Shown: in pieces, positions 1-64,000 of the stretch
Position numbering within the stretch: the first letter of the stretch is position 1
Layout of the letters: each line of letters opens with the position of its first letter
Assembly (NCBI GenBank): GCA_963806035.1
Contig: CAWDWO010000039.1
Coordinates: 63,781-127,780, forward strand
Source: Candidatus Krumholzibacteriota bacterium
Lineage (GTDB): Bacteria; Krumholzibacteriota; Krumholzibacteriia; JAJRXK01
Direction: 5' to 3'
Length of the DNA: 64,000 nucleotides
Program-made: the position numbers and the translations under genes
Notes under the pieces: model-generated
Told to the model about the DNA's origin: nothing
Database searches by the model: none
What the model saw: the letters and a program-made list of their open reading frames with translations, nothing else

Positions 1-188
1 GGCCCGACGGCGAGTACGGACTTGCGCGTCTGCGCTCGCTGCTGCAGAGCAGGCTGGATGAGGATCGACCGGTGCTGGAGATTCTGGATGAGGTGTTCGA
101 GGACGTGAGGAGTTTCGGGCAGGGTCAAGCTTGGGCGGATGACGTCACCTTGATGCTCGTTCGCCGCAAACCCCTCGCGGACAAGTAG
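1..188 (+). CDS. 3' fragment of a PP2C/SpoIIE-family serine phosphatase (start lies upstream of window)
   Basis: Frame is open from the window edge (codons phased from nt 3) to TAG 186-188. The tail ...GQAWADDVTLMLVRRKP resembles the terminal DDxTL-hydrophobic strand of SpoIIE/RsbU-type PP2C domains. Confidence 0.5.
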   Translation, partial: PDGEYGLARLRSLLQSRLDEDRPVLEILDEVFEDVRSFGQGQAWADDVTLMLVRRKPLADK

Positions 189-206
189 CGGACGGAGGGA
201 CAATCC

Positions 207-1031
207 GTGGGATCCATCGTCGTTGCCATCCCTTTCTGGGGAATGGTTCCAGTCTACGGACTGGCATTTCTCTTGTACGCGTGGGCCTTCGCGAAAAATG
301 ACCCCGCGACCTACCGCTGGGGCCGCGTCGTGCTGGCCCTGGCCGCGTTCGCCCATCTCTTCACCCTCTTGAATTTCGGGCGAGTGCGTGGAGAGTGGCC
401 TCCCGTCTCGGGCGGCGAGAGCCTCGTGATTCTCGCCAACTCGATTTCCTTCATCTACCTGTACCTCGAATTTCGTTCGAACGCGCACGGCCTGGGTATC
501 TTCGCCACTTTCATCGCTCTCTGTTTTCAAATCGTAGGCAGTATCATCGGTCCCGCGTTGAAAGTGCCGGAGATTTTGCGTGGCGTGGGCTTCGGACCGC
601 ACGTGGCCTTCAACATCACCGCCTTCGCGTCCCTCACCATCGCCGCCGCGACTGCTTTGACCTACGTGCTGCAATACCGGCAGCTGCGCAGCCTGCGCCC
701 CGGCCCTCTGCTTTCCCGACTGCCCTCGCTCGAACAGCTCGACCACATGAGCCATCGATCGACCCTCATGGGTTGGGTGTTCTTGAGTATGGGTCTGGTT
801 CTCGGAGCCAAGCTGGCCGAACAGGTCTGGGGAAAGGCCTGGCAGTGGGATCCCAAGCAGTGCACGACCCTCTTGACCTGGATGATCTTCGGCTTCGCCC
901 TCTTTCTGAGACGTTTCCGCGCATGGCAGGGTGGAAAGATGGCCGCGGTGACCATCATCGGCTTCTTGTCCATCATCCTCGCCTTCGTACTGTTCAACGG
1001 GCTGATGCCCTCTGCCCATCACTTCACGTAG
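207..1031 (+). CDS. CcsA/ResC/HemX-family heme-handling membrane protein (cytochrome c assembly protein family)
   Basis: 274-aa polytopic protein with a GTG start preceded by a GGAGGG SD. Carries the Trp-rich WWD-type motif WGKAWQWDPKQ. Ends 9 nt before hemA. Confidence 0.7.
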   Translation: MGSIVVAIPFWGMVPVYGLAFLLYAWAFAKNDPATYRWGRVVLALAAFAHLFTLLNFGRVRGEWPPVSGGESLVILANSISFIYLYLEFRSNAHGLGIFATFIALCFQIVGSIIGPALKVPEILRGVGFGPHVAFNITAFASLTIAAATALTYVLQYRQLRSLRPGPLLSRLPSLEQLDHMSHRSTLMGWVFLSMGLVLGAKLAEQVWGKAWQWDPKQCTTLLTWMIFGFALFLRRFRAWQGGKMAAVTIIGFLSIILAFVLFNGLMPSAHHFT

Positions 1032-1039
1032 GAGGAGCC

Positions 1040-2308
1040 TTGCCGATCCTCCTCCTGGGACAGAACCATCGCACCGCTCCCGTCGAGCTGCGCGAACGGC
1101 TCGCCTTCGACGAAGAGAAGACGAGCGTGCTGGCGAAGTGTCTAAAGCAGGACCCCACGATCAGCGAGGCGGTGGTGGTCTCCACCTGCAATCGGATGGA
1201 AATCTACGCGGTGGCCGACGACGCGGAACGCGGAGTGGCCCGGCTGGAAGAACTTTTGGAACAAGTGCACGAAGTTCCCTTGGAACGAATCGCCGGCTCG
1301 CTCTATCGCGAGACCGACGACGAGGCCTTGCGACACCTCTTCCGGGTGGCCAGCGGACTCGACAGCATGGTTTTGGGCGAGGGACAGATCCTCTCTCAGG
1401 TGAAGGCGGGCTACGCGAGCTCGCGCGATCTGGGACTGACGCGAGAGATTCTGCATCGCACCTTCAACCAGGCCACGGCCTGCGGGAAGAAAGTGCGCAC
1501 CGACACCAAGATCGGTGAAGGGGCGGTCTCGGTCGCGTTTGCCGCCGTCGAACTGGCGAAGAAGATCTTTCAGGATCTCACCAAGGAAAAGGTTCTGCTG
1601 ATCGGGGCCGGAGCCACCGGAACCAAGGTAGCGCACCATCTGAAGGTCTTCGGAGTGGAAGATGTGCTGGTGACCAACCGCACGCTGGAACGCGGTCGAT
1701 CCCTGGCGGATTGCCTCGGCGCAACTCTGGTTCCGTGGGAAAACTACGGCGCTTATCTCAACGAGGTCGCCATCGTGGTGACCGCGGCCTCGGTGCAGAG
1801 GCCACTCTTCACCATGGAGACCGTGCAGCGAGCCCTGGAAGGCCGCGGGCGTCGCCCCCTGTTTCTCATCGACCTCGGCGTACCCCGCAACATCGATCCC
1901 GCCATCAGCAAGAAGGCGGGCATCTTCCTCTACAACGTCGACCACCTCGAAGGCATCGTGGCAGAATCCTCGGCCAAGCGGCGCGGCGAAGCGGAGAAAG
2001 CCGAGGAGATCATCGACGAGCAACTCTGTCAGCTCCTGGAGTGGCTGGCATCGCGCTCGATGACTCCTACCCTGAAGCAGTTGCGACAGCGCCTGGAGGA
2101 AATTCGCGCCAACGAGGTGGCTCTGGCGCGCAACCGCCTCGACGAGAAATCTCTGGCGGAATTGGAACGCGTCAGTCACCGCATCGTGAACAAGATTTTG
2201 CACACCCCGACCGTTCGTATGAAAGACGAAGCTGCCAAGGGGGAAGGGGCGTCGATCATCCAACACGTCCGCCACCTCTTCGGACTGGACGACAAGTCGC
2301 TGCGCTGA
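1040..2308 (+). CDS. hemA: glutamyl-tRNA reductase
   Basis: N-terminus LPILLLGQNHRTAPVELRERLAF, catalytic-Cys motif VVSTCNRMEIY, NADPH-binding LLIGAGATG. TTG at 1040 is the only start that leaves the conserved N-terminus intact. The long 395..2308 ORF extension overlaps the upstream gene and was discarded. Confidence 0.9.
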   Translation: MPILLLGQNHRTAPVELRERLAFDEEKTSVLAKCLKQDPTISEAVVVSTCNRMEIYAVADDAERGVARLEELLEQVHEVPLERIAGSLYRETDDEALRHLFRVASGLDSMVLGEGQILSQVKAGYASSRDLGLTREILHRTFNQATACGKKVRTDTKIGEGAVSVAFAAVELAKKIFQDLTKEKVLLIGAGATGTKVAHHLKVFGVEDVLVTNRTLERGRSLADCLGATLVPWENYGAYLNEVAIVVTAASVQRPLFTMETVQRALEGRGRRPLFLIDLGVPRNIDPAISKKAGIFLYNVDHLEGIVAESSAKRRGEAEKAEEIIDEQLCQLLEWLASRSMTPTLKQLRQRLEEIRANEVALARNRLDEKSLAELERVSHRIVNKILHTPTVRMKDEAAKGEGASIIQHVRHLFGLDDKSLR

Positions 2309-2342
2309 GTGCGGCGATACCGGGCATTCATCTTCGGGGACT

Positions 2343-3137
2343 TTGTCCATGAACGAGAGACTATCCGGATTGCGTCTGTGGATCACCCGCCCCGAACCGG
2401 CCGCATTGCGCACCGCCCGGCGCTTCGAAGAAGAAGGCGCCAGCTGCCGCCTGGAGTCGACGGTGAGCTTGCGGCCCGTGGACTTGAGCCCTGAAGAGTG
2501 CGCGCGGCTGAGCGATTTCCTTCCCGGCGCCAGGCTGCTCTTGAGCTCGGCCAACGCGGGGCGCTATCTGCTGGAAGCGCTGGCTAACAATCCCCAGCTG
2601 AAGGCGCGGGTGTTGCAGCTGCCGGTCTCGGCGGTGGGGGAGAAGACGGCTCGCGCCGCGCACTCGCTGGGTTGGCAAGTGGAACACGTCGCCTCACTCG
2701 CACTGGGTCTTCAGCTGGCGCGCGAACTCGTGGAAGAGGGCGCGAGTTCGCGCGTGCTCTTGCCAGGAAGCGATCGACGCCGTCCCGAGGCGGAGGCTCT
2801 GCTGCGCGAGGAGGGAGTCGAGGTCTATCCCCTGTGCGTCTACCGCACCTTGCCCGCTGAAACCCTCTCGCCCGCGCTGCTGGAGCTTCTGCGGGAAGGA
2901 CTTCTGGATGCCAGCCTGGTCTACTCCCCTTCGGCTGTTTCCGGGATGGTGACCGGGGCGCTGGCGGGTGGACTGAAGCCGCGGCAACTTCCACCGTGTC
3001 TTGCCCTGGGAAGCACCACCGCTTCCGAAGTGGTTGCCAAGGGTCTGCGCTTGGGCGCGGCCCCGCTCGCGCCGGGGGAGGATGCGCTGGTGGAAGCCAG
3101 CGTGAAATGGTGGACGAGCAAGCGAGCTGGCTCGTGA
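2343..3137 (+). CDS. hemD: uroporphyrinogen-III synthase
   Basis: 264 aa. Has LRLWITRPEP... at the N-terminus and an Ala/Leu-rich two-lobe HemD-like pattern. Sits directly after hemA. Start is TTG 2343 or ATG 2349. Confidence 0.7.
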   Translation: MSMNERLSGLRLWITRPEPAALRTARRFEEEGASCRLESTVSLRPVDLSPEECARLSDFLPGARLLLSSANAGRYLLEALANNPQLKARVLQLPVSAVGEKTARAAHSLGWQVEHVASLALGLQLARELVEEGASSRVLLPGSDRRRPEAEALLREEGVEVYPLCVYRTLPAETLSPALLELLREGLLDASLVYSPSAVSGMVTGALAGGLKPRQLPPCLALGSTTASEVVAKGLRLGAAPLAPGEDALVEASVKWWTSKRAGS

Positions 3138-4762
3138 CGAGCTCTCGCATCAGGGAGATTCCCGCCCTGCCGCTCTTGGCGGCGGCCCTGGCCGGCCTGG
3201 GCCTGTTCCTGATCAGGTTTTCTTTCGGCTCGACCCCTCTCGCGCTGCCTCTCGACGATGCCTACATCCACAGTGCGTTCGCATCCCATCTGGCCCACGG
3301 CCCGGTCTGGGGACTCTTCGCGGGTCAGCACAGCAGTGGCGAGAGTTCACCGCTATGGCCCTGGCTCTTGGCGCCCGCGGAGTTGGGCCGGCTGCATGGG
3401 GCTGTACCGTGGGCCCTCATCCTGGACGCTCTCGCATTTCTTCCTTTGCCCTTCTTGTGCGCGAGCCTGGCCGGCACGCGCGCGCGTTCTCTCTGGCTCG
3501 GCCTGAGCTTTGCCTTTTGTGGTCCGCTGCTCTCGCTGGCGCTGTCGGGGATGGAGTCGCTGCCCGCGCTGAGTCTGGGGCTGGCCGCCCTGTACCGATA
3601 CGGGCGTGGTGATCTGCGTGGGGCTGGGCTCTTCGCGGCGGGCGCGGTCTGTTTGCGCCCCGATGCGCTCCTGCTGCTGGGCTCATTGGGCTTGGTTTCA
3701 CTCTGGTCAAACGGGGCGGAGCGCGGATCGAGCGCGCGAAGGGGCGATCTCTTGAAGAGCCTGGCCCCGGGCGCCCTGCTCGCCGCTGGCGCCCTGCTGC
3801 TGCTCTTCGCGCTCCAGGGGTTTCACGCGCCCACCACTCTGGAGGGGCGCCGTTGGCTGATGGGACTGCCCGCGGAGCTCAGCTGGAACACCCTCGGCGC
3901 ATCGCCGCTGCGCTTGTTTCGCGAATGGCTGCACGCCTTCGGCGCGGACTTCGGCCTGGGGCGCGTGGTGTTCGCGCACCCCGGCTCTCTACTCGGCGTC
4001 TTGCACGCCCTCTGGAAGATCGTCTTCCCCTTCACGCTCTTGGCGGGGGTCTTCGCCTGGGGCCGCCGTTGGAACAAGGAGAGAAGCAGTGCGGTAATGG
4101 TCCTCGTGGTCTGGACTCTGTCCTCGCTCCTCTTCTATGCCCTCCTGCTGCCCACCCGCGGGCACCTCGGTCGCTATCAACCCCAGCTCTACCCGCTGCT
4201 GTTCTTCTTCGCAGTCGAGGGGATTGCCTTCTTGGGCCGGCTGCCCCGGCTCGGGGCCTTTAGCGCAACGGCGGCCGGCGCACTGCTGATTCTGGCTCTG
4301 CTTTCGAGCACGGTGGAGCAGAGTGGACTGTGGTGCGCCGCGGTGCGCCATCTGGAAAGGGTGCACCTGCGCGCCGCCTCCTCGCTCTCGACCATTCTGC
4401 CGCGCGATGCCCGGCTCGCCGTCTTCGACGTGGGCGCGGTCGCCTACGAGGACCCGGCCGCGATGATCGACCTGAGCGGCCTCTCCGATCCCGAAATGGC
4501 CCACGCGCTCTCCGCCGCCTCGAGAGGCGCCGTGGTGCGGCTTCTTCACCAGCGGGGGGCAAGCCATCTCCTCTTGCCGGTGCTGCGCGACGGCGCGGCC
4601 GACGGTCTGGATCGTCGCTTGGGACTGCGCTCGAGCGGCGAGCTTCGACTCGAGGAGATGCGGCGCTGGGAGAGCCCGCTGGCCGCTTGGGGCCCCGCCT
4701 TCGCCTACACCGGGAATGCGTTTCGCCAGCTCGTTCTCTACCGGATCGACTGGCTGAAGTGA
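3107..4762 (+). CDS. large polytopic membrane protein, possible GT-C-type glycosyltransferase
   Basis: About 550 aa with more than 10 hydrophobic segments. An early loop reads LPLDDAYIHSAFASHL (acidic DD motif as in lipid-linked-sugar transferases). Has a soluble C-terminal ~130 aa. ATG 3107 was chosen because upstream codons overlap hemD. Confidence 0.4.
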   Translation: MVDEQASWLVTSSRIREIPALPLLAAALAGLGLFLIRFSFGSTPLALPLDDAYIHSAFASHLAHGPVWGLFAGQHSSGESSPLWPWLLAPAELGRLHGAVPWALILDALAFLPLPFLCASLAGTRARSLWLGLSFAFCGPLLSLALSGMESLPALSLGLAALYRYGRGDLRGAGLFAAGAVCLRPDALLLLGSLGLVSLWSNGAERGSSARRGDLLKSLAPGALLAAGALLLLFALQGFHAPTTLEGRRWLMGLPAELSWNTLGASPLRLFREWLHAFGADFGLGRVVFAHPGSLLGVLHALWKIVFPFTLLAGVFAWGRRWNKERSSAVMVLVVWTLSSLLFYALLLPTRGHLGRYQPQLYPLLFFFAVEGIAFLGRLPRLGAFSATAAGALLILALLSSTVEQSGLWCAAVRHLERVHLRAASSLSTILPRDARLAVFDVGAVAYEDPAAMIDLSGLSDPEMAHALSAASRGAVVRLLHQRGASHLLLPVLRDGAADGLDRRLGLRSSGELRLEEMRRWESPLAAWGPAFAYTGNAFRQLVLYRIDWLK

Positions 4763-4781
4763 GAGCCCGGCCGCCGGCCGG

Positions 4782-4810
4782 TTGGACAGCGGCAGAGTGC
4801 TCCTTATACT
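4782..4810 (+). promoter_or_regulatory. sigma-70-type promoter TTGGAC-N17-TATACT ending 9 nt before the queE ATG
   Basis: TTGGAC at 4782-4787, 17-nt spacer, TATACT at 4805-4810. There is no SD between the -10 element and ATG 4820. Confidence 0.4.
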
Positions 4811-4819
4811 TCTTGCGCC

Positions 4820-5458
4820 ATGCAAATCAGCGAGATCTTCTACAGCATCCAGGGCGAGGGAAGCCGTCGGGGCCGTCCCTGCACTTTCGTGCGACTCAGC
4901 GCTTGTCCGTTGCGCTGCCGTTGGTGCGACACCAGCTACGCCTTCAGCGGGGGCGAGACGATGTCTGTGGCCGAGATCCTCGAGCAGGTGAAGTCCTACT
5001 CCACCCGCATGGTCTGCGTGACCGGCGGGGAGCCCCTGGCCCAGCACGAGGTGCACGGGCTCATGCAAGACCTCGCGGACACCGGCTACACCGTGCTGTT
5101 GGAGACGAGCGGGGCCTTCGATCTGGGCGGGATCGATCCGCGCGTGGTACGGATCGTCGATCTGAAGGCGCCGGGAAGCGGGGAGGAGGCCAGGAATCTC
5201 TGGTCGAACCTGGATCTGCTCCGCGAGAGCGATGAGATCAAATTCGTTCTTCTCGATCGGCGCGACTACGAGTGGGCCAGGGAGATTCTGGAGCGGCACG
5301 AACTCGCCTCGAAAGTGCATGCGCTGCTTTTCAGCCCGGTGCACGGAGAACTCGATCCCGCGCTGCTGGCGGCGTGGATTCTAGAGGACGGTCTGCCGGT
5401 TACCCTGCAATTGCAGCTGCACAAGCTTCTGTGGCCGCAAGCGACCCGGGGAGTGTAA
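4820..5458 (+). CDS. queE: 7-carboxy-7-deazaguanine synthase (radical SAM)
   Basis: MQISEIFYSIQGEG N-terminus, CX3CX2C cluster CPLRCRWCDT, length 212 aa, followed by queC. Confidence 0.9.
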   Translation: MQISEIFYSIQGEGSRRGRPCTFVRLSACPLRCRWCDTSYAFSGGETMSVAEILEQVKSYSTRMVCVTGGEPLAQHEVHGLMQDLADTGYTVLLETSGAFDLGGIDPRVVRIVDLKAPGSGEEARNLWSNLDLLRESDEIKFVLLDRRDYEWAREILERHELASKVHALLFSPVHGELDPALLAAWILEDGLPVTLQLQLHKLLWPQATRGV

Positions 5459-5460
5459 GC

Positions 5461-6150
5461 ATGTCCATCGGAGTGGTGTGTCTGAGTGGAGGCCTGGATT
5501 CGTGCGTGACGCTCGCGACCGCGTTGAAGCAGCACGACGAAATCGCGGCCCTGCACTTCAGCTACGGGCAGCGCACCGAGAAGCGCGAACGCAGGGCATT
5601 CGAGGAAATCTGTGATCACTATCGCATTGCGCGCCGCCTGCGCGCGAAGCAGCCGGCTCTCCGAGAGATCGGAGGCTCCGCTTTGACGGACAAGGAACTG
5701 CAGATTCCCAGCCAGTCCGCTTCCCTGGACGCTCCCTCTGGAAGCGGAGAGGTTCCCATCACCTACGTGCCGTTTCGAAACGGACAGATCCTCGCGCTGG
5801 CCTGCGCCTGGGCCGAGACCCTCAGTGCGGACGCCGTGTATCTGGGAGCGGTCGAGGAGGATTCCTCGGGCTATCCCGATTGCCGGGAGGAGTTCTTCGT
5901 GGCCTTTGCCAAAGCAGTGGAAACCGGTACGCGTCCGCGGACCCACATCGCCATCGCCACGCCGCTTCTACATCTGCGCAAGGGGGAGATCGTGGCGAAG
6001 GGCCTGGAGCTTCAGGCGCCCTTGCATCTGAGCTGGTCGTGCTATGAAGCCTCTGAGCGCGCCTGCGGGCGCTGTGAGAGCTGCGCCCTGCGGCTCAAGG
6101 GCTTTGAGGAAGCGGGCGCGGTCGACCCCATTCCCTACCAGAAGTCCTAG
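5461..6150 (+). CDS. queC: 7-cyano-7-deazaguanine synthase
   Basis: PP-loop SGGLDS near the N-terminus and C-terminal zinc cysteines CYEASERACGRCESCALR. ATG 5461 lies 3 nt after the queE stop. Confidence 0.9.
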   Translation: MSIGVVCLSGGLDSCVTLATALKQHDEIAALHFSYGQRTEKRERRAFEEICDHYRIARRLRAKQPALREIGGSALTDKELQIPSQSASLDAPSGSGEVPITYVPFRNGQILALACAWAETLSADAVYLGAVEEDSSGYPDCREEFFVAFAKAVETGTRPRTHIAIATPLLHLRKGEIVAKGLELQAPLHLSWSCYEASERACGRCESCALRLKGFEEAGAVDPIPYQKS

Positions 6151-6181
6151 GCCAGGCCCTCCCGTGCCTTGAAGGAGGCGG

Positions 6182-7108
6182 CTAGACCGCCCCGCTGGCC
6201 CGGCTCTCCCTCGCGGGCGGATTCACTTCGTACTCTGAAAAATCGTGGTTGGCGTAGGCATCGCAGCGCGAACAGAGATGGAGGAGTTCGCGCCGGCCGT
6301 CGTTGAGAAGCTCGCGCACCGCGTCGTACTGCGGAGACTTCCAGATCTCCATGACGGAATGAGTGGTGACGTCGCCGATCACGCCGCGCTCGACAGGATC
6401 CCAACAGCAGAGGGTGGCCTTCCCGTCGCTATAAAAGTACATGGCGTCCGTCATCTTCCAGCAGGGCTTGCGCACGCAACTCTCTTGTCCCTGCCAGGGC
6501 CACTGGTAGAGTTCGGTGATCAGAACCTCCGAGCAGCGCGGCTCCCAGTAGGCGCGGAAAGCCTCGTGTTCGTGGCGGTTTTCCGGCATGTCGATCATCC
6601 GCACTTCGGTCTTGCAACTCTCCTCGTAGCCGCCCTCGCGCCAGATTTCCAGGAAGCGGGTGGTGCGTTCCTTGACGCGCTCGTAATTCAGTCCCACGCG
6701 GCTGGGCGCGTAGACCTCCGGGCTGAAACCGTCGATCGAAAATCGCATGACGTCGACACCGATGTCCAGGATCTCCCGGTCGAGCTCATCGTTGAGTAGA
6801 CTGCCGTTGGTGTTGAACTCGATCTTGGCCGTGGGGTCCTGGCGGATGTAGCGCATGATCTCGGGCATCCGCTTGTCCACGAAGGGTTCGTTGATGAGGA
6901 AGGGGCGATACACCATTCCCATGCCGCGCGTCTCGTCCACGATCTTCTTCCACACCCAATCGTGCATCTTGGCGGGGTCGCGCTGGACTTCGTGCTGGGG
7001 ACAGAAGGGGCACTTGGCATTGCAGACGATCACCGTCTCCATCTGGACGTAGCGCGGCGCCTCTGCATAGGGCATGCGCCAACGGGTGGACGTTCGGGTC
7101 TTGGCCAT
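6182..7108 (-). CDS. radical SAM protein with C-terminal SPASM/twitch-like Cys cluster
   Basis: CNAKCPFC (CX3CX2C) near the N-terminus. C-terminal cysteines are KPCWKM...LCCWDP...LCSRCDAY. 308 aa. Last gene of the - strand LPS-core gene string. Confidence 0.75.
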   Translation of the reverse strand: MAKTRTSTRWRMPYAEAPRYVQMETVIVCNAKCPFCPQHEVQRDPAKMHDWVWKKIVDETRGMGMVYRPFLINEPFVDKRMPEIMRYIRQDPTAKIEFNTNGSLLNDELDREILDIGVDVMRFSIDGFSPEVYAPSRVGLNYERVKERTTRFLEIWREGGYEESCKTEVRMIDMPENRHEHEAFRAYWEPRCSEVLITELYQWPWQGQESCVRKPCWKMTDAMYFYSDGKATLCCWDPVERGVIGDVTTHSVMEIWKSPQYDAVRELLNDGRRELLHLCSRCDAYANHDFSEYEVNPPARESRASGAV

Positions 7109-7241
7109 GGCCTCGCTCCTGACGATCGAAAGGGGGAATCCGCGCTCGCGGTGAGAAATCCGTGCGGTCTGCTAGCCCCATTCAAGGTCACGGCAGCCCG
7201 CGGCGCAAGGACTGTGGGTCAATTTTCTGTGGAATCAGCGC

Positions 7242-8620
7242 TCACGAGGCTCGAGGTGCCGACTTGAAGACCGTTTCACGTAGGAGTGCGACGCTGGCCT
7301 CGGTTGCTCCGTTCTGGGAAAGCACGAATTCGCGGGCACTTTCTCCCGCCCGCGCGCGGGCAGCTTCGTCGTGGAGCAGATTGGCGAGCACGCTCTGCGC
7401 ATCCTGTGGTGTTTTCAGCACGAAGCCAGCGCCGTGCTCCACCAGCCGTTCGGCTTCGTAAGCGTTGTGAATGCGGGGGCCGAAGAGTACCGGTTGACCG
7501 CAGACCGCCGGCTCCAGCACGTTGTGCACTCCGGTCGAGAAACTTCCCCCGACGTAGGACAGGATGGTCGAGCGATAGATGTCGGCCAGAACCCCTACTG
7601 CATCCACCACGATGCAGCGCCAGCAGCTCGGGTCTTTGGCGGCGGCGGTGGAACGGCGCTGGTGGGTACTCAGCTCGATGAGCTGGCTCAGGCGGGTCGA
7701 GGCCAAACCCGCGCTCGACACTGCGTTCTCGAGCTCTTCCAGATGTTCGGGAGTGGGCTCGTGAGGCACGAGAATGGCTCCCAGAGCCTCGTCTCTCTTC
7801 AGCTCGTTCAGAGCGGGAGGAAGGATACAGGGAAGGTCGGTGGGCCAGACGCTTCCCAGAGCCAGATAGCGGTACTGGTTTCCCTGGAGAAGTCTCGACA
7901 GGGGCCCACCCTCCGCTTGGCGATAGCGGTGTACGACCTGATCGGTACGCGTATCGCCGGTGACCTGAATGGGAGCCGTGGTCTGGAGCTGTTCACTGAA
8001 GCGCTTCGCATCGTCCTCGCTGATGGCCCCGATCGCGTCGAAGCAATCGAAGAGTCTTCCGTAAAAATTGCGCGCCACGAAGCCCAGCCGGTAGCTCTTG
8101 CGGTGCAGAGTGGCGTCCAGGAGAAAGAGCGGCACTTTGCGGCGGCGAGCGGCCCAGATCAGGTTGGGCCAGCAGTCGAACTTCACGAAGACGAGCGCGC
8201 GCGGGCGCACGATGGCCACCATGCGCCAGGCCGCCAGCCAACTGTCCAGCGGCAGGTATTCGAGATGATCGAAGTCCTGGTGGCCGAGCGCGAAATTATA
8301 GCCCGAAGGAGAGAAGACGCTGACGAGCAGCGGGAGATTCTCGCCCCGCTGACGCGCTTCCTCGCGTAATGCGCGCAAGATGGGGCGAGCTTGTTCGTAC
8401 TCCCCACGCTGCTCGCATGAAACCACACCGCGCCCTGCACCTTCGACTTCGCCGCTTCCAGTCGCCGCCAGAGGCCGCGACGCCCGCGCTCTCCCTGGCG
8501 CGCTTTCTCGCTGGAGAAGCGCGAGAGATGGAATCCGGCCGAGATGATCGGCGCCGCCATCGCGTTGTAGAGGCAGAACCACCCGGGTGAGATTCCTTTG
8601 GGCTCAGGGTCGCGCTTCAT
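7242..8620 (-). CDS. waaA: 3-deoxy-D-manno-octulosonic-acid (Kdo) transferase, frameshifted as assembled
   Basis: The N-terminal part (MKRDPEPKG...VWFHASSVG) is in the frame of ORF 8183..8971. The rest (EYEQARPILRALREE ... GGSFSTGVHNVLEPAVCGQPVLFGP) is in the frame of ORF 7242..8582. The join falls inside the conserved H-x-x-S-V-G-E motif. ATG 8620-8618 overlaps the upstream stop (ATGA). Confidence 0.85.
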
Positions 8621-9606
8621 GTCCAGTTCTCCTCGAGAATTCGGATGACTCGATCCGAGTCGCTGAGCAAGAGACAGTATTCCTGCTCCATGTGGCAGGG
8701 GCGAGCCCCGTTGCGCGAGCAGGGCCGGCACGGGAGCTCGTTCTCCACGACTCTGCTGCGTGGATCCAGAGGAAAGTAGCCCAACTCGCGACTGGTGGGA
8801 CCGAACACGGCCAGCACCGGAGTGCCCGCGGCCTCGCTCAGGTGCATCAATCCGCTGTCGTTGCACAGCAAGACTCGACAGCGCGACAAGAGAGCCGCGA
8901 GCGCGCGCAGCTCGAGTTCTCCCGCGCAGACGCGCGCCTCGCGCGGCAGCAGGGAGGCCATCTCCTGGCACAGCTCGCGTTCTTGCTCACTGCCCAGGAT
9001 CACCACCTCGCCGTGTCCTTCGCGCTGCCAGTGCGCCGCCACTTCGCTGAAGCGTTCGAGGGGCCACTGTTTCGTTGCGTGCCGTGAACCGGGAGCGACG
9101 GCCAGGAAGGGGCGCTCGCTGCCGCCCAGGATGGCGGTGGCGGAGGCGTGGTCTTTCTCGCGCAACTGTAGAGTGGGCCGGACACTCTTGCCCTCGGCCC
9201 CGGCGAGGGCCAGATAGCGATCGACCTGGTGCCGGGTCGGGGGAGTGGCGACCCGCGTTCGCAAGAAGAGCAGGCGCGCCGCAGTGTCCTTCGCGATGCG
9301 CTTCACCGGCGTTCCCGCCAGCGCCAGGCACAGCAAGCGGCTGCGCAGGCTGCCGTGGGCGTCCAGGACGAGATCGAATTCCACAGTTTGCAGCTCTCGC
9401 GCGAGGCCGCGCAGTCCGCCGGACTCGTGGCTCAGCCGGAGAACGCGGTCCAGGCGCGTGTCATCCTCGAAGAGGGGGGCGTAGTCGGGTTTGGTGGCCA
9501 GCCAAATTTCGTGCTTCGGCCAGCGCGTACGCAACTCATCGACGAGGGCTCCGAGAAGCACCACATCGCCCAGGGAGCTGAAGCGGAGGATCAGAATACG
9601 TTGCAT
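8617..9606 (-). CDS. glycosyltransferase family 9 (LPS heptosyltransferase-like)
   Basis: MQRILILRFSSLGDVVLLGALV N-terminus and C-terminal LCNDSGLMHLSEAAGTPVLAVFGPTS. ATG at 9606 was chosen over the longer ORF start at 9792. Confidence 0.85.
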   Translation of the reverse strand: MQRILILRFSSLGDVVLLGALVDELRTRWPKHEIWLATKPDYAPLFEDDTRLDRVLRLSHESGGLRGLARELQTVEFDLVLDAHGSLRSRLLCLALAGTPVKRIAKDTAARLLFLRTRVATPPTRHQVDRYLALAGAEGKSVRPTLQLREKDHASATAILGGSERPFLAVAPGSRHATKQWPLERFSEVAAHWQREGHGEVVILGSEQERELCQEMASLLPREARVCAGELELRALAALLSRCRVLLCNDSGLMHLSEAAGTPVLAVFGPTSRELGYFPLDPRSRVVENELPCRPCSRNGARPCHMEQEYCLLLSDSDRVIRILEENWT

Positions 9607-9794
9607 CGTAGGGTTTCGGGGCAATCTCGCCGCGATTGGGGCAGGGTAGGGAGTACTTTGCGAAGTGTCAACGTGACGCCTGCCACGCGAGCTGCCGCCC
9701 TGAGGCTTGTGGAGCCCGGGTGGTCCGTCTATGCTGCCCCGGTACAGGCCTTTGCGTTGGCCTCTTTTCGGCGCTATCACGGGGTCCTGCATTC

Positions 9795-11040
9795 TTGCCC
9801 GCTCTTCTTCTCAACGACCTGCTGCCAATCCTGGTTCTTTTGGGCCTCTCGGCCATTTTCAGCGGGGCGGAGACCGCCATCTTCAGTCTCAGGGAACTGG
9901 AATTGGACGAAATGGGGCAGCTCAAGGGCGCGCCGAGACTGGCGGCCTCCCTGGCGCGGCGACCCAATCGCACCCTCATCACGCTTATTGCTCTCCAACA
10001 TGGTGGCCAACGTTCTGCTGGCGACGCTGGCCACCGCGATCTTCTTGCGGGTGATGGGTCCGATCGGAATGACCATCTCCATCCCGGTCGTCACCGCCGT
10101 GCTCTTGCTCTTTGGCGAAATCGTGCCCAAAACGATCGGGCTGCGCGGCAGCCGCCGTCTCGCGACGACGGTCGCGCCTCTGGTCGATCTTCTGGCGCGC
10201 GTTCTCTACCCGGTTCGCATTCTCATGGAGCTCGTCACGTCGCGCCTCGGCACTTCCAAGCTCCCTTCACGTCTCAGCCGTTCCGAGCTGGGGATTCTCC
10301 TGAGCATCGCGGGAGAGGAGGGGCTCTTTTCGGCATTCGAAACGAAGGTCCTCACCAGCGCGCTGCACCTGGGCGACACGCCCATCGAACGTCTCCTGCG
10401 ACCCCGAGTGGAGGTCGTGGGAGTGGAGCGAACGGCTACTCTGCAAGAAGCTGAAGAGATCTTCGAAAAAAGCGGCTACAGCCGGCTTCCCGTGTACGAG
10501 GAAACGCTCGACCACGTGGTGGGGGTTCTCTATCTGAAAGATCTTCTGACCGCCCGCGATCGCAGCCGCGCGAGGGGAGTCGAGGAATTCATGCACGAGC
10601 CCTTCTTCGTCCCGCAGAGCAAGGCGGCGGACGAGTTGTTCGCCGAATTCCAGTCTCTCCGTGTTCATTTCGCGGTGGTGGTGGGAGAACACGGCGGGAT
10701 GGAGGGCATCGTGACCATGGAAGACGTGGCCGAGGAGCTGGTGGGACAGATCGGGGACGAGAGCGACGTGGTCAAGGTGCGCCTGGAGGTGTTGGCTCAC
10801 GACACCTGGCGAGTCGATGCGGGGATCGAATTGGAGGAGTTGGGGGAGGCGCTCGGCGTACCCATCGGTGAAGGACTCGACGCGGTCACCCTGGCCGGCT
10901 TTCTGGGTGAAACTCTGGGAAGAGTTCCACAAGCGGGTGACGTCTTGGAGCACGAGGGACTGCGCTTTCGTGTGCTCACCGCGCGCCCGAACCGTCCTCT
11001 TTTGGTGCGGGTGACGCGCCGCGGGAGGCGCGTGCGATGA
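9795..11040 (+). CDS. CNNM/HlyC-CorC family transporter (DUF21 + CBS pair + CorC_HlyC), frameshifted as assembled
   Basis: The first DUF21 helix (LLNDLLPILVLLGLSAIFSGAETAIFSL...RPNRTLITL) is in the frame of ORF 9636..10454. The remainder (LLLSNMVANVLLATL...FGEIVPKTIG, CBS pair, C-terminal RFRVLTARPNRPLLVRVTR) is in the frame of ORF 9229..11040. TTG 9795 is a tentative start. Confidence 0.75.
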
Positions 11041-12050
11041 GTTGGCTCGTGAGCTGGATTTTCATGCTGGTCAGCGTGGCCGTGAACGGCTTCTTCGCCG
11101 GCAGCGAGACGGCCTACACCACGGCATCGCGGGTGCGAGTGATGGATCACGCGCAGCGCAAACGACGCGGCGCCGAACTCGCGGTGCGCCTGCTGAAGGA
11201 CAGAGAAAGCGTCATCGTCACTTCCCTCATCGGAAACAACTTGGCAGTCGTGGTGGGAACGGCCATCGCCACCTCAGCGTTCTTGACGCGTTTTGGAGCC
11301 CGGGGAGAAATTCTCGCCGCCACGACCATGGCGGCGCTCAACATCGTCTTCGGTGAGATTCTGCCCAAGTCCTTCTTCCGAGCCCACGCGGAAGCCGCGT
11401 GCCTGCGGGCGGCGCCCCTGATCCTGTTTTCCGAGCGCGCTCTCGCTCCGGTGCGCTGGGCGAGCGCCATTCTGTCGCGCGGCATCCTGTGGATCCTGCG
11501 CATGAACCAGCACCAGGCCGAGCTGACCCTCACCCGCGAGCGGGTGCTCAGGACTTTCCAAAAATCGGCGGCGCACGACGAGATCGATGAAGAGGAGAGG
11601 CGTTTTCTCAGTCGCACCATCGCCTCTTCCAGGACCCCCCTGCGGGCACTGTGCGTTCCGGTGGAGAACCTGAGCTGGCTGAACGAGGATTCGCGAGTCG
11701 AGGATGCCCTGGACCTGGTGCGTGTTCAGGGCCACAGCCGCTTGCCGGTACGGGATGCGGAGGGCCGCGTGCTGGGAATCGTTTTGTTCAAGGATCTTCT
11801 CCACCGGGGACCGAAGGAGCCAGTCCTGGAACTCGTACGGGAGGTGCTGCGACTGGATGGGCGCATGCGCCTGGACGAGGGTATCATGGCTTTTACCAAC
11901 GCGCGGGAAAACCTCGGCGTGGTGATGGACGATGAAGGCGGGGCGAAAGGAATCGTCACCCTCGAGGATCTTCTCGAGCCGCTCCTGGGCGACATCGCCG
12001 ACGAACACGATCCATTGCCCGAACCCGACTTCGATCTGCAGAGTGCGTGA
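11037..12050 (+). CDS. CNNM-family membrane protein (DUF21 + CBS pair, no CorC_HlyC tail)
   Basis: AGSETAYTTASRVRV, LIGNNLAVVVGTAIA, FGEILPKSFF, then a CBS-pair region. Its ATG overlaps the upstream stop (ATGA). Confidence 0.8.
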   Translation: MSWLVSWIFMLVSVAVNGFFAGSETAYTTASRVRVMDHAQRKRRGAELAVRLLKDRESVIVTSLIGNNLAVVVGTAIATSAFLTRFGARGEILAATTMAALNIVFGEILPKSFFRAHAEAACLRAAPLILFSERALAPVRWASAILSRGILWILRMNQHQAELTLTRERVLRTFQKSAAHDEIDEEERRFLSRTIASSRTPLRALCVPVENLSWLNEDSRVEDALDLVRVQGHSRLPVRDAEGRVLGIVLFKDLLHRGPKEPVLELVREVLRLDGRMRLDEGIMAFTNARENLGVVMDDEGGAKGIVTLEDLLEPLLGDIADEHDPLPEPDFDLQSA

Positions 12051-13680
12051 TCCCCTACTGAAAGGACCGGCCCTGGCTTCCCCCCGCGCATTCCTTCGCT
12101 CTTGCAGCGTCCTCTCGGCCCTGGCCGTCCTCTTGACTCTGGCGAGTGTGAGCCGAGCCGCGGACGAGATCGGCCCCATGCGCCTGGGCTTGCCGGGTCT
12201 CTGGAACGCCATCGTGAGTGCGGACCTCTCCGATGCTCCCCTGCGCTTCGGTTTCAGCGCAAGCCACGGCATCATCGACGACGGGCACGGATTCGTGGAC
12301 CCCACGTTCTTGCCGGGGCTCACCACCGAGGAACTCAGGTTCGAGTTCTCACTCCGCGTGTCGCATCTCGCCACTCTGTCGGCCTCGATGCCGTGGCGGC
12401 GTTACGAGATCGCCGAGGGGGGCAGGGCCGCGCCCTTCAGCGCCAGCGGAAAAGGGGATTTTCAGGCCAGCGCGTTCGTGCCCGCGCTCAGTCTGGCTCG
12501 GCATCGCTTGAATACAGGATTTTGGGGAAGTCTTCGACTGCCGACCGGAAATTCAGACAGGGGCTTGAGTACCGGCGCACGGGAGGGTGAATTCGGTTTC
12601 GCGACGACTTTGAAGATGTTCGAAGATTCGAACATGCCCCCGACGCGCCTCACTCTGAACTTGGGATACCGGATCAACAGGAATGACCGCGACGGCTACG
12701 GCAATCTGACAGGAAGTTACGCGCGGCCGGATTCCACGGGGGTGTTTTCGCCCCAGTATCCACCCCTCGCCGTCGACGAACGAGGCCGCGACAACGATCA
12801 GCTGCTCTTGCGCGCGGGAGTGGAAGTCCGTCGCGACTGGGCCCACCTCTTTCTGGAGTATTCCGCCGATTGGCTCGCGTGGTACCCGGACGCCTCCTAC
12901 CGCGAGAGCGCGTCGTGGATCACGCCGGGCATCTACCTTGGTTCGCCGGCAAGCCTGGCCTTCAAGGCCTCCTGGGCCATCGGTCTGTGGACCGACGAAG
13001 CCAGGACCAGCTACGTGCCGCGCGTCCCCGATTGGATTTTCAGCGCGGGTATTTCCTATCCCTTCTTCCTGGGCACGAGGGACAGAGACGGGGACGGGAT
13101 TCCCGACAAGCGCGACGGCTGCGTGGATCAGCCCGAAGATCACGACGGATTCCAGGACGAGGACGGATGCCCCGATTACGACAACGACGGCGACGGCATT
13201 CCGGATCGCCAGGACCTGGCGCCCGATCAGCCCGAGGACTACGACGGCTTCGAGGATCAGGACGGCGTTCCCGATCTCGATAACGACGGCGATGGCATCC
13301 CCGACATTCGCGACGCCTGTCCCAACGATCCCGAGGATTTCAACGGATTCTTGGACAATGACGGTTGCCCCGACGGCGTGCACGATCTCGACGGGGACGG
13401 CATTCCCGACTCCAAAGACATCTGCCCCAGGGAGGCCGAGGACCTGGATGGCTTCGAGGACGACGACGGATGCCCCGATCTAGACAACGACCTCGACGGC
13501 ATTCCCGATACGCAGGACAAGTGTCCTCTGCAGGCGGAGGACTACAACGGAATTGAGGACGACGACGGTTGTCCCGACGCCGTGGTTCCGCCGCCAGCCC
13601 GCATGGAAAAGTCCGGAGAGTCCCCGGAGAAGTCCAAGGACTCCTCCAAGAAAAGCAAAGAAGACTCCTCCAAAAGCTGA
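12043..13680 (+). CDS. outer-membrane protein with N-terminal beta-barrel-like region and thrombospondin type-3 (Ca-binding) repeats
   Basis: GTG start. Signal peptide ...SALAVLLTLASVSRA|ADE. About 330 aa with alternating beta-strand-like segments rich in aromatic residues. Then about 9 repeats of DxDxDGIPDxxDxCPxxxEDxDGFxDxDGCPD. Ends in a K/S/E-rich tail. No OmpA-like C-terminal domain was recognised. Confidence 0.7.
   Translation: MRDPLLKGPALASPRAFLRSCSVLSALAVLLTLASVSRAADEIGPMRLGLPGLWNAIVSADLSDAPLRFGFSASHGIIDDGHGFVDPTFLPGLTTEELRFEFSLRVSHLATLSASMPWRRYEIAEGGRAAPFSASGKGDFQASAFVPALSLARHRLNTGFWGSLRLPTGNSDRGLSTGAREGEFGFATTLKMFEDSNMPPTRLTLNLGYRINRNDRDGYGNLTGSYARPDSTGVFSPQYPPLAVDERGRDNDQLLLRAGVEVRRDWAHLFLEYSADWLAWYPDASYRESASWITPGIYLGSPASLAFKASWAIGLWTDEARTSYVPRVPDWIFSAGISYPFFLGTRDRDGDGIPDKRDGCVDQPEDHDGFQDEDGCPDYDNDGDGIPDRQDLAPDQPEDYDGFEDQDGVPDLDNDGDGIPDIRDACPNDPEDFNGFLDNDGCPDGVHDLDGDGIPDSKDICPREAEDLDGFEDDDGCPDLDNDLDGIPDTQDKCPLQAEDYNGIEDDDGCPDAVVPPPARMEKSGESPEKSKDSSKKSKEDSSKS
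13078..13590 (+). repeat. tandem thrombospondin type-3-like coding repeats
   Basis: Repeated gacggcattcccgac / gatggcttcgaggac / gacggatgccccgat units, seen at both DNA and protein level. Confidence 0.8.
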
Positions 13681-13702
13681 ATCACGGAGGAGGGGGCTGA
13701 GC

Positions 13703-14509
13703 TCAGAACGGCCGGTCGTTGGCCTTGCTCTCCTCCCAGTAGCGGAACATCTCCTCGCGGCTCAAGTCCTTCACCTTCTTGCCCTCGCGCGCACAGCGCT
13801 CCTCCATTTCGCGAAAGCGGCGCGCGAACTTGCGGTTGGTGCCGCTCAAGCAACTCTCGGGATCGAGATCGAGTTTGCGCGCGAGCTGAGTCGCGGCGAA
13901 GAGAATGTCCCCCATCTCATCGCGGATTCGTTCCTTGCTCTGGCCCTTCCGTGCCTCTTGAAGTTCCTCGATCTCCTCTTTCAATTTGTGCAGCACTTCA
14001 GCGGGATCGTTCCAGTCAAAGCCGGTATCGGCCGCGCTCTGGCCGAAGATGAGAGCCTGACGCAGGGCTGAGCTCGAGGCCGAGAGATGTTTCAATGCCC
14101 CGGCTCGCTCGCGCTTCTTCTTGCCTTCCTTCGCCTTCTCGCGCTTCCAGATGGCTTGAGCCTCGCTCGCGGTGGTCGCGTTCTCTTCGCCGAACACGTG
14201 GGGCTTGCGCCGGATGAGCTTCTGGGCACCCGCCTCGGCCAGTTCTTCCAGTGTCACTCCGGTCTTTTCGGACAGAAGCAGCCAATTGAAACAGACCATG
14301 TAGAGCAGGTCCGCCAGTTCTTCCCTCAGCTCCTCGGGATCGCCCCCGGCGCTCGCTTCCACATATTCGAAGACTTCGTCCTGGAGGAAGCGCGCCGCGC
14401 TGGGAAGTGTCTGTTGCTGGTCCCAGGGGCAACCCTCTGGACCGCGCAGACGTTGCAGGACTTCGATCAGGGCAGTGAGGGAATGTTCCACCGAACTCCC
14501 TTTCCACAA
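13703..14509 (-). CDS. mazG: nucleoside triphosphate pyrophosphohydrolase MazG
   Basis: LIEVLQRLRGPEGCPWDQQQT, followed by EExxE/ELADLLY motifs in two tandem MazG domains. 268 aa. Confidence 0.85.
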   Translation of the reverse strand: MWKGSSVEHSLTALIEVLQRLRGPEGCPWDQQQTLPSAARFLQDEVFEYVEASAGGDPEELREELADLLYMVCFNWLLLSEKTGVTLEELAEAGAQKLIRRKPHVFGEENATTASEAQAIWKREKAKEGKKKRERAGALKHLSASSSALRQALIFGQSAADTGFDWNDPAEVLHKLKEEIEELQEARKGQSKERIRDEMGDILFAATQLARKLDLDPESCLSGTNRKFARRFREMEERCAREGKKVKDLSREEMFRYWEESKANDRPF

Positions 14510-14606
14510 GGCTGGTTTGACCCGGAAGGAGGAGCACGTTAAGCTTCTCCTCTGTCTCTGATTTCTCCAAACAGCCCTTCAGGGCCCGGCAGGGGCCGGA
14601 TGGATT

Positions 14607-17402
14607 ATGGCGAGTGCCGAAACTATCACGATCCACGGGGCCCGCCAACACAACCTGCGGAATCTGGATCTCTCCATCCCCAAGGCTCATTTCACCACCA
14701 TCAGCGGGGTCTCCGGCAGCGGCAAATCTTCCTTGGCCTTCGATACTCTCTACGCCGAGGGACAGCGCTGCTACGTGGAGAGTCTCTCCACCTACGCGCG
14801 ACAGTTCCTCGAGAGATTGGAAAAACCCGAGGTCGATTTCATCGACGGAATCCAGCCCGCCATCGCGATCCGGCAGCGCAACACGATTCGCTCCAGCCGC
14901 TCGACGGTGGGAACCTCGACGGAAATTCACGACTACCTGCGCCTCCTCTATGCTCGAGCCGGACGCACCTACTGTCTGGACTGTGGAGTGGAGGTTACAC
15001 CGGATACTCCGGATGGGGCCGTCGTCAAAGCCCGCGAGAAATTCGACGAGGGAGCGCGGATCCACGTCGTCTTTCCCGCCGCGGCGACCGAGACGCTGAG
15101 TTTCCAGGAGCTGGCGAGTCGTCTGGTGGCGCAGGGCTATCTACGCGCTCTGTGCGGCGAGGAAGTTCGATCGCTCGAGGATTCCTGGCGGCGCGAACCG
15201 AAGGTGGGTGAAGAGTTTTACGTACTCGCCGATCGCATGGTCTTCAAACCGGAGAACGAACTGCGTCTGGCCGAATCGGTGGAGGCCGCCCTCAGCGCCG
15301 GTGAAGGACGCGCGGGCATCGTAAAGGAGAACAGCGCGGACATTCTGCCCCTGAGCAAGGTCTTTGCTTGCTCGCACTGTGGCCGCTCCTACGAACCGCC
15401 CCACGCGCAGCTTTTTTCCTTCAATTCTCCCCAGGGGGCATGCCCGGCCTGCAACGGTTTCGGCGAGAGACTCGAATTCGACGAGCGCAGGATCATCCCC
15501 GATCTGGGCCGCAGCCTCGGAGCCGGAGCGGTGAAGCTCTGGGCCAGCGAGACCTTCGCTCACGAGATGAGCGTCATGCTGAAGGCCTGTCGCCGGCGCA
15601 AGATTCCCATCGACGTGCCCTTCGAAAAGCTGAGCGCGAAGCACAAGACATTCATCCTCGAGGCGCGCGAGAAAGACTATGTCGGAGTCATCCCCTGGCT
15701 GAGCGAGATGCGCGAGGCGAGGGTCAAGGAGGGACATCGCTTCTACACTCGCCGCTACATGGGGCGAAGCACCTGCCGCACTTGCCAGGGAACGCGGCTC
15801 AAACCCGAAGCGCGGGCCGTGCGCGTGGGGGGAGTTGGCATCGGTGATTTGTGCGCGATGTCCATCCCCAATGCGAGGAAGTTTCTAAAGGAACTGAAGC
15901 TCGACGAGACACGGCGCGAAATCGTGAGAGACGTGCTACTCGAAATCCTCGAGCGCCTCTCGTTCTTGGAAGCCATTGGTCTGGGTTATCTCGATCTTTC
16001 GCGCGCCAGCCGCACCCTGAGCGGCGGGGAAATGCAGCGAATTCACCTGAGCAACGCGCTCTCCAGCCGCCTGGTGGAAACGCTCTACGTGCTGGACGAG
16101 CCCAGTATCGGCCTGCATCCGGCGGACACCTATCGCCTCATCGAACGCCTGAAAGAGCTGGCGCAACTCGGCAACACGGTCGTCGTGGTCGAACACGATT
16201 TGGAGATCTTGCGTTCCAGCGACAGACTCATCGACCTCGGACCCGGTGCGGGAACGCACGGAGGCCGGGTGCTCTACGAGGGAGTTCCGCCACAGGGGAA
16301 CGATCCGAATCCGGGGGCAAAGGACAGCCTGACTTGCGCCTATCTCTCCGGAGAGCGCGAAGTACCAATGCGCAAGAACCGGCGCGCGGCGGGTCGCAAG
16401 CGGGTCACTCTGGTCAACGCGCGTCTGCACAACCTGAAGGGCATCGACTTCACCTTGCCTCTGGGACTCTTCGTGTGCGTGACCGGCGTGAGCGGTTCGG
16501 GCAAGAGCACCCTGGTGAACGAGCTGCTCTATCCGGCGCTCACCGGACAGATTGCCGGGGGAACGGGCAGGCTGCACGGTTTCGACGCGCTGCACGGCGC
16601 GGAGAACGTGGATCAAGTGGTGATGGTCGATCAGAGTCCGGTGGGACGTAGCGCGCGCAGCAATCCGGGAACCTACCTGCACGTTCTCGGAGATATCCGC
16701 GAGTTACTGGCCTCCACCGCCGAGGCACGAAAACGCGGCTGGACCGCGGGACGTTTCTCCTTCAACGTCGCCGGTGGTCGCTGCCCGGTCTGCCAGGGAA
16801 TGGGCGAGGTGAGAGTGGAGATGCAGTTCATGGCCGACGTGACCGTACCCTGTGAGGAGTGCGGCGGACGGCGCTTCGAACCCTCGACTCTCTTGGTCAA
16901 GTATCGCGGTCGCAACATTTCGGAGATCCTCGATCTCACGGTGGACGAGGCCATCAACTTTTTCGCCGACTCGCCCGCGATAGGTGCCAGACTCTGGCTG
17001 CTCCAGCGCGTGGGACTCGGCTATTTGAAGCTCGGCCAGCCAGCGGGCACCCTCAGCGGAGGCGAGAGTCAACGGCTCAAGATCGCGCGTGAACTGTCCT
17101 ACGGAGGCAAGGATCACACTCTCTATCTGCTCGACGAACCAACCTGCGGACTGCATCCTGAAGACATCAAGCGCCTGGTGACGGTTCTGAACGAACTGGT
17201 GGACGCGGGGAATACCGTGCTCGTCATCGAACACAACCTGGATGTGATCAAGAATGCCGATCACGTGGTCGATCTGGGAATTGGCGGTGGGCCGGCCGGG
17301 GGTAAGATCGTGGTCGCGGGACCTCCGGAGAGCCTCACGGAAAATGCCGAATCCGTCACCGGAAAGCACCTGCGCGAGATGTTGTCCATGCAGAGGAGCT
17401 AG
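14607..17402 (+). CDS. uvrA: excinuclease ABC subunit A (UvrA family)
   Basis: 931 aa. Two Walker A motifs (GVSGSGKSS, GVSGSGKST), two ABC signatures (LSGGEMQR, LSGGESQR), and zinc modules CSHCGRS...CPACNGFG and CPVCQG...CEECGG. Confidence 0.85.
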   Translation: MASAETITIHGARQHNLRNLDLSIPKAHFTTISGVSGSGKSSLAFDTLYAEGQRCYVESLSTYARQFLERLEKPEVDFIDGIQPAIAIRQRNTIRSSRSTVGTSTEIHDYLRLLYARAGRTYCLDCGVEVTPDTPDGAVVKAREKFDEGARIHVVFPAAATETLSFQELASRLVAQGYLRALCGEEVRSLEDSWRREPKVGEEFYVLADRMVFKPENELRLAESVEAALSAGEGRAGIVKENSADILPLSKVFACSHCGRSYEPPHAQLFSFNSPQGACPACNGFGERLEFDERRIIPDLGRSLGAGAVKLWASETFAHEMSVMLKACRRRKIPIDVPFEKLSAKHKTFILEAREKDYVGVIPWLSEMREARVKEGHRFYTRRYMGRSTCRTCQGTRLKPEARAVRVGGVGIGDLCAMSIPNARKFLKELKLDETRREIVRDVLLEILERLSFLEAIGLGYLDLSRASRTLSGGEMQRIHLSNALSSRLVETLYVLDEPSIGLHPADTYRLIERLKELAQLGNTVVVVEHDLEILRSSDRLIDLGPGAGTHGGRVLYEGVPPQGNDPNPGAKDSLTCAYLSGEREVPMRKNRRAAGRKRVTLVNARLHNLKGIDFTLPLGLFVCVTGVSGSGKSTLVNELLYPALTGQIAGGTGRLHGFDALHGAENVDQVVMVDQSPVGRSARSNPGTYLHVLGDIRELLASTAEARKRGWTAGRFSFNVAGGRCPVCQGMGEVRVEMQFMADVTVPCEECGGRRFEPSTLLVKYRGRNISEILDLTVDEAINFFADSPAIGARLWLLQRVGLGYLKLGQPAGTLSGGESQRLKIARELSYGGKDHTLYLLDEPTCGLHPEDIKRLVTVLNELVDAGNTVLVIEHNLDVIKNADHVVDLGIGGGPAGGKIVVAGPPESLTENAESVTGKHLREMLSMQRS

Positions 17403-17405
17403 GGG

Positions 17406-18383
17406 ATGAGAGTCCTGGTCACCGGCGGCGCCGGCTACATCGGAAGCGTGACGGTCCGCCAGCTACTAAAGGACGGTCACGAGGTGACGGTCCTCGACGA
17501 TTTGAGTACGGGGCATCGCGCGGCAATCGAAGCGCGTGCGCGTTTCGTGGAGGGTCGCGTGCAGGACGCTGTCGCCCTCTCGGAGGCTCTGAGGGGCAGC
17601 GAGGCCGTGATCCACTTCGCCTCCTTGAGTTTGGTATCGGAGAGCGTGCGCGCTCCGCGCCGCTATTTTCGTGAGAACCTCTCGGCCGCGCTCGAGCTGC
17701 TGGAGGGAATGGAGCGCGCGAAAGTCCGCCGCCTGGTGTTCTCCAGCAGCGCCGCCGTCTACGGCGAGCCGGAGCTCGAGCTCATCGACGAAGACACACC
17801 GCTGCGGCCGGTGAACCCCTACGGGATGAGCAAACTCATGGTGGAGGAAATCCTCGCCGAGGAGGCCCGGGCCAACGGCCTGTCCGCAATGGCTCTGCGT
17901 TACTTCAATGCTTGCGGCTCGGATGGGGTCCACGGAGAGGACCATGATCCGGAGACCCATCTCATCCCGCGTCTGTGCGCGGCGCTCTTGGAGCGCGGGC
18001 GGGAGTTCGTCATCCACGGACGCGACTTTCCCACCGCGGACGGCACCGCGGTGCGCGACTACGTCCACGTGGTCGATCTGGCACGGGCTCACGTGAGCGC
18101 CCTGGCTGCGCTTCAGGCTCCCGGCTTCGAAGCTCTCAACCTGGGAACCGGCGCGGGAGCGAGCGTGCTCGAAGTGGTGCGCGCCGCGCAGGAGCTGGCG
18201 GGTTCCTCACTCGAGCTTCCCTTCGGCCCCCGGCGGGCGGGCGATCCGGCGCGGCTGGTGGCGGGGAACGAACGGGCGCGGCGCCGGCTCGCTTGGCGGC
18301 CCGAGCGCTCCGGGCTGAAGACCATCCTGCAGGACGCCTATCGCTGGCACCAGGAGCACCCCCAGGGCTACTCGGACGCTTGA
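17406..18383 (+). CDS. galE: UDP-glucose 4-epimerase
   Basis: MRVLVTGGAGYIGS Rossmann motif, catalytic YGMSK, 325 aa. Confidence 0.85.
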   Translation: MRVLVTGGAGYIGSVTVRQLLKDGHEVTVLDDLSTGHRAAIEARARFVEGRVQDAVALSEALRGSEAVIHFASLSLVSESVRAPRRYFRENLSAALELLEGMERAKVRRLVFSSSAAVYGEPELELIDEDTPLRPVNPYGMSKLMVEEILAEEARANGLSAMALRYFNACGSDGVHGEDHDPETHLIPRLCAALLERGREFVIHGRDFPTADGTAVRDYVHVVDLARAHVSALAALQAPGFEALNLGTGAGASVLEVVRAAQELAGSSLELPFGPRRAGDPARLVAGNERARRRLAWRPERSGLKTILQDAYRWHQEHPQGYSDA

Positions 18384-18596
18384 GCCACCGTCGCCCCAGC
18401 GGCTGATCTGATCCCGGCAGCGGCGAAAAGCTGGGCAGGGGAGATGAGGGGTCGTCGCAGGGAAATTCCCGGTTTTCCGCCGCTGAATGAGCCTATTCGA
18501 GGCATTTTCCGCCGTCTGTGCGCCTTTGCGGAGACGCAGGGTCTCTCTGGCACTCCGGTTGCCCTTCGCGGGAGCATCTGGAGGGGAGACCACGCC

Positions 18597-20393
18597 ATGA
18601 AATCCGAAGAATCCCGGTCCGCCGAGTCGTCTCGTCCCACGCTCGAAGCGGCAGAACTCCTGCAGCGCATCCCGCGCCTCTTGCGTTTTCGTTTGGCCGG
18701 TCGCGCCGACCGACTGCTTCTGCGCCTGGCCGAGAAAGTGGGCTTTGCCGGGGGCGCAAGTCTATATATCGAACTCGAGAGCGGCCCAAACTCCCCTCTG
18801 ATCGTGGCTGAACGCGGAATTGCGGCTGAGCGCTGGACGCGCCAGCTGCAGGCGGAGCGTATCGGGCTGCTTTCGGTCGCACGAATCCCGGTTGCGCGCC
18901 GCCTTTCGGCGAATTTCGAACCGGTGGCCGCGCGGCTCCTGCAGGGGCTCAATGCGCAGCGGCTCACCGTCATTCCGCTGGGATGTCAGGGAAGAGCCTG
19001 GCGGCTGCTCCTGCTCGCTGAGGGACCGCGCTTCAATCTGGAAACTCTGGCCGGAATGCGCGACTTGGCGCGCACCGTACTCGACGCCGCCCGGCGCCAG
19101 GAAGAGAGCGGGCCCGCTCGTGTCGAGCGTAGCACGCATTCCCGACCCGGCAGCCGTTCGCGCACGCGCGTAGTGCGCGGGGCGGATGTGTTCCGCTTGG
19201 GCGAGGGCCAACTCTCTCGCGCTCGACGTCTGGTGGACCATCACAACGATGCGGTGGGAAACCTCAGCCATGACTTGAAGAACCCGCTCGCCGCCATCTC
19301 GACTTCGCTCCAGGTTCTTGCGAGTGGCCGCGCCGGAGTGCTGGAACCCCATCAGCTTCGCCTGCTGGGACTGGCCCGCAGAAATACCGAACGACTGGAG
19401 AGAATGGTCGATAGTTTCGCCAAGGAGGCGCAGCGGCAGGAGGGGGAGACGGTTCTGGATTGGCGCGAGCTCGATGCGAGCGAGCTCGTGAACCAGGCGA
19501 TGGCTTCATCGGGCGCGATGGCGCTGACACAGGACCGTCAACTCGCCTGGGTCGTCGATCACGGCAGCACGGTTTACGGCGACCCCGATCGCATCCTGCG
19601 CATCCTGGATAACTTGGTGGGAAATGCGCTGAAATTTTCGGGACACGAAGGAAGCGTGCTGGTCAGCGCACGCAAGGACATGGTGCGCAAAGAGGACGAA
19701 CTCGCTCGCGCCGCTGCCAGTCTGGGACACGCGCTTCGGGGTCTGTCGATCGCGGTGGAGGACGACGGACCGGGGATGAGCGAAGAGGTCTGCGCGCGCG
19801 CATTCGAGCGTTTCTGGCAGGAGGATGAGGAACGCGGCCGGGGCCGTGGTTCCGGTCTCGGTCTTTCGATCGTTCAATCTCTGGTCCTCGCGCTGCACGG
19901 AACGGTCAGCTTGACCAGCGAGCCACAGAAGGGTACCTGCGCGCGAGTTTGGCTCCCCCGCGACGAAGCTTGCGGTAGGCTCTGCGCGCAGCTGCAATCG
20001 CTCATGCGGGAACTGGATCGTCTGCGAGTCAGATGCCAGTCCGCGCGCCTTCTGCTTCTGGAGCTCTCACAATCCACCGACGAGCTCATGGCGGGCTTCG
20101 AAAATCTCCATCAGCAGCTGGTGGAGGAGGGCAGGAATCGCTGGACGGCGTACCGAGTTCACAGCTCCGCCCTCGTGCTCCTCTTGGATGAGGATGAACC
20201 CTATCCCACGTCTCTCTCAGTCATGACGGCGGAGAGCAAACCGGGGATGTCGGCTGTCCTGCGTCAGGGAACCGCCTGCTTCCCCCGTGATGGAGAGAGT
20301 TTGGATGTTCTGCTCGAACAAGCCCGGAACACGATGAGCGACCAGTGGTTGGTTGCGGCAGTCGGGGCCGGGCAACGGGAGAAGGCACGATGA
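18597..20393 (+). CDS. cytoplasmic sensor histidine kinase (GAF-like N-terminus, HisKA, HATPase_c, extra C-terminal domain)
   Basis: H-box SHDLKNPLAAI, N-box DNLVGNALKFS, G1 DDGPGM, G2 GSGLGLSIV. No clear TM segment. ATG 18597 has a GGAGGGGAG SD. ATG 18444 is an alternative start. Confidence 0.8.
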   Translation: MKSEESRSAESSRPTLEAAELLQRIPRLLRFRLAGRADRLLLRLAEKVGFAGGASLYIELESGPNSPLIVAERGIAAERWTRQLQAERIGLLSVARIPVARRLSANFEPVAARLLQGLNAQRLTVIPLGCQGRAWRLLLLAEGPRFNLETLAGMRDLARTVLDAARRQEESGPARVERSTHSRPGSRSRTRVVRGADVFRLGEGQLSRARRLVDHHNDAVGNLSHDLKNPLAAISTSLQVLASGRAGVLEPHQLRLLGLARRNTERLERMVDSFAKEAQRQEGETVLDWRELDASELVNQAMASSGAMALTQDRQLAWVVDHGSTVYGDPDRILRILDNLVGNALKFSGHEGSVLVSARKDMVRKEDELARAAASLGHALRGLSIAVEDDGPGMSEEVCARAFERFWQEDEERGRGRGSGLGLSIVQSLVLALHGTVSLTSEPQKGTCARVWLPRDEACGRLCAQLQSLMRELDRLRVRCQSARLLLLELSQSTDELMAGFENLHQQLVEEGRNRWTAYRVHSSALVLLLDEDEPYPTSLSVMTAESKPGMSAVLRQGTACFPRDGESLDVLLEQARNTMSDQWLVAAVGAGQREKAR

Positions 20394-20791
20394 GCGAAGC
20401 TCGTATACTACTTGTCGACGATGAACGAGATATCGCCGAAGCCCTCAGCTTTGCGCTGACGAGCGATGGATACGAAGTGGAAATTGCCACTGACGGCGAG
20501 GTGGGCTATCGGTCCGCGCTTCAAAATCCGCCCGATCTTCTCATATTGGACGTGATGCTGCCCGGAATCAACGGCTACGAGATCAGCCGCCAACTGAAGG
20601 ACTGGATGAAAGGGGCGCCAGCCGGCAAGAGCTTCCCAATTCTGCTCATCACCGCGCGGCGGATCCACACCCCGCAGCGTGAGGAATTCCTTTCGGTGTG
20701 GTCGAGGGCCGATGCGGTTCTGTACAAGCCTTTCGAACTGAGCGATCTCGCGAAGTGCGTGGAGGAGCTCCTGGTGGCTGCCATGACTTGA
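20390..20791 (+). CDS. single-domain (CheY-like) response regulator
   Basis: RILLVDDERD and DLLILDVMLPGINGYE motifs, 133 aa, no output domain. Its ATG overlaps the kinase stop (ATGA). Confidence 0.85.
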   Translation: MSEARILLVDDERDIAEALSFALTSDGYEVEIATDGEVGYRSALQNPPDLLILDVMLPGINGYEISRQLKDWMKGAPAGKSFPILLITARRIHTPQREEFLSVWSRADAVLYKPFELSDLAKCVEELLVAAMT

Positions 20792-20805
20792 GCTTGCGGC
20801 CGGCC

Positions 20806-20834
20806 TTGACACCCTCGGTGGCTTCTACGATATT
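20806..20834 (+). promoter_or_regulatory. sigma-70-type promoter TTGACA-N17-GATATT upstream of tRNA-Phe
   Basis: TTGACA at 20806-20811 and GATATT at 20829-20834, about 60 nt before the tRNA. Confidence 0.5.
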
Positions 20835-20897
20835 CTCCCTCCGCTCGATTTCGAGTCTATCGGCGCCTGATGGCGCCCGCGCCGAATCTCGCGCGGT

Positions 20898-20973
<76 letters not shown>

Positions 20974-21110
20974 TTCTCACCCCCGGCACGAAAACCCACG
21001 ACGCTCAGTCCATCCGCCTCATTCGAGCCCTGGGCCAGTCTGCGGCTTGCAAGAATCTTCATTCTGCGTCAAGCTCCTTCGCGCGCTGAATTCCCCAGCC
21101 CCTCCCATGG

Positions 21111-22121
21111 ATGTGGACCACGATGCGGCTGAGAAGGCTCATCCTGAAGTCGATAGAGTTCTTTGGTCTGCACCCGTATCTGCGGCGGCGACGGCATGGC
21201 GCCCTCGTCCTGGCCTACCATGGCGTGGAGGAGCAGATTCTCGATCCGCGCATACAGACCGTTCACGTTTCACTGCTTCGCTTCGAGCAGCAGATGAAAT
21301 ACCTGAAAGAGAACTTCGAGGTCATCAGTGTCGATGAGCTCGAGCAGCGACTCGCGGCCGGAAGCGGACTGGACGGCAATCAGGCCGTCATCACTCTGGA
21401 TGACGGCTACCGCAACAACCTGCAGATCGCTGCGCCCTTGCTCGACTCCATGGATCTTCCCTTCTCGGTATTCGTCTGCTCGCAAAACGTCAGCGATGGA
21501 CACCGGCTGCCAACCTATCTCGCGCGCAGTGCTCTCTATCTCACCGAGAGACCCTCTTGCCGCATACAGGCCCTCAACCAAGAGCTCCCCCTGCACAGTC
21601 TGGAAGAGAAGGACTTCAGCGCGCGCTATCTGGTCGCCACTCTCAAATCTTCGGCTCAGCCGGTCGTGGAGAGCATGCTCTCTGACTTGGAAACTCTGCT
21701 GCCCCCCGAACGTAGAGAGGAAATCGACGAGCGCTTTGCTTCTGATGCGTTGATGAGCTGGGATGAAGTAAGAACGCTGCACCAGAATGGCGTGATCATC
21801 GCCTCGCACGGCAAGCAGCACTGCATCCTGCACGATGAGCAGGAGCTCGACTTGGTAAAGACCGAAGTGCGGGAAAGCAAGGAGACGCTGGAGCGGGAAC
21901 TGGGTTCGTGCAAGTACTTCGCGTACCCCAATGGTGGCCCCGCGGACATCTCGAAGGCCTCCGTTTTGGAAGTGGAGAGGGCCGGCTATGCCATGGGCTT
22001 CACCTGTATTTTCGGAGAGACGAGGCTGGACAGTCCGCGGGCGTTCTTGCCGCGCATGGACGCCGACGTCGGATTCGACACCTTCAAGTTCTTTTTGAAC
22101 AGTGCTTACCGTCCCCGATGA
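21111..22121 (+). CDS. polysaccharide deacetylase (NodB-homology, CE4-like)
   Basis: LAYHGV, ITLDDGYRNN (TFDDG-type motif), SHGKQH, and FAYPNG motifs. About 60-aa insertion between motifs. ATG 21111 or 21123. Confidence 0.75.
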   Translation: MWTTMRLRRLILKSIEFFGLHPYLRRRRHGALVLAYHGVEEQILDPRIQTVHVSLLRFEQQMKYLKENFEVISVDELEQRLAAGSGLDGNQAVITLDDGYRNNLQIAAPLLDSMDLPFSVFVCSQNVSDGHRLPTYLARSALYLTERPSCRIQALNQELPLHSLEEKDFSARYLVATLKSSAQPVVESMLSDLETLLPPERREEIDERFASDALMSWDEVRTLHQNGVIIASHGKQHCILHDEQELDLVKTEVRESKETLERELGSCKYFAYPNGGPADISKASVLEVERAGYAMGFTCIFGETRLDSPRAFLPRMDADVGFDTFKFFLNSAYRPR

Positions 22122-23298
22122 ATCCCCCGAAGGAGCGCTCCCGGTCATCGCGCTGGGAGGATATATCACGGTATTGGGAGCAATTCGCTGCCTGGGTAGC
22201 GAGGGAATCCGGGCCTATTGCGTCACTCCGGTCGAGCCCTTCATCGCCCACTCGCGTTACTACCACGAAATTCCCGGGCCCGAAGGCCGCTTGCTCCATC
22301 CGGCCGAACTGCCCGCTTTCCTAGAGAGACTCCCGCTGCCGCGTGCTGTTCTCTTGCCCTGTGCGGATGACTGGGTGCTGGCAGTGGCCCAGTTGCCTTC
22401 GGAACTGAGCCATCGCTTTCCCTCGAGCGCTCCCAGCGTTTCCGTGCTGGAGCAGTTCCTGGACAAGGCCAAGCTGGAGCAGTTGCTGGACCGCTTCGAA
22501 GTGCAACGTCCTCAAACGCGGGCCCTGCCTACTCGGGAATCCCTGCGCGAGGCCGACTGGGACTCGGGTACCTCTTGGTTTCTCAAGCCGGTCGATTCGC
22601 AGAGCTTCCGGCGTCGCTTCGGGGTGAAGGCATTCCGGGTCGCATCCCTGGAGGACGCCGAGGCGCGCTGGGACGAGATTCACACGGAAGGCCTCGAAAT
22701 GGTCCTGCAGGAGTACGTGGCGGGACCCGCGAGCAATCACTTCTTCGTCGATGGATTCGTGGATCAGAATGGCGAAATCAGGGCCCTGTTCGCCCGTCGC
22801 AGGCTGCGCATTCATCCGCCTGATTTTGGCGACAGCTCCGCCCTGGTGAGCGTTCCCCTCGAGGAGGTCGCACCCGCCGTGAGCGCCTGCCGGCGCCTTC
22901 TTGACGGCGTGGGCTTTCGCGGCATCTTCTCGGTCGAGTTCAAGCGCGATGCGAAGGATGGCGCATTCAAGCTCATCGAAGTCAATACCAGGGCTTGGGC
23001 GAACGTGGGTTTTGCGCAAAGTTGCGGTGTCAACACGCCGCTCATGGCCTATCGCGACGCCCTCGGGTTGCCAGTCGAGAGCGTGCAGGAGTACGCGATC
23101 GGGCGCCGCTTCTGCTTCTTTCCCGCCGACTTCTCCGCCTGTCTGAGACTGCGGCGCTCGGGAGAACTCAGCCTGACACGGTGGATCCGTTCCTGGATCA
23201 ACGCGGAAGCATCGGTCTTCAGGTGGAGCGATCCTCTACCCGGAGTCAGACAGGGCTTGCAACTTGGGGCGAGTGCGCTCAAGAAGCTCTTCGTCTGA
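22102..23298 (+). CDS. ATP-grasp domain protein (predicted carboxylate-amine ligase)
   Basis: N-terminal pre-ATP-grasp IALGGYITVLGAIRCLG. Then WFLKPVDS, LQEYVAG, and GIFSVEFKRDAKDGAFKLIEVNTRAW. The GTG start overlaps the deacetylase gene by 20 nt. Confidence 0.7.
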   Translation: MLTVPDESPEGALPVIALGGYITVLGAIRCLGSEGIRAYCVTPVEPFIAHSRYYHEIPGPEGRLLHPAELPAFLERLPLPRAVLLPCADDWVLAVAQLPSELSHRFPSSAPSVSVLEQFLDKAKLEQLLDRFEVQRPQTRALPTRESLREADWDSGTSWFLKPVDSQSFRRRFGVKAFRVASLEDAEARWDEIHTEGLEMVLQEYVAGPASNHFFVDGFVDQNGEIRALFARRRLRIHPPDFGDSSALVSVPLEEVAPAVSACRRLLDGVGFRGIFSVEFKRDAKDGAFKLIEVNTRAWANVGFAQSCGVNTPLMAYRDALGLPVESVQEYAIGRRFCFFPADFSACLRLRRSGELSLTRWIRSWINAEASVFRWSDPLPGVRQGLQLGASALKKLFV

Positions 23299-23505
23299 GC
23301 AAATCCTCCCAGATTCTGACCGCCGGGCTGCTTGCAGATCCCACCGATCCCAGCCACTTGGCTCGCAGCATGCACGCAAGATTGAAGCGGATGCTTCAAG
23401 TGGCGAGTCATCATGAGCAATCATGAGACCCTCTGAGATCGAATCGTACTCCATTTGCGGGGCTTGATTCCCCGTCCTTCCCGACTCCGGCGCGCTCACG
23501 CGGGC

Positions 23506-23521
23506 AGGCACGGCTTGTGCA
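23506..23521 (+). promoter_or_regulatory. sigma-54 (-24/-12) promoter-like element aGGCAC-N5-gTGCA
   Basis: GGCAC at 23507-23511 and TGCA at 18-21 of the same decade (23518-23521). GG-to-GC spacing is identical to the TGGCAC-N5-TTGCA consensus. Lies about 60 nt upstream of the PilV-like GTG. Confidence 0.45.
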
Positions 23522-23581
23522 CCGCCCTCCGTGTTCTCTCTACTCAGGGCCCGAATCAGCGGGAAACGAAGAGGTCGAACC

Positions 23582-24001
23582 GTGGAACACCAGACTGGTC
23601 CAAGAAGAATCGCCCACCGGAAACGTTGGAGCAATCAAAGTGGCTTCACGGTCGTGGAGTTGATGGCGGCGCTGCTGCTTTTCAGCATCGGGCTCGTCGC
23701 TTTGGCTCGAGTGCTTCCCCAAGGAATGGAAGTTCGAGACCGGGGCCGGCGAATGACGGTAGCCATGCAGCTGGCGAGGGAGCAAATCGAGACTCTTCGG
23801 AGCCTCCCTTTCACCGATCCCGATCTCGCCAACGGCCAGCACGTGGACAACGAAGTATTGAGGAACGGATCGTACCGCCGGCGATGGACGGTACAGGATG
23901 ACACGCCCCTTCCGAACATGATGCGCATCGAAGTTCGAGTCGCATTCACTACGTCCGAGGCAGATAGCGAAGCAGTGATCGTCACACAGCGAACCCGATA
24001 G
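23582..24001 (+). CDS. PilV/GspI-like minor pseudopilin (prepilin-type N-terminal cleavage/methylation domain)
   Basis: Leader ...KRWSNQSG|FTVVELMAALLLFSIGLVAL, with G-1, F+1, E+5. About 140 aa. The GTG 23582 start (GAAGAGG SD) is preferred because ATG 23531 would lie at the predicted sigma-54 transcription start. Confidence 0.75.
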   Translation: MEHQTGPRRIAHRKRWSNQSGFTVVELMAALLLFSIGLVALARVLPQGMEVRDRGRRMTVAMQLAREQIETLRSLPFTDPDLANGQHVDNEVLRNGSYRRRWTVQDDTPLPNMMRIEVRVAFTTSEADSEAVIVTQRTR

Positions 24002-26986
24002 GTGGTGGCACCGATGAAGCACAGCGGTGGTACGCAACGCGAAGCACGCTCTTGGTTCGAGCGGAACTTCGCCAAATCGTCCCAAGATGGATTCACGCTC
24101 ATAGAATTGGCTGTCACCATGGTGGCATTCGCCGTGATCATGATCGTGGCGTTTGGCGTCATGGGGAAGCTCAACCAGGCCGGTATGGGCAACGAGGTCT
24201 TTGCCCGCACCCAGGCGGCAGCTCGCGCGGCGAGTGACGAGGTCGAGAAAGACCTGCGCGCGGCCGGCGTGGACGTCGATTTCAGTCGCGGTCAAGAGCG
24301 ATTCGTCTATGCCGACGCCTATCAAATCGCATTCAACGCCGATCTGAGCCCCACAGTGGATCCCAACGGTACGGCGGCGCCGGCGGCGCTTCACGTGGGA
24401 AACATTCCCGCGCAGCTCACGCCTCTGTTCACGCCGACCACGACCTACAATACGGGCGCGGAGACCATCGTCTACACCCTCGATTCGACCGCTGACGGCG
24501 TGATCGACGGGGCGGACGAAGTTGACGATGGCGAGGAGAATACCCCGAACCCGCACGACATGATGCTCTATCGACGGGTCTTCGGCTGGGACGGCAATGC
24601 CAACACCATGCAGGAACGCCAAGTCGCGCTCGTGCGTGGACCCGATGCCAACTCCCAAGGCGAGTTCCCCCAGCCCCTGTTCGCCTATTTGATCGATTCG
24701 GACGACGATCGCAGCACGCCACCCGTTCTGCACGGTGATGCCGACGGCGATGGCACGCTCAGCAATGCAGAGATTGCCGCGCTCACGCCGCTCACTCAGC
24801 CCGAGCGTGCTCGCCTCGAGCGCATCGTTTTGACGGTGACGGGCGAATCGGAGCGGACCGACGCTCACACCCAGTCCAACGATGGGTACAATAGGGTGGT
24901 CTTGCGCAGTGAAGTGATGGTGCGCCATACACCTCGCACTAGCGGATTGGTGTACGGAACCGTCTTCCAGGATACCGACGGCAACAGAGTCCAGGATGCG
25001 GGAGAGGGTGGAATCGGCGGAGTCACGGTGCGCTCCAGCGTGGGAACCATCGCACGCACCGACCTCAGCGGGGCCTATCGCCTCGTTCTCACCCCGGGCT
25101 TCCAGACGATCACCGAGGTCGATCCCGCGGGATATATCTCAAGCACTCCGAACACCATCAACATCGACGTCATTCCTGGTTCCTATTCACGCCTGGACTT
25201 CGGCGACCGTTCACCGAGCGGCTCGGCTTCGGTCAAGGGGATCGTGTTCGATGACGTGAATCAGAACTCGGTGATGGACGGAGACGAACTGGGTATTCCC
25301 GGCGTGACCGTGTATTCCGATGGCGGCGAAACGACGGTAACCGATGCCAACGGTTCCTACACCCTGACCGTGCCGGTGGGAAACCGGACGATCACGGAGA
25401 CCGACCTTCAAGGATACACTTCGACGACCACGAACACGGTCGATATCGTGCTGAGCACCGACGGACAGGTCGAGGTTTTGAACTTCGGAGACTATCTCCT
25501 GAAGGACTCGGGCACGATCGAAGGCTACGTCTACAACGACGAGAACAACAACCAGGTTCGCGATGGCTTCGAGACCGGTGTCAGCGGCGCCATGATCTAC
25601 GCGGCGGGGGACAGCGTTCAGAGCGACGTCAGCGGGTATTTCTCGCTCACCGTTCCCTCGGGCACCTACGACGTCACGGAGGTTGATCCACCCGGATACA
25701 CTTCGACGACCGCGAACACGCTGCGGGGAGTACAGGTAGATCCCAACGTCACCATTCAGATCTACTTCGGAGACATGGTCCAGGAGGACGTCAACTTCGA
25801 CATCATCACCCTGGCCGATACCGAACGCGCGCTGTCCCTCACCAGCGGTGACGTGGGAGAGGACAACAAGGGCGACGACGATCTCGTGTTGGGCACGCGC
25901 TCGAGCAGTGGTACCAACAACTTGATTTTGTGGGACAACGATCGACGCAATGGCAATACGCCGAACGGGGCCATCTTCAGTTCGGTGCCCACCGCGACGC
26001 GCAATGCGGGCTCGGACGTGATGGCAATGAGGATGATCCAGGATACGGGGAACCCCTATCTCATCCTGGGTCTCAACGGCGCCGGTTCGCCCGATATCAG
26101 CGTTTGGAGCTTCAAAAACGGCATGCCGGGGAACTCGCCCGATCAATGGTACGCGACCAACGGCGGGGAGTCGGTCCTCGACCTCCAGACCATCAACTAC
26201 TACGGTGGCAGCTCTCTCGACCTGGTGGTCGGGGTGAAGAACGCCACCATGTCGGGATCCGTGGAACTGTGGACGGGTTTGGGCGGCGGTCAGTTCTCAC
26301 GCATTCCCAACGGGATCATCACCGTGGGCGCCTCTCCGCTGGGCCTGGTGCTGGGTGAAGCGCAGGCGGCCGTGCTGCAGGACATCAACAACGATGGTCG
26401 GGCTGACCTCATCGTGGGCGCGCGTCAGACCACGACCACCAGCTCCGTAAACGTCTACCTGCGCTTTCCCGACAACAACAGCGGGATCTACTTCGAACCC
26501 TATCAGGCCTTCCCGGTCAAGGGGCTCATAACCGACATCATCGTCAAGGACATGATCGACGACGATCAGGGCCGTCCCGACATCGTCGTGGCGACCGCGA
26601 CGACCGAGACGACCGGTGGCGTGTACCTGTGGACGCAACACGAAGACGGATACTTCGGATTGCCCAACGGCACCGGCCGCAGCTTTGACGACTACATGAC
26701 CACCGATGGCGCTCCGATCGTGATGGAGTCGCTCAAGCTGGACAACGACGTGTTCCCCGACCTCTTGATCGGCACGAGAACTTCCAACGTCTATCAGGGC
26801 TACGTGTTGATGGCGCTTGGCTTTGGTTACTTGCCCAGTGCGGCCACGCACCTCACCGAAAATCCGATCGGTGCGGTGGTGACCATGACCACCGCCGATT
26901 TCAACAAAGACAACGCCATGGATTTCGCCGTGGGGACGCAGAATGCGGCCACACAGGGCCAAGTCGTCATCTTCTATCGCCAGTAG
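24002..26986 (+). CDS. giant pseudopilin-adhesin: prepilin N-terminus + PilW/GspJ-like head + 3 SdrD-B/Cna-B-like repeats + FG-GAP/VCBS beta-propeller
   Basis: Leader ...KSSQDG|FTLIELAVTMVAFAVIMIVAF. EF-hand loop DADGDGTLSNAE. Three ~95-aa repeats (G.V[FY].D.[DN].N...D..E.G[IV].G..V... [TS]D..G.Y.L.[VL].G......E.D..GY.S[ST]T.N). Six to seven blades ending D...D[LIF][VLA][VI]G ... [LIV][WY]. Confidence 0.8.
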   Translation: MVAPMKHSGGTQREARSWFERNFAKSSQDGFTLIELAVTMVAFAVIMIVAFGVMGKLNQAGMGNEVFARTQAAARAASDEVEKDLRAAGVDVDFSRGQERFVYADAYQIAFNADLSPTVDPNGTAAPAALHVGNIPAQLTPLFTPTTTYNTGAETIVYTLDSTADGVIDGADEVDDGEENTPNPHDMMLYRRVFGWDGNANTMQERQVALVRGPDANSQGEFPQPLFAYLIDSDDDRSTPPVLHGDADGDGTLSNAEIAALTPLTQPERARLERIVLTVTGESERTDAHTQSNDGYNRVVLRSEVMVRHTPRTSGLVYGTVFQDTDGNRVQDAGEGGIGGVTVRSSVGTIARTDLSGAYRLVLTPGFQTITEVDPAGYISSTPNTINIDVIPGSYSRLDFGDRSPSGSASVKGIVFDDVNQNSVMDGDELGIPGVTVYSDGGETTVTDANGSYTLTVPVGNRTITETDLQGYTSTTTNTVDIVLSTDGQVEVLNFGDYLLKDSGTIEGYVYNDENNNQVRDGFETGVSGAMIYAAGDSVQSDVSGYFSLTVPSGTYDVTEVDPPGYTSTTANTLRGVQVDPNVTIQIYFGDMVQEDVNFDIITLADTERALSLTSGDVGEDNKGDDDLVLGTRSSSGTNNLILWDNDRRNGNTPNGAIFSSVPTATRNAGSDVMAMRMIQDTGNPYLILGLNGAGSPDISVWSFKNGMPGNSPDQWYATNGGESVLDLQTINYYGGSSLDLVVGVKNATMSGSVELWTGLGGGQFSRIPNGIITVGASPLGLVLGEAQAAVLQDINNDGRADLIVGARQTTTTSSVNVYLRFPDNNSGIYFEPYQAFPVKGLITDIIVKDMIDDDQGRPDIVVATATTETTGGVYLWTQHEDGYFGLPNGTGRSFDDYMTTDGAPIVMESLKLDNDVFPDLLIGTRTSNVYQGYVLMALGFGYLPSAATHLTENPIGAVVTMTTADFNKDNAMDFAVGTQNAATQGQVVIFYRQ
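24944..25775 (+). repeat. three tandem ~95-codon SdrD-B/Cna-B-like domain repeats inside the giant pseudopilin gene
   Basis: Units begin GLVYGTVFQDTDGN, ASVKGIVFDDVNQN and GTIEGYVYNDENNN, and each ends ...[LI][DNY]FGD. The repeats are diverged at DNA level. Confidence 0.7.
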
Positions 26987-26996
26987 GGAGAGTCCA

Positions 26997-28307
26997 ATGG
27001 ACACGAAGAGGAAGGCTAATTCCCCGAGTAAAGCTTCGACAGGAGCGTTCTTGCCGCGCATCGTTCGCAACGAGGACGGGATGGCGCTCGCCATCACGAT
27101 CATCCTGCTCTTGAGTCTGGCGGCAATGGCTCTGACCGCCACCCTGGTGGGGAGCACGGACCTCAAGGTGGCCGGAAATCAGCGCATGAATTCGGCCGCC
27201 CTGGATGTCGCCGAGGCGGGCGTGGCGGAGGCTCTCAACCGCATGAGCCTCACCCCGGGCACCACCGTGCCGGTGGGAGGCAACGCCGTCGACGCTTCCA
27301 TTGCGGATCCCACTTTCCCGCCCAATCCGAATTGGAAGGCGCACATCTATCTGACCCCGATCGGGGCTGCGCCGGCGGCTCCTGCCGGAGAGTTCAGCAC
27401 CGGTACCGTGCAGACGGCCGGCAACTATCTGCAGTATTCGGACCCCGCGGACGTCAACGAAGCGATTCTCATCGAGCACAAAACGCGCGACTTCAACGGC
27501 GACGGAGTCCCCGAAGTCGTTCTCTACGACCCCTCTCTGGTTCCTCCGGAGAATCCGAATTCGGGATCGCCGGTGGAAGTGGTGACGGCGACCGGTCACC
27601 AGGGAACAGCCAAACGCACGGTGCAGGTGGAAGCGATTCGTTTCCCCATTCATCCCAACGTCACCGCCGCGCTCAGCGCGGACGGAACGGTGGACCTGCG
27701 CGGTAACGTCACCGTGTGTGGTCACAACCACCGCATCGACACGCCGGTGGGCCGCCAGCTACCGCTCTGTTCCCCCGCCTGGGACGAAACCGTGGGACAT
27801 CTGCCTGCCGTCATGACGACGGGCTACTCCGTTGGAACGCGAGGTTCGACGGACCTGTTGGGGAGTCCCGCGGTAACCGACACCTCCTCCACGAACCATT
27901 TCTACAGCCTTTCGGAGGCTCTGGGCGTCACGCAGTCCGAGCTGAACGACATTCTCTCCAGTCCCGACCAGACAAGCGACAGCGACTCGGGTCCCTACGA
28001 CGGGATCACCTACATCCAGGGTGACGCAGGCTTCAACGGGATCAACGGGCAGGGACTTCTGTATGTGACGGGGGACCTCACCCTCGCCGGTAATTTCTCC
28101 TGGGTCGGCCTGGTCTACGTGGAGGGGGAGCTGCGCAATACGGGAAACACCTGGATCCTGGGCGGGGTCATGGCGCGTGGTGACCTCCACGTCGCCGTGG
28201 ACTTCGGTGCCGGAACGCCAGTGATTCTCTACAGCCAGGAAGCACTCGAGCAGGCACTGACGCGTTCCATGCGCTATGTGACCTTGGGGTGGAAGGAGAT
28301 GGACTAG
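26997..28307 (+). CDS. PilX/GspK-like minor pseudopilin (PilX N-terminal-type anchor, enlarged 436 aa)
   Basis: ...RNEDGMALAITIILLLSLAAMALTATLVGSTDLKVAGNQRMNSAALDVAEAGVAEAL matches the PilX_N/GspK N-terminal pattern (hydrophobic helix then AGNQ...A...AEAG). ATG is preceded by a GGGAGAG SD. Confidence 0.65.
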   Translation: MDTKRKANSPSKASTGAFLPRIVRNEDGMALAITIILLLSLAAMALTATLVGSTDLKVAGNQRMNSAALDVAEAGVAEALNRMSLTPGTTVPVGGNAVDASIADPTFPPNPNWKAHIYLTPIGAAPAAPAGEFSTGTVQTAGNYLQYSDPADVNEAILIEHKTRDFNGDGVPEVVLYDPSLVPPENPNSGSPVEVVTATGHQGTAKRTVQVEAIRFPIHPNVTAALSADGTVDLRGNVTVCGHNHRIDTPVGRQLPLCSPAWDETVGHLPAVMTTGYSVGTRGSTDLLGSPAVTDTSSTNHFYSLSEALGVTQSELNDILSSPDQTSDSDSGPYDGITYIQGDAGFNGINGQGLLYVTGDLTLAGNFSWVGLVYVEGELRNTGNTWILGGVMARGDLHVAVDFGAGTPVILYSQEALEQALTRSMRYVTLGWKEMD

Positions 28308-28813
28308 TGCGTAGCTCACGGCAGACAGCTCGTATCCAGCGCCACGGGGCGGCCGGGTTCACTTTACTGGAGATGATGGTGGCCATCGTCGTGATGGGCG
28401 TCGCCATGGCCTTCACGGCGCCCAACATCATCCAGAGCGCGCGCACGCACAAGCTGCGCAGCGCGGCCGGTGAAGTGCAAACCGCGTTGGCCAGGGCGCG
28501 TTCCACCGCCGTCACCAAGAAGGCCACGGTGCGCCTGGATTTCTTGGGGGGCGCGAATCCGCTCTACGTCGTGCGGGAAGATCTCGACAACGACGGTGTC
28601 TACGATCGTTGGACTTCGTGGTCCAGAATTCCCAGTGGCGTGCGGATGACGAACCTGAATTTCGGCGGCAACAACTTCGTGAGCTTCACCTCCAGCGGAG
28701 TGCCCTCCGCGGGGGGCACGATCACCCTGCAGGTCGACAACGGTCAGCAGCGGGTCATTCGCCTCGCTCCGGGAAGCGGAGCCGCCACGGTCTCCACCCC
28801 GGCCAATTCCTGA
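28307..28813 (+). CDS. FimT/GspH-family minor pseudopilin
   Basis: Leader VRSSRQTARIQRHGAAG|FTLLEMMVAIVVMGVAMAF, then the GspH-type segment IIQSARTHKLRSAAGEVQTALARARSTAV. GTG 28307 has a GGAAGGAG SD 8 nt upstream and overlaps the previous stop by 1 nt. Confidence 0.75.
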   Translation: MRSSRQTARIQRHGAAGFTLLEMMVAIVVMGVAMAFTAPNIIQSARTHKLRSAAGEVQTALARARSTAVTKKATVRLDFLGGANPLYVVREDLDNDGVYDRWTSWSRIPSGVRMTNLNFGGNNFVSFTSSGVPSAGGTITLQVDNGQQRVIRLAPGSGAATVSTPANS

Positions 28814-28914
28814 GCCGCCGAGAGCAGCCCGAATCCGAGCTGAGGGTCCCGGCGTAGCGAAAGTAGTTGTATCTTACAACTATTAGATTCGCCAAGCGCT
28901 GAATCTCCTGCGTT

Positions 28915-29409
28915 TCATTGCGCGCTTTCCGCATCCTGCGGCGGGTGCTTTCGCTCGCTGCGTTGGCGGTCCACCCAGCGCTTGGTGGCTTTTGCCAGCG
29001 CATGCAGGCCCTCCAGGGCTGGCTCCCGCTCCTCGCTGGGAAGCAGAGTGAGGATCTCGCGACACGAGGCGCGGATGCGGCTCTCGAGCTGCAAGAACAG
29101 AGTCTCTCCGGCCGGGGTGAGTTGGACTTCGACGCGACGCCGGTCCTGCTTGGCGGCCTGGCGTGTCGCTAAGTTCTTTTTTTCCAGGCCGTCAACCACG
29201 CGGGTCAGGGTGCTCTGGGTCAGCCGCAGCTCCTCCGCCAAGACCTTCATTCCGGCCGAGCCCAGCTCCCACAGGGTCTGCAGGAGGTTCCATTGGCTCA
29301 AGCTGAGCCCGGCCTCGGCGCAGAAGAGCCGATCGCGCGCGGCGCCTCCCTGGGAGAGAGTTCGTCCGTCCTGAAGAAGACGACCACTGAGTCGAAAACT
29401 AGAAGCCAT
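28915..29409 (-). CDS. MarR-family transcriptional regulator
   Basis: 164 aa. Winged-helix core LSLSQWNLLQTLWELGSAGMKVLAEELRLTQSTLTRVVDGLEKKNLATRQAAKQDRRRVEVQLTPAG. ATG 29409 has a GAAGGAG SD. Confidence 0.85.
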   Translation of the reverse strand: MASSFRLSGRLLQDGRTLSQGGAARDRLFCAEAGLSLSQWNLLQTLWELGSAGMKVLAEELRLTQSTLTRVVDGLEKKNLATRQAAKQDRRRVEVQLTPAGETLFLQLESRIRASCREILTLLPSEEREPALEGLHALAKATKRWVDRQRSERKHPPQDAESAQ

Positions 29410-29440
29410 CGAAAATCTTAACTCCTTCGTAGATGCAACT

Positions 29441-29468
29441 ATTGTACGTTCGTAACGGGTAAGTTCAA
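29441..29468 (-). promoter_or_regulatory. sigma-70-type promoter TTGAAC-N16-TACAAT for marR (minus strand)
   Basis: The reverse complement reads TTGAAC (29468-29463), a 16-nt spacer, then TACAAT (29446-29441), 31 nt before the marR ATG. Confidence 0.5.
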
Positions 29469-29508
29469 GGAAATCTTTCGCCTGAAGCGCTTTCTCACTC
29501 GTGGAATC

Positions 29509-29536
29509 TTGACAGCGTAGACCGAAGCGGTACACT
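29509..29536 (+). promoter_or_regulatory. sigma-70-type promoter TTGACA-N16-TACACT upstream of tRNA-Thr
   Basis: TTGACA at 29509-29514 and TACACT at 29531-29536, about 60 nt before the tRNA. Confidence 0.45.
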
Positions 29537-29597
29537 TCTTCGTGGCGACACCACGATGCAGAAATGGCATCGGCTTCCGTCTTCCAAGTCGCATCGA

Positions 29598-29673
29598 GCT
29601 GGTGTAGCTCAGCTGGTAGAGCAGCTCACTCGTAATGAGCAGGTCTGCGGTTCGATTCCGCACACCAGCTCCA
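29598..29673 (+). tRNA. tRNA-Thr (CGT)
   Basis: Acceptor GCTGGTG/CACCAGC, D arm GCTC-AGCTGGTA-GAGC, anticodon stem GCTCA/TGAGC with loop CTCGTAA, T arm TGCGG-TTCGATT-CCGCA, encoded CCA. Confidence 0.95.
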
Positions 29674-29735
29674 CTCGTGATTCGAGAGTCCCTGCATGCC
29701 TCGCGGGGAGTGATGCGGTCGCGGAACGTCGTCGG

Positions 29736-29775
29736 AAGGGGCCCTGCAGCCTGGGCCCCTTCTTTCTTTTTCTCC
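29736..29775 (+). terminator. intrinsic terminator after tRNA-Thr
   Basis: 9-bp stem AAGGGGCCC / GGGCCCCTT with an 8-nt loop, followed by a T-rich tract tctttctttttct. Confidence 0.7.
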
Positions 29776-29797
29776 AGGAGCGAAAGAGAGCGCACGC

Positions 29798-31142
29798 GTG
29801 GCCTTGAAGATCAGTATCTCGGGAATTCGCGGCGTGGTGGGTGAGGATCTCGATGCCGAAGTGGTTGCACGATTCGCGGCCGCCGTTGGCAACATGCTCC
29901 CGGAAGGTACAGTCGTGGTCGCGCGCGACTCACGGCCTTCGGGGCCGGCCCTGTGCCGCGCCGTCGAGCGCTGCGCTGCTCTCCACCGGGCACGACGTCA
30001 TCGACGCGGGGATTCTGAGTACACCGGGTACGGAATTGCTCGTGCAGGACACGGACGCGGTGGGTGGCATCATCATCACCGCGAGTCACAATCCGGTGCA
30101 ATGGAATGCTCTGAAACTTCTCGACGCCAAGGGCCTCTTCTTTTCACAAGAAGCGATGGATGAATTGCTCGAGCGTTCCTCGCGTCCGCGGCAGCACGTA
30201 CCTGCGCTCGCTCACGGTAGCTACCGTGAGGTGTTGGACGCGGACGAGCGGCACATCTCGGCCATCTGCAAGTTGGCGATGGTCGAGCCCGAGAAGATCC
30301 AGCGCGCCGGACTAAAAGCGGTGGTGGACTGCACTGAAGGCGCGGGGGGCGCAATCATGCCGCGGCTCCTGCGGCGCCTCGGCGTCGAGACGGTGGAACT
30401 CAATTGCAATCTGAGCGGTCACTTTCCCCACGATCCCGAACCACGTCCGGAACATTTGGAAGAGCTGTGCGCCCTGGTGGCCAAAGAGAAGGCCGACCTC
30501 GGCTTCGCAGTCGATCCCGACGTTGACCGTCTCGCGCTGGTCGACGCGGGGGGGCTGGCGGTGAGCGAGGAGCGCACCTTGGTCGTGGCCGCGGACCACG
30601 TGCTTTCGCGCAAAGCGGGTCCTTTGGTCGTCAATCTCAGCTCCACTCTGGCCCTGGACGCGGTTGCCAAGCGCCATGGGGTCCAAATCCATCGCACCGC
30701 GGTGGGGGAGGCCAATGTGGTCCAAAGGATGCTCCAGGTTTCGGCAGTCGTCGGGGGCGAGGGCAACGGCGGGGTCATTCTGCCCGAGCTGCATCCGGGC
30801 CGCGATGCGCCACTGGGCGCCGCTCTGGTGCTTTCCGCGGTGGCCGAAGCCGGTTCCCTCAGAGCCTGCCTTCAGCGCTATCCCGACACGAGTATGGTGA
30901 AGGCCAAGCTGGCGTTGCGCCCGGAAATCGACGATCCGAAGCGTTGGGAGGCCTGCCTGAAGGAACTCGGGGAAGGGGGACAGATGGACTCCACCGATGG
31001 ACTCAAGTACTCTTTAGGGGATCGCTGGGTCCACCTCCGTCGTTCCAATACGGAAAATGCTCTTCGCATCATCGCGGAGGCGGACACGATGGCTAAGGCC
31101 TCCGAAATGGTCGAGAGCGTGCGCCGGTCCCTGGATCGCTGA
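29798..31142 (+). CDS. phosphohexomutase (PGM/PMM family; likely phosphoglucosamine mutase given the adjacent glmS), frameshifted as assembled
   Basis: The N-terminus VALKISISGIRGVVGEDL...ARDSRPSGPALCRAVER is in the frame of ORF 29798..30163. The rest (ALLSTGHDVIDAGILSTPG..., active-site TASHNP, metal loop AVDPDVDR) is in the frame of ORF 29841..31142. Confidence 0.8.
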
Positions 31143-31183
31143 TCCAGGCGCCCGCGGGGCCGAGCCGAGAGGGGAACGATTTC

Positions 31184-33010
31184 ATGTGCGGCATCATCGC
31201 CATGGTCGGGCACAAGCCCACCGCCAACATTCTCATTGAAGGACTCAAGCGCCTGGAATATCGCGGCTACGACAGCGCGGGAATCGCGGTGCGCAACGGT
31301 AAGGGTCTGGAGCTGCGCAAGTGCGCGGGGAAGATCAATCGCCTGGAGAGTCTGCTCGCCGAAGATCCCATCGACGGAGAGAGCGGCATCGCTCACACGC
31401 GCTGGGCCACCCATGGTCACCCCACCCAAGAGAACGCCCATCCCCATTTCAGTTGTGATCGCAAAGTCGTGCTGGTGCACAACGGGATCATCGAGAATTA
31501 CCAGGCGCTGAAGTCGAAGCTGGAGAATGTCGGCCATACCTTCGATACGGAGACCGACACCGAAGTTCTCGCGCATCTCATCGAGTACCACTACAAGGGC
31601 AAGCTGGAAATCGCCGTGCAGGAGGCGCTCAAACTGGTACGCGGGACCTACGGGATCGCCGTGATGCACCAGGACGAGCCAGGGAAGGTCGTGGGGGCGC
31701 GCAACGGAAGTCCCCTGGTCGTGGGCCTGGGCGATGACGAGTATTTCGTGGCCAGCGACGTGGCGGCCATTCTGGCGCGCACCCGACAGGTGATCTACCT
31801 CGACGACGGCGAAATGGTGGTCATCACCGCCTCCGGCTACCACACCATGGACATCGACAACAAGACGGTGGACAAGGACATCCACGAAGTGACCTGGGAT
31901 CTGGATCAGATCGAGAAGGGCGGTTATCCGCACTTCATGCTGAAGGAGATCCACGAGCAAGCCCAGACGATCGCGGACACTTTCCGAGGACGGCTCCTTC
32001 CCGAGACCGGCGATGTCAAACTGGGAGGCCTGGCCGACTTCGAGCCGCAGCTGCGCCGCTGCAAGCGCATCCTGATTTTGGCCTGCGGCACCTCCTGGCA
32101 CGCCGGCCTGGTCGGCGAGTACATGATCGAGGAGTACGCCCACATCCCGGTCGAGGTGGAATACGCCAGCGAGTTCCGCTATCGGCAACAACTCCTGGAT
32201 CCCAATACCGTGGTTTTCGCGATTTCCCAATCGGGCGAGACGGTCGACACGCTGCAGGCCATGCGCGAGGCCAAGAAGCGCGATGCCCTGGTATTGGGGA
32301 TCACGAACGTGGTGGGCTCCACCATCGCACGCGAGAGCGACGGCGGGGTATACATTCACGCCGGTCCGGAGATCGGCGTCGCCTCGACCAAGGCCTTCAC
32401 CTCCCAGGTGACGGCGATGCTTCTCCTCACCCTCTATCTGGGCCGGATGCGCGACATCTCCGAGGAGATGGGGATCAAGATCATCCGCGCACTCATGGAC
32501 ATTCCGCGCCAAGTGGAGCGGATTCTGGCTCAGGAGGATCTCATTCGCGAGCTCGCGCGGGCCTACGCCCCGCACAGCAACTTCCTGTATCTGGGCCGGG
32601 GATACAACTTCCCCATCGCGCTCGAAGGCGCACTCAAGCTCAAGGAGATTTCCTACATTCACGCCGAAGGGTATCCCGCGGCGGAAATGAAGCACGGGCC
32701 GATCGCGCTCATCGACAAAAACATGCCGGTTGTCGTGCTCTGCACTCAGGACGGAACCTACGAGAAGATCAAGGGCAACGTGCAGGAAGTGAAGGCGCGC
32801 AGTGGACGGGTGCTCGCCCTCGTGAGCGAGGACGACTCGGACATCTGCAACATGGCCGACCACTGCCTGCGGGTTCCGACCACCCTCGATCTCTTGTCGC
32901 CCCTTCTCAACGTGATTCCCCTGCAACTGTTGGCCTATCACATCGCGGTCCTGCGCGGCTGCAATGTCGACCAACCCCGGAACTTGGCCAAGAGCGTGAC
33001 GGTAGAGTAG
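31184..33010 (+). CDS. glmS: glutamine--fructose-6-phosphate aminotransferase
   Basis: MCGIIAMVG N-terminal nucleophile, two SIS domains (ACGTSWHAG), C-terminal NLAKSVTVE, 608 aa. Confidence 0.95.
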   Translation: MCGIIAMVGHKPTANILIEGLKRLEYRGYDSAGIAVRNGKGLELRKCAGKINRLESLLAEDPIDGESGIAHTRWATHGHPTQENAHPHFSCDRKVVLVHNGIIENYQALKSKLENVGHTFDTETDTEVLAHLIEYHYKGKLEIAVQEALKLVRGTYGIAVMHQDEPGKVVGARNGSPLVVGLGDDEYFVASDVAAILARTRQVIYLDDGEMVVITASGYHTMDIDNKTVDKDIHEVTWDLDQIEKGGYPHFMLKEIHEQAQTIADTFRGRLLPETGDVKLGGLADFEPQLRRCKRILILACGTSWHAGLVGEYMIEEYAHIPVEVEYASEFRYRQQLLDPNTVVFAISQSGETVDTLQAMREAKKRDALVLGITNVVGSTIARESDGGVYIHAGPEIGVASTKAFTSQVTAMLLLTLYLGRMRDISEEMGIKIIRALMDIPRQVERILAQEDLIRELARAYAPHSNFLYLGRGYNFPIALEGALKLKEISYIHAEGYPAAEMKHGPIALIDKNMPVVVLCTQDGTYEKIKGNVQEVKARSGRVLALVSEDDSDICNMADHCLRVPTTLDLLSPLLNVIPLQLLAYHIAVLRGCNVDQPRNLAKSVTVE

Positions 33011-33021
33011 GAGAGGGCTTC

Positions 33022-33411
33022 ATGAACGCGGAGCGACGAATCATCCATACCAAGGAAGCCCCCGAGCCGGTGGGGCCTTACAGCCAAGCTATCGTGGCCG
33101 GGGACTACCTTTTTTCGGCCGGGCAAATCGGCATCGACCCGGCCACCGGAATGATGGCGGGACTCGATGTGGCGACCCAAACCCGTCAGGTCATCAAGAA
33201 CCTCGAGGCAGTGCTCGCGGCCGCCGGAGCTTCGCTTCAGCAGGTCGTGAAGACGACGATCTATTTGGTGGAACTCGACGACTTCGCGCTGGTGAACGAG
33301 ATCTACGGCGAGGCTTTCTCGAAGGCGAGTCCGGCCCGCAGTACCGTGGAAGTCTCGCGCCTGCCTCTGTCCGCCCGAGTCGAGATGGACGTCGTGGCTC
33401 TTTTGCGTTAA
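33022..33411 (+). CDS. ridA: RidA/YjgF-family reactive-intermediate deaminase
   Basis: HTKEAPEPVGPYSQAIVAGDYLFSAGQIGIDPATG ... PARSTVEVSRLP, 129 aa. Confidence 0.85.
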   Translation: MNAERRIIHTKEAPEPVGPYSQAIVAGDYLFSAGQIGIDPATGMMAGLDVATQTRQVIKNLEAVLAAAGASLQQVVKTTIYLVELDDFALVNEIYGEAFSKASPARSTVEVSRLPLSARVEMDVVALLR

Positions 33412-33434
33412 AAAGGCCGGGCGCGAGTTCGCGG

Positions 33435-33530
33435 GGGGATGGATGGGTCCTGGTGGGCCCCGGGGACTTCAAATCCTGCGGTCGGGTGCCAAGCGTCCGA
33501 GGTGGGTTCGATTCCCACACATTCCCGCCA
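33435..33530 (+). tRNA. selC: tRNA-Sec (UCA) candidate
   Basis: 96 nt. Anticodon loop CTTCAAA. 6-bp D stem GGGTCC/GGGCCC with 4-nt loop. Long variable arm CGGGTG-CCAAG-CGTCCG. 5-bp T stem GTGGG/CCCAC. 8-nt acceptor strands GGGGATGG / ACATTCCC. Discriminator G and encoded CCA. These are the 8+5 bacterial tRNA-Sec hallmarks. Confidence 0.75.
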
Positions 33531-33557
33531 TGCCTCTCTTCAGCGCGCAGTGGACCG

Positions 33558-34523
33558 ATGACAGATACCCAAGTCAGCGTCAGCTCCGCCGCGACCGCTC
33601 CCGAAGTGGTGCTCATCCTCAATCCTACCGCCGGGAAGGGACGGGCGGGACGCGAGCTCGTTCATCTTCGTAGCCATTTCACCGCTCGCGGCATCAAGGC
33701 GGACATCTTTCTGACCCGCGGCGAGGGTGACGGCACTCGCATCATGCAGGAACTGGAACCCGCCCCGGGAACCATCGTGATCGCGGCGGGCGGAGACGGG
33801 ACCGTGCATGAAATCGGCGGCGCTCTCATCGACAGGGAGGAACTCAGACTCGCGGTGATCCCCATGGGATCGGGCAACGACTACGCCCGCCTGATGGGCA
33901 TGCCGAACGATCCGGTGCGCTGTCTCGATCTCATCCTCGAAGGAAGCGATCAGCACTGGGACGTCGGCCTGGTGGGAGAGGAGTTCTTCCTGAACTCGGT
34001 GGGCTTCGTTCTCTCCTCCGCGGTGAGCTGGCACAGCCGTCAGACCGGACCTCTCACCGGGCTTGCGCGCTACGGCATGGCCGTGTTGCGAGCCCTGAAC
34101 GATCACCGGCCGGTTCGCATGGGCTTCGATGGATTAGAGGCCTCGGGAGATCACTGGGTAAGCCTGATGGAAGTGGGAATCGGAAACTGCGCGGGAGGGG
34201 GATATCGGCTCACGCCGCGCGCCAATCCCACCGACGGTCTCTTGGATGTCTGTCTGGTGAGCGCTCTGGCGCGCTGGAGAATTCCCCTGCTCATGCCAAG
34301 GGCGCGCGCGGGACGCCATCTCGATCATCCAAAGGTCATCTACGAACAGGTGGCGGGTTTCCGCCTGCGTCTGGATGCGAGGGCACTGATCCACCTGGAT
34401 GGGGAACTCAAGCGCCTGGAGAAGGGGGAATACAGTGTGCGCGTGAAGAGCAAGTCTCTGCGCGTGCGCATCCCCAAAGATCGTGCCCTGGAACTGGGGA
34501 GGAAGAGGGAGGGGACGCCGTGA
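33558..34523 (+). CDS. diacylglycerol/lipid kinase family protein (YegS-like)
   Basis: LILNPTAGKG, AAGGDGTVHE, PMGSGNDYAR. ATG 33558 was chosen so the CDS does not overlap the tRNA-Sec gene. Confidence 0.8.
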   Translation: MTDTQVSVSSAATAPEVVLILNPTAGKGRAGRELVHLRSHFTARGIKADIFLTRGEGDGTRIMQELEPAPGTIVIAAGGDGTVHEIGGALIDREELRLAVIPMGSGNDYARLMGMPNDPVRCLDLILEGSDQHWDVGLVGEEFFLNSVGFVLSSAVSWHSRQTGPLTGLARYGMAVLRALNDHRPVRMGFDGLEASGDHWVSLMEVGIGNCAGGGYRLTPRANPTDGLLDVCLVSALARWRIPLLMPRARAGRHLDHPKVIYEQVAGFRLRLDARALIHLDGELKRLEKGEYSVRVKSKSLRVRIPKDRALELGRKREGTP

Positions 34524-35161
34524 GAGCCCAGGCCAAAAGGGCGGCGGTCCTGATGCTGGCGATCGAGTGTCTCTTGCTTCCCTCGCTGGCAGACGCCAGC
34601 CAGATGGAGGGGGCGACGCCAGCCGTCGCGCCCGCGGATTCCACTCGAGTTCCACCGCCAGCCGCTCCACTCGATCTGGGGAACGGCCCGGTCTATCCGC
34701 CAGGAGGCGTTGCAGGCCCGCAGAACCTGCAGCGGTTTCAACCCCGCTCCACCACCGCGGCCGTGTTGATGTCGGTTCCCTTGCCGGGGTGGGGCCAGTT
34801 CTACGGAGACGCTCCGTTTTGGGGCGTGGTGGCTTTCGGGGCTCAGATGTGGTTCTACGGGAACATCGCCATGCAGCTGCGGAGACAGGAGCGCCAGCGC
34901 GTGGCAAGGGACCAAGCTCCGCTGGGAAGTGCGGAGCGCGACATCCGCGACGCCCTCGTGACCGAGCACTCCGAGCGTGCCCGAGATTTCATCTGGTGGG
35001 CCGCGGGATCGCTCCTCTTGGTCTCCCTGGATGCCTACGTCAGCGTTCAATTGGTCGATTTCGATTCACCCATTCCCCCGACTCCCGATCTCGAGCGTGG
35101 GCTCGGCGCGGAGCTCCCTCGTGGCGGTGTGGTCGCCGTGACCTTACAATTGCCCTTCTAA
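34520..35161 (+). CDS. hypothetical secreted/membrane protein
   Basis: Signal-like N-terminus MRAQAKRAAVLMLAIECLLLPSLADA, Pro-rich linker, two hydrophobic segments around PLPGWGQFYGD. GTG overlaps the upstream stop (GTGA). Confidence 0.45.
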   Translation: MRAQAKRAAVLMLAIECLLLPSLADASQMEGATPAVAPADSTRVPPPAAPLDLGNGPVYPPGGVAGPQNLQRFQPRSTTAAVLMSVPLPGWGQFYGDAPFWGVVAFGAQMWFYGNIAMQLRRQERQRVARDQAPLGSAERDIRDALVTEHSERARDFIWWAAGSLLLVSLDAYVSVQLVDFDSPIPPTPDLERGLGAELPRGGVVAVTLQLPF

Positions 35162-35197
35162 GAGGGCCGTTCGCACTCCGCTCACATCCCGAAGTCC

Positions 35198-36997
35198 ATG
35201 CAACAGAATCAGATTCGAAATTTCTGCATCATCGCGCACATCGATCACGGCAAATCCACTCTCGCCGATCGAATTCTCGAACTCACGCATTCCGTCGCGG
35301 CAAAGGACATGCGCGCGCAGCTCTTGGACTCCATGGACCTCGAGCAGGAGCGCGGGATCACCATCAAGAGCCATCCCGTGCGCATGGAATATCGCTCGCG
35401 CGACGGGCAGGACGTCGTCTTCCATCTGATCGATACCCCCGGCCACGTGGATTTTCACCACGAGGTCAGTCGCAGTCTCGCGGCGTGCGAGGGGTGTCTT
35501 CTGGTCGTCGACGCGGTGCAGGGAGTGCAGGCGCAGACGATCAACAACTTGTACCTGGCTCTCGAACACGATCTCGCCATCATCCCCGTGATCAACAAGA
35601 TCGACTTACCCGCCGCCCGTCCCGATGAGATCAAGGAGCAAATCGTCGATCTGATCGGGTGTGAAGAAGAGGAAATCGTCCTGGTGAGCGCCAAGAGCGG
35701 TGAGGGCGTCCCGGACCTACTCGATCGCATCATCACCACCATTCCTCCTCCCCAAGGAGTCTTGGAGGCGCCTTTGCGCGCGCTGGTTTTCGACAGTCAG
35801 TTCGACGCCTACCGGGGGACCATCGCCTACGTTCGCGTGGTCGACGGCAGCGTAACCAAAGGTGACATGATCAGGATGATGGGAGGGGGCCAGGAGCACG
35901 ATGTGATGGAGACCGGCTATTTCAAGCTCCAGCAGATTCCCACCGATAAACTGCAGGCGGGTATGGTGGGGTATCTCGCGACGGGAGCCAAGAGCGTCTC
36001 CGCGGTGCGCATGGGCGACACCATCACTCACAGGGACAGGCCGGCGAAGGAACCAGTGTTGGGCTACGTGGAAGCCAGGCCCATGGTCTTCAGCGGCTTT
36101 TATCCCGTGGTCAGCGACGACTACGATCTCCTGAAGGACTCCCTGGAGAAGCTGCAGCTCAACGACGCGGCCCTGACCTTCGAGCCGGAGACCAGTGCCG
36201 CGCTGGGCTTCGGCTTTCGCTGCGGCTTCCTGGGACTCTTACACATGGAAATCGTGCAGGAGCGGCTGGAGCGGGAGTACAATCTGGATCTCATCGCGAC
36301 CCTGCCCAACGTGGAGTACAAGTGCCGGCTGAAGACCGGTGAGGAACTCACCATCGAGAATCCTAGTATCATGCCCGAGCCCGGCGCTCTGGAGGAGATG
36401 AGTGAGCCCTACGTGAAGGCCTCGATCATCATGCCCAAGGAATACGTGGGTGGAGTGATGAAGCTCACCCAGGACCGTCGCGGCGAGCAGGAATCGATGC
36501 AGTACCTCAGCGGAGAGCGGGTCGAGCTCCTCTACAAGGTGCCCTTGGCCGAGTTGGTCGTCGATTTCTACGACAAACTGAAGAGCGTCACGCGCGGCTA
36601 CGCCAGCCTTGACTACGAATTTTGGGGGTATAAGGTCAGCGATCTGGTGAAACTGGACATCCTGCTCAACGGTGAGCCGGTGGACGCACTCAGCGTGATC
36701 GTGCATCGCTCGAAAGCCTACGAGTTCGGAAGATCGCTCTGCGTCAAGTTGAAGGAGCTGATTCCGCGCCAACTCTTCGCGGTTGCGGTTCAGGCTGCCC
36801 TGGGCAGCCGGGTCATCGCACGGACGACGGTGAAGGCGCTGCGCAAGAACGTCACCGCCAAGTGTTACGGCGGAGACATCTCGCGAAAGCGCAAGCTGCT
36901 GGAGAAACAGAAGGAAGGGAAAAAGCGCATGAAGCAGGTGGGCAGCGTGGAGATTCCTCAGGAGGCCTTTTTGGCAGTGCTCAAGGTGGAACGGTGA
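35198..36997 (+). CDS. lepA: translation elongation factor 4
   Basis: [35 protein letters not shown], conserved LepA C-terminal domain, 599 aa. Confidence 0.95.
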
Positions 36998-37668
36998 GTA
37001 AGCGAAACAAAACGAAGAACTCCAAGGATATCGAAAAGCCCGAAGCGCAGAAGCCCGCAAAGCTGAAGCACAAGTCCGTATTCCGCGAGTACACCGAGGC
37101 AATCCTGTGGGCGGTCGTACTCGCTCTTCTCATTCGCACCTTTGCCTTCCAGGCCTTCCGGATACCTTCCTCGTCCATGGAGGATACACTGCTCATCGGA
37201 GACTACCTCTTCGTGAGCAAGTTTCTCTACGGAGCGGAGATCCCCTTTACCGGAGGCGCGCGACTTCCGGCCGTGAGGCAGCCGCGTAGAGGCGACATCA
37301 TCGTCTTCCGTTATCCCGAAGATCCCAGCGTCGACTACATCAAGCGCTGCGTGGCGGTGGGGGGCGACACCCTGCTCTTCCGCGACAAGACGCTTTACAT
37401 CAACGGCGAGAAGCAGAACGAGCCCTATGCCAAGTACGTGGATGCGGGGCGATCGCATCGTCCAGGCTTCGATTCGGTGGGTCCCTTGGTGGTGCCCAAG
37501 GGAAAGCTCTTCATGATGGGCGACAATCGTGATCGGAGCGCGGACTCCAGGGTGTGGGGATTCCTGGACAAGAAGTACCTACGAGGGAAGGCACTCTTCC
37601 TCTACTGGTCCTGGGATTCCAAAGCCAAGCACCCTCGTTTCGGCCGAATTTTGCACCTGGTCAAATGA
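36994..37668 (+). CDS. lepB: signal peptidase I
   Basis: Catalytic Ser box [10 protein letters not shown], Lys box [11 protein letters not shown], and [14 protein letters not shown] overlaps the lepA stop (GTGA). Confidence 0.9.
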
Positions 37669-38828
37669 TCGAAGAACGCCGGCAAGTCGCGCTCTACATC
37701 CACATCCCCTTCTGCGACCGCCGGTGTCCCTACTGCCATTTCTACTGCTTCGTGAACAAGGACGAAGCGCTTCCGCTGCGCTATGCGAAAAACCTGGCGC
37801 GCGAACTCTCCACTCATGCCGAATTGCTGCAGGGGAAAATCTCTTCGGTCTATTTTGGCGGCGGCACCCCCAGTGCTTTGACCGCGCGCTCGAGAGAGTT
37901 TCTCTGCCGTTGGATGCGCGAGGAGCTCGGGCCCTTTCTGCAGGCCGACGCCGAGATCACCCTCGAAGTGAATCCCGAGAGTGCCTTGCCGGACACTCTC
38001 GACTCCTGGGTGCAGGCAGGGGTGAATCGCATCAGCGTGGGCATCCAGAGCATGGATCAAGAGGTGCTCTCGTTCCTGGGCCGCTTGAATACACCCGCTT
38101 CGAATCGGCGCGCGCTGGAACTCTGCTGTGAGCGGGTCGAGAACCTCAGCATCGATCTCATTCTCGCGACGCCCAAGAGCCCCGCGGGAGCTCTGCAGTC
38201 CTCGCTCGAATTGGTGCGCGAATATCCCATCACTCATCTCTCGGCCTATCTGTTGGAGATTCATCCCCAGACGCGCTTCGGGCGCGAGGTCGCGCAGGGA
38301 CGTTGGATGCCACGCCCCGGCGAGGAACAGGCCGCGACGTACTTGAGCGCGGTCGAGTTTCTCGGGGCAGCCGGTTTCCAACACTACGAGTTGAGCAACT
38401 TTGCGCGCGCGGGGAAGACCTCCAAACACAACCAGTCGTATTGGGCGGGCACGAGCTACCTGGGTCTGGGGGCCTCCGCGCACTCCTTCGACGGTTCGCG
38501 ACGTTGGTGGAATCTCTCCGATGCCGCCGCTTGGTGCGAGGCACTGGAACAGGGGCGCGCACCGCAGGCGGGATCGGAAGTCCTCGATGTCACCCAGCGG
38601 CGCGACGAGGAGATTCTGCTGGGACTGCGCACCAGCGAGGGGCTGGATCCTCGCTGGCTCAAAGGCCGGCAGGCGCTCTGGGAGGCATGGATTCGGGCCG
38701 GCTACGCGGAGATCGAAGCCGGGCGTCCGCGCCTGACCCCACGGGGCTGGCTGGTCATGGACGAGATCGCGCGCGTCCTGGCCCAGAGCGAGGACCCGGA
38801 TTCAACTCGCCGTGAGGCAAGAACTTAG
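37665..38828 (+). CDS. hemW: radical SAM heme chaperone HemW (HemN-like, oxygen-independent coproporphyrinogen oxidase family)
   Basis: ALYIHIPFCDRRCPYCHFY and YFGGGTPS motifs, about 387 aa. ATG overlaps the lepB stop (ATGA). Confidence 0.85.
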   Translation: MIEERRQVALYIHIPFCDRRCPYCHFYCFVNKDEALPLRYAKNLARELSTHAELLQGKISSVYFGGGTPSALTARSREFLCRWMREELGPFLQADAEITLEVNPESALPDTLDSWVQAGVNRISVGIQSMDQEVLSFLGRLNTPASNRRALELCCERVENLSIDLILATPKSPAGALQSSLELVREYPITHLSAYLLEIHPQTRFGREVAQGRWMPRPGEEQAATYLSAVEFLGAAGFQHYELSNFARAGKTSKHNQSYWAGTSYLGLGASAHSFDGSRRWWNLSDAAAWCEALEQGRAPQAGSEVLDVTQRRDEEILLGLRTSEGLDPRWLKGRQALWEAWIRAGYAEIEAGRPRLTPRGWLVMDEIARVLAQSEDPDSTRREART

Positions 38829-38853
38829 CGCGGAGCTCCCGCTCCGCCCCGTC

Positions 38854-38882
38854 TTGACACTTTCCCGGCGCTCCCTTAGTTC
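38854..38882 (+). promoter_or_regulatory. possible sigma-70-type promoter for hrcA operon (TTGACA-N17-TAGTTC)
   Basis: Perfect -35 TTGACA at 38854-38859 in the same ccgtcTTGACA context as the rplM promoter. The -10 is weak. A better TAGATT lies 6 nt further, which is spaced too far. Confidence 0.3.
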
Positions 38883-38946
38883 TAGATTCTCCCATACAGG
38901 TCCGTGGAGAACCACTCCCAGCGTGGACGGAGAGGAGGTTACCAGC

Positions 38947-39978
38947 GTGCGCACTCCCGTCGACGAGCGTGACCGGAGGGTCCTGCAGGCGCTCATCCGC
39001 ATCTATGTGGAGCGCAGAGAACCCGTATCCAGCCGCATGATCGAGGAAGAAGCGAATCTGGGAATTCGCAGCGCCTCCATCCGCAACGTGCTGGGCCGAC
39101 TCGAGCGCGAGGGGCTCGTGGTGAAACCACACAGCTCGTCGGGTCGCATTCCCACCGACGAGGGATACCGCGCGTTCGTCGATCAATTGCTTCCTGGAGA
39201 CTTGGCGCGCGAGCAAGAGGAAGCCATCGATCACGCACTACGCGAGGCGGGGGAGGATCTCTCGCAACTCTTGCAGGCGATGGCGCGCATGCTGGGCCGC
39301 TTCAGCTCGAACATCGCGATCATGGCCGGGCCCAAGGAAAAGAAGGAAAGCTCCCTCATCGATGGAGTCGAGCTCCACGACCGAGGTGCCGGTCACATCC
39401 TGCTGGCGGTGAGTCTGGACAGCGGCAAGGTGCGCACGGAGCTGGTCGATCTGAAGCGCGAGGTCAAGCCGGGCATTCTCATCGCCGCCTCGTCCTTTCT
39501 CGCCGAGAGGCTCACCGGTCACCGACTGGAAGATTGCCGGCGCCAACTGGAACCCTATCTCACGGCGGAGGCCGACGAGGCGCGCAGTGTGGCCACCGAC
39601 GTGGCCCAGATGGGTCGAGGAGTCTTCGGGCCCGAACAGATGCTGCGCATCACTTTCGAGGGAATCCCCGAGGCGCTCGAACAGCCCGAGTTCGCCGACC
39701 CGGTGCGGCTCAAGAACCTGCTGGAACTCGTTGCGCGCCACGAGCTCTTCGAGCAGGCTCTGGATGAATTCGTGACCGGCGAGGTCGGACAGGTGAGTCT
39801 GGCCATCGGCCGGGAGAATCCCCTGCAGGCGCTGCACCCTTTCACCCTGATGGCGACTCGCTACGAGCTGGGCGGCGCCACCGGATATCTGGGGGTTCTC
39901 GGCCCCCGCCGCATGCGCTACGCGCGAACCCTCGCCCTCATTCACGGCATCGCGGCCCACCTGGACCGCCTGTCTTGA
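38947..39978 (+). CDS. hrcA: heat-inducible transcription repressor HrcA
   Basis: ERDRRVLQALIRIYVERREPVSSRMIEEE...IRSASIRNVLGRLEREGLVVKPHSSSGRIPTDEGYR. GTG 38947 has a GGAGAGGAGG SD. Followed by grpE-dnaK-dnaJ. Confidence 0.85.
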   Translation: MRTPVDERDRRVLQALIRIYVERREPVSSRMIEEEANLGIRSASIRNVLGRLEREGLVVKPHSSSGRIPTDEGYRAFVDQLLPGDLAREQEEAIDHALREAGEDLSQLLQAMARMLGRFSSNIAIMAGPKEKKESSLIDGVELHDRGAGHILLAVSLDSGKVRTELVDLKREVKPGILIAASSFLAERLTGHRLEDCRRQLEPYLTAEADEARSVATDVAQMGRGVFGPEQMLRITFEGIPEALEQPEFADPVRLKNLLELVARHELFEQALDEFVTGEVGQVSLAIGRENPLQALHPFTLMATRYELGGATGYLGVLGPRRMRYARTLALIHGIAAHLDRLS

Positions 39979-40062
39979 GCCGTTTGGGCACGGTTCCTTC
40001 TTAAGAAACCCCTTGGATCGTGGGAACGGCGCGCACCGTCGCTCCCCGACTGGAGGAGATGG

Positions 40063-40869
40063 ATGGTGACCGAGGCAGATTGGAACTCTAGTTCTGAGGC
40101 TCCCCGGGGGAAGGATGAGGCCCCCATGCGGTATTCGGCCGCCAGCGGAGCAGACCAGCCCCCCAACCCGCGGAAGGACGGTGACGAGATGCCTGGCTGG
40201 TACGTCGAGGCCGAGGAGAGCGAGCAGGAAGAGCTCTCTCGATCGACCCAACCCGTCGCGGACGAGCCCGAGGAGCCGGCCGAGCCGGCCGGACTGGGCG
40301 GGGAGGACTCTTCACTGGATGATTTATCGTCAGCTGACTCCGCTGAAGGCTCCGAATTCCGCGACGACGAAGTGGAGATGGCGGCTGAACCGGCTGAGCT
40401 GGAGGATTCCAGCGAGGACGAAGTCGAGGTTTGGCGAAGAAAAGCCGAAGAAAACCGTGTCAAATGGATGCGAGCCATGGCGGAAATGGAGAATTTTCGC
40501 AAACGGAGCCGCCGAGAGATCGAGAGTTCCATCAATTTTGCTAATGCCAATCTCCTGAGAGAACTCCTCGAAGTTCTGGACAATTTCGAGCGTGCCCAGG
40601 GCGCGGCCAGATCGAGCGAGGAGGGTTCCACCGAGGCCTACGTCGAGGGCATTCGCCTGATCTACCAGCGCTTCGTGGACGTCCTGCGACGCTGTGGCTT
40701 GGAGCGGATCCCGGCCAAGGGGGAGCTTTTCGACCCCAATCTGCATGAGGCGGTGTCGCAAATCGAGACGGACGAGGTGGAGAGCGGTCAGATCGCCCAC
40801 GTCGTCCAGGAAGGGTACCGACTCAAGGACATGGTTCTGCGCCCTGCGAAGGTAGTGGTCGCGAAATAG
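40063..40869 (+). CDS. grpE: nucleotide exchange factor GrpE (with about 100-aa acidic N-terminal extension)
   Basis: [40 protein letters not shown] and C-terminal [16 protein letters not shown]. Confidence 0.9.
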
Positions 40870-40889
40870 GAACCCTGGAGGGCTCCACG

Positions 40890-42683
40890 ATGGCAAAAGT
40901 ACTGGGAATCGATTTGGGAACCACCAACAGCTGCTGCGCGGTTCTCAACTCCGGCCAACCCGAGATCATCGTCAACGAACATGGTCACAGGACGACTCCT
41001 TCGGTGGTTTGCTACAGCAAGACCGGAGAGTGGCTGGTGGGACACCTGGCCAAGCGGCAGGCGATCACCAATCCGGAGAACACGGTCGCATCGATCAAGC
41101 GCTTCATGGGAATGCGCCATGACGAGGTTTCCGCCGAGCGCGAGCGGGCCGGTTATGAGGTGACGAAGTCGGACACGGGAATGGTCGAGATCCAGATCGG
41201 TAACGAGAAGTTCTCTCCGGTGGAGATCTCCGCGATGATCCTCCGTACCATCCGCGAACGCGCCGAGGAAGCTCTGGGCGAGGAAATCAACCAGGCCGTC
41301 ATCACCGTCCCGGCCTACTTCAACGATGCCCAGCGGCAGGCGACCAAGGACGCGGGAACCGTGGCCGGCCTGGACGTCCTGCGGATCATCAACGAGCCCA
41401 CCGCGGCCGCCCTGGCCTACGGCCTGGATGAAAAGGAGAGCCAGTGCATCGCGGTCTACGACCTCGGTGGGGGGACCTTCGACATCTCCATCCTGCGCGT
41501 GGGCGACGGCGTCTTCGAGGTGAAGTCCACCAACGGTGACACCCATCTGGGCGGCGACGATTTCGACCAGGCTCTCATCGAGTATCTTGCCAAAGAATTC
41601 CAGAAAGAAACCAAGATCAACTTGCTCGAGGACCGCATGGCGGTGGGAAGGCTCAAGGAGGCGGCGGAGAAGGCCAAGTGCGACCTCTCCACCAGTCTCG
41701 AGACGCACGTCAATCTGCCCTTCATCGCCAACGACGCCACCGGACCGGTTCACCTGGACATGCCTTTGACCAGGGCCCGCTTCGAGGCCCTCACCGCGAA
41801 CCTGGTGGACCGCTCGATGGAACCCTGTGCGCAGGCGCTGGAAGATTCGGGTCTTTCCCCGACCGACATCGACGAAGTGATTCTCGTGGGAGGCTCCACG
41901 CGGATTCCCGCGGTGCAGCAGGCAGTGGCCGAACTCTTCGGAAAGACTCCCAGCAAGACGGTGAATCCCGACGAAGTGGTGGCCATGGGCGCCGCCATTC
42001 AGGCCGGCGTCTTGAGCGGGGCGCTGGACGACGTACTGCTTCTGGACGTGACTCCGCTGAGTCTGGGAATCGAGACTCTGGGAAGCGTGATGACACGTCT
42101 CATCGAACGGAATACCACGATTCCCACGCGCAAGGCGCAGATTTTCTCCACCGCCGGCGACAACCAGTCCGCGGTGAGCATCCATGTGTTGCAGGGAGAG
42201 CGCGAGATGGCCGCGGACAACCGCAGTCTGGCGCGGCTCGACTTGATCGGCATCCCGCCCGCACCGCGCGGGGTTCCTCAGATCGAGGTCACCTTCGACA
42301 TCGACGTCAACGGAATCCTCAACGTGCACGCCAAGGATCTCGGGACCGGAAAGGAACAGAAGATCTCGGTGAAGAGTACTTCGAACCTGACCGAGGAATC
42401 CGTGGATCGCATGGTGCGCGAGGCCGAGATCCGCATGGAAGAGGACAAGCTGAAGCGTAAGCTGGCCGAGACGCGGAACCGCGCCGAGATGCTCCTGCTC
42501 AACGTCGAGAGCGTCTTCGGTGAACACGGGGAGCGCGTGAGCGAGGAAGAGCGGCACAAGATCGCCGAGGACATGGAGAACTTGCGCCAGGCCTTGGAGA
42601 CCAAAGACGTGGCTGCCATCCAGAGCGCCATGGAGGCTCTCAACGAATCCTCGCACCGCATGGCCGACGCGCTGTACCAGTAG
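40890..42683 (+). CDS. dnaK: molecular chaperone DnaK (Hsp70)
   Basis: [36 protein letters not shown]; 597 aa. Confidence 0.95.
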
Positions 42684-42885
42684 TCGCTCGCGAACGCCGC
42701 GCGCCTCGACGAGCAAAGCGGGCCGCTTTCCCGCCCCAAAGCGCGGTGAAACGGCTCGAGAGACCCCTGAAGGCCACGCTGAGCCAGCGTGGCCTTCGCC
42801 TGTTCCAATCGTTGCAAAACACGGGCAACCGCTTCATCTTATCAGGTCGAAACGAAACCGGGATGGACCACGGATCGGGATTCTG

Positions 42886-44025
42886 ATGAGCAAACGCGAT
42901 TATTACGAAGTACTTGGAGTCGAGCGCGGAGCGAGCGCCGACGAGATCAAGAAGGCCTATCGCAAACTGGCGGTCCGCTACCACCCGGACAAGAATCCCG
43001 ACGACAAGAGCGCGGAGGAGAAATTCAAGGAGGCCACCGAGGCCTACGAGGTGCTCAAGGACGGCGAGAAACGAAAGGTCTACGACCAGTACGGTCACGC
43101 GGGTCTGAGCGGACAGGGCGGCTTCCACGGCGGTTTCGGCGCCGGCGGAGCCGAGTTCGACCTCAGCGATGCGCTGCGCGCCTTCATGCGCGATTTCGGT
43201 GGTTTCGGTTTCGATGACATGTTCGGCGGTGGCGGCGGGCGCGCCCAACAGGCCCGGCACCGCGGTCGCGATCTCCAGGTCAAGGTGAGTCTGAGCATCA
43301 AGGAGATCGCCGAGGGCGCCAGCAAGACCATCAAGTTGAAGAAGATGGTGGCCTGCAAAACCTGTGGTGGATCCGGAGCGGCCCCGGGTTCCTCCCCCAA
43401 GCGCTGCGAGGAATGCGGCGGTCAAGGCCGCATCCGGCGCGTACAGCGAACCCTCCTGGGGCAATTCGTCAACGTGGTGAGCTGTCCGGCCTGCCAGGGC
43501 GAAGGCAAAGTCATCTCCAAGCCCTGCCCCGACTGCCGCGGAAGAGGAGTGGAGAAGGGGGAGGAGACGGTGAAGGTGAAGATCCCGGCCGGCGTCTCCG
43601 GAGGAAATTACATCACGCTGAAGGGACAGGGTGATGCCGCCGAGCGCGGCGGCGCCGCGGGGGACGTGTTCGTGGTGGTGGAAGAAAAAGAGAGCGATCT
43701 CTTCGAGCGGCACGGAGACGATCTGCTGGTGACCGTCGCGGTCCTCGGGGCCGACCTGGCCCTGGGGGCGAAAGTGGAAGTACCCACGGTGACGGGTAGG
43801 GTGAGCATGAAAATCCCGGCCGGCACGCACTCGCACAAGATCTTCCGCATTCCCAATCGGGGCATTCCCCATCTCCACGGCCCGGGTCGTGGCGACCAGC
43901 TCGTGCGTGTCGTCGCATGGACTCCCTCGAAAGTCTCCGCGGAAGAGCGCGAACTCCTGGAGCGTCTGCGCGAGCTCGAGGCGGATCAGCTGCCTCCTCC
44001 CGGACGCAAGATCTACGGCGGCTGA
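42886..44025 (+). CDS. dnaJ: molecular chaperone DnaJ
   Basis: J-domain DYYEVLGV...YHPDKN, G/F-rich linker, four CxxCxGxG zinc motifs, 379 aa. Confidence 0.95.
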
Positions 44026-44029
44026 GAGC

Positions 44030-44779
44030 ATGGAAGTCCAGTGGCTTCCCGGCGCCGCTCTCAAGGGGAAGAGTATCCTGCTGGAAGGTGACGAGGCGCG
44101 TCACATCCTCAAGGTGCGGCGTCGCTCGGTGGGGGACGAGCTGCTCTTCACCACGGGTGACGGCAACTTCATTCACGCCCGCATCGATCGCAGCGATAGT
44201 CACAGCCTGCACGCGGAAGTCTTGCGTCACGAGCGGGACGAGAGGGAGGAAGCACGGCCCAGAATCAGCTTGGCTCTGGCTCTCCTGAAGAACGATCACT
44301 TCGAGCTGGCTCTGGAGAAGTGTGTCGAGCTCGGGGTGCATCGGGTGATTCCCCTGCTTGCCGAGCACTGCGTCGTGCGCTGGAAGGCCGCTTCCGCGGA
44401 TCGCAAGCTGGAACGTTGGCGTCGTATTGCGGTGAGCGCAATGAAGCAGTCGGGCCGATCCTGGCTGCCCTCGGTACATTCGCCGGTGAAGCTGAGTGAG
44501 TTACCGGAGCTGGTCGAGGAGGAGGCGAGTTGGATCGTCGGCGACGAGACCGAACGCGAGCTTCTTCTCTCGCAGCTGGCTCTAGAGCCCTCGAAACCGC
44601 GCGTGGCCCTGGTCGGGCCCGAGGGGGGGTTCAGCGCGCTCGAACGCGAATGGCTGTCCGAACGGGGCGCTCTGGCGGTGAGCCTCTCGTCCTTTCGTCT
44701 GCGGGCGGAAACCGCGGCGATCACCCTGGTCTCCTCTCTCGCGGCGCCGCGCTTGACCCCGGGGCAGACAGATCTCTAG
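44030..44779 (+). CDS. rsmE: 16S rRNA (uracil1498-N3)-methyltransferase
   Basis: LEGDEARHILKVRRRSVGDELLFTTGDGNF (PUA-like N-terminus) and C-terminal SPOUT region GPEGGFSALE...LRAETAAI. Confidence 0.8.
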   Translation: MEVQWLPGAALKGKSILLEGDEARHILKVRRRSVGDELLFTTGDGNFIHARIDRSDSHSLHAEVLRHERDEREEARPRISLALALLKNDHFELALEKCVELGVHRVIPLLAEHCVVRWKAASADRKLERWRRIAVSAMKQSGRSWLPSVHSPVKLSELPELVEEEASWIVGDETERELLLSQLALEPSKPRVALVGPEGGFSALEREWLSERGALAVSLSSFRLRAETAAITLVSSLAAPRLTPGQTDL

Positions 44780-44823
44780 ACTTCGGCCTCCCACCATTTC
44801 ACCCGTCCGAAGGAGTACCCCCC

Positions 44824-45276
44824 GTGACCGCAAGCCTAGCGCAGCGCCTTCACGACGACATGGTGACGGCCATGAAGCAGAAGGACAAGGAACGGCTGAG
44901 TGTTTTGAGAATGCTGCTCGCCTCGGTCAAGGATGCAAGCATCGAGAAGCGCGCCGAACCGAGCGACGACGAAGTTCTGCATCTGATCCAGAGCTACGCC
45001 AAGAAGCGCGAGGATGCAAAGAAAGAAGCGATCCGCGCGAAGCGGGACGACCTGGTCGCGAGGGAGGAATTCGAGCTGCGCGTGCTGCAGGACTACCTTC
45101 CCGAGGCGATGGACGACCAAGAGTTGAAGCAGCTGGTCGAGTCCGTCGTGCGTGAACTCGGCGCCAGTTCGATGAAAGACATGGGGCGCGTCATGAAAAC
45201 GTGTCAGGAGCGCGTGCAGGGACGAGCGGACGGAAGCCGCATCAGCGCGCTGGTCAAACCACTACTCACCGGATGA
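44824..45276 (+). CDS. GatB/YqeY domain protein
   Basis: LHDDMVTAMKQKDKERLSVLRMLLASVK...ELRVLQDYLP...MGRVMK; 150 aa. GTG has an AAGGAG SD. Confidence 0.8.
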   Translation: MTASLAQRLHDDMVTAMKQKDKERLSVLRMLLASVKDASIEKRAEPSDDEVLHLIQSYAKKREDAKKEAIRAKRDDLVAREEFELRVLQDYLPEAMDDQELKQLVESVVRELGASSMKDMGRVMKTCQERVQGRADGSRISALVKPLLTG

Positions 45277-45286
45277 GGAGCGTACG

Positions 45287-45883
45287 GTGTCCACCATCAT
45301 CGTCCTCAGTATTCTGATCATTCTCGCCATGGTGGTCGACGGATTCCGCCATGGCGTCATCCAGCGCACTCTGGAGACGGTGGGCTTCATCGCCATCTTC
45401 ATCTTCGCTTCGCGTCTGGCCGATTGGGTCGAGCCGGTGCTGAGCAAGAACCTGGCGGCCACCCCCAAGATCGCGTTCTTCGGCTCCTGGGCCATCGTGC
45501 TGGTGGGGGGAGTCATTGTGGTGCGCATCGCCTCGGGCGCCTTCGCCAGTCTCATGAAATTCTCCATCGTGGGGACCATCGATCGCATCGGAGGCATGGT
45601 GATGGGCCTGCTCTTCGGGTGCCTGCTCGTGAGCGTCCTTTTGGTGGGTATGATCGCGGTCACCGATTCGCCGCGTCTGCGGGACGAAATCCAGGACCAT
45701 CCAGTGACCGGACCTCTCCTGCGGGTGGCTCCGGAGGTCTACGACGTGGCCGCGAAGGCCTGGAACGGACAGGGCTTCTTCAAGATGATCCAGGAGCGCT
45801 TGGAACCGTTGAGCCAAGAGACCATCGATACTCTGAAGGCTCACGTTTCCCAATACGCGAAAGACGGCAAGAAGGAGAACTAG
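45287..45883 (+). CDS. cvpA: CvpA-family membrane protein
   Basis: Four hydrophobic segments. N-terminus IIVLSILIILAMVVDGFRHGVIQ is typical of colicin V production protein family members. Confidence 0.7.
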   Translation: MSTIIVLSILIILAMVVDGFRHGVIQRTLETVGFIAIFIFASRLADWVEPVLSKNLAATPKIAFFGSWAIVLVGGVIVVRIASGAFASLMKFSIVGTIDRIGGMVMGLLFGCLLVSVLLVGMIAVTDSPRLRDEIQDHPVTGPLLRVAPEVYDVAAKAWNGQGFFKMIQERLEPLSQETIDTLKAHVSQYAKDGKKEN

Positions 45884-45885
45884 CC

Positions 45886-48322
45886 GTGGCGCGTTTGCCG
45901 AGCAAGGAAGAGCAACGCAGCCTGAAGCTCCTGGAATTTCCCGCTCTCTTGGAACTGGTGGCCAGCTACTCCGCAAATCCGCGCGCGGCGCGCGCGATTC
46001 GTGAGCTTCTGCCCGATCCCGATCTCGATCGTTTGACCGCTCTTTGGCAGTGGGTCTCGGAGTACCTCGAGTTACTGAGGCAGGGAGAGGACTGTCCCCT
46101 GGGGGAAATCCTCGACCTTCAGCTGAGTCTGGGCGACGAAAGACAGTTTCCCGGGCCGCTGGAAGCGGCGGAGCTGGCCGCGGTGGGCGCCGCGTGCCGC
46201 GAACTCTCGCAGCTCTTGAGCTATCTGCGCGCCCACGCCGACCAGTTGCCCGTCAGTAGCGATTTTTTCGCGCGGAGCGAGGATCCAGGTTCTTTGGGCG
46301 ATCACCTCCTCTCGGCACTGGAGCCGGATGGCCGGATCAAGGATGGGGCGAGCGGGAGTCTGCGTTCGTTGCGGGCCGCAGTGCAGAGCGCACTGGAGCA
46401 GGTGCGCAGGACCGCGCGTCTCCAGATGCAGCATGCACACGCCCAGGGGTGGACCACCGCCGAGGAACTCGTGTTGAGGGGTGATCGCTATTGCATTCCC
46501 CTGCGGGCCTCCGAACGCTCGCGGGTGGAAGGGGTGATCCACGACCGCAGCTCGACCGGCCAGACCCTGTTCGTGGAGGCTCTGCCGGTGGTGGAGTCCT
46601 CCAACCAGTTGCAGGAAGCGCGTCTCAACGTTCAGGAAGAAGAGGCGCGAATTTTGCGGCGTCTCAACGCCGAAGTCAGTGCCGCGTCGCCCGGCCTGCT
46701 CGAGCTCTACCGGAAAGCGATGGTCCTGGATGCGCTCAGGGCGCGCGCTCGTTGGGGAAGCAAACGTGGCGCACTGGTTCCTGAATTTTCCGCGCCCCAT
46801 CAGGGTTCCTTGAGCCTGAGGGCTTTCCGTCACCCCCTTCTCCAGGAGAGCCTCGCGAGGACTGAGCGCGAGGCGGAACTCGTGCCGCTGGACCTGACCC
46901 TGAAGGAAGGGGACCGCGTCCTGTTGCTCAGTGGGCCCAACGCCGGAGGCAAGACGGTGGTGCTCAAGTCGGTGGGATTGGCGGCCTGCATGGCGCAGAC
47001 CGGAATTCCCCTGCCCACCGAAACCGCGGCCCGAGTCCCCGTCTTCGACAAGATCTTTCTGGAGCTGGGCGACGATCAATCTCTGGTGAACGCCCTCAGC
47101 CATTTCAGCGCGCATCTCTCGCACTTGAAGGCGGTGTACGAAGAGGCGACCGACAGCAGTCTCGTGCTCCTGGACGAGGTGGGAGGGGGAACCGATCCCG
47201 CCGAAGGTGTCGCCCTGGCTCGTGCGTATCTGGAGATTCTGGCGGAGAAGGTGGGTTGCATTCTCGCCACGACCCACTATGGACAACTCAAAGCGCTGGT
47301 GCACGAACGCGAGGAATTCCGCAATGCATCGATGGCCTACGATGCGCAGCGCCTTTTGCCGCTCTTCCGTCTGATCATGGACTCGCCTGGCGCCTCACGA
47401 GGTCTGCAGATCGCGGCGCGCATGGGACTCGAGCGGAGGATTCTGGATCGCGCGGAAGAGTTGGCGGAAGACGACAGCCTGCGCCTGAATGCCGTGCTGG
47501 TGGCGATGGAGAACGAACGCGAAGCGCTCACCCGCGCCCGCGAGCAGGCGGAACTCGAGTTGGCGGCTCGTGCCAAGGAGCGAGACGATTACCAGAGGAG
47601 GGCGCGGGAGATCAAACAGCAACGCCGCGAGATTCTGGATCGAGCGGAGCAGGAGGCCGAGGGGATCATTCGCCGGGCCCGGGCGCGCATCGAATCCCTC
47701 CTCGCCGAGATTCGCGCCAGGGGAGACGATTCCAAAGAAGCGGCCGCGGCCGCACAACGCGCCCGAGAGGAAGTGGATCGTCGCGCGGAGAATCTACGGC
47801 GCAGTCTCGAGAAGCGGCGCACTCCGCAGCGCGGGCACAGGGCGGCGAGGATTGAAGTGGGGGCCCTTGTGCAGCACGCGGGCTCGGGGGTGACGGGACA
47901 GATCGTGGAGATCCGCGGTGAGCGAGTCGTCCTTGTGGACAAGGGACGTAGGGTACAAGTTCCGGCGAGCGAGCTGGTGGAACCCGAGGGCGCGGCCCAA
48001 GGGGCGCGCCCAACAAGAGGCGCGCTTGCGGGGCCCGGGCGGAGGGGGACTTCGGCTTCCCGAGGTGGACGCGAGCGCCGTGGCGAGCCGCGTCGACGTC
48101 CGCGGCTATGAAGTCCAGGAGGCCTGGGTCGCGGTGGACAAGGCGATCGACCGCTGCGTCCTGGCCGACACGAGGGTGTTGGAGGTGGTGCACGGGAAGG
48201 GCACGGGAACCCTCCGACGCGAGCTTCACGCGCGCTTGAAGGGTGACTCTCGGGTGATCGAGACCCGGTTGGGCGACGGCCGCGAGGGGGACGACGGTCT
48301 CACTCTGGTCAGCCTTCGCTGA
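45886..48322 (+). CDS. mutS2: endonuclease MutS2 (MutS domain + C-terminal Smr), frameshifted as assembled
   Basis: The body (LKLLEFPALLELV..., Walker A GPNAGGKTV, DEVGGGTDP, coiled-coil) is in the frame of ORF 45424..48111. The Smr domain (VDVRGYEVQEAWVAVDKAI...VVHGKGTGTLRREL...DGLTLVSL) is in the frame of ORF 47918..48322. Confidence 0.85.
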
Positions 48323-48436
48323 GCCCCCAGTTTTGGTAGCGGTGCTCGATTCGTGGCTCCATTGGCCGAAGTACCGCCCGCGATCTACCTTTTTCATGGT
48401 CGCCCGCCCCATGCAGGACTTTGGTCTTACGAGTCT

Positions 48437-50194
48437 ATGTCGCTACGCATCCCGCAGGACGTAATCGAGAAGATTCGGAGCGAGACCCCGATCGAAGAGG
48501 TCGTGCGTCATTTCGTTCCCCTGCAACCCTCCGGACGCACCTTCAAGGCGCGTTGTCCGTTCCACAACGAGAAGACCCCCTCCTTCCACGCCATCCCCGA
48601 GAAGCAGATTTTCTATTGCTACGGCTGCCAGAAGGGGGGCGACGTCTTCCGTTTCCTCATGGAAAAGGAGGGGATGAGCTTTCCGGAATCGGTGGAGTGG
48701 TGCGCGAGCCGGCTGGGCCTGGATCTCAGCCGTTATGCCGCCGAGGAACCCTCGGCGAGCAACCGGGCGCAGCTTTTCGAGGCCACGGCCTGGGCCCAGC
48801 AGTGGTTCGCCCAGCAGCTTCAATCCGAGGCCGGCAGTGCGGCGCGACGCTATGCGCGCGAACGCGGACTCAAGCCGGAAACCCTGGAGCTTTTCGGGAT
48901 CGGCTATGCGCCCGAGGATGGCAACGAATTGGTGAGCGCCGCCGCACAGGCCAAGATCTCGACCGAGACCCTGCTGCAGGTGAGCCTTCTGGGCCGGAAA
49001 GCGCAGCAGCCTCCCTTTGCCTATTTCCGATCGCGACTTATATTTCCGATCCGAGGGGTCGCATCGAAGATCCACGGTTTCGGCGGCAGGATCCTGGGGC
49101 CCAGAGAGCCCAAATATCTAAATTCACCCGAAACCTCCATCTTCCAGAAGCGTTCGATTCTCTACGGACTTTCCCACGCGCGTTCGCAGATCATCCGCGT
49201 TCGGAGAGCGATCCTGGTGGAAGGGTATATCGATGCCCTGATGCTTCATCAGGCGGGATGGAACCAGACCGTAGCCACCTGCGGCACATCGTTCACGTCA
49301 GAGCAGGCACGCACTCTGCGTCGTTACGCGGAGGCAGTCGACTTGCTCTTCGATGGCGACAAGGCGGGCAGAAAGGCTGCCTTCAAAGCAGCCGATGCGG
49401 CGCTCGCCGCCGGTCTGGACGTTCGCATCGTCCGGATCCCCAGGAATCGGGATCCGGCGGACCTGCTTTTGGACGGTGAGGTCGCCACCTTGCGAGAGGC
49501 TATCGACAACGCGCCCAGCCTGGTTGCCTCGCTTGCCGCGGAGGTTGCCGCCCGAGGCAACCGCCGCGAGATGAAAGAGCATGCCCTTCATCACATAAGG
49601 GAGAGCTTGAGCAAGATCGAGGACCCCATCCGTGCCGAGCTGATGGCCCAGGAAGCGGCGGAGACCTTCCGCGTGCGTCCGGGGCTACTTCTGGCGGACG
49701 CTCCTCAGCGCGCGAAAGCGAGGTCCAAGAAGTCATCCGGGGAGACTGCCGAATCACCGAGAGAGGAGGGACCTTGGTTTCAGAACGAGTTCGCCATTCT
49801 GCGCTTCGCCATGGCGAGTCGGGCATCCCGGCACCGCTTGTTCGAGACCTTGGCCGCCGAGGACATTCGCAGTGACTCTCTGCGCGAGATCTTCAATGCA
49901 CTGCACGAGATCGACAACGAGCTGGATGAACGCTGCGACATTAGAATTTTGGAGCGGGTTTCCGTGGAAAACCAGTCGCTTCTCACGCGCATCCTGGTGG
50001 ACATGCCTCAGGAGGGACTGGATTCGCTGGCGGAACTCAACGCCGCTCTGCGTCAACGAGGCGAGCTGGATTCGCGCGAGCAGAGCTTGGAGCGGCGCGA
50101 GCAGTTGAAACGCAAGTATCTGGCTGGGGAAGAGTGGCGAAGCGATCTTCCCAAGGCCATCGACACCGACATCGCCGAGGGTGACGGCGCCTAG
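48437..50194 (+). CDS. dnaG: DNA primase
   Basis: Zinc ribbon [30 protein letters not shown] and [16 protein letters not shown]...[10 protein letters not shown]. Immediately upstream of rpoD. Confidence 0.95.
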
Positions 50195-50243
50195 CGCCGC
50201 CGTTCTGGCTCTGAGGGGCTCAAAAAGGGGACGATTTCGCACG

Positions 50244-51992
50244 ATGAAAAAGGCGACATTCAATCGGCTCATCGGTCAGCTCAAGGAGAAGGCCCAGGAT
50301 CACGGGGGCTACGTGCTCCACGACGAAATCAACGGCCTTCTCGCCGACGAATTCGACATCAGCGAGCTGGACAGAATCTACGACCGCCTGAGTGATCTTC
50401 GGATCGAGTTCTTCGATTCGGAGGAATCGGCCCGCCGCCGAATGGAGCTGCGCGAACGCAAGCGACTCAAGAAGCTCCGGGCGGAGAAGCAAGCCACCCG
50501 CACCCACGTGAAGTACGACGACCCCGTCCGCATGTATCTGCGCGAAATGGGCAAGGTGCCCCTGCTCGACCGCGCCGGCGAGGTGCGCCTGGCCAAGCGC
50601 ATGGAGGAGGGGAACCTGCGCGTGGTGAAGGCCATGCTCGAGTCCGGGAATACCATCGAGGAGCTGCGCGCGCTCGGTGACCGGCTGGGACGCGAAGTGG
50701 TCACCGTGGATGACATCATCCAGACGGACGCCTCGTCCTGGAACGTCAATTCCACCGCCAAGAAGGAAAGCCAGCGCCTTTTGCGCGCCTGCGAGAGGAT
50801 CTCCAAGTGGAAGGCGGAAATCGCCGCTTCCACCCAGGAACTCGCGGAGGGGCCCACTCCGGCGCGGAAGAAGACCTTGGAGCGCATGGTCGAATCCCGT
50901 CGCGAGAAGATCCTGGACGAGTTCTGTGGTCTGCGCCTGAACCAGACCCAGATCGAGTCGATGAGCAATGCCCTGCGCGTGGTCCTGCAGAAGATGGACG
51001 ATACCCAGCGGCAGATCACCCAGTGCGAGGACTTCCTCGGCCTCTCCTATACCGAGCTCAATCGCGTCCAGAAGGAAATGGGCAGCAAGAAGAGCGTAAA
51101 GGTGCAGGGCAAGGGCGAATTCACACGCAAGGAGCTGGCGGATTTTCAGAAGAAGATTCGCTCTCTGCGTTCGCGGGTGAAAGGGATGGAAGATGCGATT
51201 GGTTTGTCCAAGGAACAGCTCACCGTACTGGTGGACGAGATCGAAGCGGGGGAGCGGCAGTTCCAGAAGGCGGTGAAGGACATGATCGAGGCTAACGTGC
51301 GCCTCGTCATCTCCATCGCCAAGCGTTACACGAATCGCGGCCTGGAGTTCCTCGACCTCATTCAAGAGGGTAACAGTGGTCTCATGAGGGCGGTGGAGAA
51401 GTTCGACTACCGCAAGGGCTACAAGTTCTCCACCTACGCCACCTGGTGGATTCGCCAGGCCATCACGCGCGCCATCGCCGATCAGGCCCGGACCATCCGC
51501 GTTCCCGTGCACATGATCGAGGCCATCAACAAGGTGAACCGCGTGAACCGGCAACTCCTCCAGGAGTTCGGCCGCGACCCGTCTCCGGCCGAAGTCGCCA
51601 AGCGCCTGGACATGCCGGCCGAGAAGGTCACGAGCGTGATGAAGGCGAGCCTGGAGCCGGTCTCGCTCGACCGTCCCATCGGGGAGGACGAGGACTCGAA
51701 TCTGGGCGATTTCATCGAGGATTCCAATGCCCCCAGTCCCGCGCGCCAGGCCGCCCATGCGATGCTGCAAGATCGCATGAACCGGGTGCTTTCCACTTTG
51801 ACCCGGCGCGAGGAGAAGGTCATTCGTCTGCGCTTCGGCCTGGGCGACGGAACCCCGCGTACCCTGGAAGAAGTGGGGACCATCTTCAAGGTGACACGCG
51901 AGCGCGTGCGTCAGATCGAGGCCAAGGCCCTGCGCAAGCTACGTCATCCTTCCCGAGCCAGAAAACTGAAGGGCTATTCGGAGATCATCTAG
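50244..51992 (+). CDS. rpoD: RNA polymerase primary sigma factor (sigma-70)
   Basis: Region 2 [32 protein letters not shown] and region 4.2 [30 protein letters not shown]. Confidence 0.95.
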
Positions 51993-52033
51993 GGCCTCCG
52001 ACAGCTCAATCCAAGGGCCCGGCGCCGGCCGAC

Positions 52034-52062
52034 TTGACCCCCTGGTAGTGGAATGCTAGCTT
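52034..52062 (+). promoter_or_regulatory. sigma-70-type promoter TTGACC-N17-TAGCTT upstream of tRNA-Met/tRNA-Val
   Basis: TTGACC at 52034-52039 and TAGCTT at 52057-52062, 18 nt before the first tRNA. Confidence 0.5.
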
Positions 52063-52079
52063 GTCGGACCGGTTCTTGT

Positions 52080-52153
52080 GGGCCCATAGCTCAGATGGTG
52101 AGAGCTGCCGGCTCATAACCGGTTGGTCCCAGGTTCGAGTCCTGGTGGGCCCA
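52080..52153 (+). tRNA. tRNA with CAT anticodon (elongator Met, or Ile2 if lysidinylated)
   Basis: Acceptor GGGCCCA/TGGGCCC, anticodon stem GCCGG/CCGGT with loop CTCATAA, T arm CCAGG-TTCGAGT-CCTGG. No encoded CCA. 1-72 is paired and there are no three G-C pairs at the bottom of the anticodon stem, so it is not an initiator. Confidence 0.85.
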
Positions 52154-52167
52154 GATTCGGAGACGAG

Positions 52168-52244
52168 GGGCGGTTAGCTCAGCTGGCTAGAGCGCTCGCC
52201 TCACACGCGAGAGGTCACTGGTTCAAGTCCAGTACCGCCCACCA
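52168..52244 (+). tRNA. tRNA-Val (CAC)
   Basis: Acceptor GGGCGGT/ACCGCCC, anticodon stem CTCGC/GCGAG with loop CTCACAC, T arm ACTGG-TTCAAGT-CCAGT, encoded CCA. Confidence 0.9.
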
Positions 52245-52396
52245 TCTCCCCGAGCTGGGCCATCGCATCCCCCTGCAGGAGGGACATTGAAACTCGGCAA
52301 AGTTCTCTCGCGCGACGATTCTCTCATGGGGGCCATTGCCCGATTGGCTGGTAGCCGAGATGCGCGCCAGCAGCTCCCAGTTGCTAAGACCGCAGA

Positions 52397-52426
52397 AAGG
52401 GGCGCCAACGGCGCCCTTCGTTTTTT
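52397..52426 (+). terminator. intrinsic terminator about 150 nt downstream of tRNA-Val
   Basis: Stem AAGGGGCGCC / GGCGCCCTT around loop AAC, followed by cgTTTTTT. A T-tract is present only on the + strand. Confidence 0.7.
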
Positions 52427-52498
52427 CTCCGATACCCGGCTCCCCATGGCGGACGACACGCACTGCAGCCCGGTGGCAGGCGTTTCAGGAGGCTTCTC

Positions 52499-53248
52499 GT
52501 GGTGAAATCCGTAGACCCCCGTGCTCTCTCACAACTCTCCGCCCACGACTTCCAGGCGGACCAATGCCGGCAGACGATCCGTTCGATGAACGAACGCCGC
52601 GAAACCCTGGCGCAACTCGAGCGCGAGTACGCGGCGGAGACTGCGCAGGCCAAGACGCATTTGGACGAGCTGAAGCTGCAGATCCGACAGGCGGAATTGG
52701 AAATCGCCGACCTGAAGCGCCAGTCGAAGGTGCATCAGGGACATCTCAACGAGATCACCGACAGTCGCGAGTACCGAGCCCTGAACGAGGAGATCCGCTA
52801 CCTGCAACGCCAAATCGGTGAAATCGAGGAGAGAACCCTCGCGATCATGGAGGAGTCCGAGAAGGCGGAGAAGGCGCTCGAGGAGAGCCGGGCGGAGTTC
52901 AATCGCCGGCGCGCGGAATTCGACCGCGAGCGCGAACAGATCGAATCGGACCTGGTCGACCAGCGCGAGAAGCTCGAGAACTACCTGAAGACGCGTTCCG
53001 AATTCTACCAGCAAGTGCCGGCGGCGACCCGGCAGTTCTACGAGCGCCGGAGCAAGCGCCAGCAGATGCCAGTGGTCTGGATGGACGAGGGAGATTCCTG
53101 CGGTCACTGCCACCATCGGCTGACGCCGCAGGCGCGCCTGGAAGTCATCAGCGCCAAGAACCTGGTGACCTGCGAGAGCTGCGGTCGGGTCATCGTGGCG
53201 TCGCCGGAGACGATGTCCGAACAGAGCAATCACGCGGAGCTTTCCTAG
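52499..53248 (+). CDS. coiled-coil zinc-ribbon protein (COG1579/DUF164-like)
   Basis: Long heptad-rich region (LKLQIRQAELEIADLKRQ..., REYRALNEEIRYLQRQI) and C-terminal C4 ribbon CGHCHHRL...CESCGRV. Confidence 0.7.
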   Translation: MVKSVDPRALSQLSAHDFQADQCRQTIRSMNERRETLAQLEREYAAETAQAKTHLDELKLQIRQAELEIADLKRQSKVHQGHLNEITDSREYRALNEEIRYLQRQIGEIEERTLAIMEESEKAEKALEESRAEFNRRRAEFDREREQIESDLVDQREKLENYLKTRSEFYQQVPAATRQFYERRSKRQQMPVVWMDEGDSCGHCHHRLTPQARLEVISAKNLVTCESCGRVIVASPETMSEQSNHAELS

Positions 53249-53250
53249 CA

Positions 53251-53871
53251 TTGAGCACCGGGGATCGTAAGCGACTTGTGAAGGAACTGACCAATGGTCC
53301 GGACTTCGCCCGTGCGGCGAAGGCCGCCGGGTACGAGTCCGCGGACGAGGCGGCGAAGGATCTCGCAGCCCCCAAGGCGAAGCGCGCCTCCCGCGCCTCG
53401 CAAGGAGATCCGGGCGAGGCACTTCCGGGAAGATGCCCCGACAAATCGCCCTATCCCCCTCATTCCACTGCGGTCGCGCACTCCGATGGCGCCAGCCGCG
53501 GCAATCCCGGTCCGGCCTCCTACGGCTGTGTCTATCTCACCGAAGACGGCACGGTTCTCTGCGCGGAAGGCGCAGTGATTGGCAATGCCACCAACAACAT
53601 CGCCGAATACCGCGGGGCCATCGCCGCTCTGACCCGTCTGCGCGACTGGGGTGAATCCAAGATCATTCTGCGCCTGGATTCGCAGCTCATCGCGCGCCAA
53701 CTCGATGGAAGCTACAAGGTCAAGCACGAGGGCTTGAAGCCGCTTCACGCCCAGGCGAAGTCTCTTCTCACTCACTTCGATTCGGTGAAAATCGAGTACC
53801 ATCCGCGCAAGCAGAACGCTCTGGCGGATCACTTCGCCAACCTGGCGCTGGACGGAAAGCTCCCGTCCTGA
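53251..53871 (+). CDS. rnhA: ribonuclease HI with about 75-aa N-terminal extension
   Basis: Catalytic motifs HSDGASRGNPGPASYG (D), NNIAEYRGAIAAL (E), LDSQLIARQL (D), NALADHFAN (D). Start is TTG 53251 or GTG 53278. Confidence 0.8.
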   Translation: MSTGDRKRLVKELTNGPDFARAAKAAGYESADEAAKDLAAPKAKRASRASQGDPGEALPGRCPDKSPYPPHSTAVAHSDGASRGNPGPASYGCVYLTEDGTVLCAEGAVIGNATNNIAEYRGAIAALTRLRDWGESKIILRLDSQLIARQLDGSYKVKHEGLKPLHAQAKSLLTHFDSVKIEYHPRKQNALADHFANLALDGKLPS

Positions 53872-53890
53872 CTAGACTCTTAGGACCATT

Positions 53891-54280
53891 GCGAGCGGAA
53901 GCCGGGCAGACGGCCGCGGGCGGCCTTGTGCCGTTCGAGGAAAGTCCGAGCACCAAAGGGCAGGATGCTGGTTAACGGCCAGTGGGAGTGATCCCAAGGA
54001 AAGTGCCACAGAAAACAAACCGCCTACGAGAGCTTCGGCTCTCCGGCAAGGGTGAAACGGTGGGGTAAGAGCCCACCGCCCTCCCGGTGACGGGAGGGGC
54101 AGCGGTAAACCCCATCCGGTGCAAGACCAAATAGAGGGGAAGAGGCGGCCCGCCTCGTCAAACTCCCGGGTTGGTCGCATGAGGTCACGGGCAACCGTGC
54201 CCCCAGATAAATGGTCGTCATCCCGGTACTCGTGAGAGTTCCGGGAAACAGAACTCGGCTTACGGCCGGCTTCCACTCGC
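53891..54280 (+). ncRNA. rnpB: RNase P RNA, bacterial type A
   Basis: P1 pairing GCGAGCGGAAGCCGG / CCGGCTTCCACTCGC. P4 strands GAGGAAAGTCCGAGC and ACAGAACTCGGCTTAC. AGGGTGAAACGGTGGGGTAAGAGCCCACC and GTGCAAGACCAAATAG modules. About 390 nt. Confidence 0.9.
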
Positions 54281-54363
54281 CACGGTTTCGATTCCCCTCA
54301 CCTTCGAGCGTCCCACAGGGAGCAGACGAGTTGTTGAAACGAGGTCCGGGCCGCAGCTGGACG

Positions 54364-56076
54364 ATGCCGAGCAGTCCCCCCCAGGGGGATTTTGAGTTCT
54401 TGCGCCATGAGACGGGCTTGCCCCGGCCCGCCGTCGAGATCCTGCTCAGTCGCGGCCTCAGTGATCCCTCCCGCATCGAGGCCCTGCTGAACGTCGGGGA
54501 AGAGCAGTTGCACGACCCCTTCCTTTTGCGCGACCTCGAGGGCGCGGCGCGGCGGGTGGCCGGGGCGTTGGAGTCGGGGCAGAGAATCGTCGTTCACGGC
54601 GATTACGATTGCGATGGAATCTCCGGCGCGGTCATTCTCACCGGGGCCTTGCGCCGTCTGGGAGCCGAGGTGGAGCCCTTCGTTCCCGATCGCGAAAAGG
54701 ATGGCTACGGGGTGTCACAACGCCTGGTGCGGCATGCGGGCGCCAAGGGAGTCGCACTTCTCATCACCGTCGACACCGGCAGCTCAGCGCACGAAGCACT
54801 GGAGCTGGCGAAAGAGCTGGGGATCGAGACCATCGTCTGCGACCACCATCTCTTCACCAAACGACCCGTCGGCGCGAACTGGCTGATCAATCCGCAGAGG
54901 GAAGATGACGATTCGGAAAACAAGGGACTCTGCGGAACCGCGGTGGCCTGGAAGCTGATTCGCGGGGTCGAGATGGTTCTGGGACGCGACGCGGATTCCG
55001 GGCGTGAGCTCGATCTGGTGGCTCTGGCGCTTCTCGCCGATCAGATGCCCCTCACCGGAGAGAACCGTGCGCTGTGTCGTTTAGGCCTGGCGCGCATGCG
55101 TAGAGGCGAGCGGCCCGGTCTGGTGGCTCTGGAAGAGACGGCGCGGCTCTCCGCCGCGCTGTTGGACGAGCAGGACGTGCTCTACCAGCTCGCCCCGCGC
55201 ATCAACGCCGCCGGCAGAATCGCATCCGCGCTGCGCGCGGTGGAACTGCTGCTGGCGGAAGATCAAGGCGTCGCTCGCCCTCTGGCCGCGGAACTCGATT
55301 CTCTCAACCGCCAGCGGCAGAAGATCGACTCCGCGGTGACCGAGGAGGCCTTCGAGCAGGCCGAGGAGCTCATCCGCGAGAAGGACGCGGCGGGACTCGT
55401 GCTGGCCAGCGCGAGCTGGCACATGGGAGTGGTGGGCATTGCCGCCTCCCGTGTGGTGGAGCGCTTCCACCGTCCGGCCGTACTTCTCGCAATCAGCGGG
55501 GACGAGGCGCGCGGCAGCGGTCGCGCAACGGATGGCTTCCATCTCAAGCGGGCCCTGGACACCTGCGCGGAGCACCTGAGCCGCTACGGCGGGCACGCGG
55601 CGGCGGCGGGCATGACCCTGAAGCGGGCACATATCCCGGCCTTTCGGCGCTCTTTCGCGGCCTCGGTGGCCAGCATGCCGCACGAGGCCCAAAGGCCGCC
55701 GCTGCGCCTCGACGCGCGGCTCCGCCTGAGCGAACTCGACGCGGATCTGGTCCACTTTCTGCAAAGATTCGGACCTTACGGACCGGGCCATCCCGAGCCG
55801 CTCTTCGGCGCTTTCTCGCTGTATCGACACGATCAGAAAGTGTTCAAGGAAGCTCATTTGAAGCTTCAACTCGCCGAGGAAGGCGCGGGCCGGTCCTTCA
55901 TCGGCTTTGGCCTCGCGCCAGATTTCGCGCATTTTGTACAGAAGTGGCCGACCGTAGATGTGGCCTTTCACGTGAGATATCAGCCGCGTGGGGCTTATGA
56001 TCCCTGGCAACTTCGCATCAGGGATCTCAGGGCGGCCCAGGCGAAGGCGCCAGGCAAGGAGGAGGTGAGCTCATGA
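54364..56076 (+). CDS. recJ: single-stranded-DNA-specific exonuclease RecJ
   Basis: DHH motifs IVVHGDYDCDGISG, TVDTGS and VCDHH, DHHA1 region GGHAAAAG. ATG 54364 was chosen so the CDS clears rnpB. Confidence 0.9.
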   Translation: MPSSPPQGDFEFLRHETGLPRPAVEILLSRGLSDPSRIEALLNVGEEQLHDPFLLRDLEGAARRVAGALESGQRIVVHGDYDCDGISGAVILTGALRRLGAEVEPFVPDREKDGYGVSQRLVRHAGAKGVALLITVDTGSSAHEALELAKELGIETIVCDHHLFTKRPVGANWLINPQREDDDSENKGLCGTAVAWKLIRGVEMVLGRDADSGRELDLVALALLADQMPLTGENRALCRLGLARMRRGERPGLVALEETARLSAALLDEQDVLYQLAPRINAAGRIASALRAVELLLAEDQGVARPLAAELDSLNRQRQKIDSAVTEEAFEQAEELIREKDAAGLVLASASWHMGVVGIAASRVVERFHRPAVLLAISGDEARGSGRATDGFHLKRALDTCAEHLSRYGGHAAAAGMTLKRAHIPAFRRSFAASVASMPHEAQRPPLRLDARLRLSELDADLVHFLQRFGPYGPGHPEPLFGAFSLYRHDQKVFKEAHLKLQLAEEGAGRSFIGFGLAPDFAHFVQKWPTVDVAFHVRYQPRGAYDPWQLRIRDLRAAQAKAPGKEEVSS

Positions 56077-58295
56077 TCCGCGGAATCGAATCCACCACGA
56101 CCGATGATTATCTGGATATGGAAGGCCGGATGCGTGCGATCGTGAGCCGCGTCAAAAGCTACCATCGCAACGCCGATTTCGAGAAGCTCTGGCGCGCCTT
56201 CCACCTGGGTCGCAAAGCCCATGAGGGCCAGAAGCGTCGCAGTGGAGAGCCCTACTTCACTCACGCTCTCAGCGTGGCGGAGGAACTTACCGAGCTTCGT
56301 TTGGACGTGGAGACGATCGTGGCCGGCTTGCTCCACGACACGGTGGAGGATACGGGAATTTCACTGGCCGATCTCCAGCGCGATTTCGGGGAGGAAGTGT
56401 CGCTGCTCGTGGATGGGGTCACCAAGATCGGCGAGATCCACTACGAGAATCCCGAGGCCCAACAGGCGGAAAACTACCGCAAACTTCTTCTCACCATCGC
56501 CAAGGACATTCGAGTCATCCTGATCAAGCTGGCGGACCGCTTGCACAACATGGCCACGCTGGATTCGATGCCCGAGGACCGCCGGCAGGCAATCGCCCAG
56601 GAGACGCTCAACGTCTACGCTCCACTCGCGCACCGTTTCGGAATCGCGCGCGTGAAGTGGGAGCTGGAGGACATGGGCTTCAAGACCCTGCATCCCGACG
56701 AGTACCAGAAAGTGCAAGCGGCGGTGAACGCCAAGCGCGAAGAGCGCGAGAAGATGCTGCAGGAGTTCCAAGGGCCTTTGATGGCGCGCCTTGAAGAAGC
56801 TGGAATCAAGGCCAAGATTCAGGGGCGGCCCAAGCACTTCTACTCGATCTGGAAGAAGATGCAGAGCCAGGGCTCCAAGAGCATCGAACAGATTTACGAC
56901 CTGCTGGCAATCCGCATCCTGGTGAATACGACGGCGGAATGTTATCACGCACTGGGAGTCGTCCATTCCACTTTCAATCCCATCCACGATCGCATCAAAG
57001 ACTACATCGCCGCCCCCAAAGTAAATCTCTACCAGTCCCTCCATACCACGGTGCATGGTCCGAACGGGCATCTCTACGAGGTGCAGATTCGCACCCACCA
57101 GATGCACCGCCGGGCCGAGATCGGCATTGCTGCCCACTGGCGGTACAAGGAGGGCATGGACGGACAGCTGGATGAACGCATGAACCAGCAGCTACGCTGG
57201 TTCCGCGAGGTACTCGATTGGCAACGCGACGTCACCGACCCGCGCGAGTTCATGGATGCTCTGAAGATCGATCTCTTCGAGGAAGAGGTCTATGTCTTCA
57301 GTCCCGCCGGCGATCTCTTTCGATTGCCGCACGGCAGTACTCCCCTGGACTTCGCATTCCGGGTGCACAGCGAAGTCGGGCTGCACTGTAGCGGCGCGCG
57401 CGTGGAGGGGCGGCTGGTGCCTCTCCGCTACGAGCTGAAGAGCGGCGAGACCGTCGAGATCGTAACCCGCAAGAACGCGCAGCCGAGTCATCACTGGCTG
57501 GACATCGTGAAGACCTCGCGCGCCAAGCACCACATCCGCCATTGGATGAAGGCGCACCAGGTGGAGCAGTCCATTCGCATGGGGCGGGAGATGGTCGAGC
57601 GGGAGCTCAAGAAGCGGCACGTGAAGTTGCAGCTCGACAAGGAACTCATCGAGGTGGCGCAGGCGCTGGGTCATCAGGAAGTCAGCCGGCTTCTGGCCGC
57701 GGTGGGCCGGGGCACCATCCCCCTGCAAAAAGTCGTCAACCGCGTCGCCCCCGAGGAACCGAAGCAGAAGCGAATCTCGCTTCCTCAGCGCCTGCAGCAG
57801 GCTCTGAAGAGGCGCAGTCACGATGCCGTGCGCATCCAGGGCCTGGACAACCTCATGGTGCACTTCGCCAAGTGCTGCCAGCCGGTTCCGGGCGATGCCA
57901 TCACCGGCATCGTGTCGATCGGTCATGGAGTGTCGATCCACCGCGTCGATTGCAGCAACGTCAGCCGGGGACAGATCGACGAGGAACGCAGAATCGAAGT
58001 GGAGTGGGATGTTCCCGAGGACACGGTGTTCCCGGTGCAGCTCAGCGTGATCGGAGAGGACCGCAAGAACTTGCTGGCCGACATCTCGCGCTCGATCGCC
58101 GATCTCGACTGCAACATCCAGGCGGGCACTTTCGAGGGCAGCAACGAGTACGCGCGCTGCACTTTCATGGTCGAGGTCCGCAACCTCCACCACCTCAGCA
58201 AGATCATCGCGGCCATCAGCAAGATCTCCAGCGTCAGCCGGGTGGAACGCAGCGTCTTCGTGCAGGGGAATCTCCCGCCCGAGGAAGAGTCTTGA
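56073..58295 (+). CDS. rel: bifunctional (p)ppGpp synthetase/hydrolase (RelA/SpoT homologue)
   Basis: HD domain HDTVEDT, synthetase YQSLHTTV, TGS and C-terminal ACT region, 740 aa. ATG overlaps the recJ stop (ATGA). Confidence 0.95.
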   Translation: MIRGIESTTTDDYLDMEGRMRAIVSRVKSYHRNADFEKLWRAFHLGRKAHEGQKRRSGEPYFTHALSVAEELTELRLDVETIVAGLLHDTVEDTGISLADLQRDFGEEVSLLVDGVTKIGEIHYENPEAQQAENYRKLLLTIAKDIRVILIKLADRLHNMATLDSMPEDRRQAIAQETLNVYAPLAHRFGIARVKWELEDMGFKTLHPDEYQKVQAAVNAKREEREKMLQEFQGPLMARLEEAGIKAKIQGRPKHFYSIWKKMQSQGSKSIEQIYDLLAIRILVNTTAECYHALGVVHSTFNPIHDRIKDYIAAPKVNLYQSLHTTVHGPNGHLYEVQIRTHQMHRRAEIGIAAHWRYKEGMDGQLDERMNQQLRWFREVLDWQRDVTDPREFMDALKIDLFEEEVYVFSPAGDLFRLPHGSTPLDFAFRVHSEVGLHCSGARVEGRLVPLRYELKSGETVEIVTRKNAQPSHHWLDIVKTSRAKHHIRHWMKAHQVEQSIRMGREMVERELKKRHVKLQLDKELIEVAQALGHQEVSRLLAAVGRGTIPLQKVVNRVAPEEPKQKRISLPQRLQQALKRRSHDAVRIQGLDNLMVHFAKCCQPVPGDAITGIVSIGHGVSIHRVDCSNVSRGQIDEERRIEVEWDVPEDTVFPVQLSVIGEDRKNLLADISRSIADLDCNIQAGTFEGSNEYARCTFMVEVRNLHHLSKIIAAISKISSVSRVERSVFVQGNLPPEEES

Positions 58296-58741
58296 GAGTC
58301 GTTCTCCAACGAGTGAGTCGCGCCGAAGTCAAAGTGGCGGGGGAAGTGACCGGCCGCATCGGCGCAGGTCTGCTTCTCTTGGCGGGCTTTCACGAAAAGG
58401 ACCGCCTCGAAGATCTGCAATGGATGGCGCGCAAGTGCGTCGAGCTGCGTGTCTTCCGCGACGACGAGGGTAAGACCAATCTGGGACTGCGCGAAGTCGC
58501 GGGCGAGATTCTGCTCGTGAGCCAGTTCACGCTCTACGGCGATTGCCAAAAGGGGCGGCGTCCCACCTTCCTGAAGTCCGCGCCACCCGAGCGCGCGGAA
58601 GCTCTCTACGAGGAATTCCTGCGTCTCTTGCGCGAGCAAGGAATCAATGTGGAAACCGGTAAATTCGGCGCGCGGATGGCGGTCGATCTCCTGGGCGACG
58701 GACCCTTTACTCTGGTGCTTCAGCGCGGAGGAGAAGAGTGA
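58292..58741 (+). CDS. dtd: D-aminoacyl-tRNA deacylase
   Basis: RVVLQRVSRAEV...LLVSQFTLYGDCQKGRRPTF...GPFTLVL. TTG overlaps the rel stop (TTGA). Confidence 0.9.
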   Translation: MRVVLQRVSRAEVKVAGEVTGRIGAGLLLLAGFHEKDRLEDLQWMARKCVELRVFRDDEGKTNLGLREVAGEILLVSQFTLYGDCQKGRRPTFLKSAPPERAEALYEEFLRLLREQGINVETGKFGARMAVDLLGDGPFTLVLQRGGEE

Positions 58742-59352
58742 GCTCTTTGGAGCATCCCTTCCTGAAGCCCCTCGGACGTCCGCTGGTTCTGGCCAGTAAG
58801 AGTCCGCGCCGCTCCCTCATCCTGAAGCAGCATGAATTGCAGTTCGAGATGCTCCCCGCGGAACTCGACGAAAGCACGCGAGAGGGAGAAGATCCGCGCG
58901 AGTACGTGACGCGGCTCGGATTGGAGAAGGCGCTCTGGGCTGCCGAACAGCGTCCATCCAGCGTATGCGTGGGGTGCGACACCGTCGTGCTTTTGGACGG
59001 GGAAATTTTGGGCAAGCCGGAAAATCCAGAAGAAGCCCGCGCCACCTTGACGAGCCTGGCGGGAAACGAACATCTGGTGCTCAGCTCTTTGGCGATGGTG
59101 CAGGCCGAGGAGGGTTTCCGCCGCGTCGGTCTGCAGGAGACACGCGTGGGCTTCCGCTCCCTGAGTCCGGCCGAGATCGAGGCCTACGTGGCCACCGGGG
59201 AGCCTTTCGACAAGGCCGGTGGATACGGGATTCAGGGCTTTGGCTCGATGCTGGTGGCGTGGATCCAGGGCTGCTATTTCAACGTCATGGGTTTGCCTCT
59301 GGAGGTCCTGCGCCGTCTATGGTGCGAGTACCTGGAGTGCAAGACGGACTGA
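58738..59352 (+). CDS. maf: Maf-family nucleoside triphosphate pyrophosphatase
   Basis: LVLASKSPRRSLIL, GCDTVVLLDGEILGKP, KAGGYGIQG. GTG overlaps the dtd stop (GTGA). Confidence 0.9.
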   Translation: MSSLEHPFLKPLGRPLVLASKSPRRSLILKQHELQFEMLPAELDESTREGEDPREYVTRLGLEKALWAAEQRPSSVCVGCDTVVLLDGEILGKPENPEEARATLTSLAGNEHLVLSSLAMVQAEEGFRRVGLQETRVGFRSLSPAEIEAYVATGEPFDKAGGYGIQGFGSMLVAWIQGCYFNVMGLPLEVLRRLWCEYLECKTD

Positions 59353-59368
59353 GTGCACGGGAGAGGAC

Positions 59369-60415
59369 ATGCGATATCCAACGGTGGAGTATGAGCGAGG
59401 CGCGGTGCTGCTGCTCGATCAAACCAAGATTCCACAGGAGGTAAAGCAGCTTCGCTGCGCCGACCTGGCCACTCTCATCGATGCCATCAAGCGACTGGTG
59501 GTGCGCGGAGCGCCCGCCATCGGCGTGGCGGCAGCACACGGCGCGACGCTGGCGGCCGATTTGGCTCTCGAGAAGGGCCGTGATGGAGCTCAACTGCGTG
59601 AAGAATTGAGGCGCGCTCTGAAAGATCTGAGTGCGGCGCGGCCCACTGCGGTGAATTTGCACTGGGCCGTCTCTCGCATGGAGGCACTCCTCGCTTCGCT
59701 CGACGGCGCTGCGAGCGCCGAAGGCCTGCGCGACGCGATCGCCCGGGAGGCAGCCGCGATCCACGAGGAGGACGTGCGTCTCTGCGCGGAGATGGGTGCA
59801 CACGGCGCCCGTCTTTTCCCCGATCCCTGCACGGTGCTCACTCACTGCAACACCGGGGCCTTGGCGACGGTGGGAATCGGCACCGCCCTGGGGGTGGTCT
59901 ATCGCGCGGTGGAGCAGGGCAAGAAGGTCGAAGTGTATGTGGACGAGACGCGGCCCCTGCTTCAGGGAGCGCGGCTCAACATGTGGGAGCTCGCGGAGCA
60001 CAAAATTCCCGCCACGCTCATTTGCGACGGGGCCGCGGCGTGGACCATGCGCCAAAAGCACGTGGATCTGGTCATCGTGGGGGCGGACCGCATCGCGGCC
60101 AACGGCGACGTCGCCAACAAGATCGGCACCTATTCCCTGGCCGTGAACGCGCGGCGGCACGGCATTCCGTTCTATGTCGCCGCGCCCTATTCCACCCTCG
60201 ACTTGAGCCTGGCCTCGGGGCAGGAGATTCCCATCGAGGAGCGAGCGGCCGAGGAGCTGACCAGCCTGCGGGGAGTGCAGGTGGCGCCGCTTGGGGCGGC
60301 CGTCTTCAATCCGGCCTTCGACCTCACGCCGGCCGAGTTGATCACGGGCATCATCACCGAACGGGGCGTGTTTGCAGCCCCCTACGAAAAAAGTTTTCGC
60401 CAAAATTACGCCTAA
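59369..60415 (+). CDS. mtnA: S-methyl-5-thioribose-1-phosphate isomerase (eIF-2B alpha/beta/delta-like)
   Basis: LLLDQTKIP, VVRGAPAIGVAAA, RPTAVNL, ETRPLLQGARL, VGADRIAANGDVANKIGTY. Confidence 0.85.
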   Translation: MRYPTVEYERGAVLLLDQTKIPQEVKQLRCADLATLIDAIKRLVVRGAPAIGVAAAHGATLAADLALEKGRDGAQLREELRRALKDLSAARPTAVNLHWAVSRMEALLASLDGAASAEGLRDAIAREAAAIHEEDVRLCAEMGAHGARLFPDPCTVLTHCNTGALATVGIGTALGVVYRAVEQGKKVEVYVDETRPLLQGARLNMWELAEHKIPATLICDGAAAWTMRQKHVDLVIVGADRIAANGDVANKIGTYSLAVNARRHGIPFYVAAPYSTLDLSLASGQEIPIEERAAEELTSLRGVQVAPLGAAVFNPAFDLTPAELITGIITERGVFAAPYEKSFRQNYA

Positions 60416-60454
60416 TCGCCCGGCTACGGACTTTGCCCCGCGCGAGCACCCGTC

Positions 60455-60483
60455 TTGACAGAGGGGGCACCCGCTGATAGATT
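60455..60483 (+). promoter_or_regulatory. sigma-70-type promoter TTGACA-N17-TAGATT for rplM-rpsI
   Basis: TTGACA at 60455-60460 and TAGATT at 60478-60483, about 110 nt upstream of the rplM start. Confidence 0.55.
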
Positions 60484-60494
60484 TCTTCTTCTGC

Positions 60495-60514
60495 CGTCGG
60501 AAACCGACGTTTTT
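60495..60514 (+). promoter_or_regulatory. terminator-like hairpin (possible attenuator) in rplM 5' leader
   Basis: CGTCGG-aaa-CCGACG followed by TTTTT, starting about 12 nt after the -10 element. Confidence 0.4.
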
Positions 60515-60593
60515 CGACCCATTCACGGCAAGGTTGACGCACCGGAAGCCGCCTGCGGGCGGTTGTTGTGCGTCTCTGACGGAGGACAGTGTC

Positions 60594-61022
60594 TTGAAGA
60601 CCTACAGCGCCAAAGCTGGCGATGTACAGCACGATTGGTACGTGGTGGACGCGACGGATGTCCCTTTGGGGCGGCTCGCCACCCGAGTGGCAACGGTGCT
60701 GCGCGGCAAGCACAAGCCCATGTACACGCCGCACATGGACACAGGCGACCATGTCGTGGTGGTTCATGCTGGTGAAGTGAAACTCACCGGTCGCAAGCTC
60801 GACCAGAAGATCTACGACCGTTATTCGGGCTATCCCGGCGGACGCCAGACCTGGACCGCGCGTGAAATGCTCGAGAAGCGACCGGAAGAAATCATCAAGC
60901 TCGCGGTTCGGGGCATGTTGCCCAAGAACCGCCTCGGTAGACAAATGTTCAAGAAGCTCAAGGTGTATGCCGGCGCCGAACATCCGCACGCCGCGCAGAA
61001 GCCTGAGCCAATGGAGTTGTAG
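60594..61022 (+). CDS. rplM: 50S ribosomal protein L13
   Basis: [19 protein letters not shown]...LGRLA...LRGKHKP...[11 protein letters not shown] 60594 has a GGAGGA SD 7 nt upstream. 142 aa. Confidence 0.9.
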
Positions 61023-61023
61023 A

Positions 61024-61428
61024 GTGACGACAACTGCTACGCCACAACGACACTATGGAACCGGCCGTCGCAAGGAAGCGGTGGCGCGGGTCTGGATCAA
61101 CCCCGGCTCGGGAAAGATCCAAGTGAACAAGCGCAGCTTCGAGGATTTTTTCCCGGCTGAAACGCATCAGCTCATCATCAAGGGCCCCTTCGAGGCCATC
61201 GGCAAGCCCGGTGAATTCGACGTGGTCGCCACGGTGAGGGGCGGGGGTCCTTCGGGACAGGCCGGCGCACTGCGGCACGGAATCGCGCGCGCCCTGGCCC
61301 GCCTCGATGAGGCCTATCGACCGGCTCTGAGAAAGGCCGGTTTCATCACCCGCGACGCCCGCGAGGTGGAGCGGAAAAAGTACGGTCAGCCCGGAGCCCG
61401 CAAGCGCTTCCAGTTCAGCAAGCGTTAG
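61024..61428 (+). CDS. rpsI: 30S ribosomal protein S9
   Basis: [13 protein letters not shown]...[19 protein letters not shown]...[28 protein letters not shown] start. Confidence 0.9.
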
Positions 61429-61567
61429 GCGAGGCCGGACGATCGAATTCACACTCGTCGGGAGTGTTCCCCCCAGGTGCGCTTGGCGTAGGGGAAACAC
61501 GAGGATCGGCGGGTAGGTTTCAACCTGAAAGAGCCCGGCACGGCCGGGCAAAAGGAGTCAGGGCGAC

Positions 61568-62479
61568 ATGTCCCACGACATCAGCCTCAAAGACCTTCTC
61601 GAGGCCGGCGTTCACTTCGGTCATCAGACCCGCAAGTGGAACCCGAAGATGAAGGAGTACATCTTCATCTCTCGTGGAGGCATCCACATCATCGATCTTC
61701 AGAAGACCCTGCGTAACATCGACAAGGCCTACCAGTTCATCCGGGACACCGCTGCTTCGGGAAAGAAGATTCTCTTCGTCGCGACCAAGAAGCAAGCGCG
61801 CCTTCCCATCATGGAAGCCGCCAAGTCCGTGGAAATGCCCTACGTGACCGAGCGCTGGTTGGGCGGCATGCTCACCAACTTCCAGACGGTGAGCAAGAGC
61901 ATCCGAAAGCTCGAGGACATCGAGAAGGTTCTCGAGGGCCCCGAGCGCGAAATGCTCTCCAAGAAGGAAAGCCTGCAGCTCGAACGCGAGCGGGAGAAGC
62001 TGGCGCGCAATCTGGGCGGGATCCGCGACATGGATCGCCTGCCTGGTGCGCTCTTCGTCATCGACACCCAAGAAGAGGAGACCGCGGTGCGCGAGGCGCG
62101 CAAGCTCGGGATCCCCGTCGTGGGAATCGTGGACACCAACGCCGATCCCGACGTGATCCAGTACCTCATCCCCGGCAACGACGACGCGATCCGCTCCATC
62201 CAGCTCTTCACCAAGCTGGCCAAGAATGCCATCACCGACGGCATCGCCGCGCGGACCGAAGGCGCGATCGTGGCGGAGGTCGAGATGGAAGACAGCTCCC
62301 AGGAGAGTTCGAGCGGCGGCGCTGAAGAGAGCGCGGGCAGCGAGAAGCTCGAAGTGAGCGACGAGAAGTCTCCCGCGGGCAAGAAGGATGCGGCGGACGG
62401 CGAAACCACCGCGCGCGCCAGCGGCGGAGCCGCGGCGGCCCGAGCGGGTAACGGACACGAGGCCCCGGCCGAGGCCTGA
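61568..62479 (+). CDS. rpsB: 30S ribosomal protein S2 (with about 70-aa acidic/Ala-rich C-terminal extension)
   Basis: LLEAGVHFGHQTRKWNPKM, FVATKKQA, VIDTQEEETAVREARKLGIPVVGIVDTN. Confidence 0.95.
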   Translation: MSHDISLKDLLEAGVHFGHQTRKWNPKMKEYIFISRGGIHIIDLQKTLRNIDKAYQFIRDTAASGKKILFVATKKQARLPIMEAAKSVEMPYVTERWLGGMLTNFQTVSKSIRKLEDIEKVLEGPEREMLSKKESLQLEREREKLARNLGGIRDMDRLPGALFVIDTQEEETAVREARKLGIPVVGIVDTNADPDVIQYLIPGNDDAIRSIQLFTKLAKNAITDGIAARTEGAIVAEVEMEDSSQESSSGGAEESAGSEKLEVSDEKSPAGKKDAADGETTARASGGAAAARAGNGHEAPAEA

Positions 62480-62594
62480 GCCCAAGAGCTTCCAACGCGA
62501 TTTCTCGTTTCAGGCGTGCGCGGTCCGCAAGGGTTCGCTGCGTCGTGATTCACCAAGCGACCAACACATTGATTCGTAAGAGGAGAGTAGGCCG

Positions 62595-63188
62595 ATGAAG
62601 ATTACCGCCAGCATGGTCAAGGAACTCAGGGAAAAGACCGGAGCCGGCATGATGGACTGCAAGAAAGCCCTCCAGGAAGTCGATGGCGACCTCGACAAGG
62701 CCGTGAATTTCTTGCGCAAGAAGGGAATCGCGGCGGCGTCCAAGAAGGCCGGACGCGAGACGAGTCAGGGCTTGGTCGAGGCCTACATCCATCCCGGTGG
62801 TCAGGTGGGCGTCCTGGTCGAGGTGAACTGCGAAACCGACTTCGTGGCCCGCACTGATGAGTTCAAGACCTTCGTGCGCGATTTGGCCATGCACATTGCG
62901 GCGGCCAACCCCATTGCCCTCACCGGCGACGATCTCGACGAGGCGGTGCTCGCCAACGAGCGCGAGATCTACCGCGCGCAGGGCGAAGCCGAGGGCAAGC
63001 CCAAGGAGATCGTGGACAAGATCGTCGAGGGCCGCATTGCCAAATACAAGAAAGAGGTCGCTCTGCTCGATCAGCCCTTCGTCAAGAACCCCGACGAGAC
63101 GATCGGCGAGCTCCTCAAGTCGAAGATCGGCAGCCTGGGGGAGAACATGAGCATTCGCCGCTTCTCCCGCTTCCAGATCGGCTCCTAG
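62595..63188 (+). CDS. tsf: translation elongation factor Ts (short form)
   Basis: [51 protein letters not shown]. Confidence 0.95.
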
Positions 63189-63212
63189 TTTCCCTGGGGT
63201 CGGGGGGATGCG

Positions 63213-63920
63213 TTGAAAATGCCGAGCTTTTCCCGGATACTCCTCAAGCTGAGCGGTGAAATCCTGCGCGAGGGCGAAGAAGCCTTCGCGCCGGAGCGTA
63301 TCGCGCCTCTGGCCGCTGCGATCGCCCGCGTGCACTCCGAAGGTGTGCAGGTGGGAGTCGTAGTGGGGGGTGGCAACCTCCTGCGCGGCCGCAGCGTGCC
63401 CGAGCAGCTCGCGCGCGCTGATGCGGATCAAGTCGGCATGTTGGCGACGATTCTGAACGCTGCCATGCTGCGCTTTCATCTGGAGGCCAAGGGAGTGCCC
63501 TGCCGGGTATTTTCGCCGCGCGCGGTGGAGCCGGTATCCGAGGCGTTCCATCGCGGGCGCGCTCTGGCCGCCATGGAGGCGAAGCAGGTGCTGCTCTTGG
63601 GAGGAGGAACGGGAAATCCCTTTTTCTCCACCGATTCGGCGGCGGCGTTGCGCGCGATCGAGCTGGAATGCGAGATCGTGCTGAAGGGAACCTTGGTGGA
63701 TGGCGTCTACGACGCCGATCCCCATTCGAATCCCAATGCGAAGCGTTTTGATCAGCTCAGCTTCGACGAAGTGATCCGGCGCGACTTGAGAGTGATGGAC
63801 CAAACCGCCATCGCCCTCTGCCGCGATCACGGCATGAAGATCATGGTTTTCGACATCACCGAACCGGAGAATCTGGTAGCGGTGGTGCAGGGAAAGCTCA
63901 GAGGTTCCGTGATCGGCTGA
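63213..63920 (+). CDS. pyrH: UMP kinase
   Basis: RILLKLSGE, VVGGGNLLRG, and GTGNPFFSTDSAAALRA. Start is TTG 63213 or ATG 63219. Confidence 0.9.
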   Translation: MKMPSFSRILLKLSGEILREGEEAFAPERIAPLAAAIARVHSEGVQVGVVVGGGNLLRGRSVPEQLARADADQVGMLATILNAAMLRFHLEAKGVPCRVFSPRAVEPVSEAFHRGRALAAMEAKQVLLLGGGTGNPFFSTDSAAALRAIELECEIVLKGTLVDGVYDADPHSNPNAKRFDQLSFDEVIRRDLRVMDQTAIALCRDHGMKIMVFDITEPENLVAVVQGKLRGSVIG

Positions 63921-63961
63921 GCATCGGCCGCACGGGCCAATCGGCTCCGAGGAGGGCTTCG

Positions 63962-64000
63962 ATGCTGGACGAGATTTATGGCGAGCTAAAAGACCGCATG
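63962..64000 (+). CDS. frr: ribosome recycling factor, 5' fragment (continues beyond window)
   Basis: MLDEIYGELKDRM... directly after pyrH in the conserved rpsB-tsf-pyrH-frr order. Only 13 codons are visible. Confidence 0.6.
   Translation, partial: MLDEIYGELKDRM

Follow-up and report, generated by a model that had tools for sequence, protein, structure and literature searches.

The fusion gene considered here lies on the forward strand at 24002..26986 of a 64-kb window (the whole stretch of Candidatus Krumholzibacteriota DNA that was analysed), within a cassette of four minor-pilin genes that all read in the same direction (+). The first cassette gene, 23531..24001, encodes a small minor pilin in the PilV/GspI position, a 156-aa ORF with the motif G38/FTVVE43 (a slash marks the predicted prepilin-peptidase site) and an N_methyl match of 29.3 bits. 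In nearly all related loci a homologue of it immediately precedes the fusion gene. The third gene, 26943..28307, overlaps the end of the fusion gene and is a 454-aa ORF for a large minor pilin in the PilX/GspK position (G/MALAITIILL), with a weak PilX_N match of 19.3 bits. Its product is without Glu5, as is also the case for PilX/GspK, and in 38 loci the fusion gene is directly followed by a conserved PilX-like gene. The cassette ends with a gene for a GspH/FimU-like minor pilin at 28289..28813 (G/FTLLE; GspH 39 bits, N_methyl 30.9 bits), which is the last gene here and the first in most relatives. The fusion gene thus lies within a minor-pilin operon, and this holds well beyond the window: the four-gene cassette, comprising homologues of the GspH/FimU-like protein, the PilV/GspI-like protein, the fusion protein and a PilX_N protein of 430-454 aa, is kept in about 50 species-level genomes.

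No PilY1-type gene occurs in the cassette or within 10 kb of it in these approximately 50 genomes, and a scan of all the larger ORFs of the 64-kb window likewise gave no PilY1-like gene. Nor did the larger ORFs of the window include pilus machinery (PilB/C/M-Q/T, PilD or a major pilin). The rest of the window holds housekeeping genes, LPS genes, a two-component system and a MarR regulator. Because it carries Kdo transferase and heptosyltransferase genes, the host is a diderm with LPS. When ORFs of 250 aa or more from 50 loci were clustered, no conserved large partner gene emerged near the cassette: the clusters consist of the fusion gene, the PilX-like gene and the antisense shadow ORFs of both, and nothing more. 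A promoter and terminator scan of the cassette returned counts no better than those of shuffled sequences. A terminator-like hairpin is present at 29148-29174.

The fusion gene itself is an intact, uninterrupted ORF of 994 codons, counted from GTG. The true start is probably the ATG at 24014 (M5), which would give a protein of 990 aa, because the sequence AGGTGG is found at 24000-24005, 8 nt upstream, and because P0001, a homologue with 94% identity, has 990 aa and begins MKHS. The AF2 model of the whole protein has a pLDDT of 84.6. Pfam and AF2 agree with the earlier proposal that a pilin module, a three-domain stalk and an FG-GAP propeller are combined in one chain, and Pfam, NCBIfam, the homologues and AF2 together mark the product as a modular minor pilin, which takes the J (PilW/GspJ) position in the cassette.

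The N-terminus (24002..24091, +) is a leader peptide extending to Gly30, with a prepilin-peptidase site G/F predicted from Pfam and NCBIfam. With a mean identity of 21%, the leader is poorly conserved, and the AF2 model shows it as disordered. The motif SSQDG/FTLIELAVTMVAFAVIMIVAF is present, with G30, F31 and E35 in place. Matches to Pfam N_methyl (PF07963; 24.5 bits against a cut-off of 21.2) and NCBIfam TIGR02532 (21.4 against 16.3) bear out the class-III prepilin motif noted in the initial annotation. Among 44 family members E35 does not vary, G30 and F31 are each conserved in at least 90%, and N_methyl is detected in 40.

The pilin module follows at 24092..24937 (+), and is predicted by AF2 to comprise a hydrophobic α1 helix (aa 31-86) and a β-sheet head (aa 87-312). 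In the model, which is of good confidence, a 54-residue helix spans residues 33-86 and is followed by strands over residues 101-306; modelled on its own, the head gives a pLDDT of 82.8 and a pTM of 0.75. The predicted fold is thus an extended α1 helix and a β-sheet head, as in type IV pilins. The head has two EF-hand-like loops. Loop 2, DADGDGTLSNAE (aa 246-257; 24737..24772, +), is a canonical 12-residue loop in which G245, D246 and E257 are invariant, confirming the EF-hand loop described earlier. Loop 1, DSTADGVIDGAD (aa 161-172; 24482..24517, +), has D161, D165, G166 and D172 invariant in 44 sequences; this second loop was absent from the initial annotation. NCBIfam also gives a weak match to the calcium-binding XopAW profile over aa 154-282.

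The head had also been described as PilW/GspJ-like, and this was not confirmed. No Pfam match to PilW (PF16074) or T2SSJ (PF11612) was obtained for the window protein at E<=1, nor for any of the 44 members at E<=0.01; in Pfam and NCBIfam the module matches through its N-terminal motif only, and in a profile search against PDB sequences it matches only the N-terminal α1 helices of pilins. Foldseek comparison of the head-only AF2 model with the PDB gave nothing significant. The best neighbour, a non-significant one (E=0.14, probability 0.16, TM 0.15-0.23), is Thermus TTHA1219, a pilin described as GspJ-like (PMC5131608). What points to a PilW/GspJ identity is gene order and that alone: in essentially all loci with enough flank, an I-type minor pilin gene stands on one side of it and a K-type gene on the other.

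The stalk, predicted from Pfam and Foldseek, occupies aa 313-598 (24938..25795, +) and consists of three SdrD-B-like/CarboxypepD_reg β-sandwich repeats. They begin at G319, G413 and G508, each carrying the conserved motif G.V..D.n.nG..D.gE.Gi. The spacing of 94-95 aa, and a Pfam SdrD_B (PF17210) match of 58.7 bits in three stretches, substantiate the three SdrD-B/Cna-B repeats of about 95 aa that had been proposed. SdrD_B is found in 44/44 family members. The top Foldseek matches are B. anthracis TIE (6fwv, E=6.6e-15) and SdrD A2-A3-B1-B2 (E=1.6e-13), in keeping with Cna-B/transthyretin-like sandwiches that carry acidic calcium motifs.

The C-terminal domain, aa 599-994 (25796..26983, +), is predicted by Pfam, AF2 and Foldseek to be a seven-bladed β-propeller of the FG-GAP/VCBS type. 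Pfam FG-GAP (34.0 bits, cut-off 22.1) and FG-GAP_3 (33.3, cut-off 26.9) both score above threshold, and are detected in 41/44 and 44/44 family members respectively. AF2 places about 29 strands over residues 599-993, at a pLDDT of approximately 90, corresponding to seven four-stranded blades, with the C-terminal strand (985-993) modelled inside blade 7. Seven blade motifs of the form D..gD...D[ILV]..G are conserved; the initial annotation had counted six to seven repeats. DINNDGRAD in blade 4 is a canonical DxDxDG-type sequence and a candidate cation-binding loop; the other blades have degenerate, acidic D..D...D patterns. In Foldseek the propeller matches CRTAC1 and, with a TMt of 0.76, the EPTP propeller of LGI1.

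Full-length homologues of 977-998 aa, with 34-94% identity, come from about 50 genomes at species level, most of which are Candidatus Krumholzibacteriota. All 44 of the aligned homologues keep the full-length architecture, down to 29-34% identity, and conservation is about equal across all domains (36-44%). The equal conservation of all the domains, together with the kept architecture, therefore indicates selection on the whole chain. It had been raised as a formal possibility that the ORF is an assembly chimera of a pilin gene and an unrelated adhesin gene. No evidence in its support was found, and it can be ruled out, because the end-to-end architecture is kept down to 34% identity: independent assemblies from many studies show the same architecture and length, and composition is even over 24-27 kb. 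The calcium-loop head is also found with other modules: in Acidobacteriota it carries a BNR propeller, and further proteins combine it with invasin, Big_1 and fn3 domains. A search of the literature on Krumholzibacteriota pili returned nothing relevant.

The initial annotation did not recognise the architecture as a described family. IPR013517 is FG-GAP (the mapping was confirmed), and IPR033764 we take to be SdrD B-like. With these identities, the domain order is already tabulated in the work that established modular pilins as a class: Dataset S1 lists IPR012902-IPR033764-IPR013517 in three proteins, and IPR012902-IPR033764 x3-IPR013517 in one (Raynaud et al., 2021, PMC8179133). The order was therefore tabulated in 2021, yet it is unnamed and is not known to have been studied experimentally. 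By Pfam, an N-terminal N_methyl motif is followed in the fusion protein by three SdrD_B repeats and FG-GAP, which places it among the modular pilins, defined by an IPR012902 motif at the N-terminus together with one or more further domains that are not peculiar to pili. Like the other members of the class, it has an N-terminal pilin module onto which such C-terminal modules have been grafted, and is predicted to be exposed at the tip. That modular pilins present adhesive modules on type IV pili has been demonstrated in S. sanguinis, with the vWA module of PilB and the lectin module of PilC (PMC8179133, PMC9934059). The characterised modular pilins are, however, bimodular proteins of about 50 kDa from a monoderm, whereas the present protein belongs to a diderm host with LPS genes, adds nearly 700 aa in the form of three stalk domains and a propeller, and has its gene at the J position of a complete H-I-J-K cassette.

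Another comparison is with PilY1/PilC of diderm T4aP, a likewise large, tip-associated protein that contains a β-propeller and one or more calcium-binding EF-hand-like sites, and whose gene belongs to the minor-pilin operon or adjoins it. FG-GAP repeats are even present at the N-terminus of some PilY1 proteins (Dataset S2 of PMC8179133). PilY1 is nevertheless not a pilin, and is docked non-covalently on PilK by a C-terminal plug of 12 residues (bioRxiv 10.64898/2026.09.18.752573), whereas the fusion protein has a pilin N-terminus with the propeller covalently attached. The propellers are also of different families: that of PilY1 is IPR008707/PF05567, for which neither the window protein nor the 44 members give a Pfam match, and that of the fusion protein is of the FG-GAP type. 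With PilW, GspJ, XcpW and TTHA1219 it shares the position of the gene between I-like and K-like genes, and a long α1 helix with a head of two-sheet size, about 280 aa; it differs from PilW/GspJ in its two EF-hand-like loops and the C-terminal extension of nearly 700 aa. Thermus ComZ and ETEC CofB, both discussed as enlarged minor pilins in PMC8179133, resemble it in that added β-rich domains give the tip a function. ComZ is a DNA-binding protein whose pilin fold contains an inserted β-solenoid, and CofB is a T4b trimeric tip adaptor; unlike the fusion protein, both are without SdrD-B or FG-GAP modules. Finally, the B repeats of SdrD (S. aureus) and TIE match the stalk domains both structurally and by Pfam, and the propeller of the fusion protein matches the FG-GAP families, to which the propellers of integrin-α and CRTAC1 belong. 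SdrD, integrin-α and CRTAC1 are either sortase-anchored or eukaryotic membrane or secreted proteins, and none of them is anchored by a pilin module.

On the basis of these observations, we hypothesise that the 990/994-aa protein is probably a modular type IV minor pilin that displays a calcium-stiffened adhesin at the tip of the filament. By analogy with the biology of the family, prepilin peptidase would cleave it after Gly30, and the α1 helix and head would then join the I-like, K-like and H-like minor pilins to form a priming complex at the filament tip, the filament being most likely a type IVa pilus of the diderm Krumholzibacteriota bacterium. [quoted passage not shown] The head would fill the J position, with the K subunit above it at the apex, and the three SdrD-B-like sandwiches, presumably binding calcium, would make a rigid stalk of roughly 10 nm, carrying the propeller past the bulky 454-aa K subunit. 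The propeller itself would be the adhesin module that binds the ligand. The likely role of the invariant EF-hand-like loops is to stabilise the head or to make assembly depend on calcium. It is assumed, by analogy with PilY1, that a folded module of roughly 70 kDa can pass through the secretin. Two results count against the model: no pilus machinery genes were found in the 64-kb window, and the head gave neither a Pfam PilW or T2SSJ match nor a significant structural one.

The gene order allows a different reading, since H-I-J-K, as found in most relatives, is the order of T2SS. The cassette might thus be the GspH-I-J-K pseudopilin set of a T2SS or of another non-pilus type IV filament, with the stalk and propeller kept in the periplasm or secretin vestibule, where they would engage cargo or envelope polymers rather than act as an external adhesin. 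The presence of the Pfam GspH domain, the GspJ-like description of the nearest (non-significant) structural neighbour and the failure to find pilus-specific machinery nearby are all consistent with this. We nevertheless consider it unlikely. The four genes stand on their own, with neither gspG nor gspC-F/L/M, and such a stand-alone layout is usual for T4aP minor-pilin operons but not for T2SS operons. The K-like protein matches PilX_N and not T2SSK; SdrD_B and FG-GAP, together with the invasin D3, Big_1 and fn3 domains added in relatives, are typical of surface adhesins; and a pseudopilus that stays in the periplasm yet bears an added module of nearly 700 aa is, to our knowledge, without precedent. 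Some prepilin-peptidase substrates are not filament subunits, and this, with the filament machinery not being seen nearby, would be compatible with a class III signal that merely anchors the protein in the membrane or directs its export, the product being an envelope protein that is never polymerised into a filament. This is very improbable, given the strict synteny with three other pilin-like genes, which make up the canonical four-member priming set, the invariance of Glu5, which is needed for subunit-subunit contacts, and the conservation of the long α1 helix.

A likelier rival concerns whether the modular pilin replaces PilY1. In well-studied operons pilY1 is found directly 3' of pilX. The slot after the PilX-like gene is without pilY1 in all loci examined, and the K-like protein, at over twice the size usual for PilX, may be self-stabilised, both of which argue against the continued involvement of a separate PilY1. 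A PilY1/PilC encoded elsewhere in the genome could still dock on the K subunit, with the stalk and propeller as an additional tip adhesin, and this we regard as a genuine possibility, if not the one we favour. The J-borne module and PilY1 are not mutually exclusive, because PilY1 docks on PilK and not on the J subunit. The region examined comprised 10 kb on either side of the cassette and one 64-kb window, and genomes often hold several minor-pilin clusters, for example that of M. xanthus (PMC7541494).

In current models the tip adhesin of diderm T4aP is the non-pilin PilY1/PilC docked on PilK, while modular pilins belong to monoderms (bioRxiv 10.64898/2026.09.18.752573). The finding presented here broadens a known principle, and is not a new one. 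What is new is the cassette context in an LPS-bearing diderm, and the occurrence elsewhere of the same calcium-loop head carrying other modules. This diderm cassette is widely conserved, its minor pilin itself bears a stalk and propeller, and no PilY1 gene adjoins it; it thereby offers a natural test of whether the covalent solution can replace plug-docking. More speculatively, the J-type minor pilin of Krumholzibacteriota, and in a parallel development that of Acidobacteriota, may have taken over the whole role of PilY1, both as adhesin and in stabilising the priming complex in a calcium-dependent way; these lineages would then be without PilY1. Unrelated propellers, of the FG-GAP and the BNR/sortilin type, would have been independently grafted onto the shared EF-hand-bearing head, and the head would be a general carrier of adhesin modules across phyla. 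We hold this wider reading to be rather doubtful. At E<=1e-10 the shared calcium-loop head itself turns up in 743 clusters, many with proteins of 800-2200 aa, and it provides a means of searching uncultured phyla for tip adhesins.

The open reading frame at 24002-26986 (+), which the initial annotation had given as 994 aa, is unbroken, with 994 codons counted from GTG. The stop codon of the gene 5' of it lies at 23999-24001. Because an AGGTGG at 24000-24005 stands ahead of an ATG at 24014, which corresponds to the MKHS... start of a homologue from the protein search (P0001; 990 aa, 94% identity), the true product is probably 990 aa long. The prepilin motif already noted for this protein, SSQDG/FTLIELAVTMVAFAVIMIVAF, is present, with matches above the cut-offs for N_methyl (Pfam, 24.5 bits against 21.2) and TIGR02532 (NCBIfam, 21.4 bits against 16.3). 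Pfam searches also found SdrD_B in three stretches (58.7 bits), together with FG-GAP (34.0 bits) and FG-GAP_3 (33.3 bits), both exceeding their cut-offs. Long antisense ORFs overlap the gene at 23540-24928 (-), 25211-26146 (-) and 26297-27166 (-); their counterparts in relatives are only shadows of conserved sense genes.

An AlphaFold2 model of the fusion was built from a 44-sequence family alignment, and has a mean pLDDT of 84.6. It consists of a disordered leader (residues 1-32), a single helix of 54 residues (33-86), a β-rich head extending to about residue 306, three β-sandwiches (approximately 315-598) and, at the C-terminus, a block with some 29 strands (599-993, pLDDT about 90). Foldseek comparison with the PDB gave hits for the sandwich region to B. 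anthracis TIE (6fwv, E=6.6e-15) and to the A2-A3-B1-B2 structure of S. aureus SdrD (E=1.6e-13), and for the C-terminal block to the propellers of CRTAC1 (9etn) and of the LGI1 EPTP domain (9kzc, target TM 0.76). The predicted structures and the profile searches thus both bear out the SdrD-B and FG-GAP repeats of the initial annotation. Seven conserved blade signatures, D..gD...D[ILV]..G, occur at about residues 617, 680, 740, 794, 850, 914 and 966. Starting at G319, G413 and G508, the sandwiches recur every 94-95 aa, and each contains the acidic motif G.V..D.n.nG..D.gE.Gi, which is typical of the B domains of SdrD, which bind calcium. The head does contain the EF-hand loop proposed for it (DADGDGTLSNAE, residues 246-257, with G245, D246 and E257 invariant), and also a second loop (DSTADGVIDGAD, residues 161-172, with D161, D165, G166 and D172 invariant).

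The protein search found about 43 full-length homologues (977-998 aa, 34-94% identity), all metagenomic, which form a conserved family and rule out an assembly chimera. Scanning one genome from each GTDB species gave 71 loci, the nearest (L004) at 82% identity. About 50 of them are full-length with the same architecture, so the possibility of a chimera raised earlier falls away. The full-length loci come mostly from Candidatus Krumholzibacteriota/Krumholzibacteriia MAGs, a few being labelled Latescibacterota, Edwardsbacteria or UBP1. All 44 aligned members have SdrD_B and FG-GAP_3, with FG-GAP detected in 41 and N_methyl in 40. Mean pairwise identity is alike in all modules (0.36-0.44), which argues that the entire chain is under selection.

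The fusion is the second gene of a tight four-gene cassette. It is preceded by a small pilin (23531-24001, G/FTVVE). After it come a protein of 454 aa (26943-28307) that weakly matches PilX_N and whose N-terminus G/MALAITIILL lacks Glu5, and a GspH/FimU-type pilin (28289-28813, G/FTLLE). When the four proteins were compared with all fetched loci by tblastn, the four genes recurred in practically all loci whose flanks were long enough. The usual order in relatives is H, V-like, fusion, X-like, the H gene being shifted to the end in the window's own subclade. The cassette is the canonical four-member priming/tip set (FimU-PilV-PilW-PilX, PilH-I-J-K or GspH-I-J-K), with the fusion in the J slot. 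When the larger ORFs (250 aa or more) of 50 loci were clustered, the only conserved neighbours were the fusion and the X-like gene, the other recurrent clusters being their antisense shadow ORFs. The gene lists of three loci contain no PilY1 domain.

The 454-aa protein in the K position is more than double the usual PilX size, and has no Pfam match beyond the weak PilX_N. Its C-terminal part contains glycine-rich repeated strands (ITYIQGDAGFNGINGQGLLYVTGDLTLAGNFSWVGLVYVEGEL), a sequence pattern that suggests a β-helix-like domain. In locus L020 the PilX-like gene 3' of the fusion is duplicated in tandem (13040-15595), and in L029 a second, inverted PilV-like and PilX-like pair (6077-7763 (-)) adjoins the main cassette and lacks an intervening J-type gene. 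In L001, from a 47%-identical relative, two large proteins are encoded 3' of the cassette (14843-17518 and 18720-21752): an 891-aa multihaem-cytochrome-like protein with a C-terminal FlgD_ig/CHU_C (type IX secretion) domain, and a separate 1010-aa SdrD_B-repeat protein.

No family member has a Pfam match to PilW or T2SSJ, and a head profile run against PDB sequences recovered nothing but the N-terminal helices of true pilins (Geopilin at E=3.5e-4, followed by MshA and PilA). A confident head-only model (pLDDT 82.8, pTM 0.75) has no significant Foldseek neighbour; the best match, at a non-significant E=0.14, is Thermus TTHA1219, an XcpW/GspJ-like minor pilin according to its authors (PMC5131608). 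The interpretation offered at the outset is partly supported: it holds for a pilin, stalk and propeller in one chain within a minor-pilin cassette, but its PilW/GspJ-like head is not confirmed by these searches; synteny makes a J-type head a reasonable reading.

The same head is used widely as a carrier. A profile of residues 1-318 of the fusion, searched against 1.84 billion cluster representatives, matched 743 clusters at E<=1e-10, of which 92 reach E<=1e-30. Among the best 150 matches listed, nearly all have the head at the N-terminus, and many of these proteins are 800-2200 aa long. Among 38 long examples, N_methyl was found in 35, and the C-terminal domains included SdrD_B (12), Big_1 (4), FG-GAP (4), Invasin_D3 (3), Big_2 (3), BNR/sortilin (1) and fn3 (1). 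Of the proteins in the matched clusters, some combine Big_1 with Invasin_D3 and others have no known C-terminal domain; the version encoded at one locus (L072) reaches 1917 aa. In Acidobacteriota loci the head is joined to a BNR/Sortilin/Ycf48-type propeller (PSII_BNR or Sortilin-Vps10 matches; 1015-1091 aa; L060 9938-13030, L062 9821-13096, L070 9971-13018), and a PilX_N protein of 743-757 aa comes after it. The arrangement appears to be a parallel solution, in another phylum, to placing a propeller on a minor pilin. In Moduliflexus the head occurs alone (313-334 aa).

IPR013517 was checked to be FG-GAP, and we take IPR033764 to be the SdrD B-like domain. Modular pilins were defined by Raynaud et al. 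(2021), S. sanguinis PilB being shown to be a tip adhesin, and their InterPro survey covers 1,219 proteins in 264 architectures from monoderms and diderms (PMC8179133). Their Dataset S1 lists IPR012902-IPR033764-IPR013517 (3 proteins) and IPR012902-IPR033764-IPR033764-IPR033764-IPR013517 (1 protein), so the domain order of the fusion is already catalogued, but without a name or study. It also includes one IPR012902-IPR008707-IPR022346 protein, in which a PilY1-type propeller is joined to a pilin motif, and one with IPR012902 and five IPR002860 (BNR) repeats (PMC8179133). The view that the architecture was undescribed thus survives only in that it is unnamed and unstudied; the fusion belongs to the known class of modular pilins, and its novelty is modest. 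The cassette context and the generalisation of the head as a carrier are useful and apparently undescribed.

A September 2026 preprint reports that PilC/PilY1 docks on PilK through a 12-residue C-terminal plug, and contrasts diderm pili, which use PilY1, with monoderm pili, which use modular pilins (bioRxiv 10.64898/2026.09.18.752573). The present host is a diderm, because its Kdo transferase and GT9 heptosyltransferase genes (LPS core genes, 7242-9792 (-)) show that it makes LPS. Seen against this, a diderm that has the full H-I-J-K cassette, with a J subunit that is modular and without PilY1 next to it, presents a noteworthy variant, not a new principle. Rival readings are that the fusion might coexist with a distant PilY1, that the cassette might be a T2SS-type pseudopilus set, or that the fusion might be a non-filament anchor. 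In the most likely mechanism, the prepilin would insert in the inner membrane and be cleaved after G30, to judge from its motif. Synteny and the literature suggest that the head would then join the I-like, K-like and H-like subunits in a priming complex and so reach the filament tip. From the model and SdrD biology, the three calcium-stiffened sandwiches would raise the propeller past the large K subunit. The propeller would bind a ligand, since FG-GAP propellers, like the alternative modules of the relatives, have the character of adhesins.

Some 3 kb upstream of the cassette lie genes for a histidine kinase (18444-20393) and for a response regulator that overlaps it (20345-20791), reminiscent of FimS/AlgR upstream of fimU-pilVWXY1E in Pseudomonas; the arrangement is not kept in L001 or L002. 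The window also encodes UvrA, an epimerase, a polysaccharide deacetylase, an ATP-grasp protein, a MarR regulator, PGM, GlmS, LepA, hrcA-grpE-dnaK-dnaJ, DnaG, RpoD, RecJ, RelA and S2, among others; it contains no pilus machinery. For three long ORFs (2996-4762 (+), 588 aa; 34483-35628 (+), 381 aa; 62550-63830 (-), 426 aa) Pfam gave no match at E<=0.01, and some of them may be shadow ORFs of the 62% GC sequence. A 582-aa ORF at 11932-13680 has, as its sole annotation, a match to the calcium-binding thrombospondin type 3 repeat.
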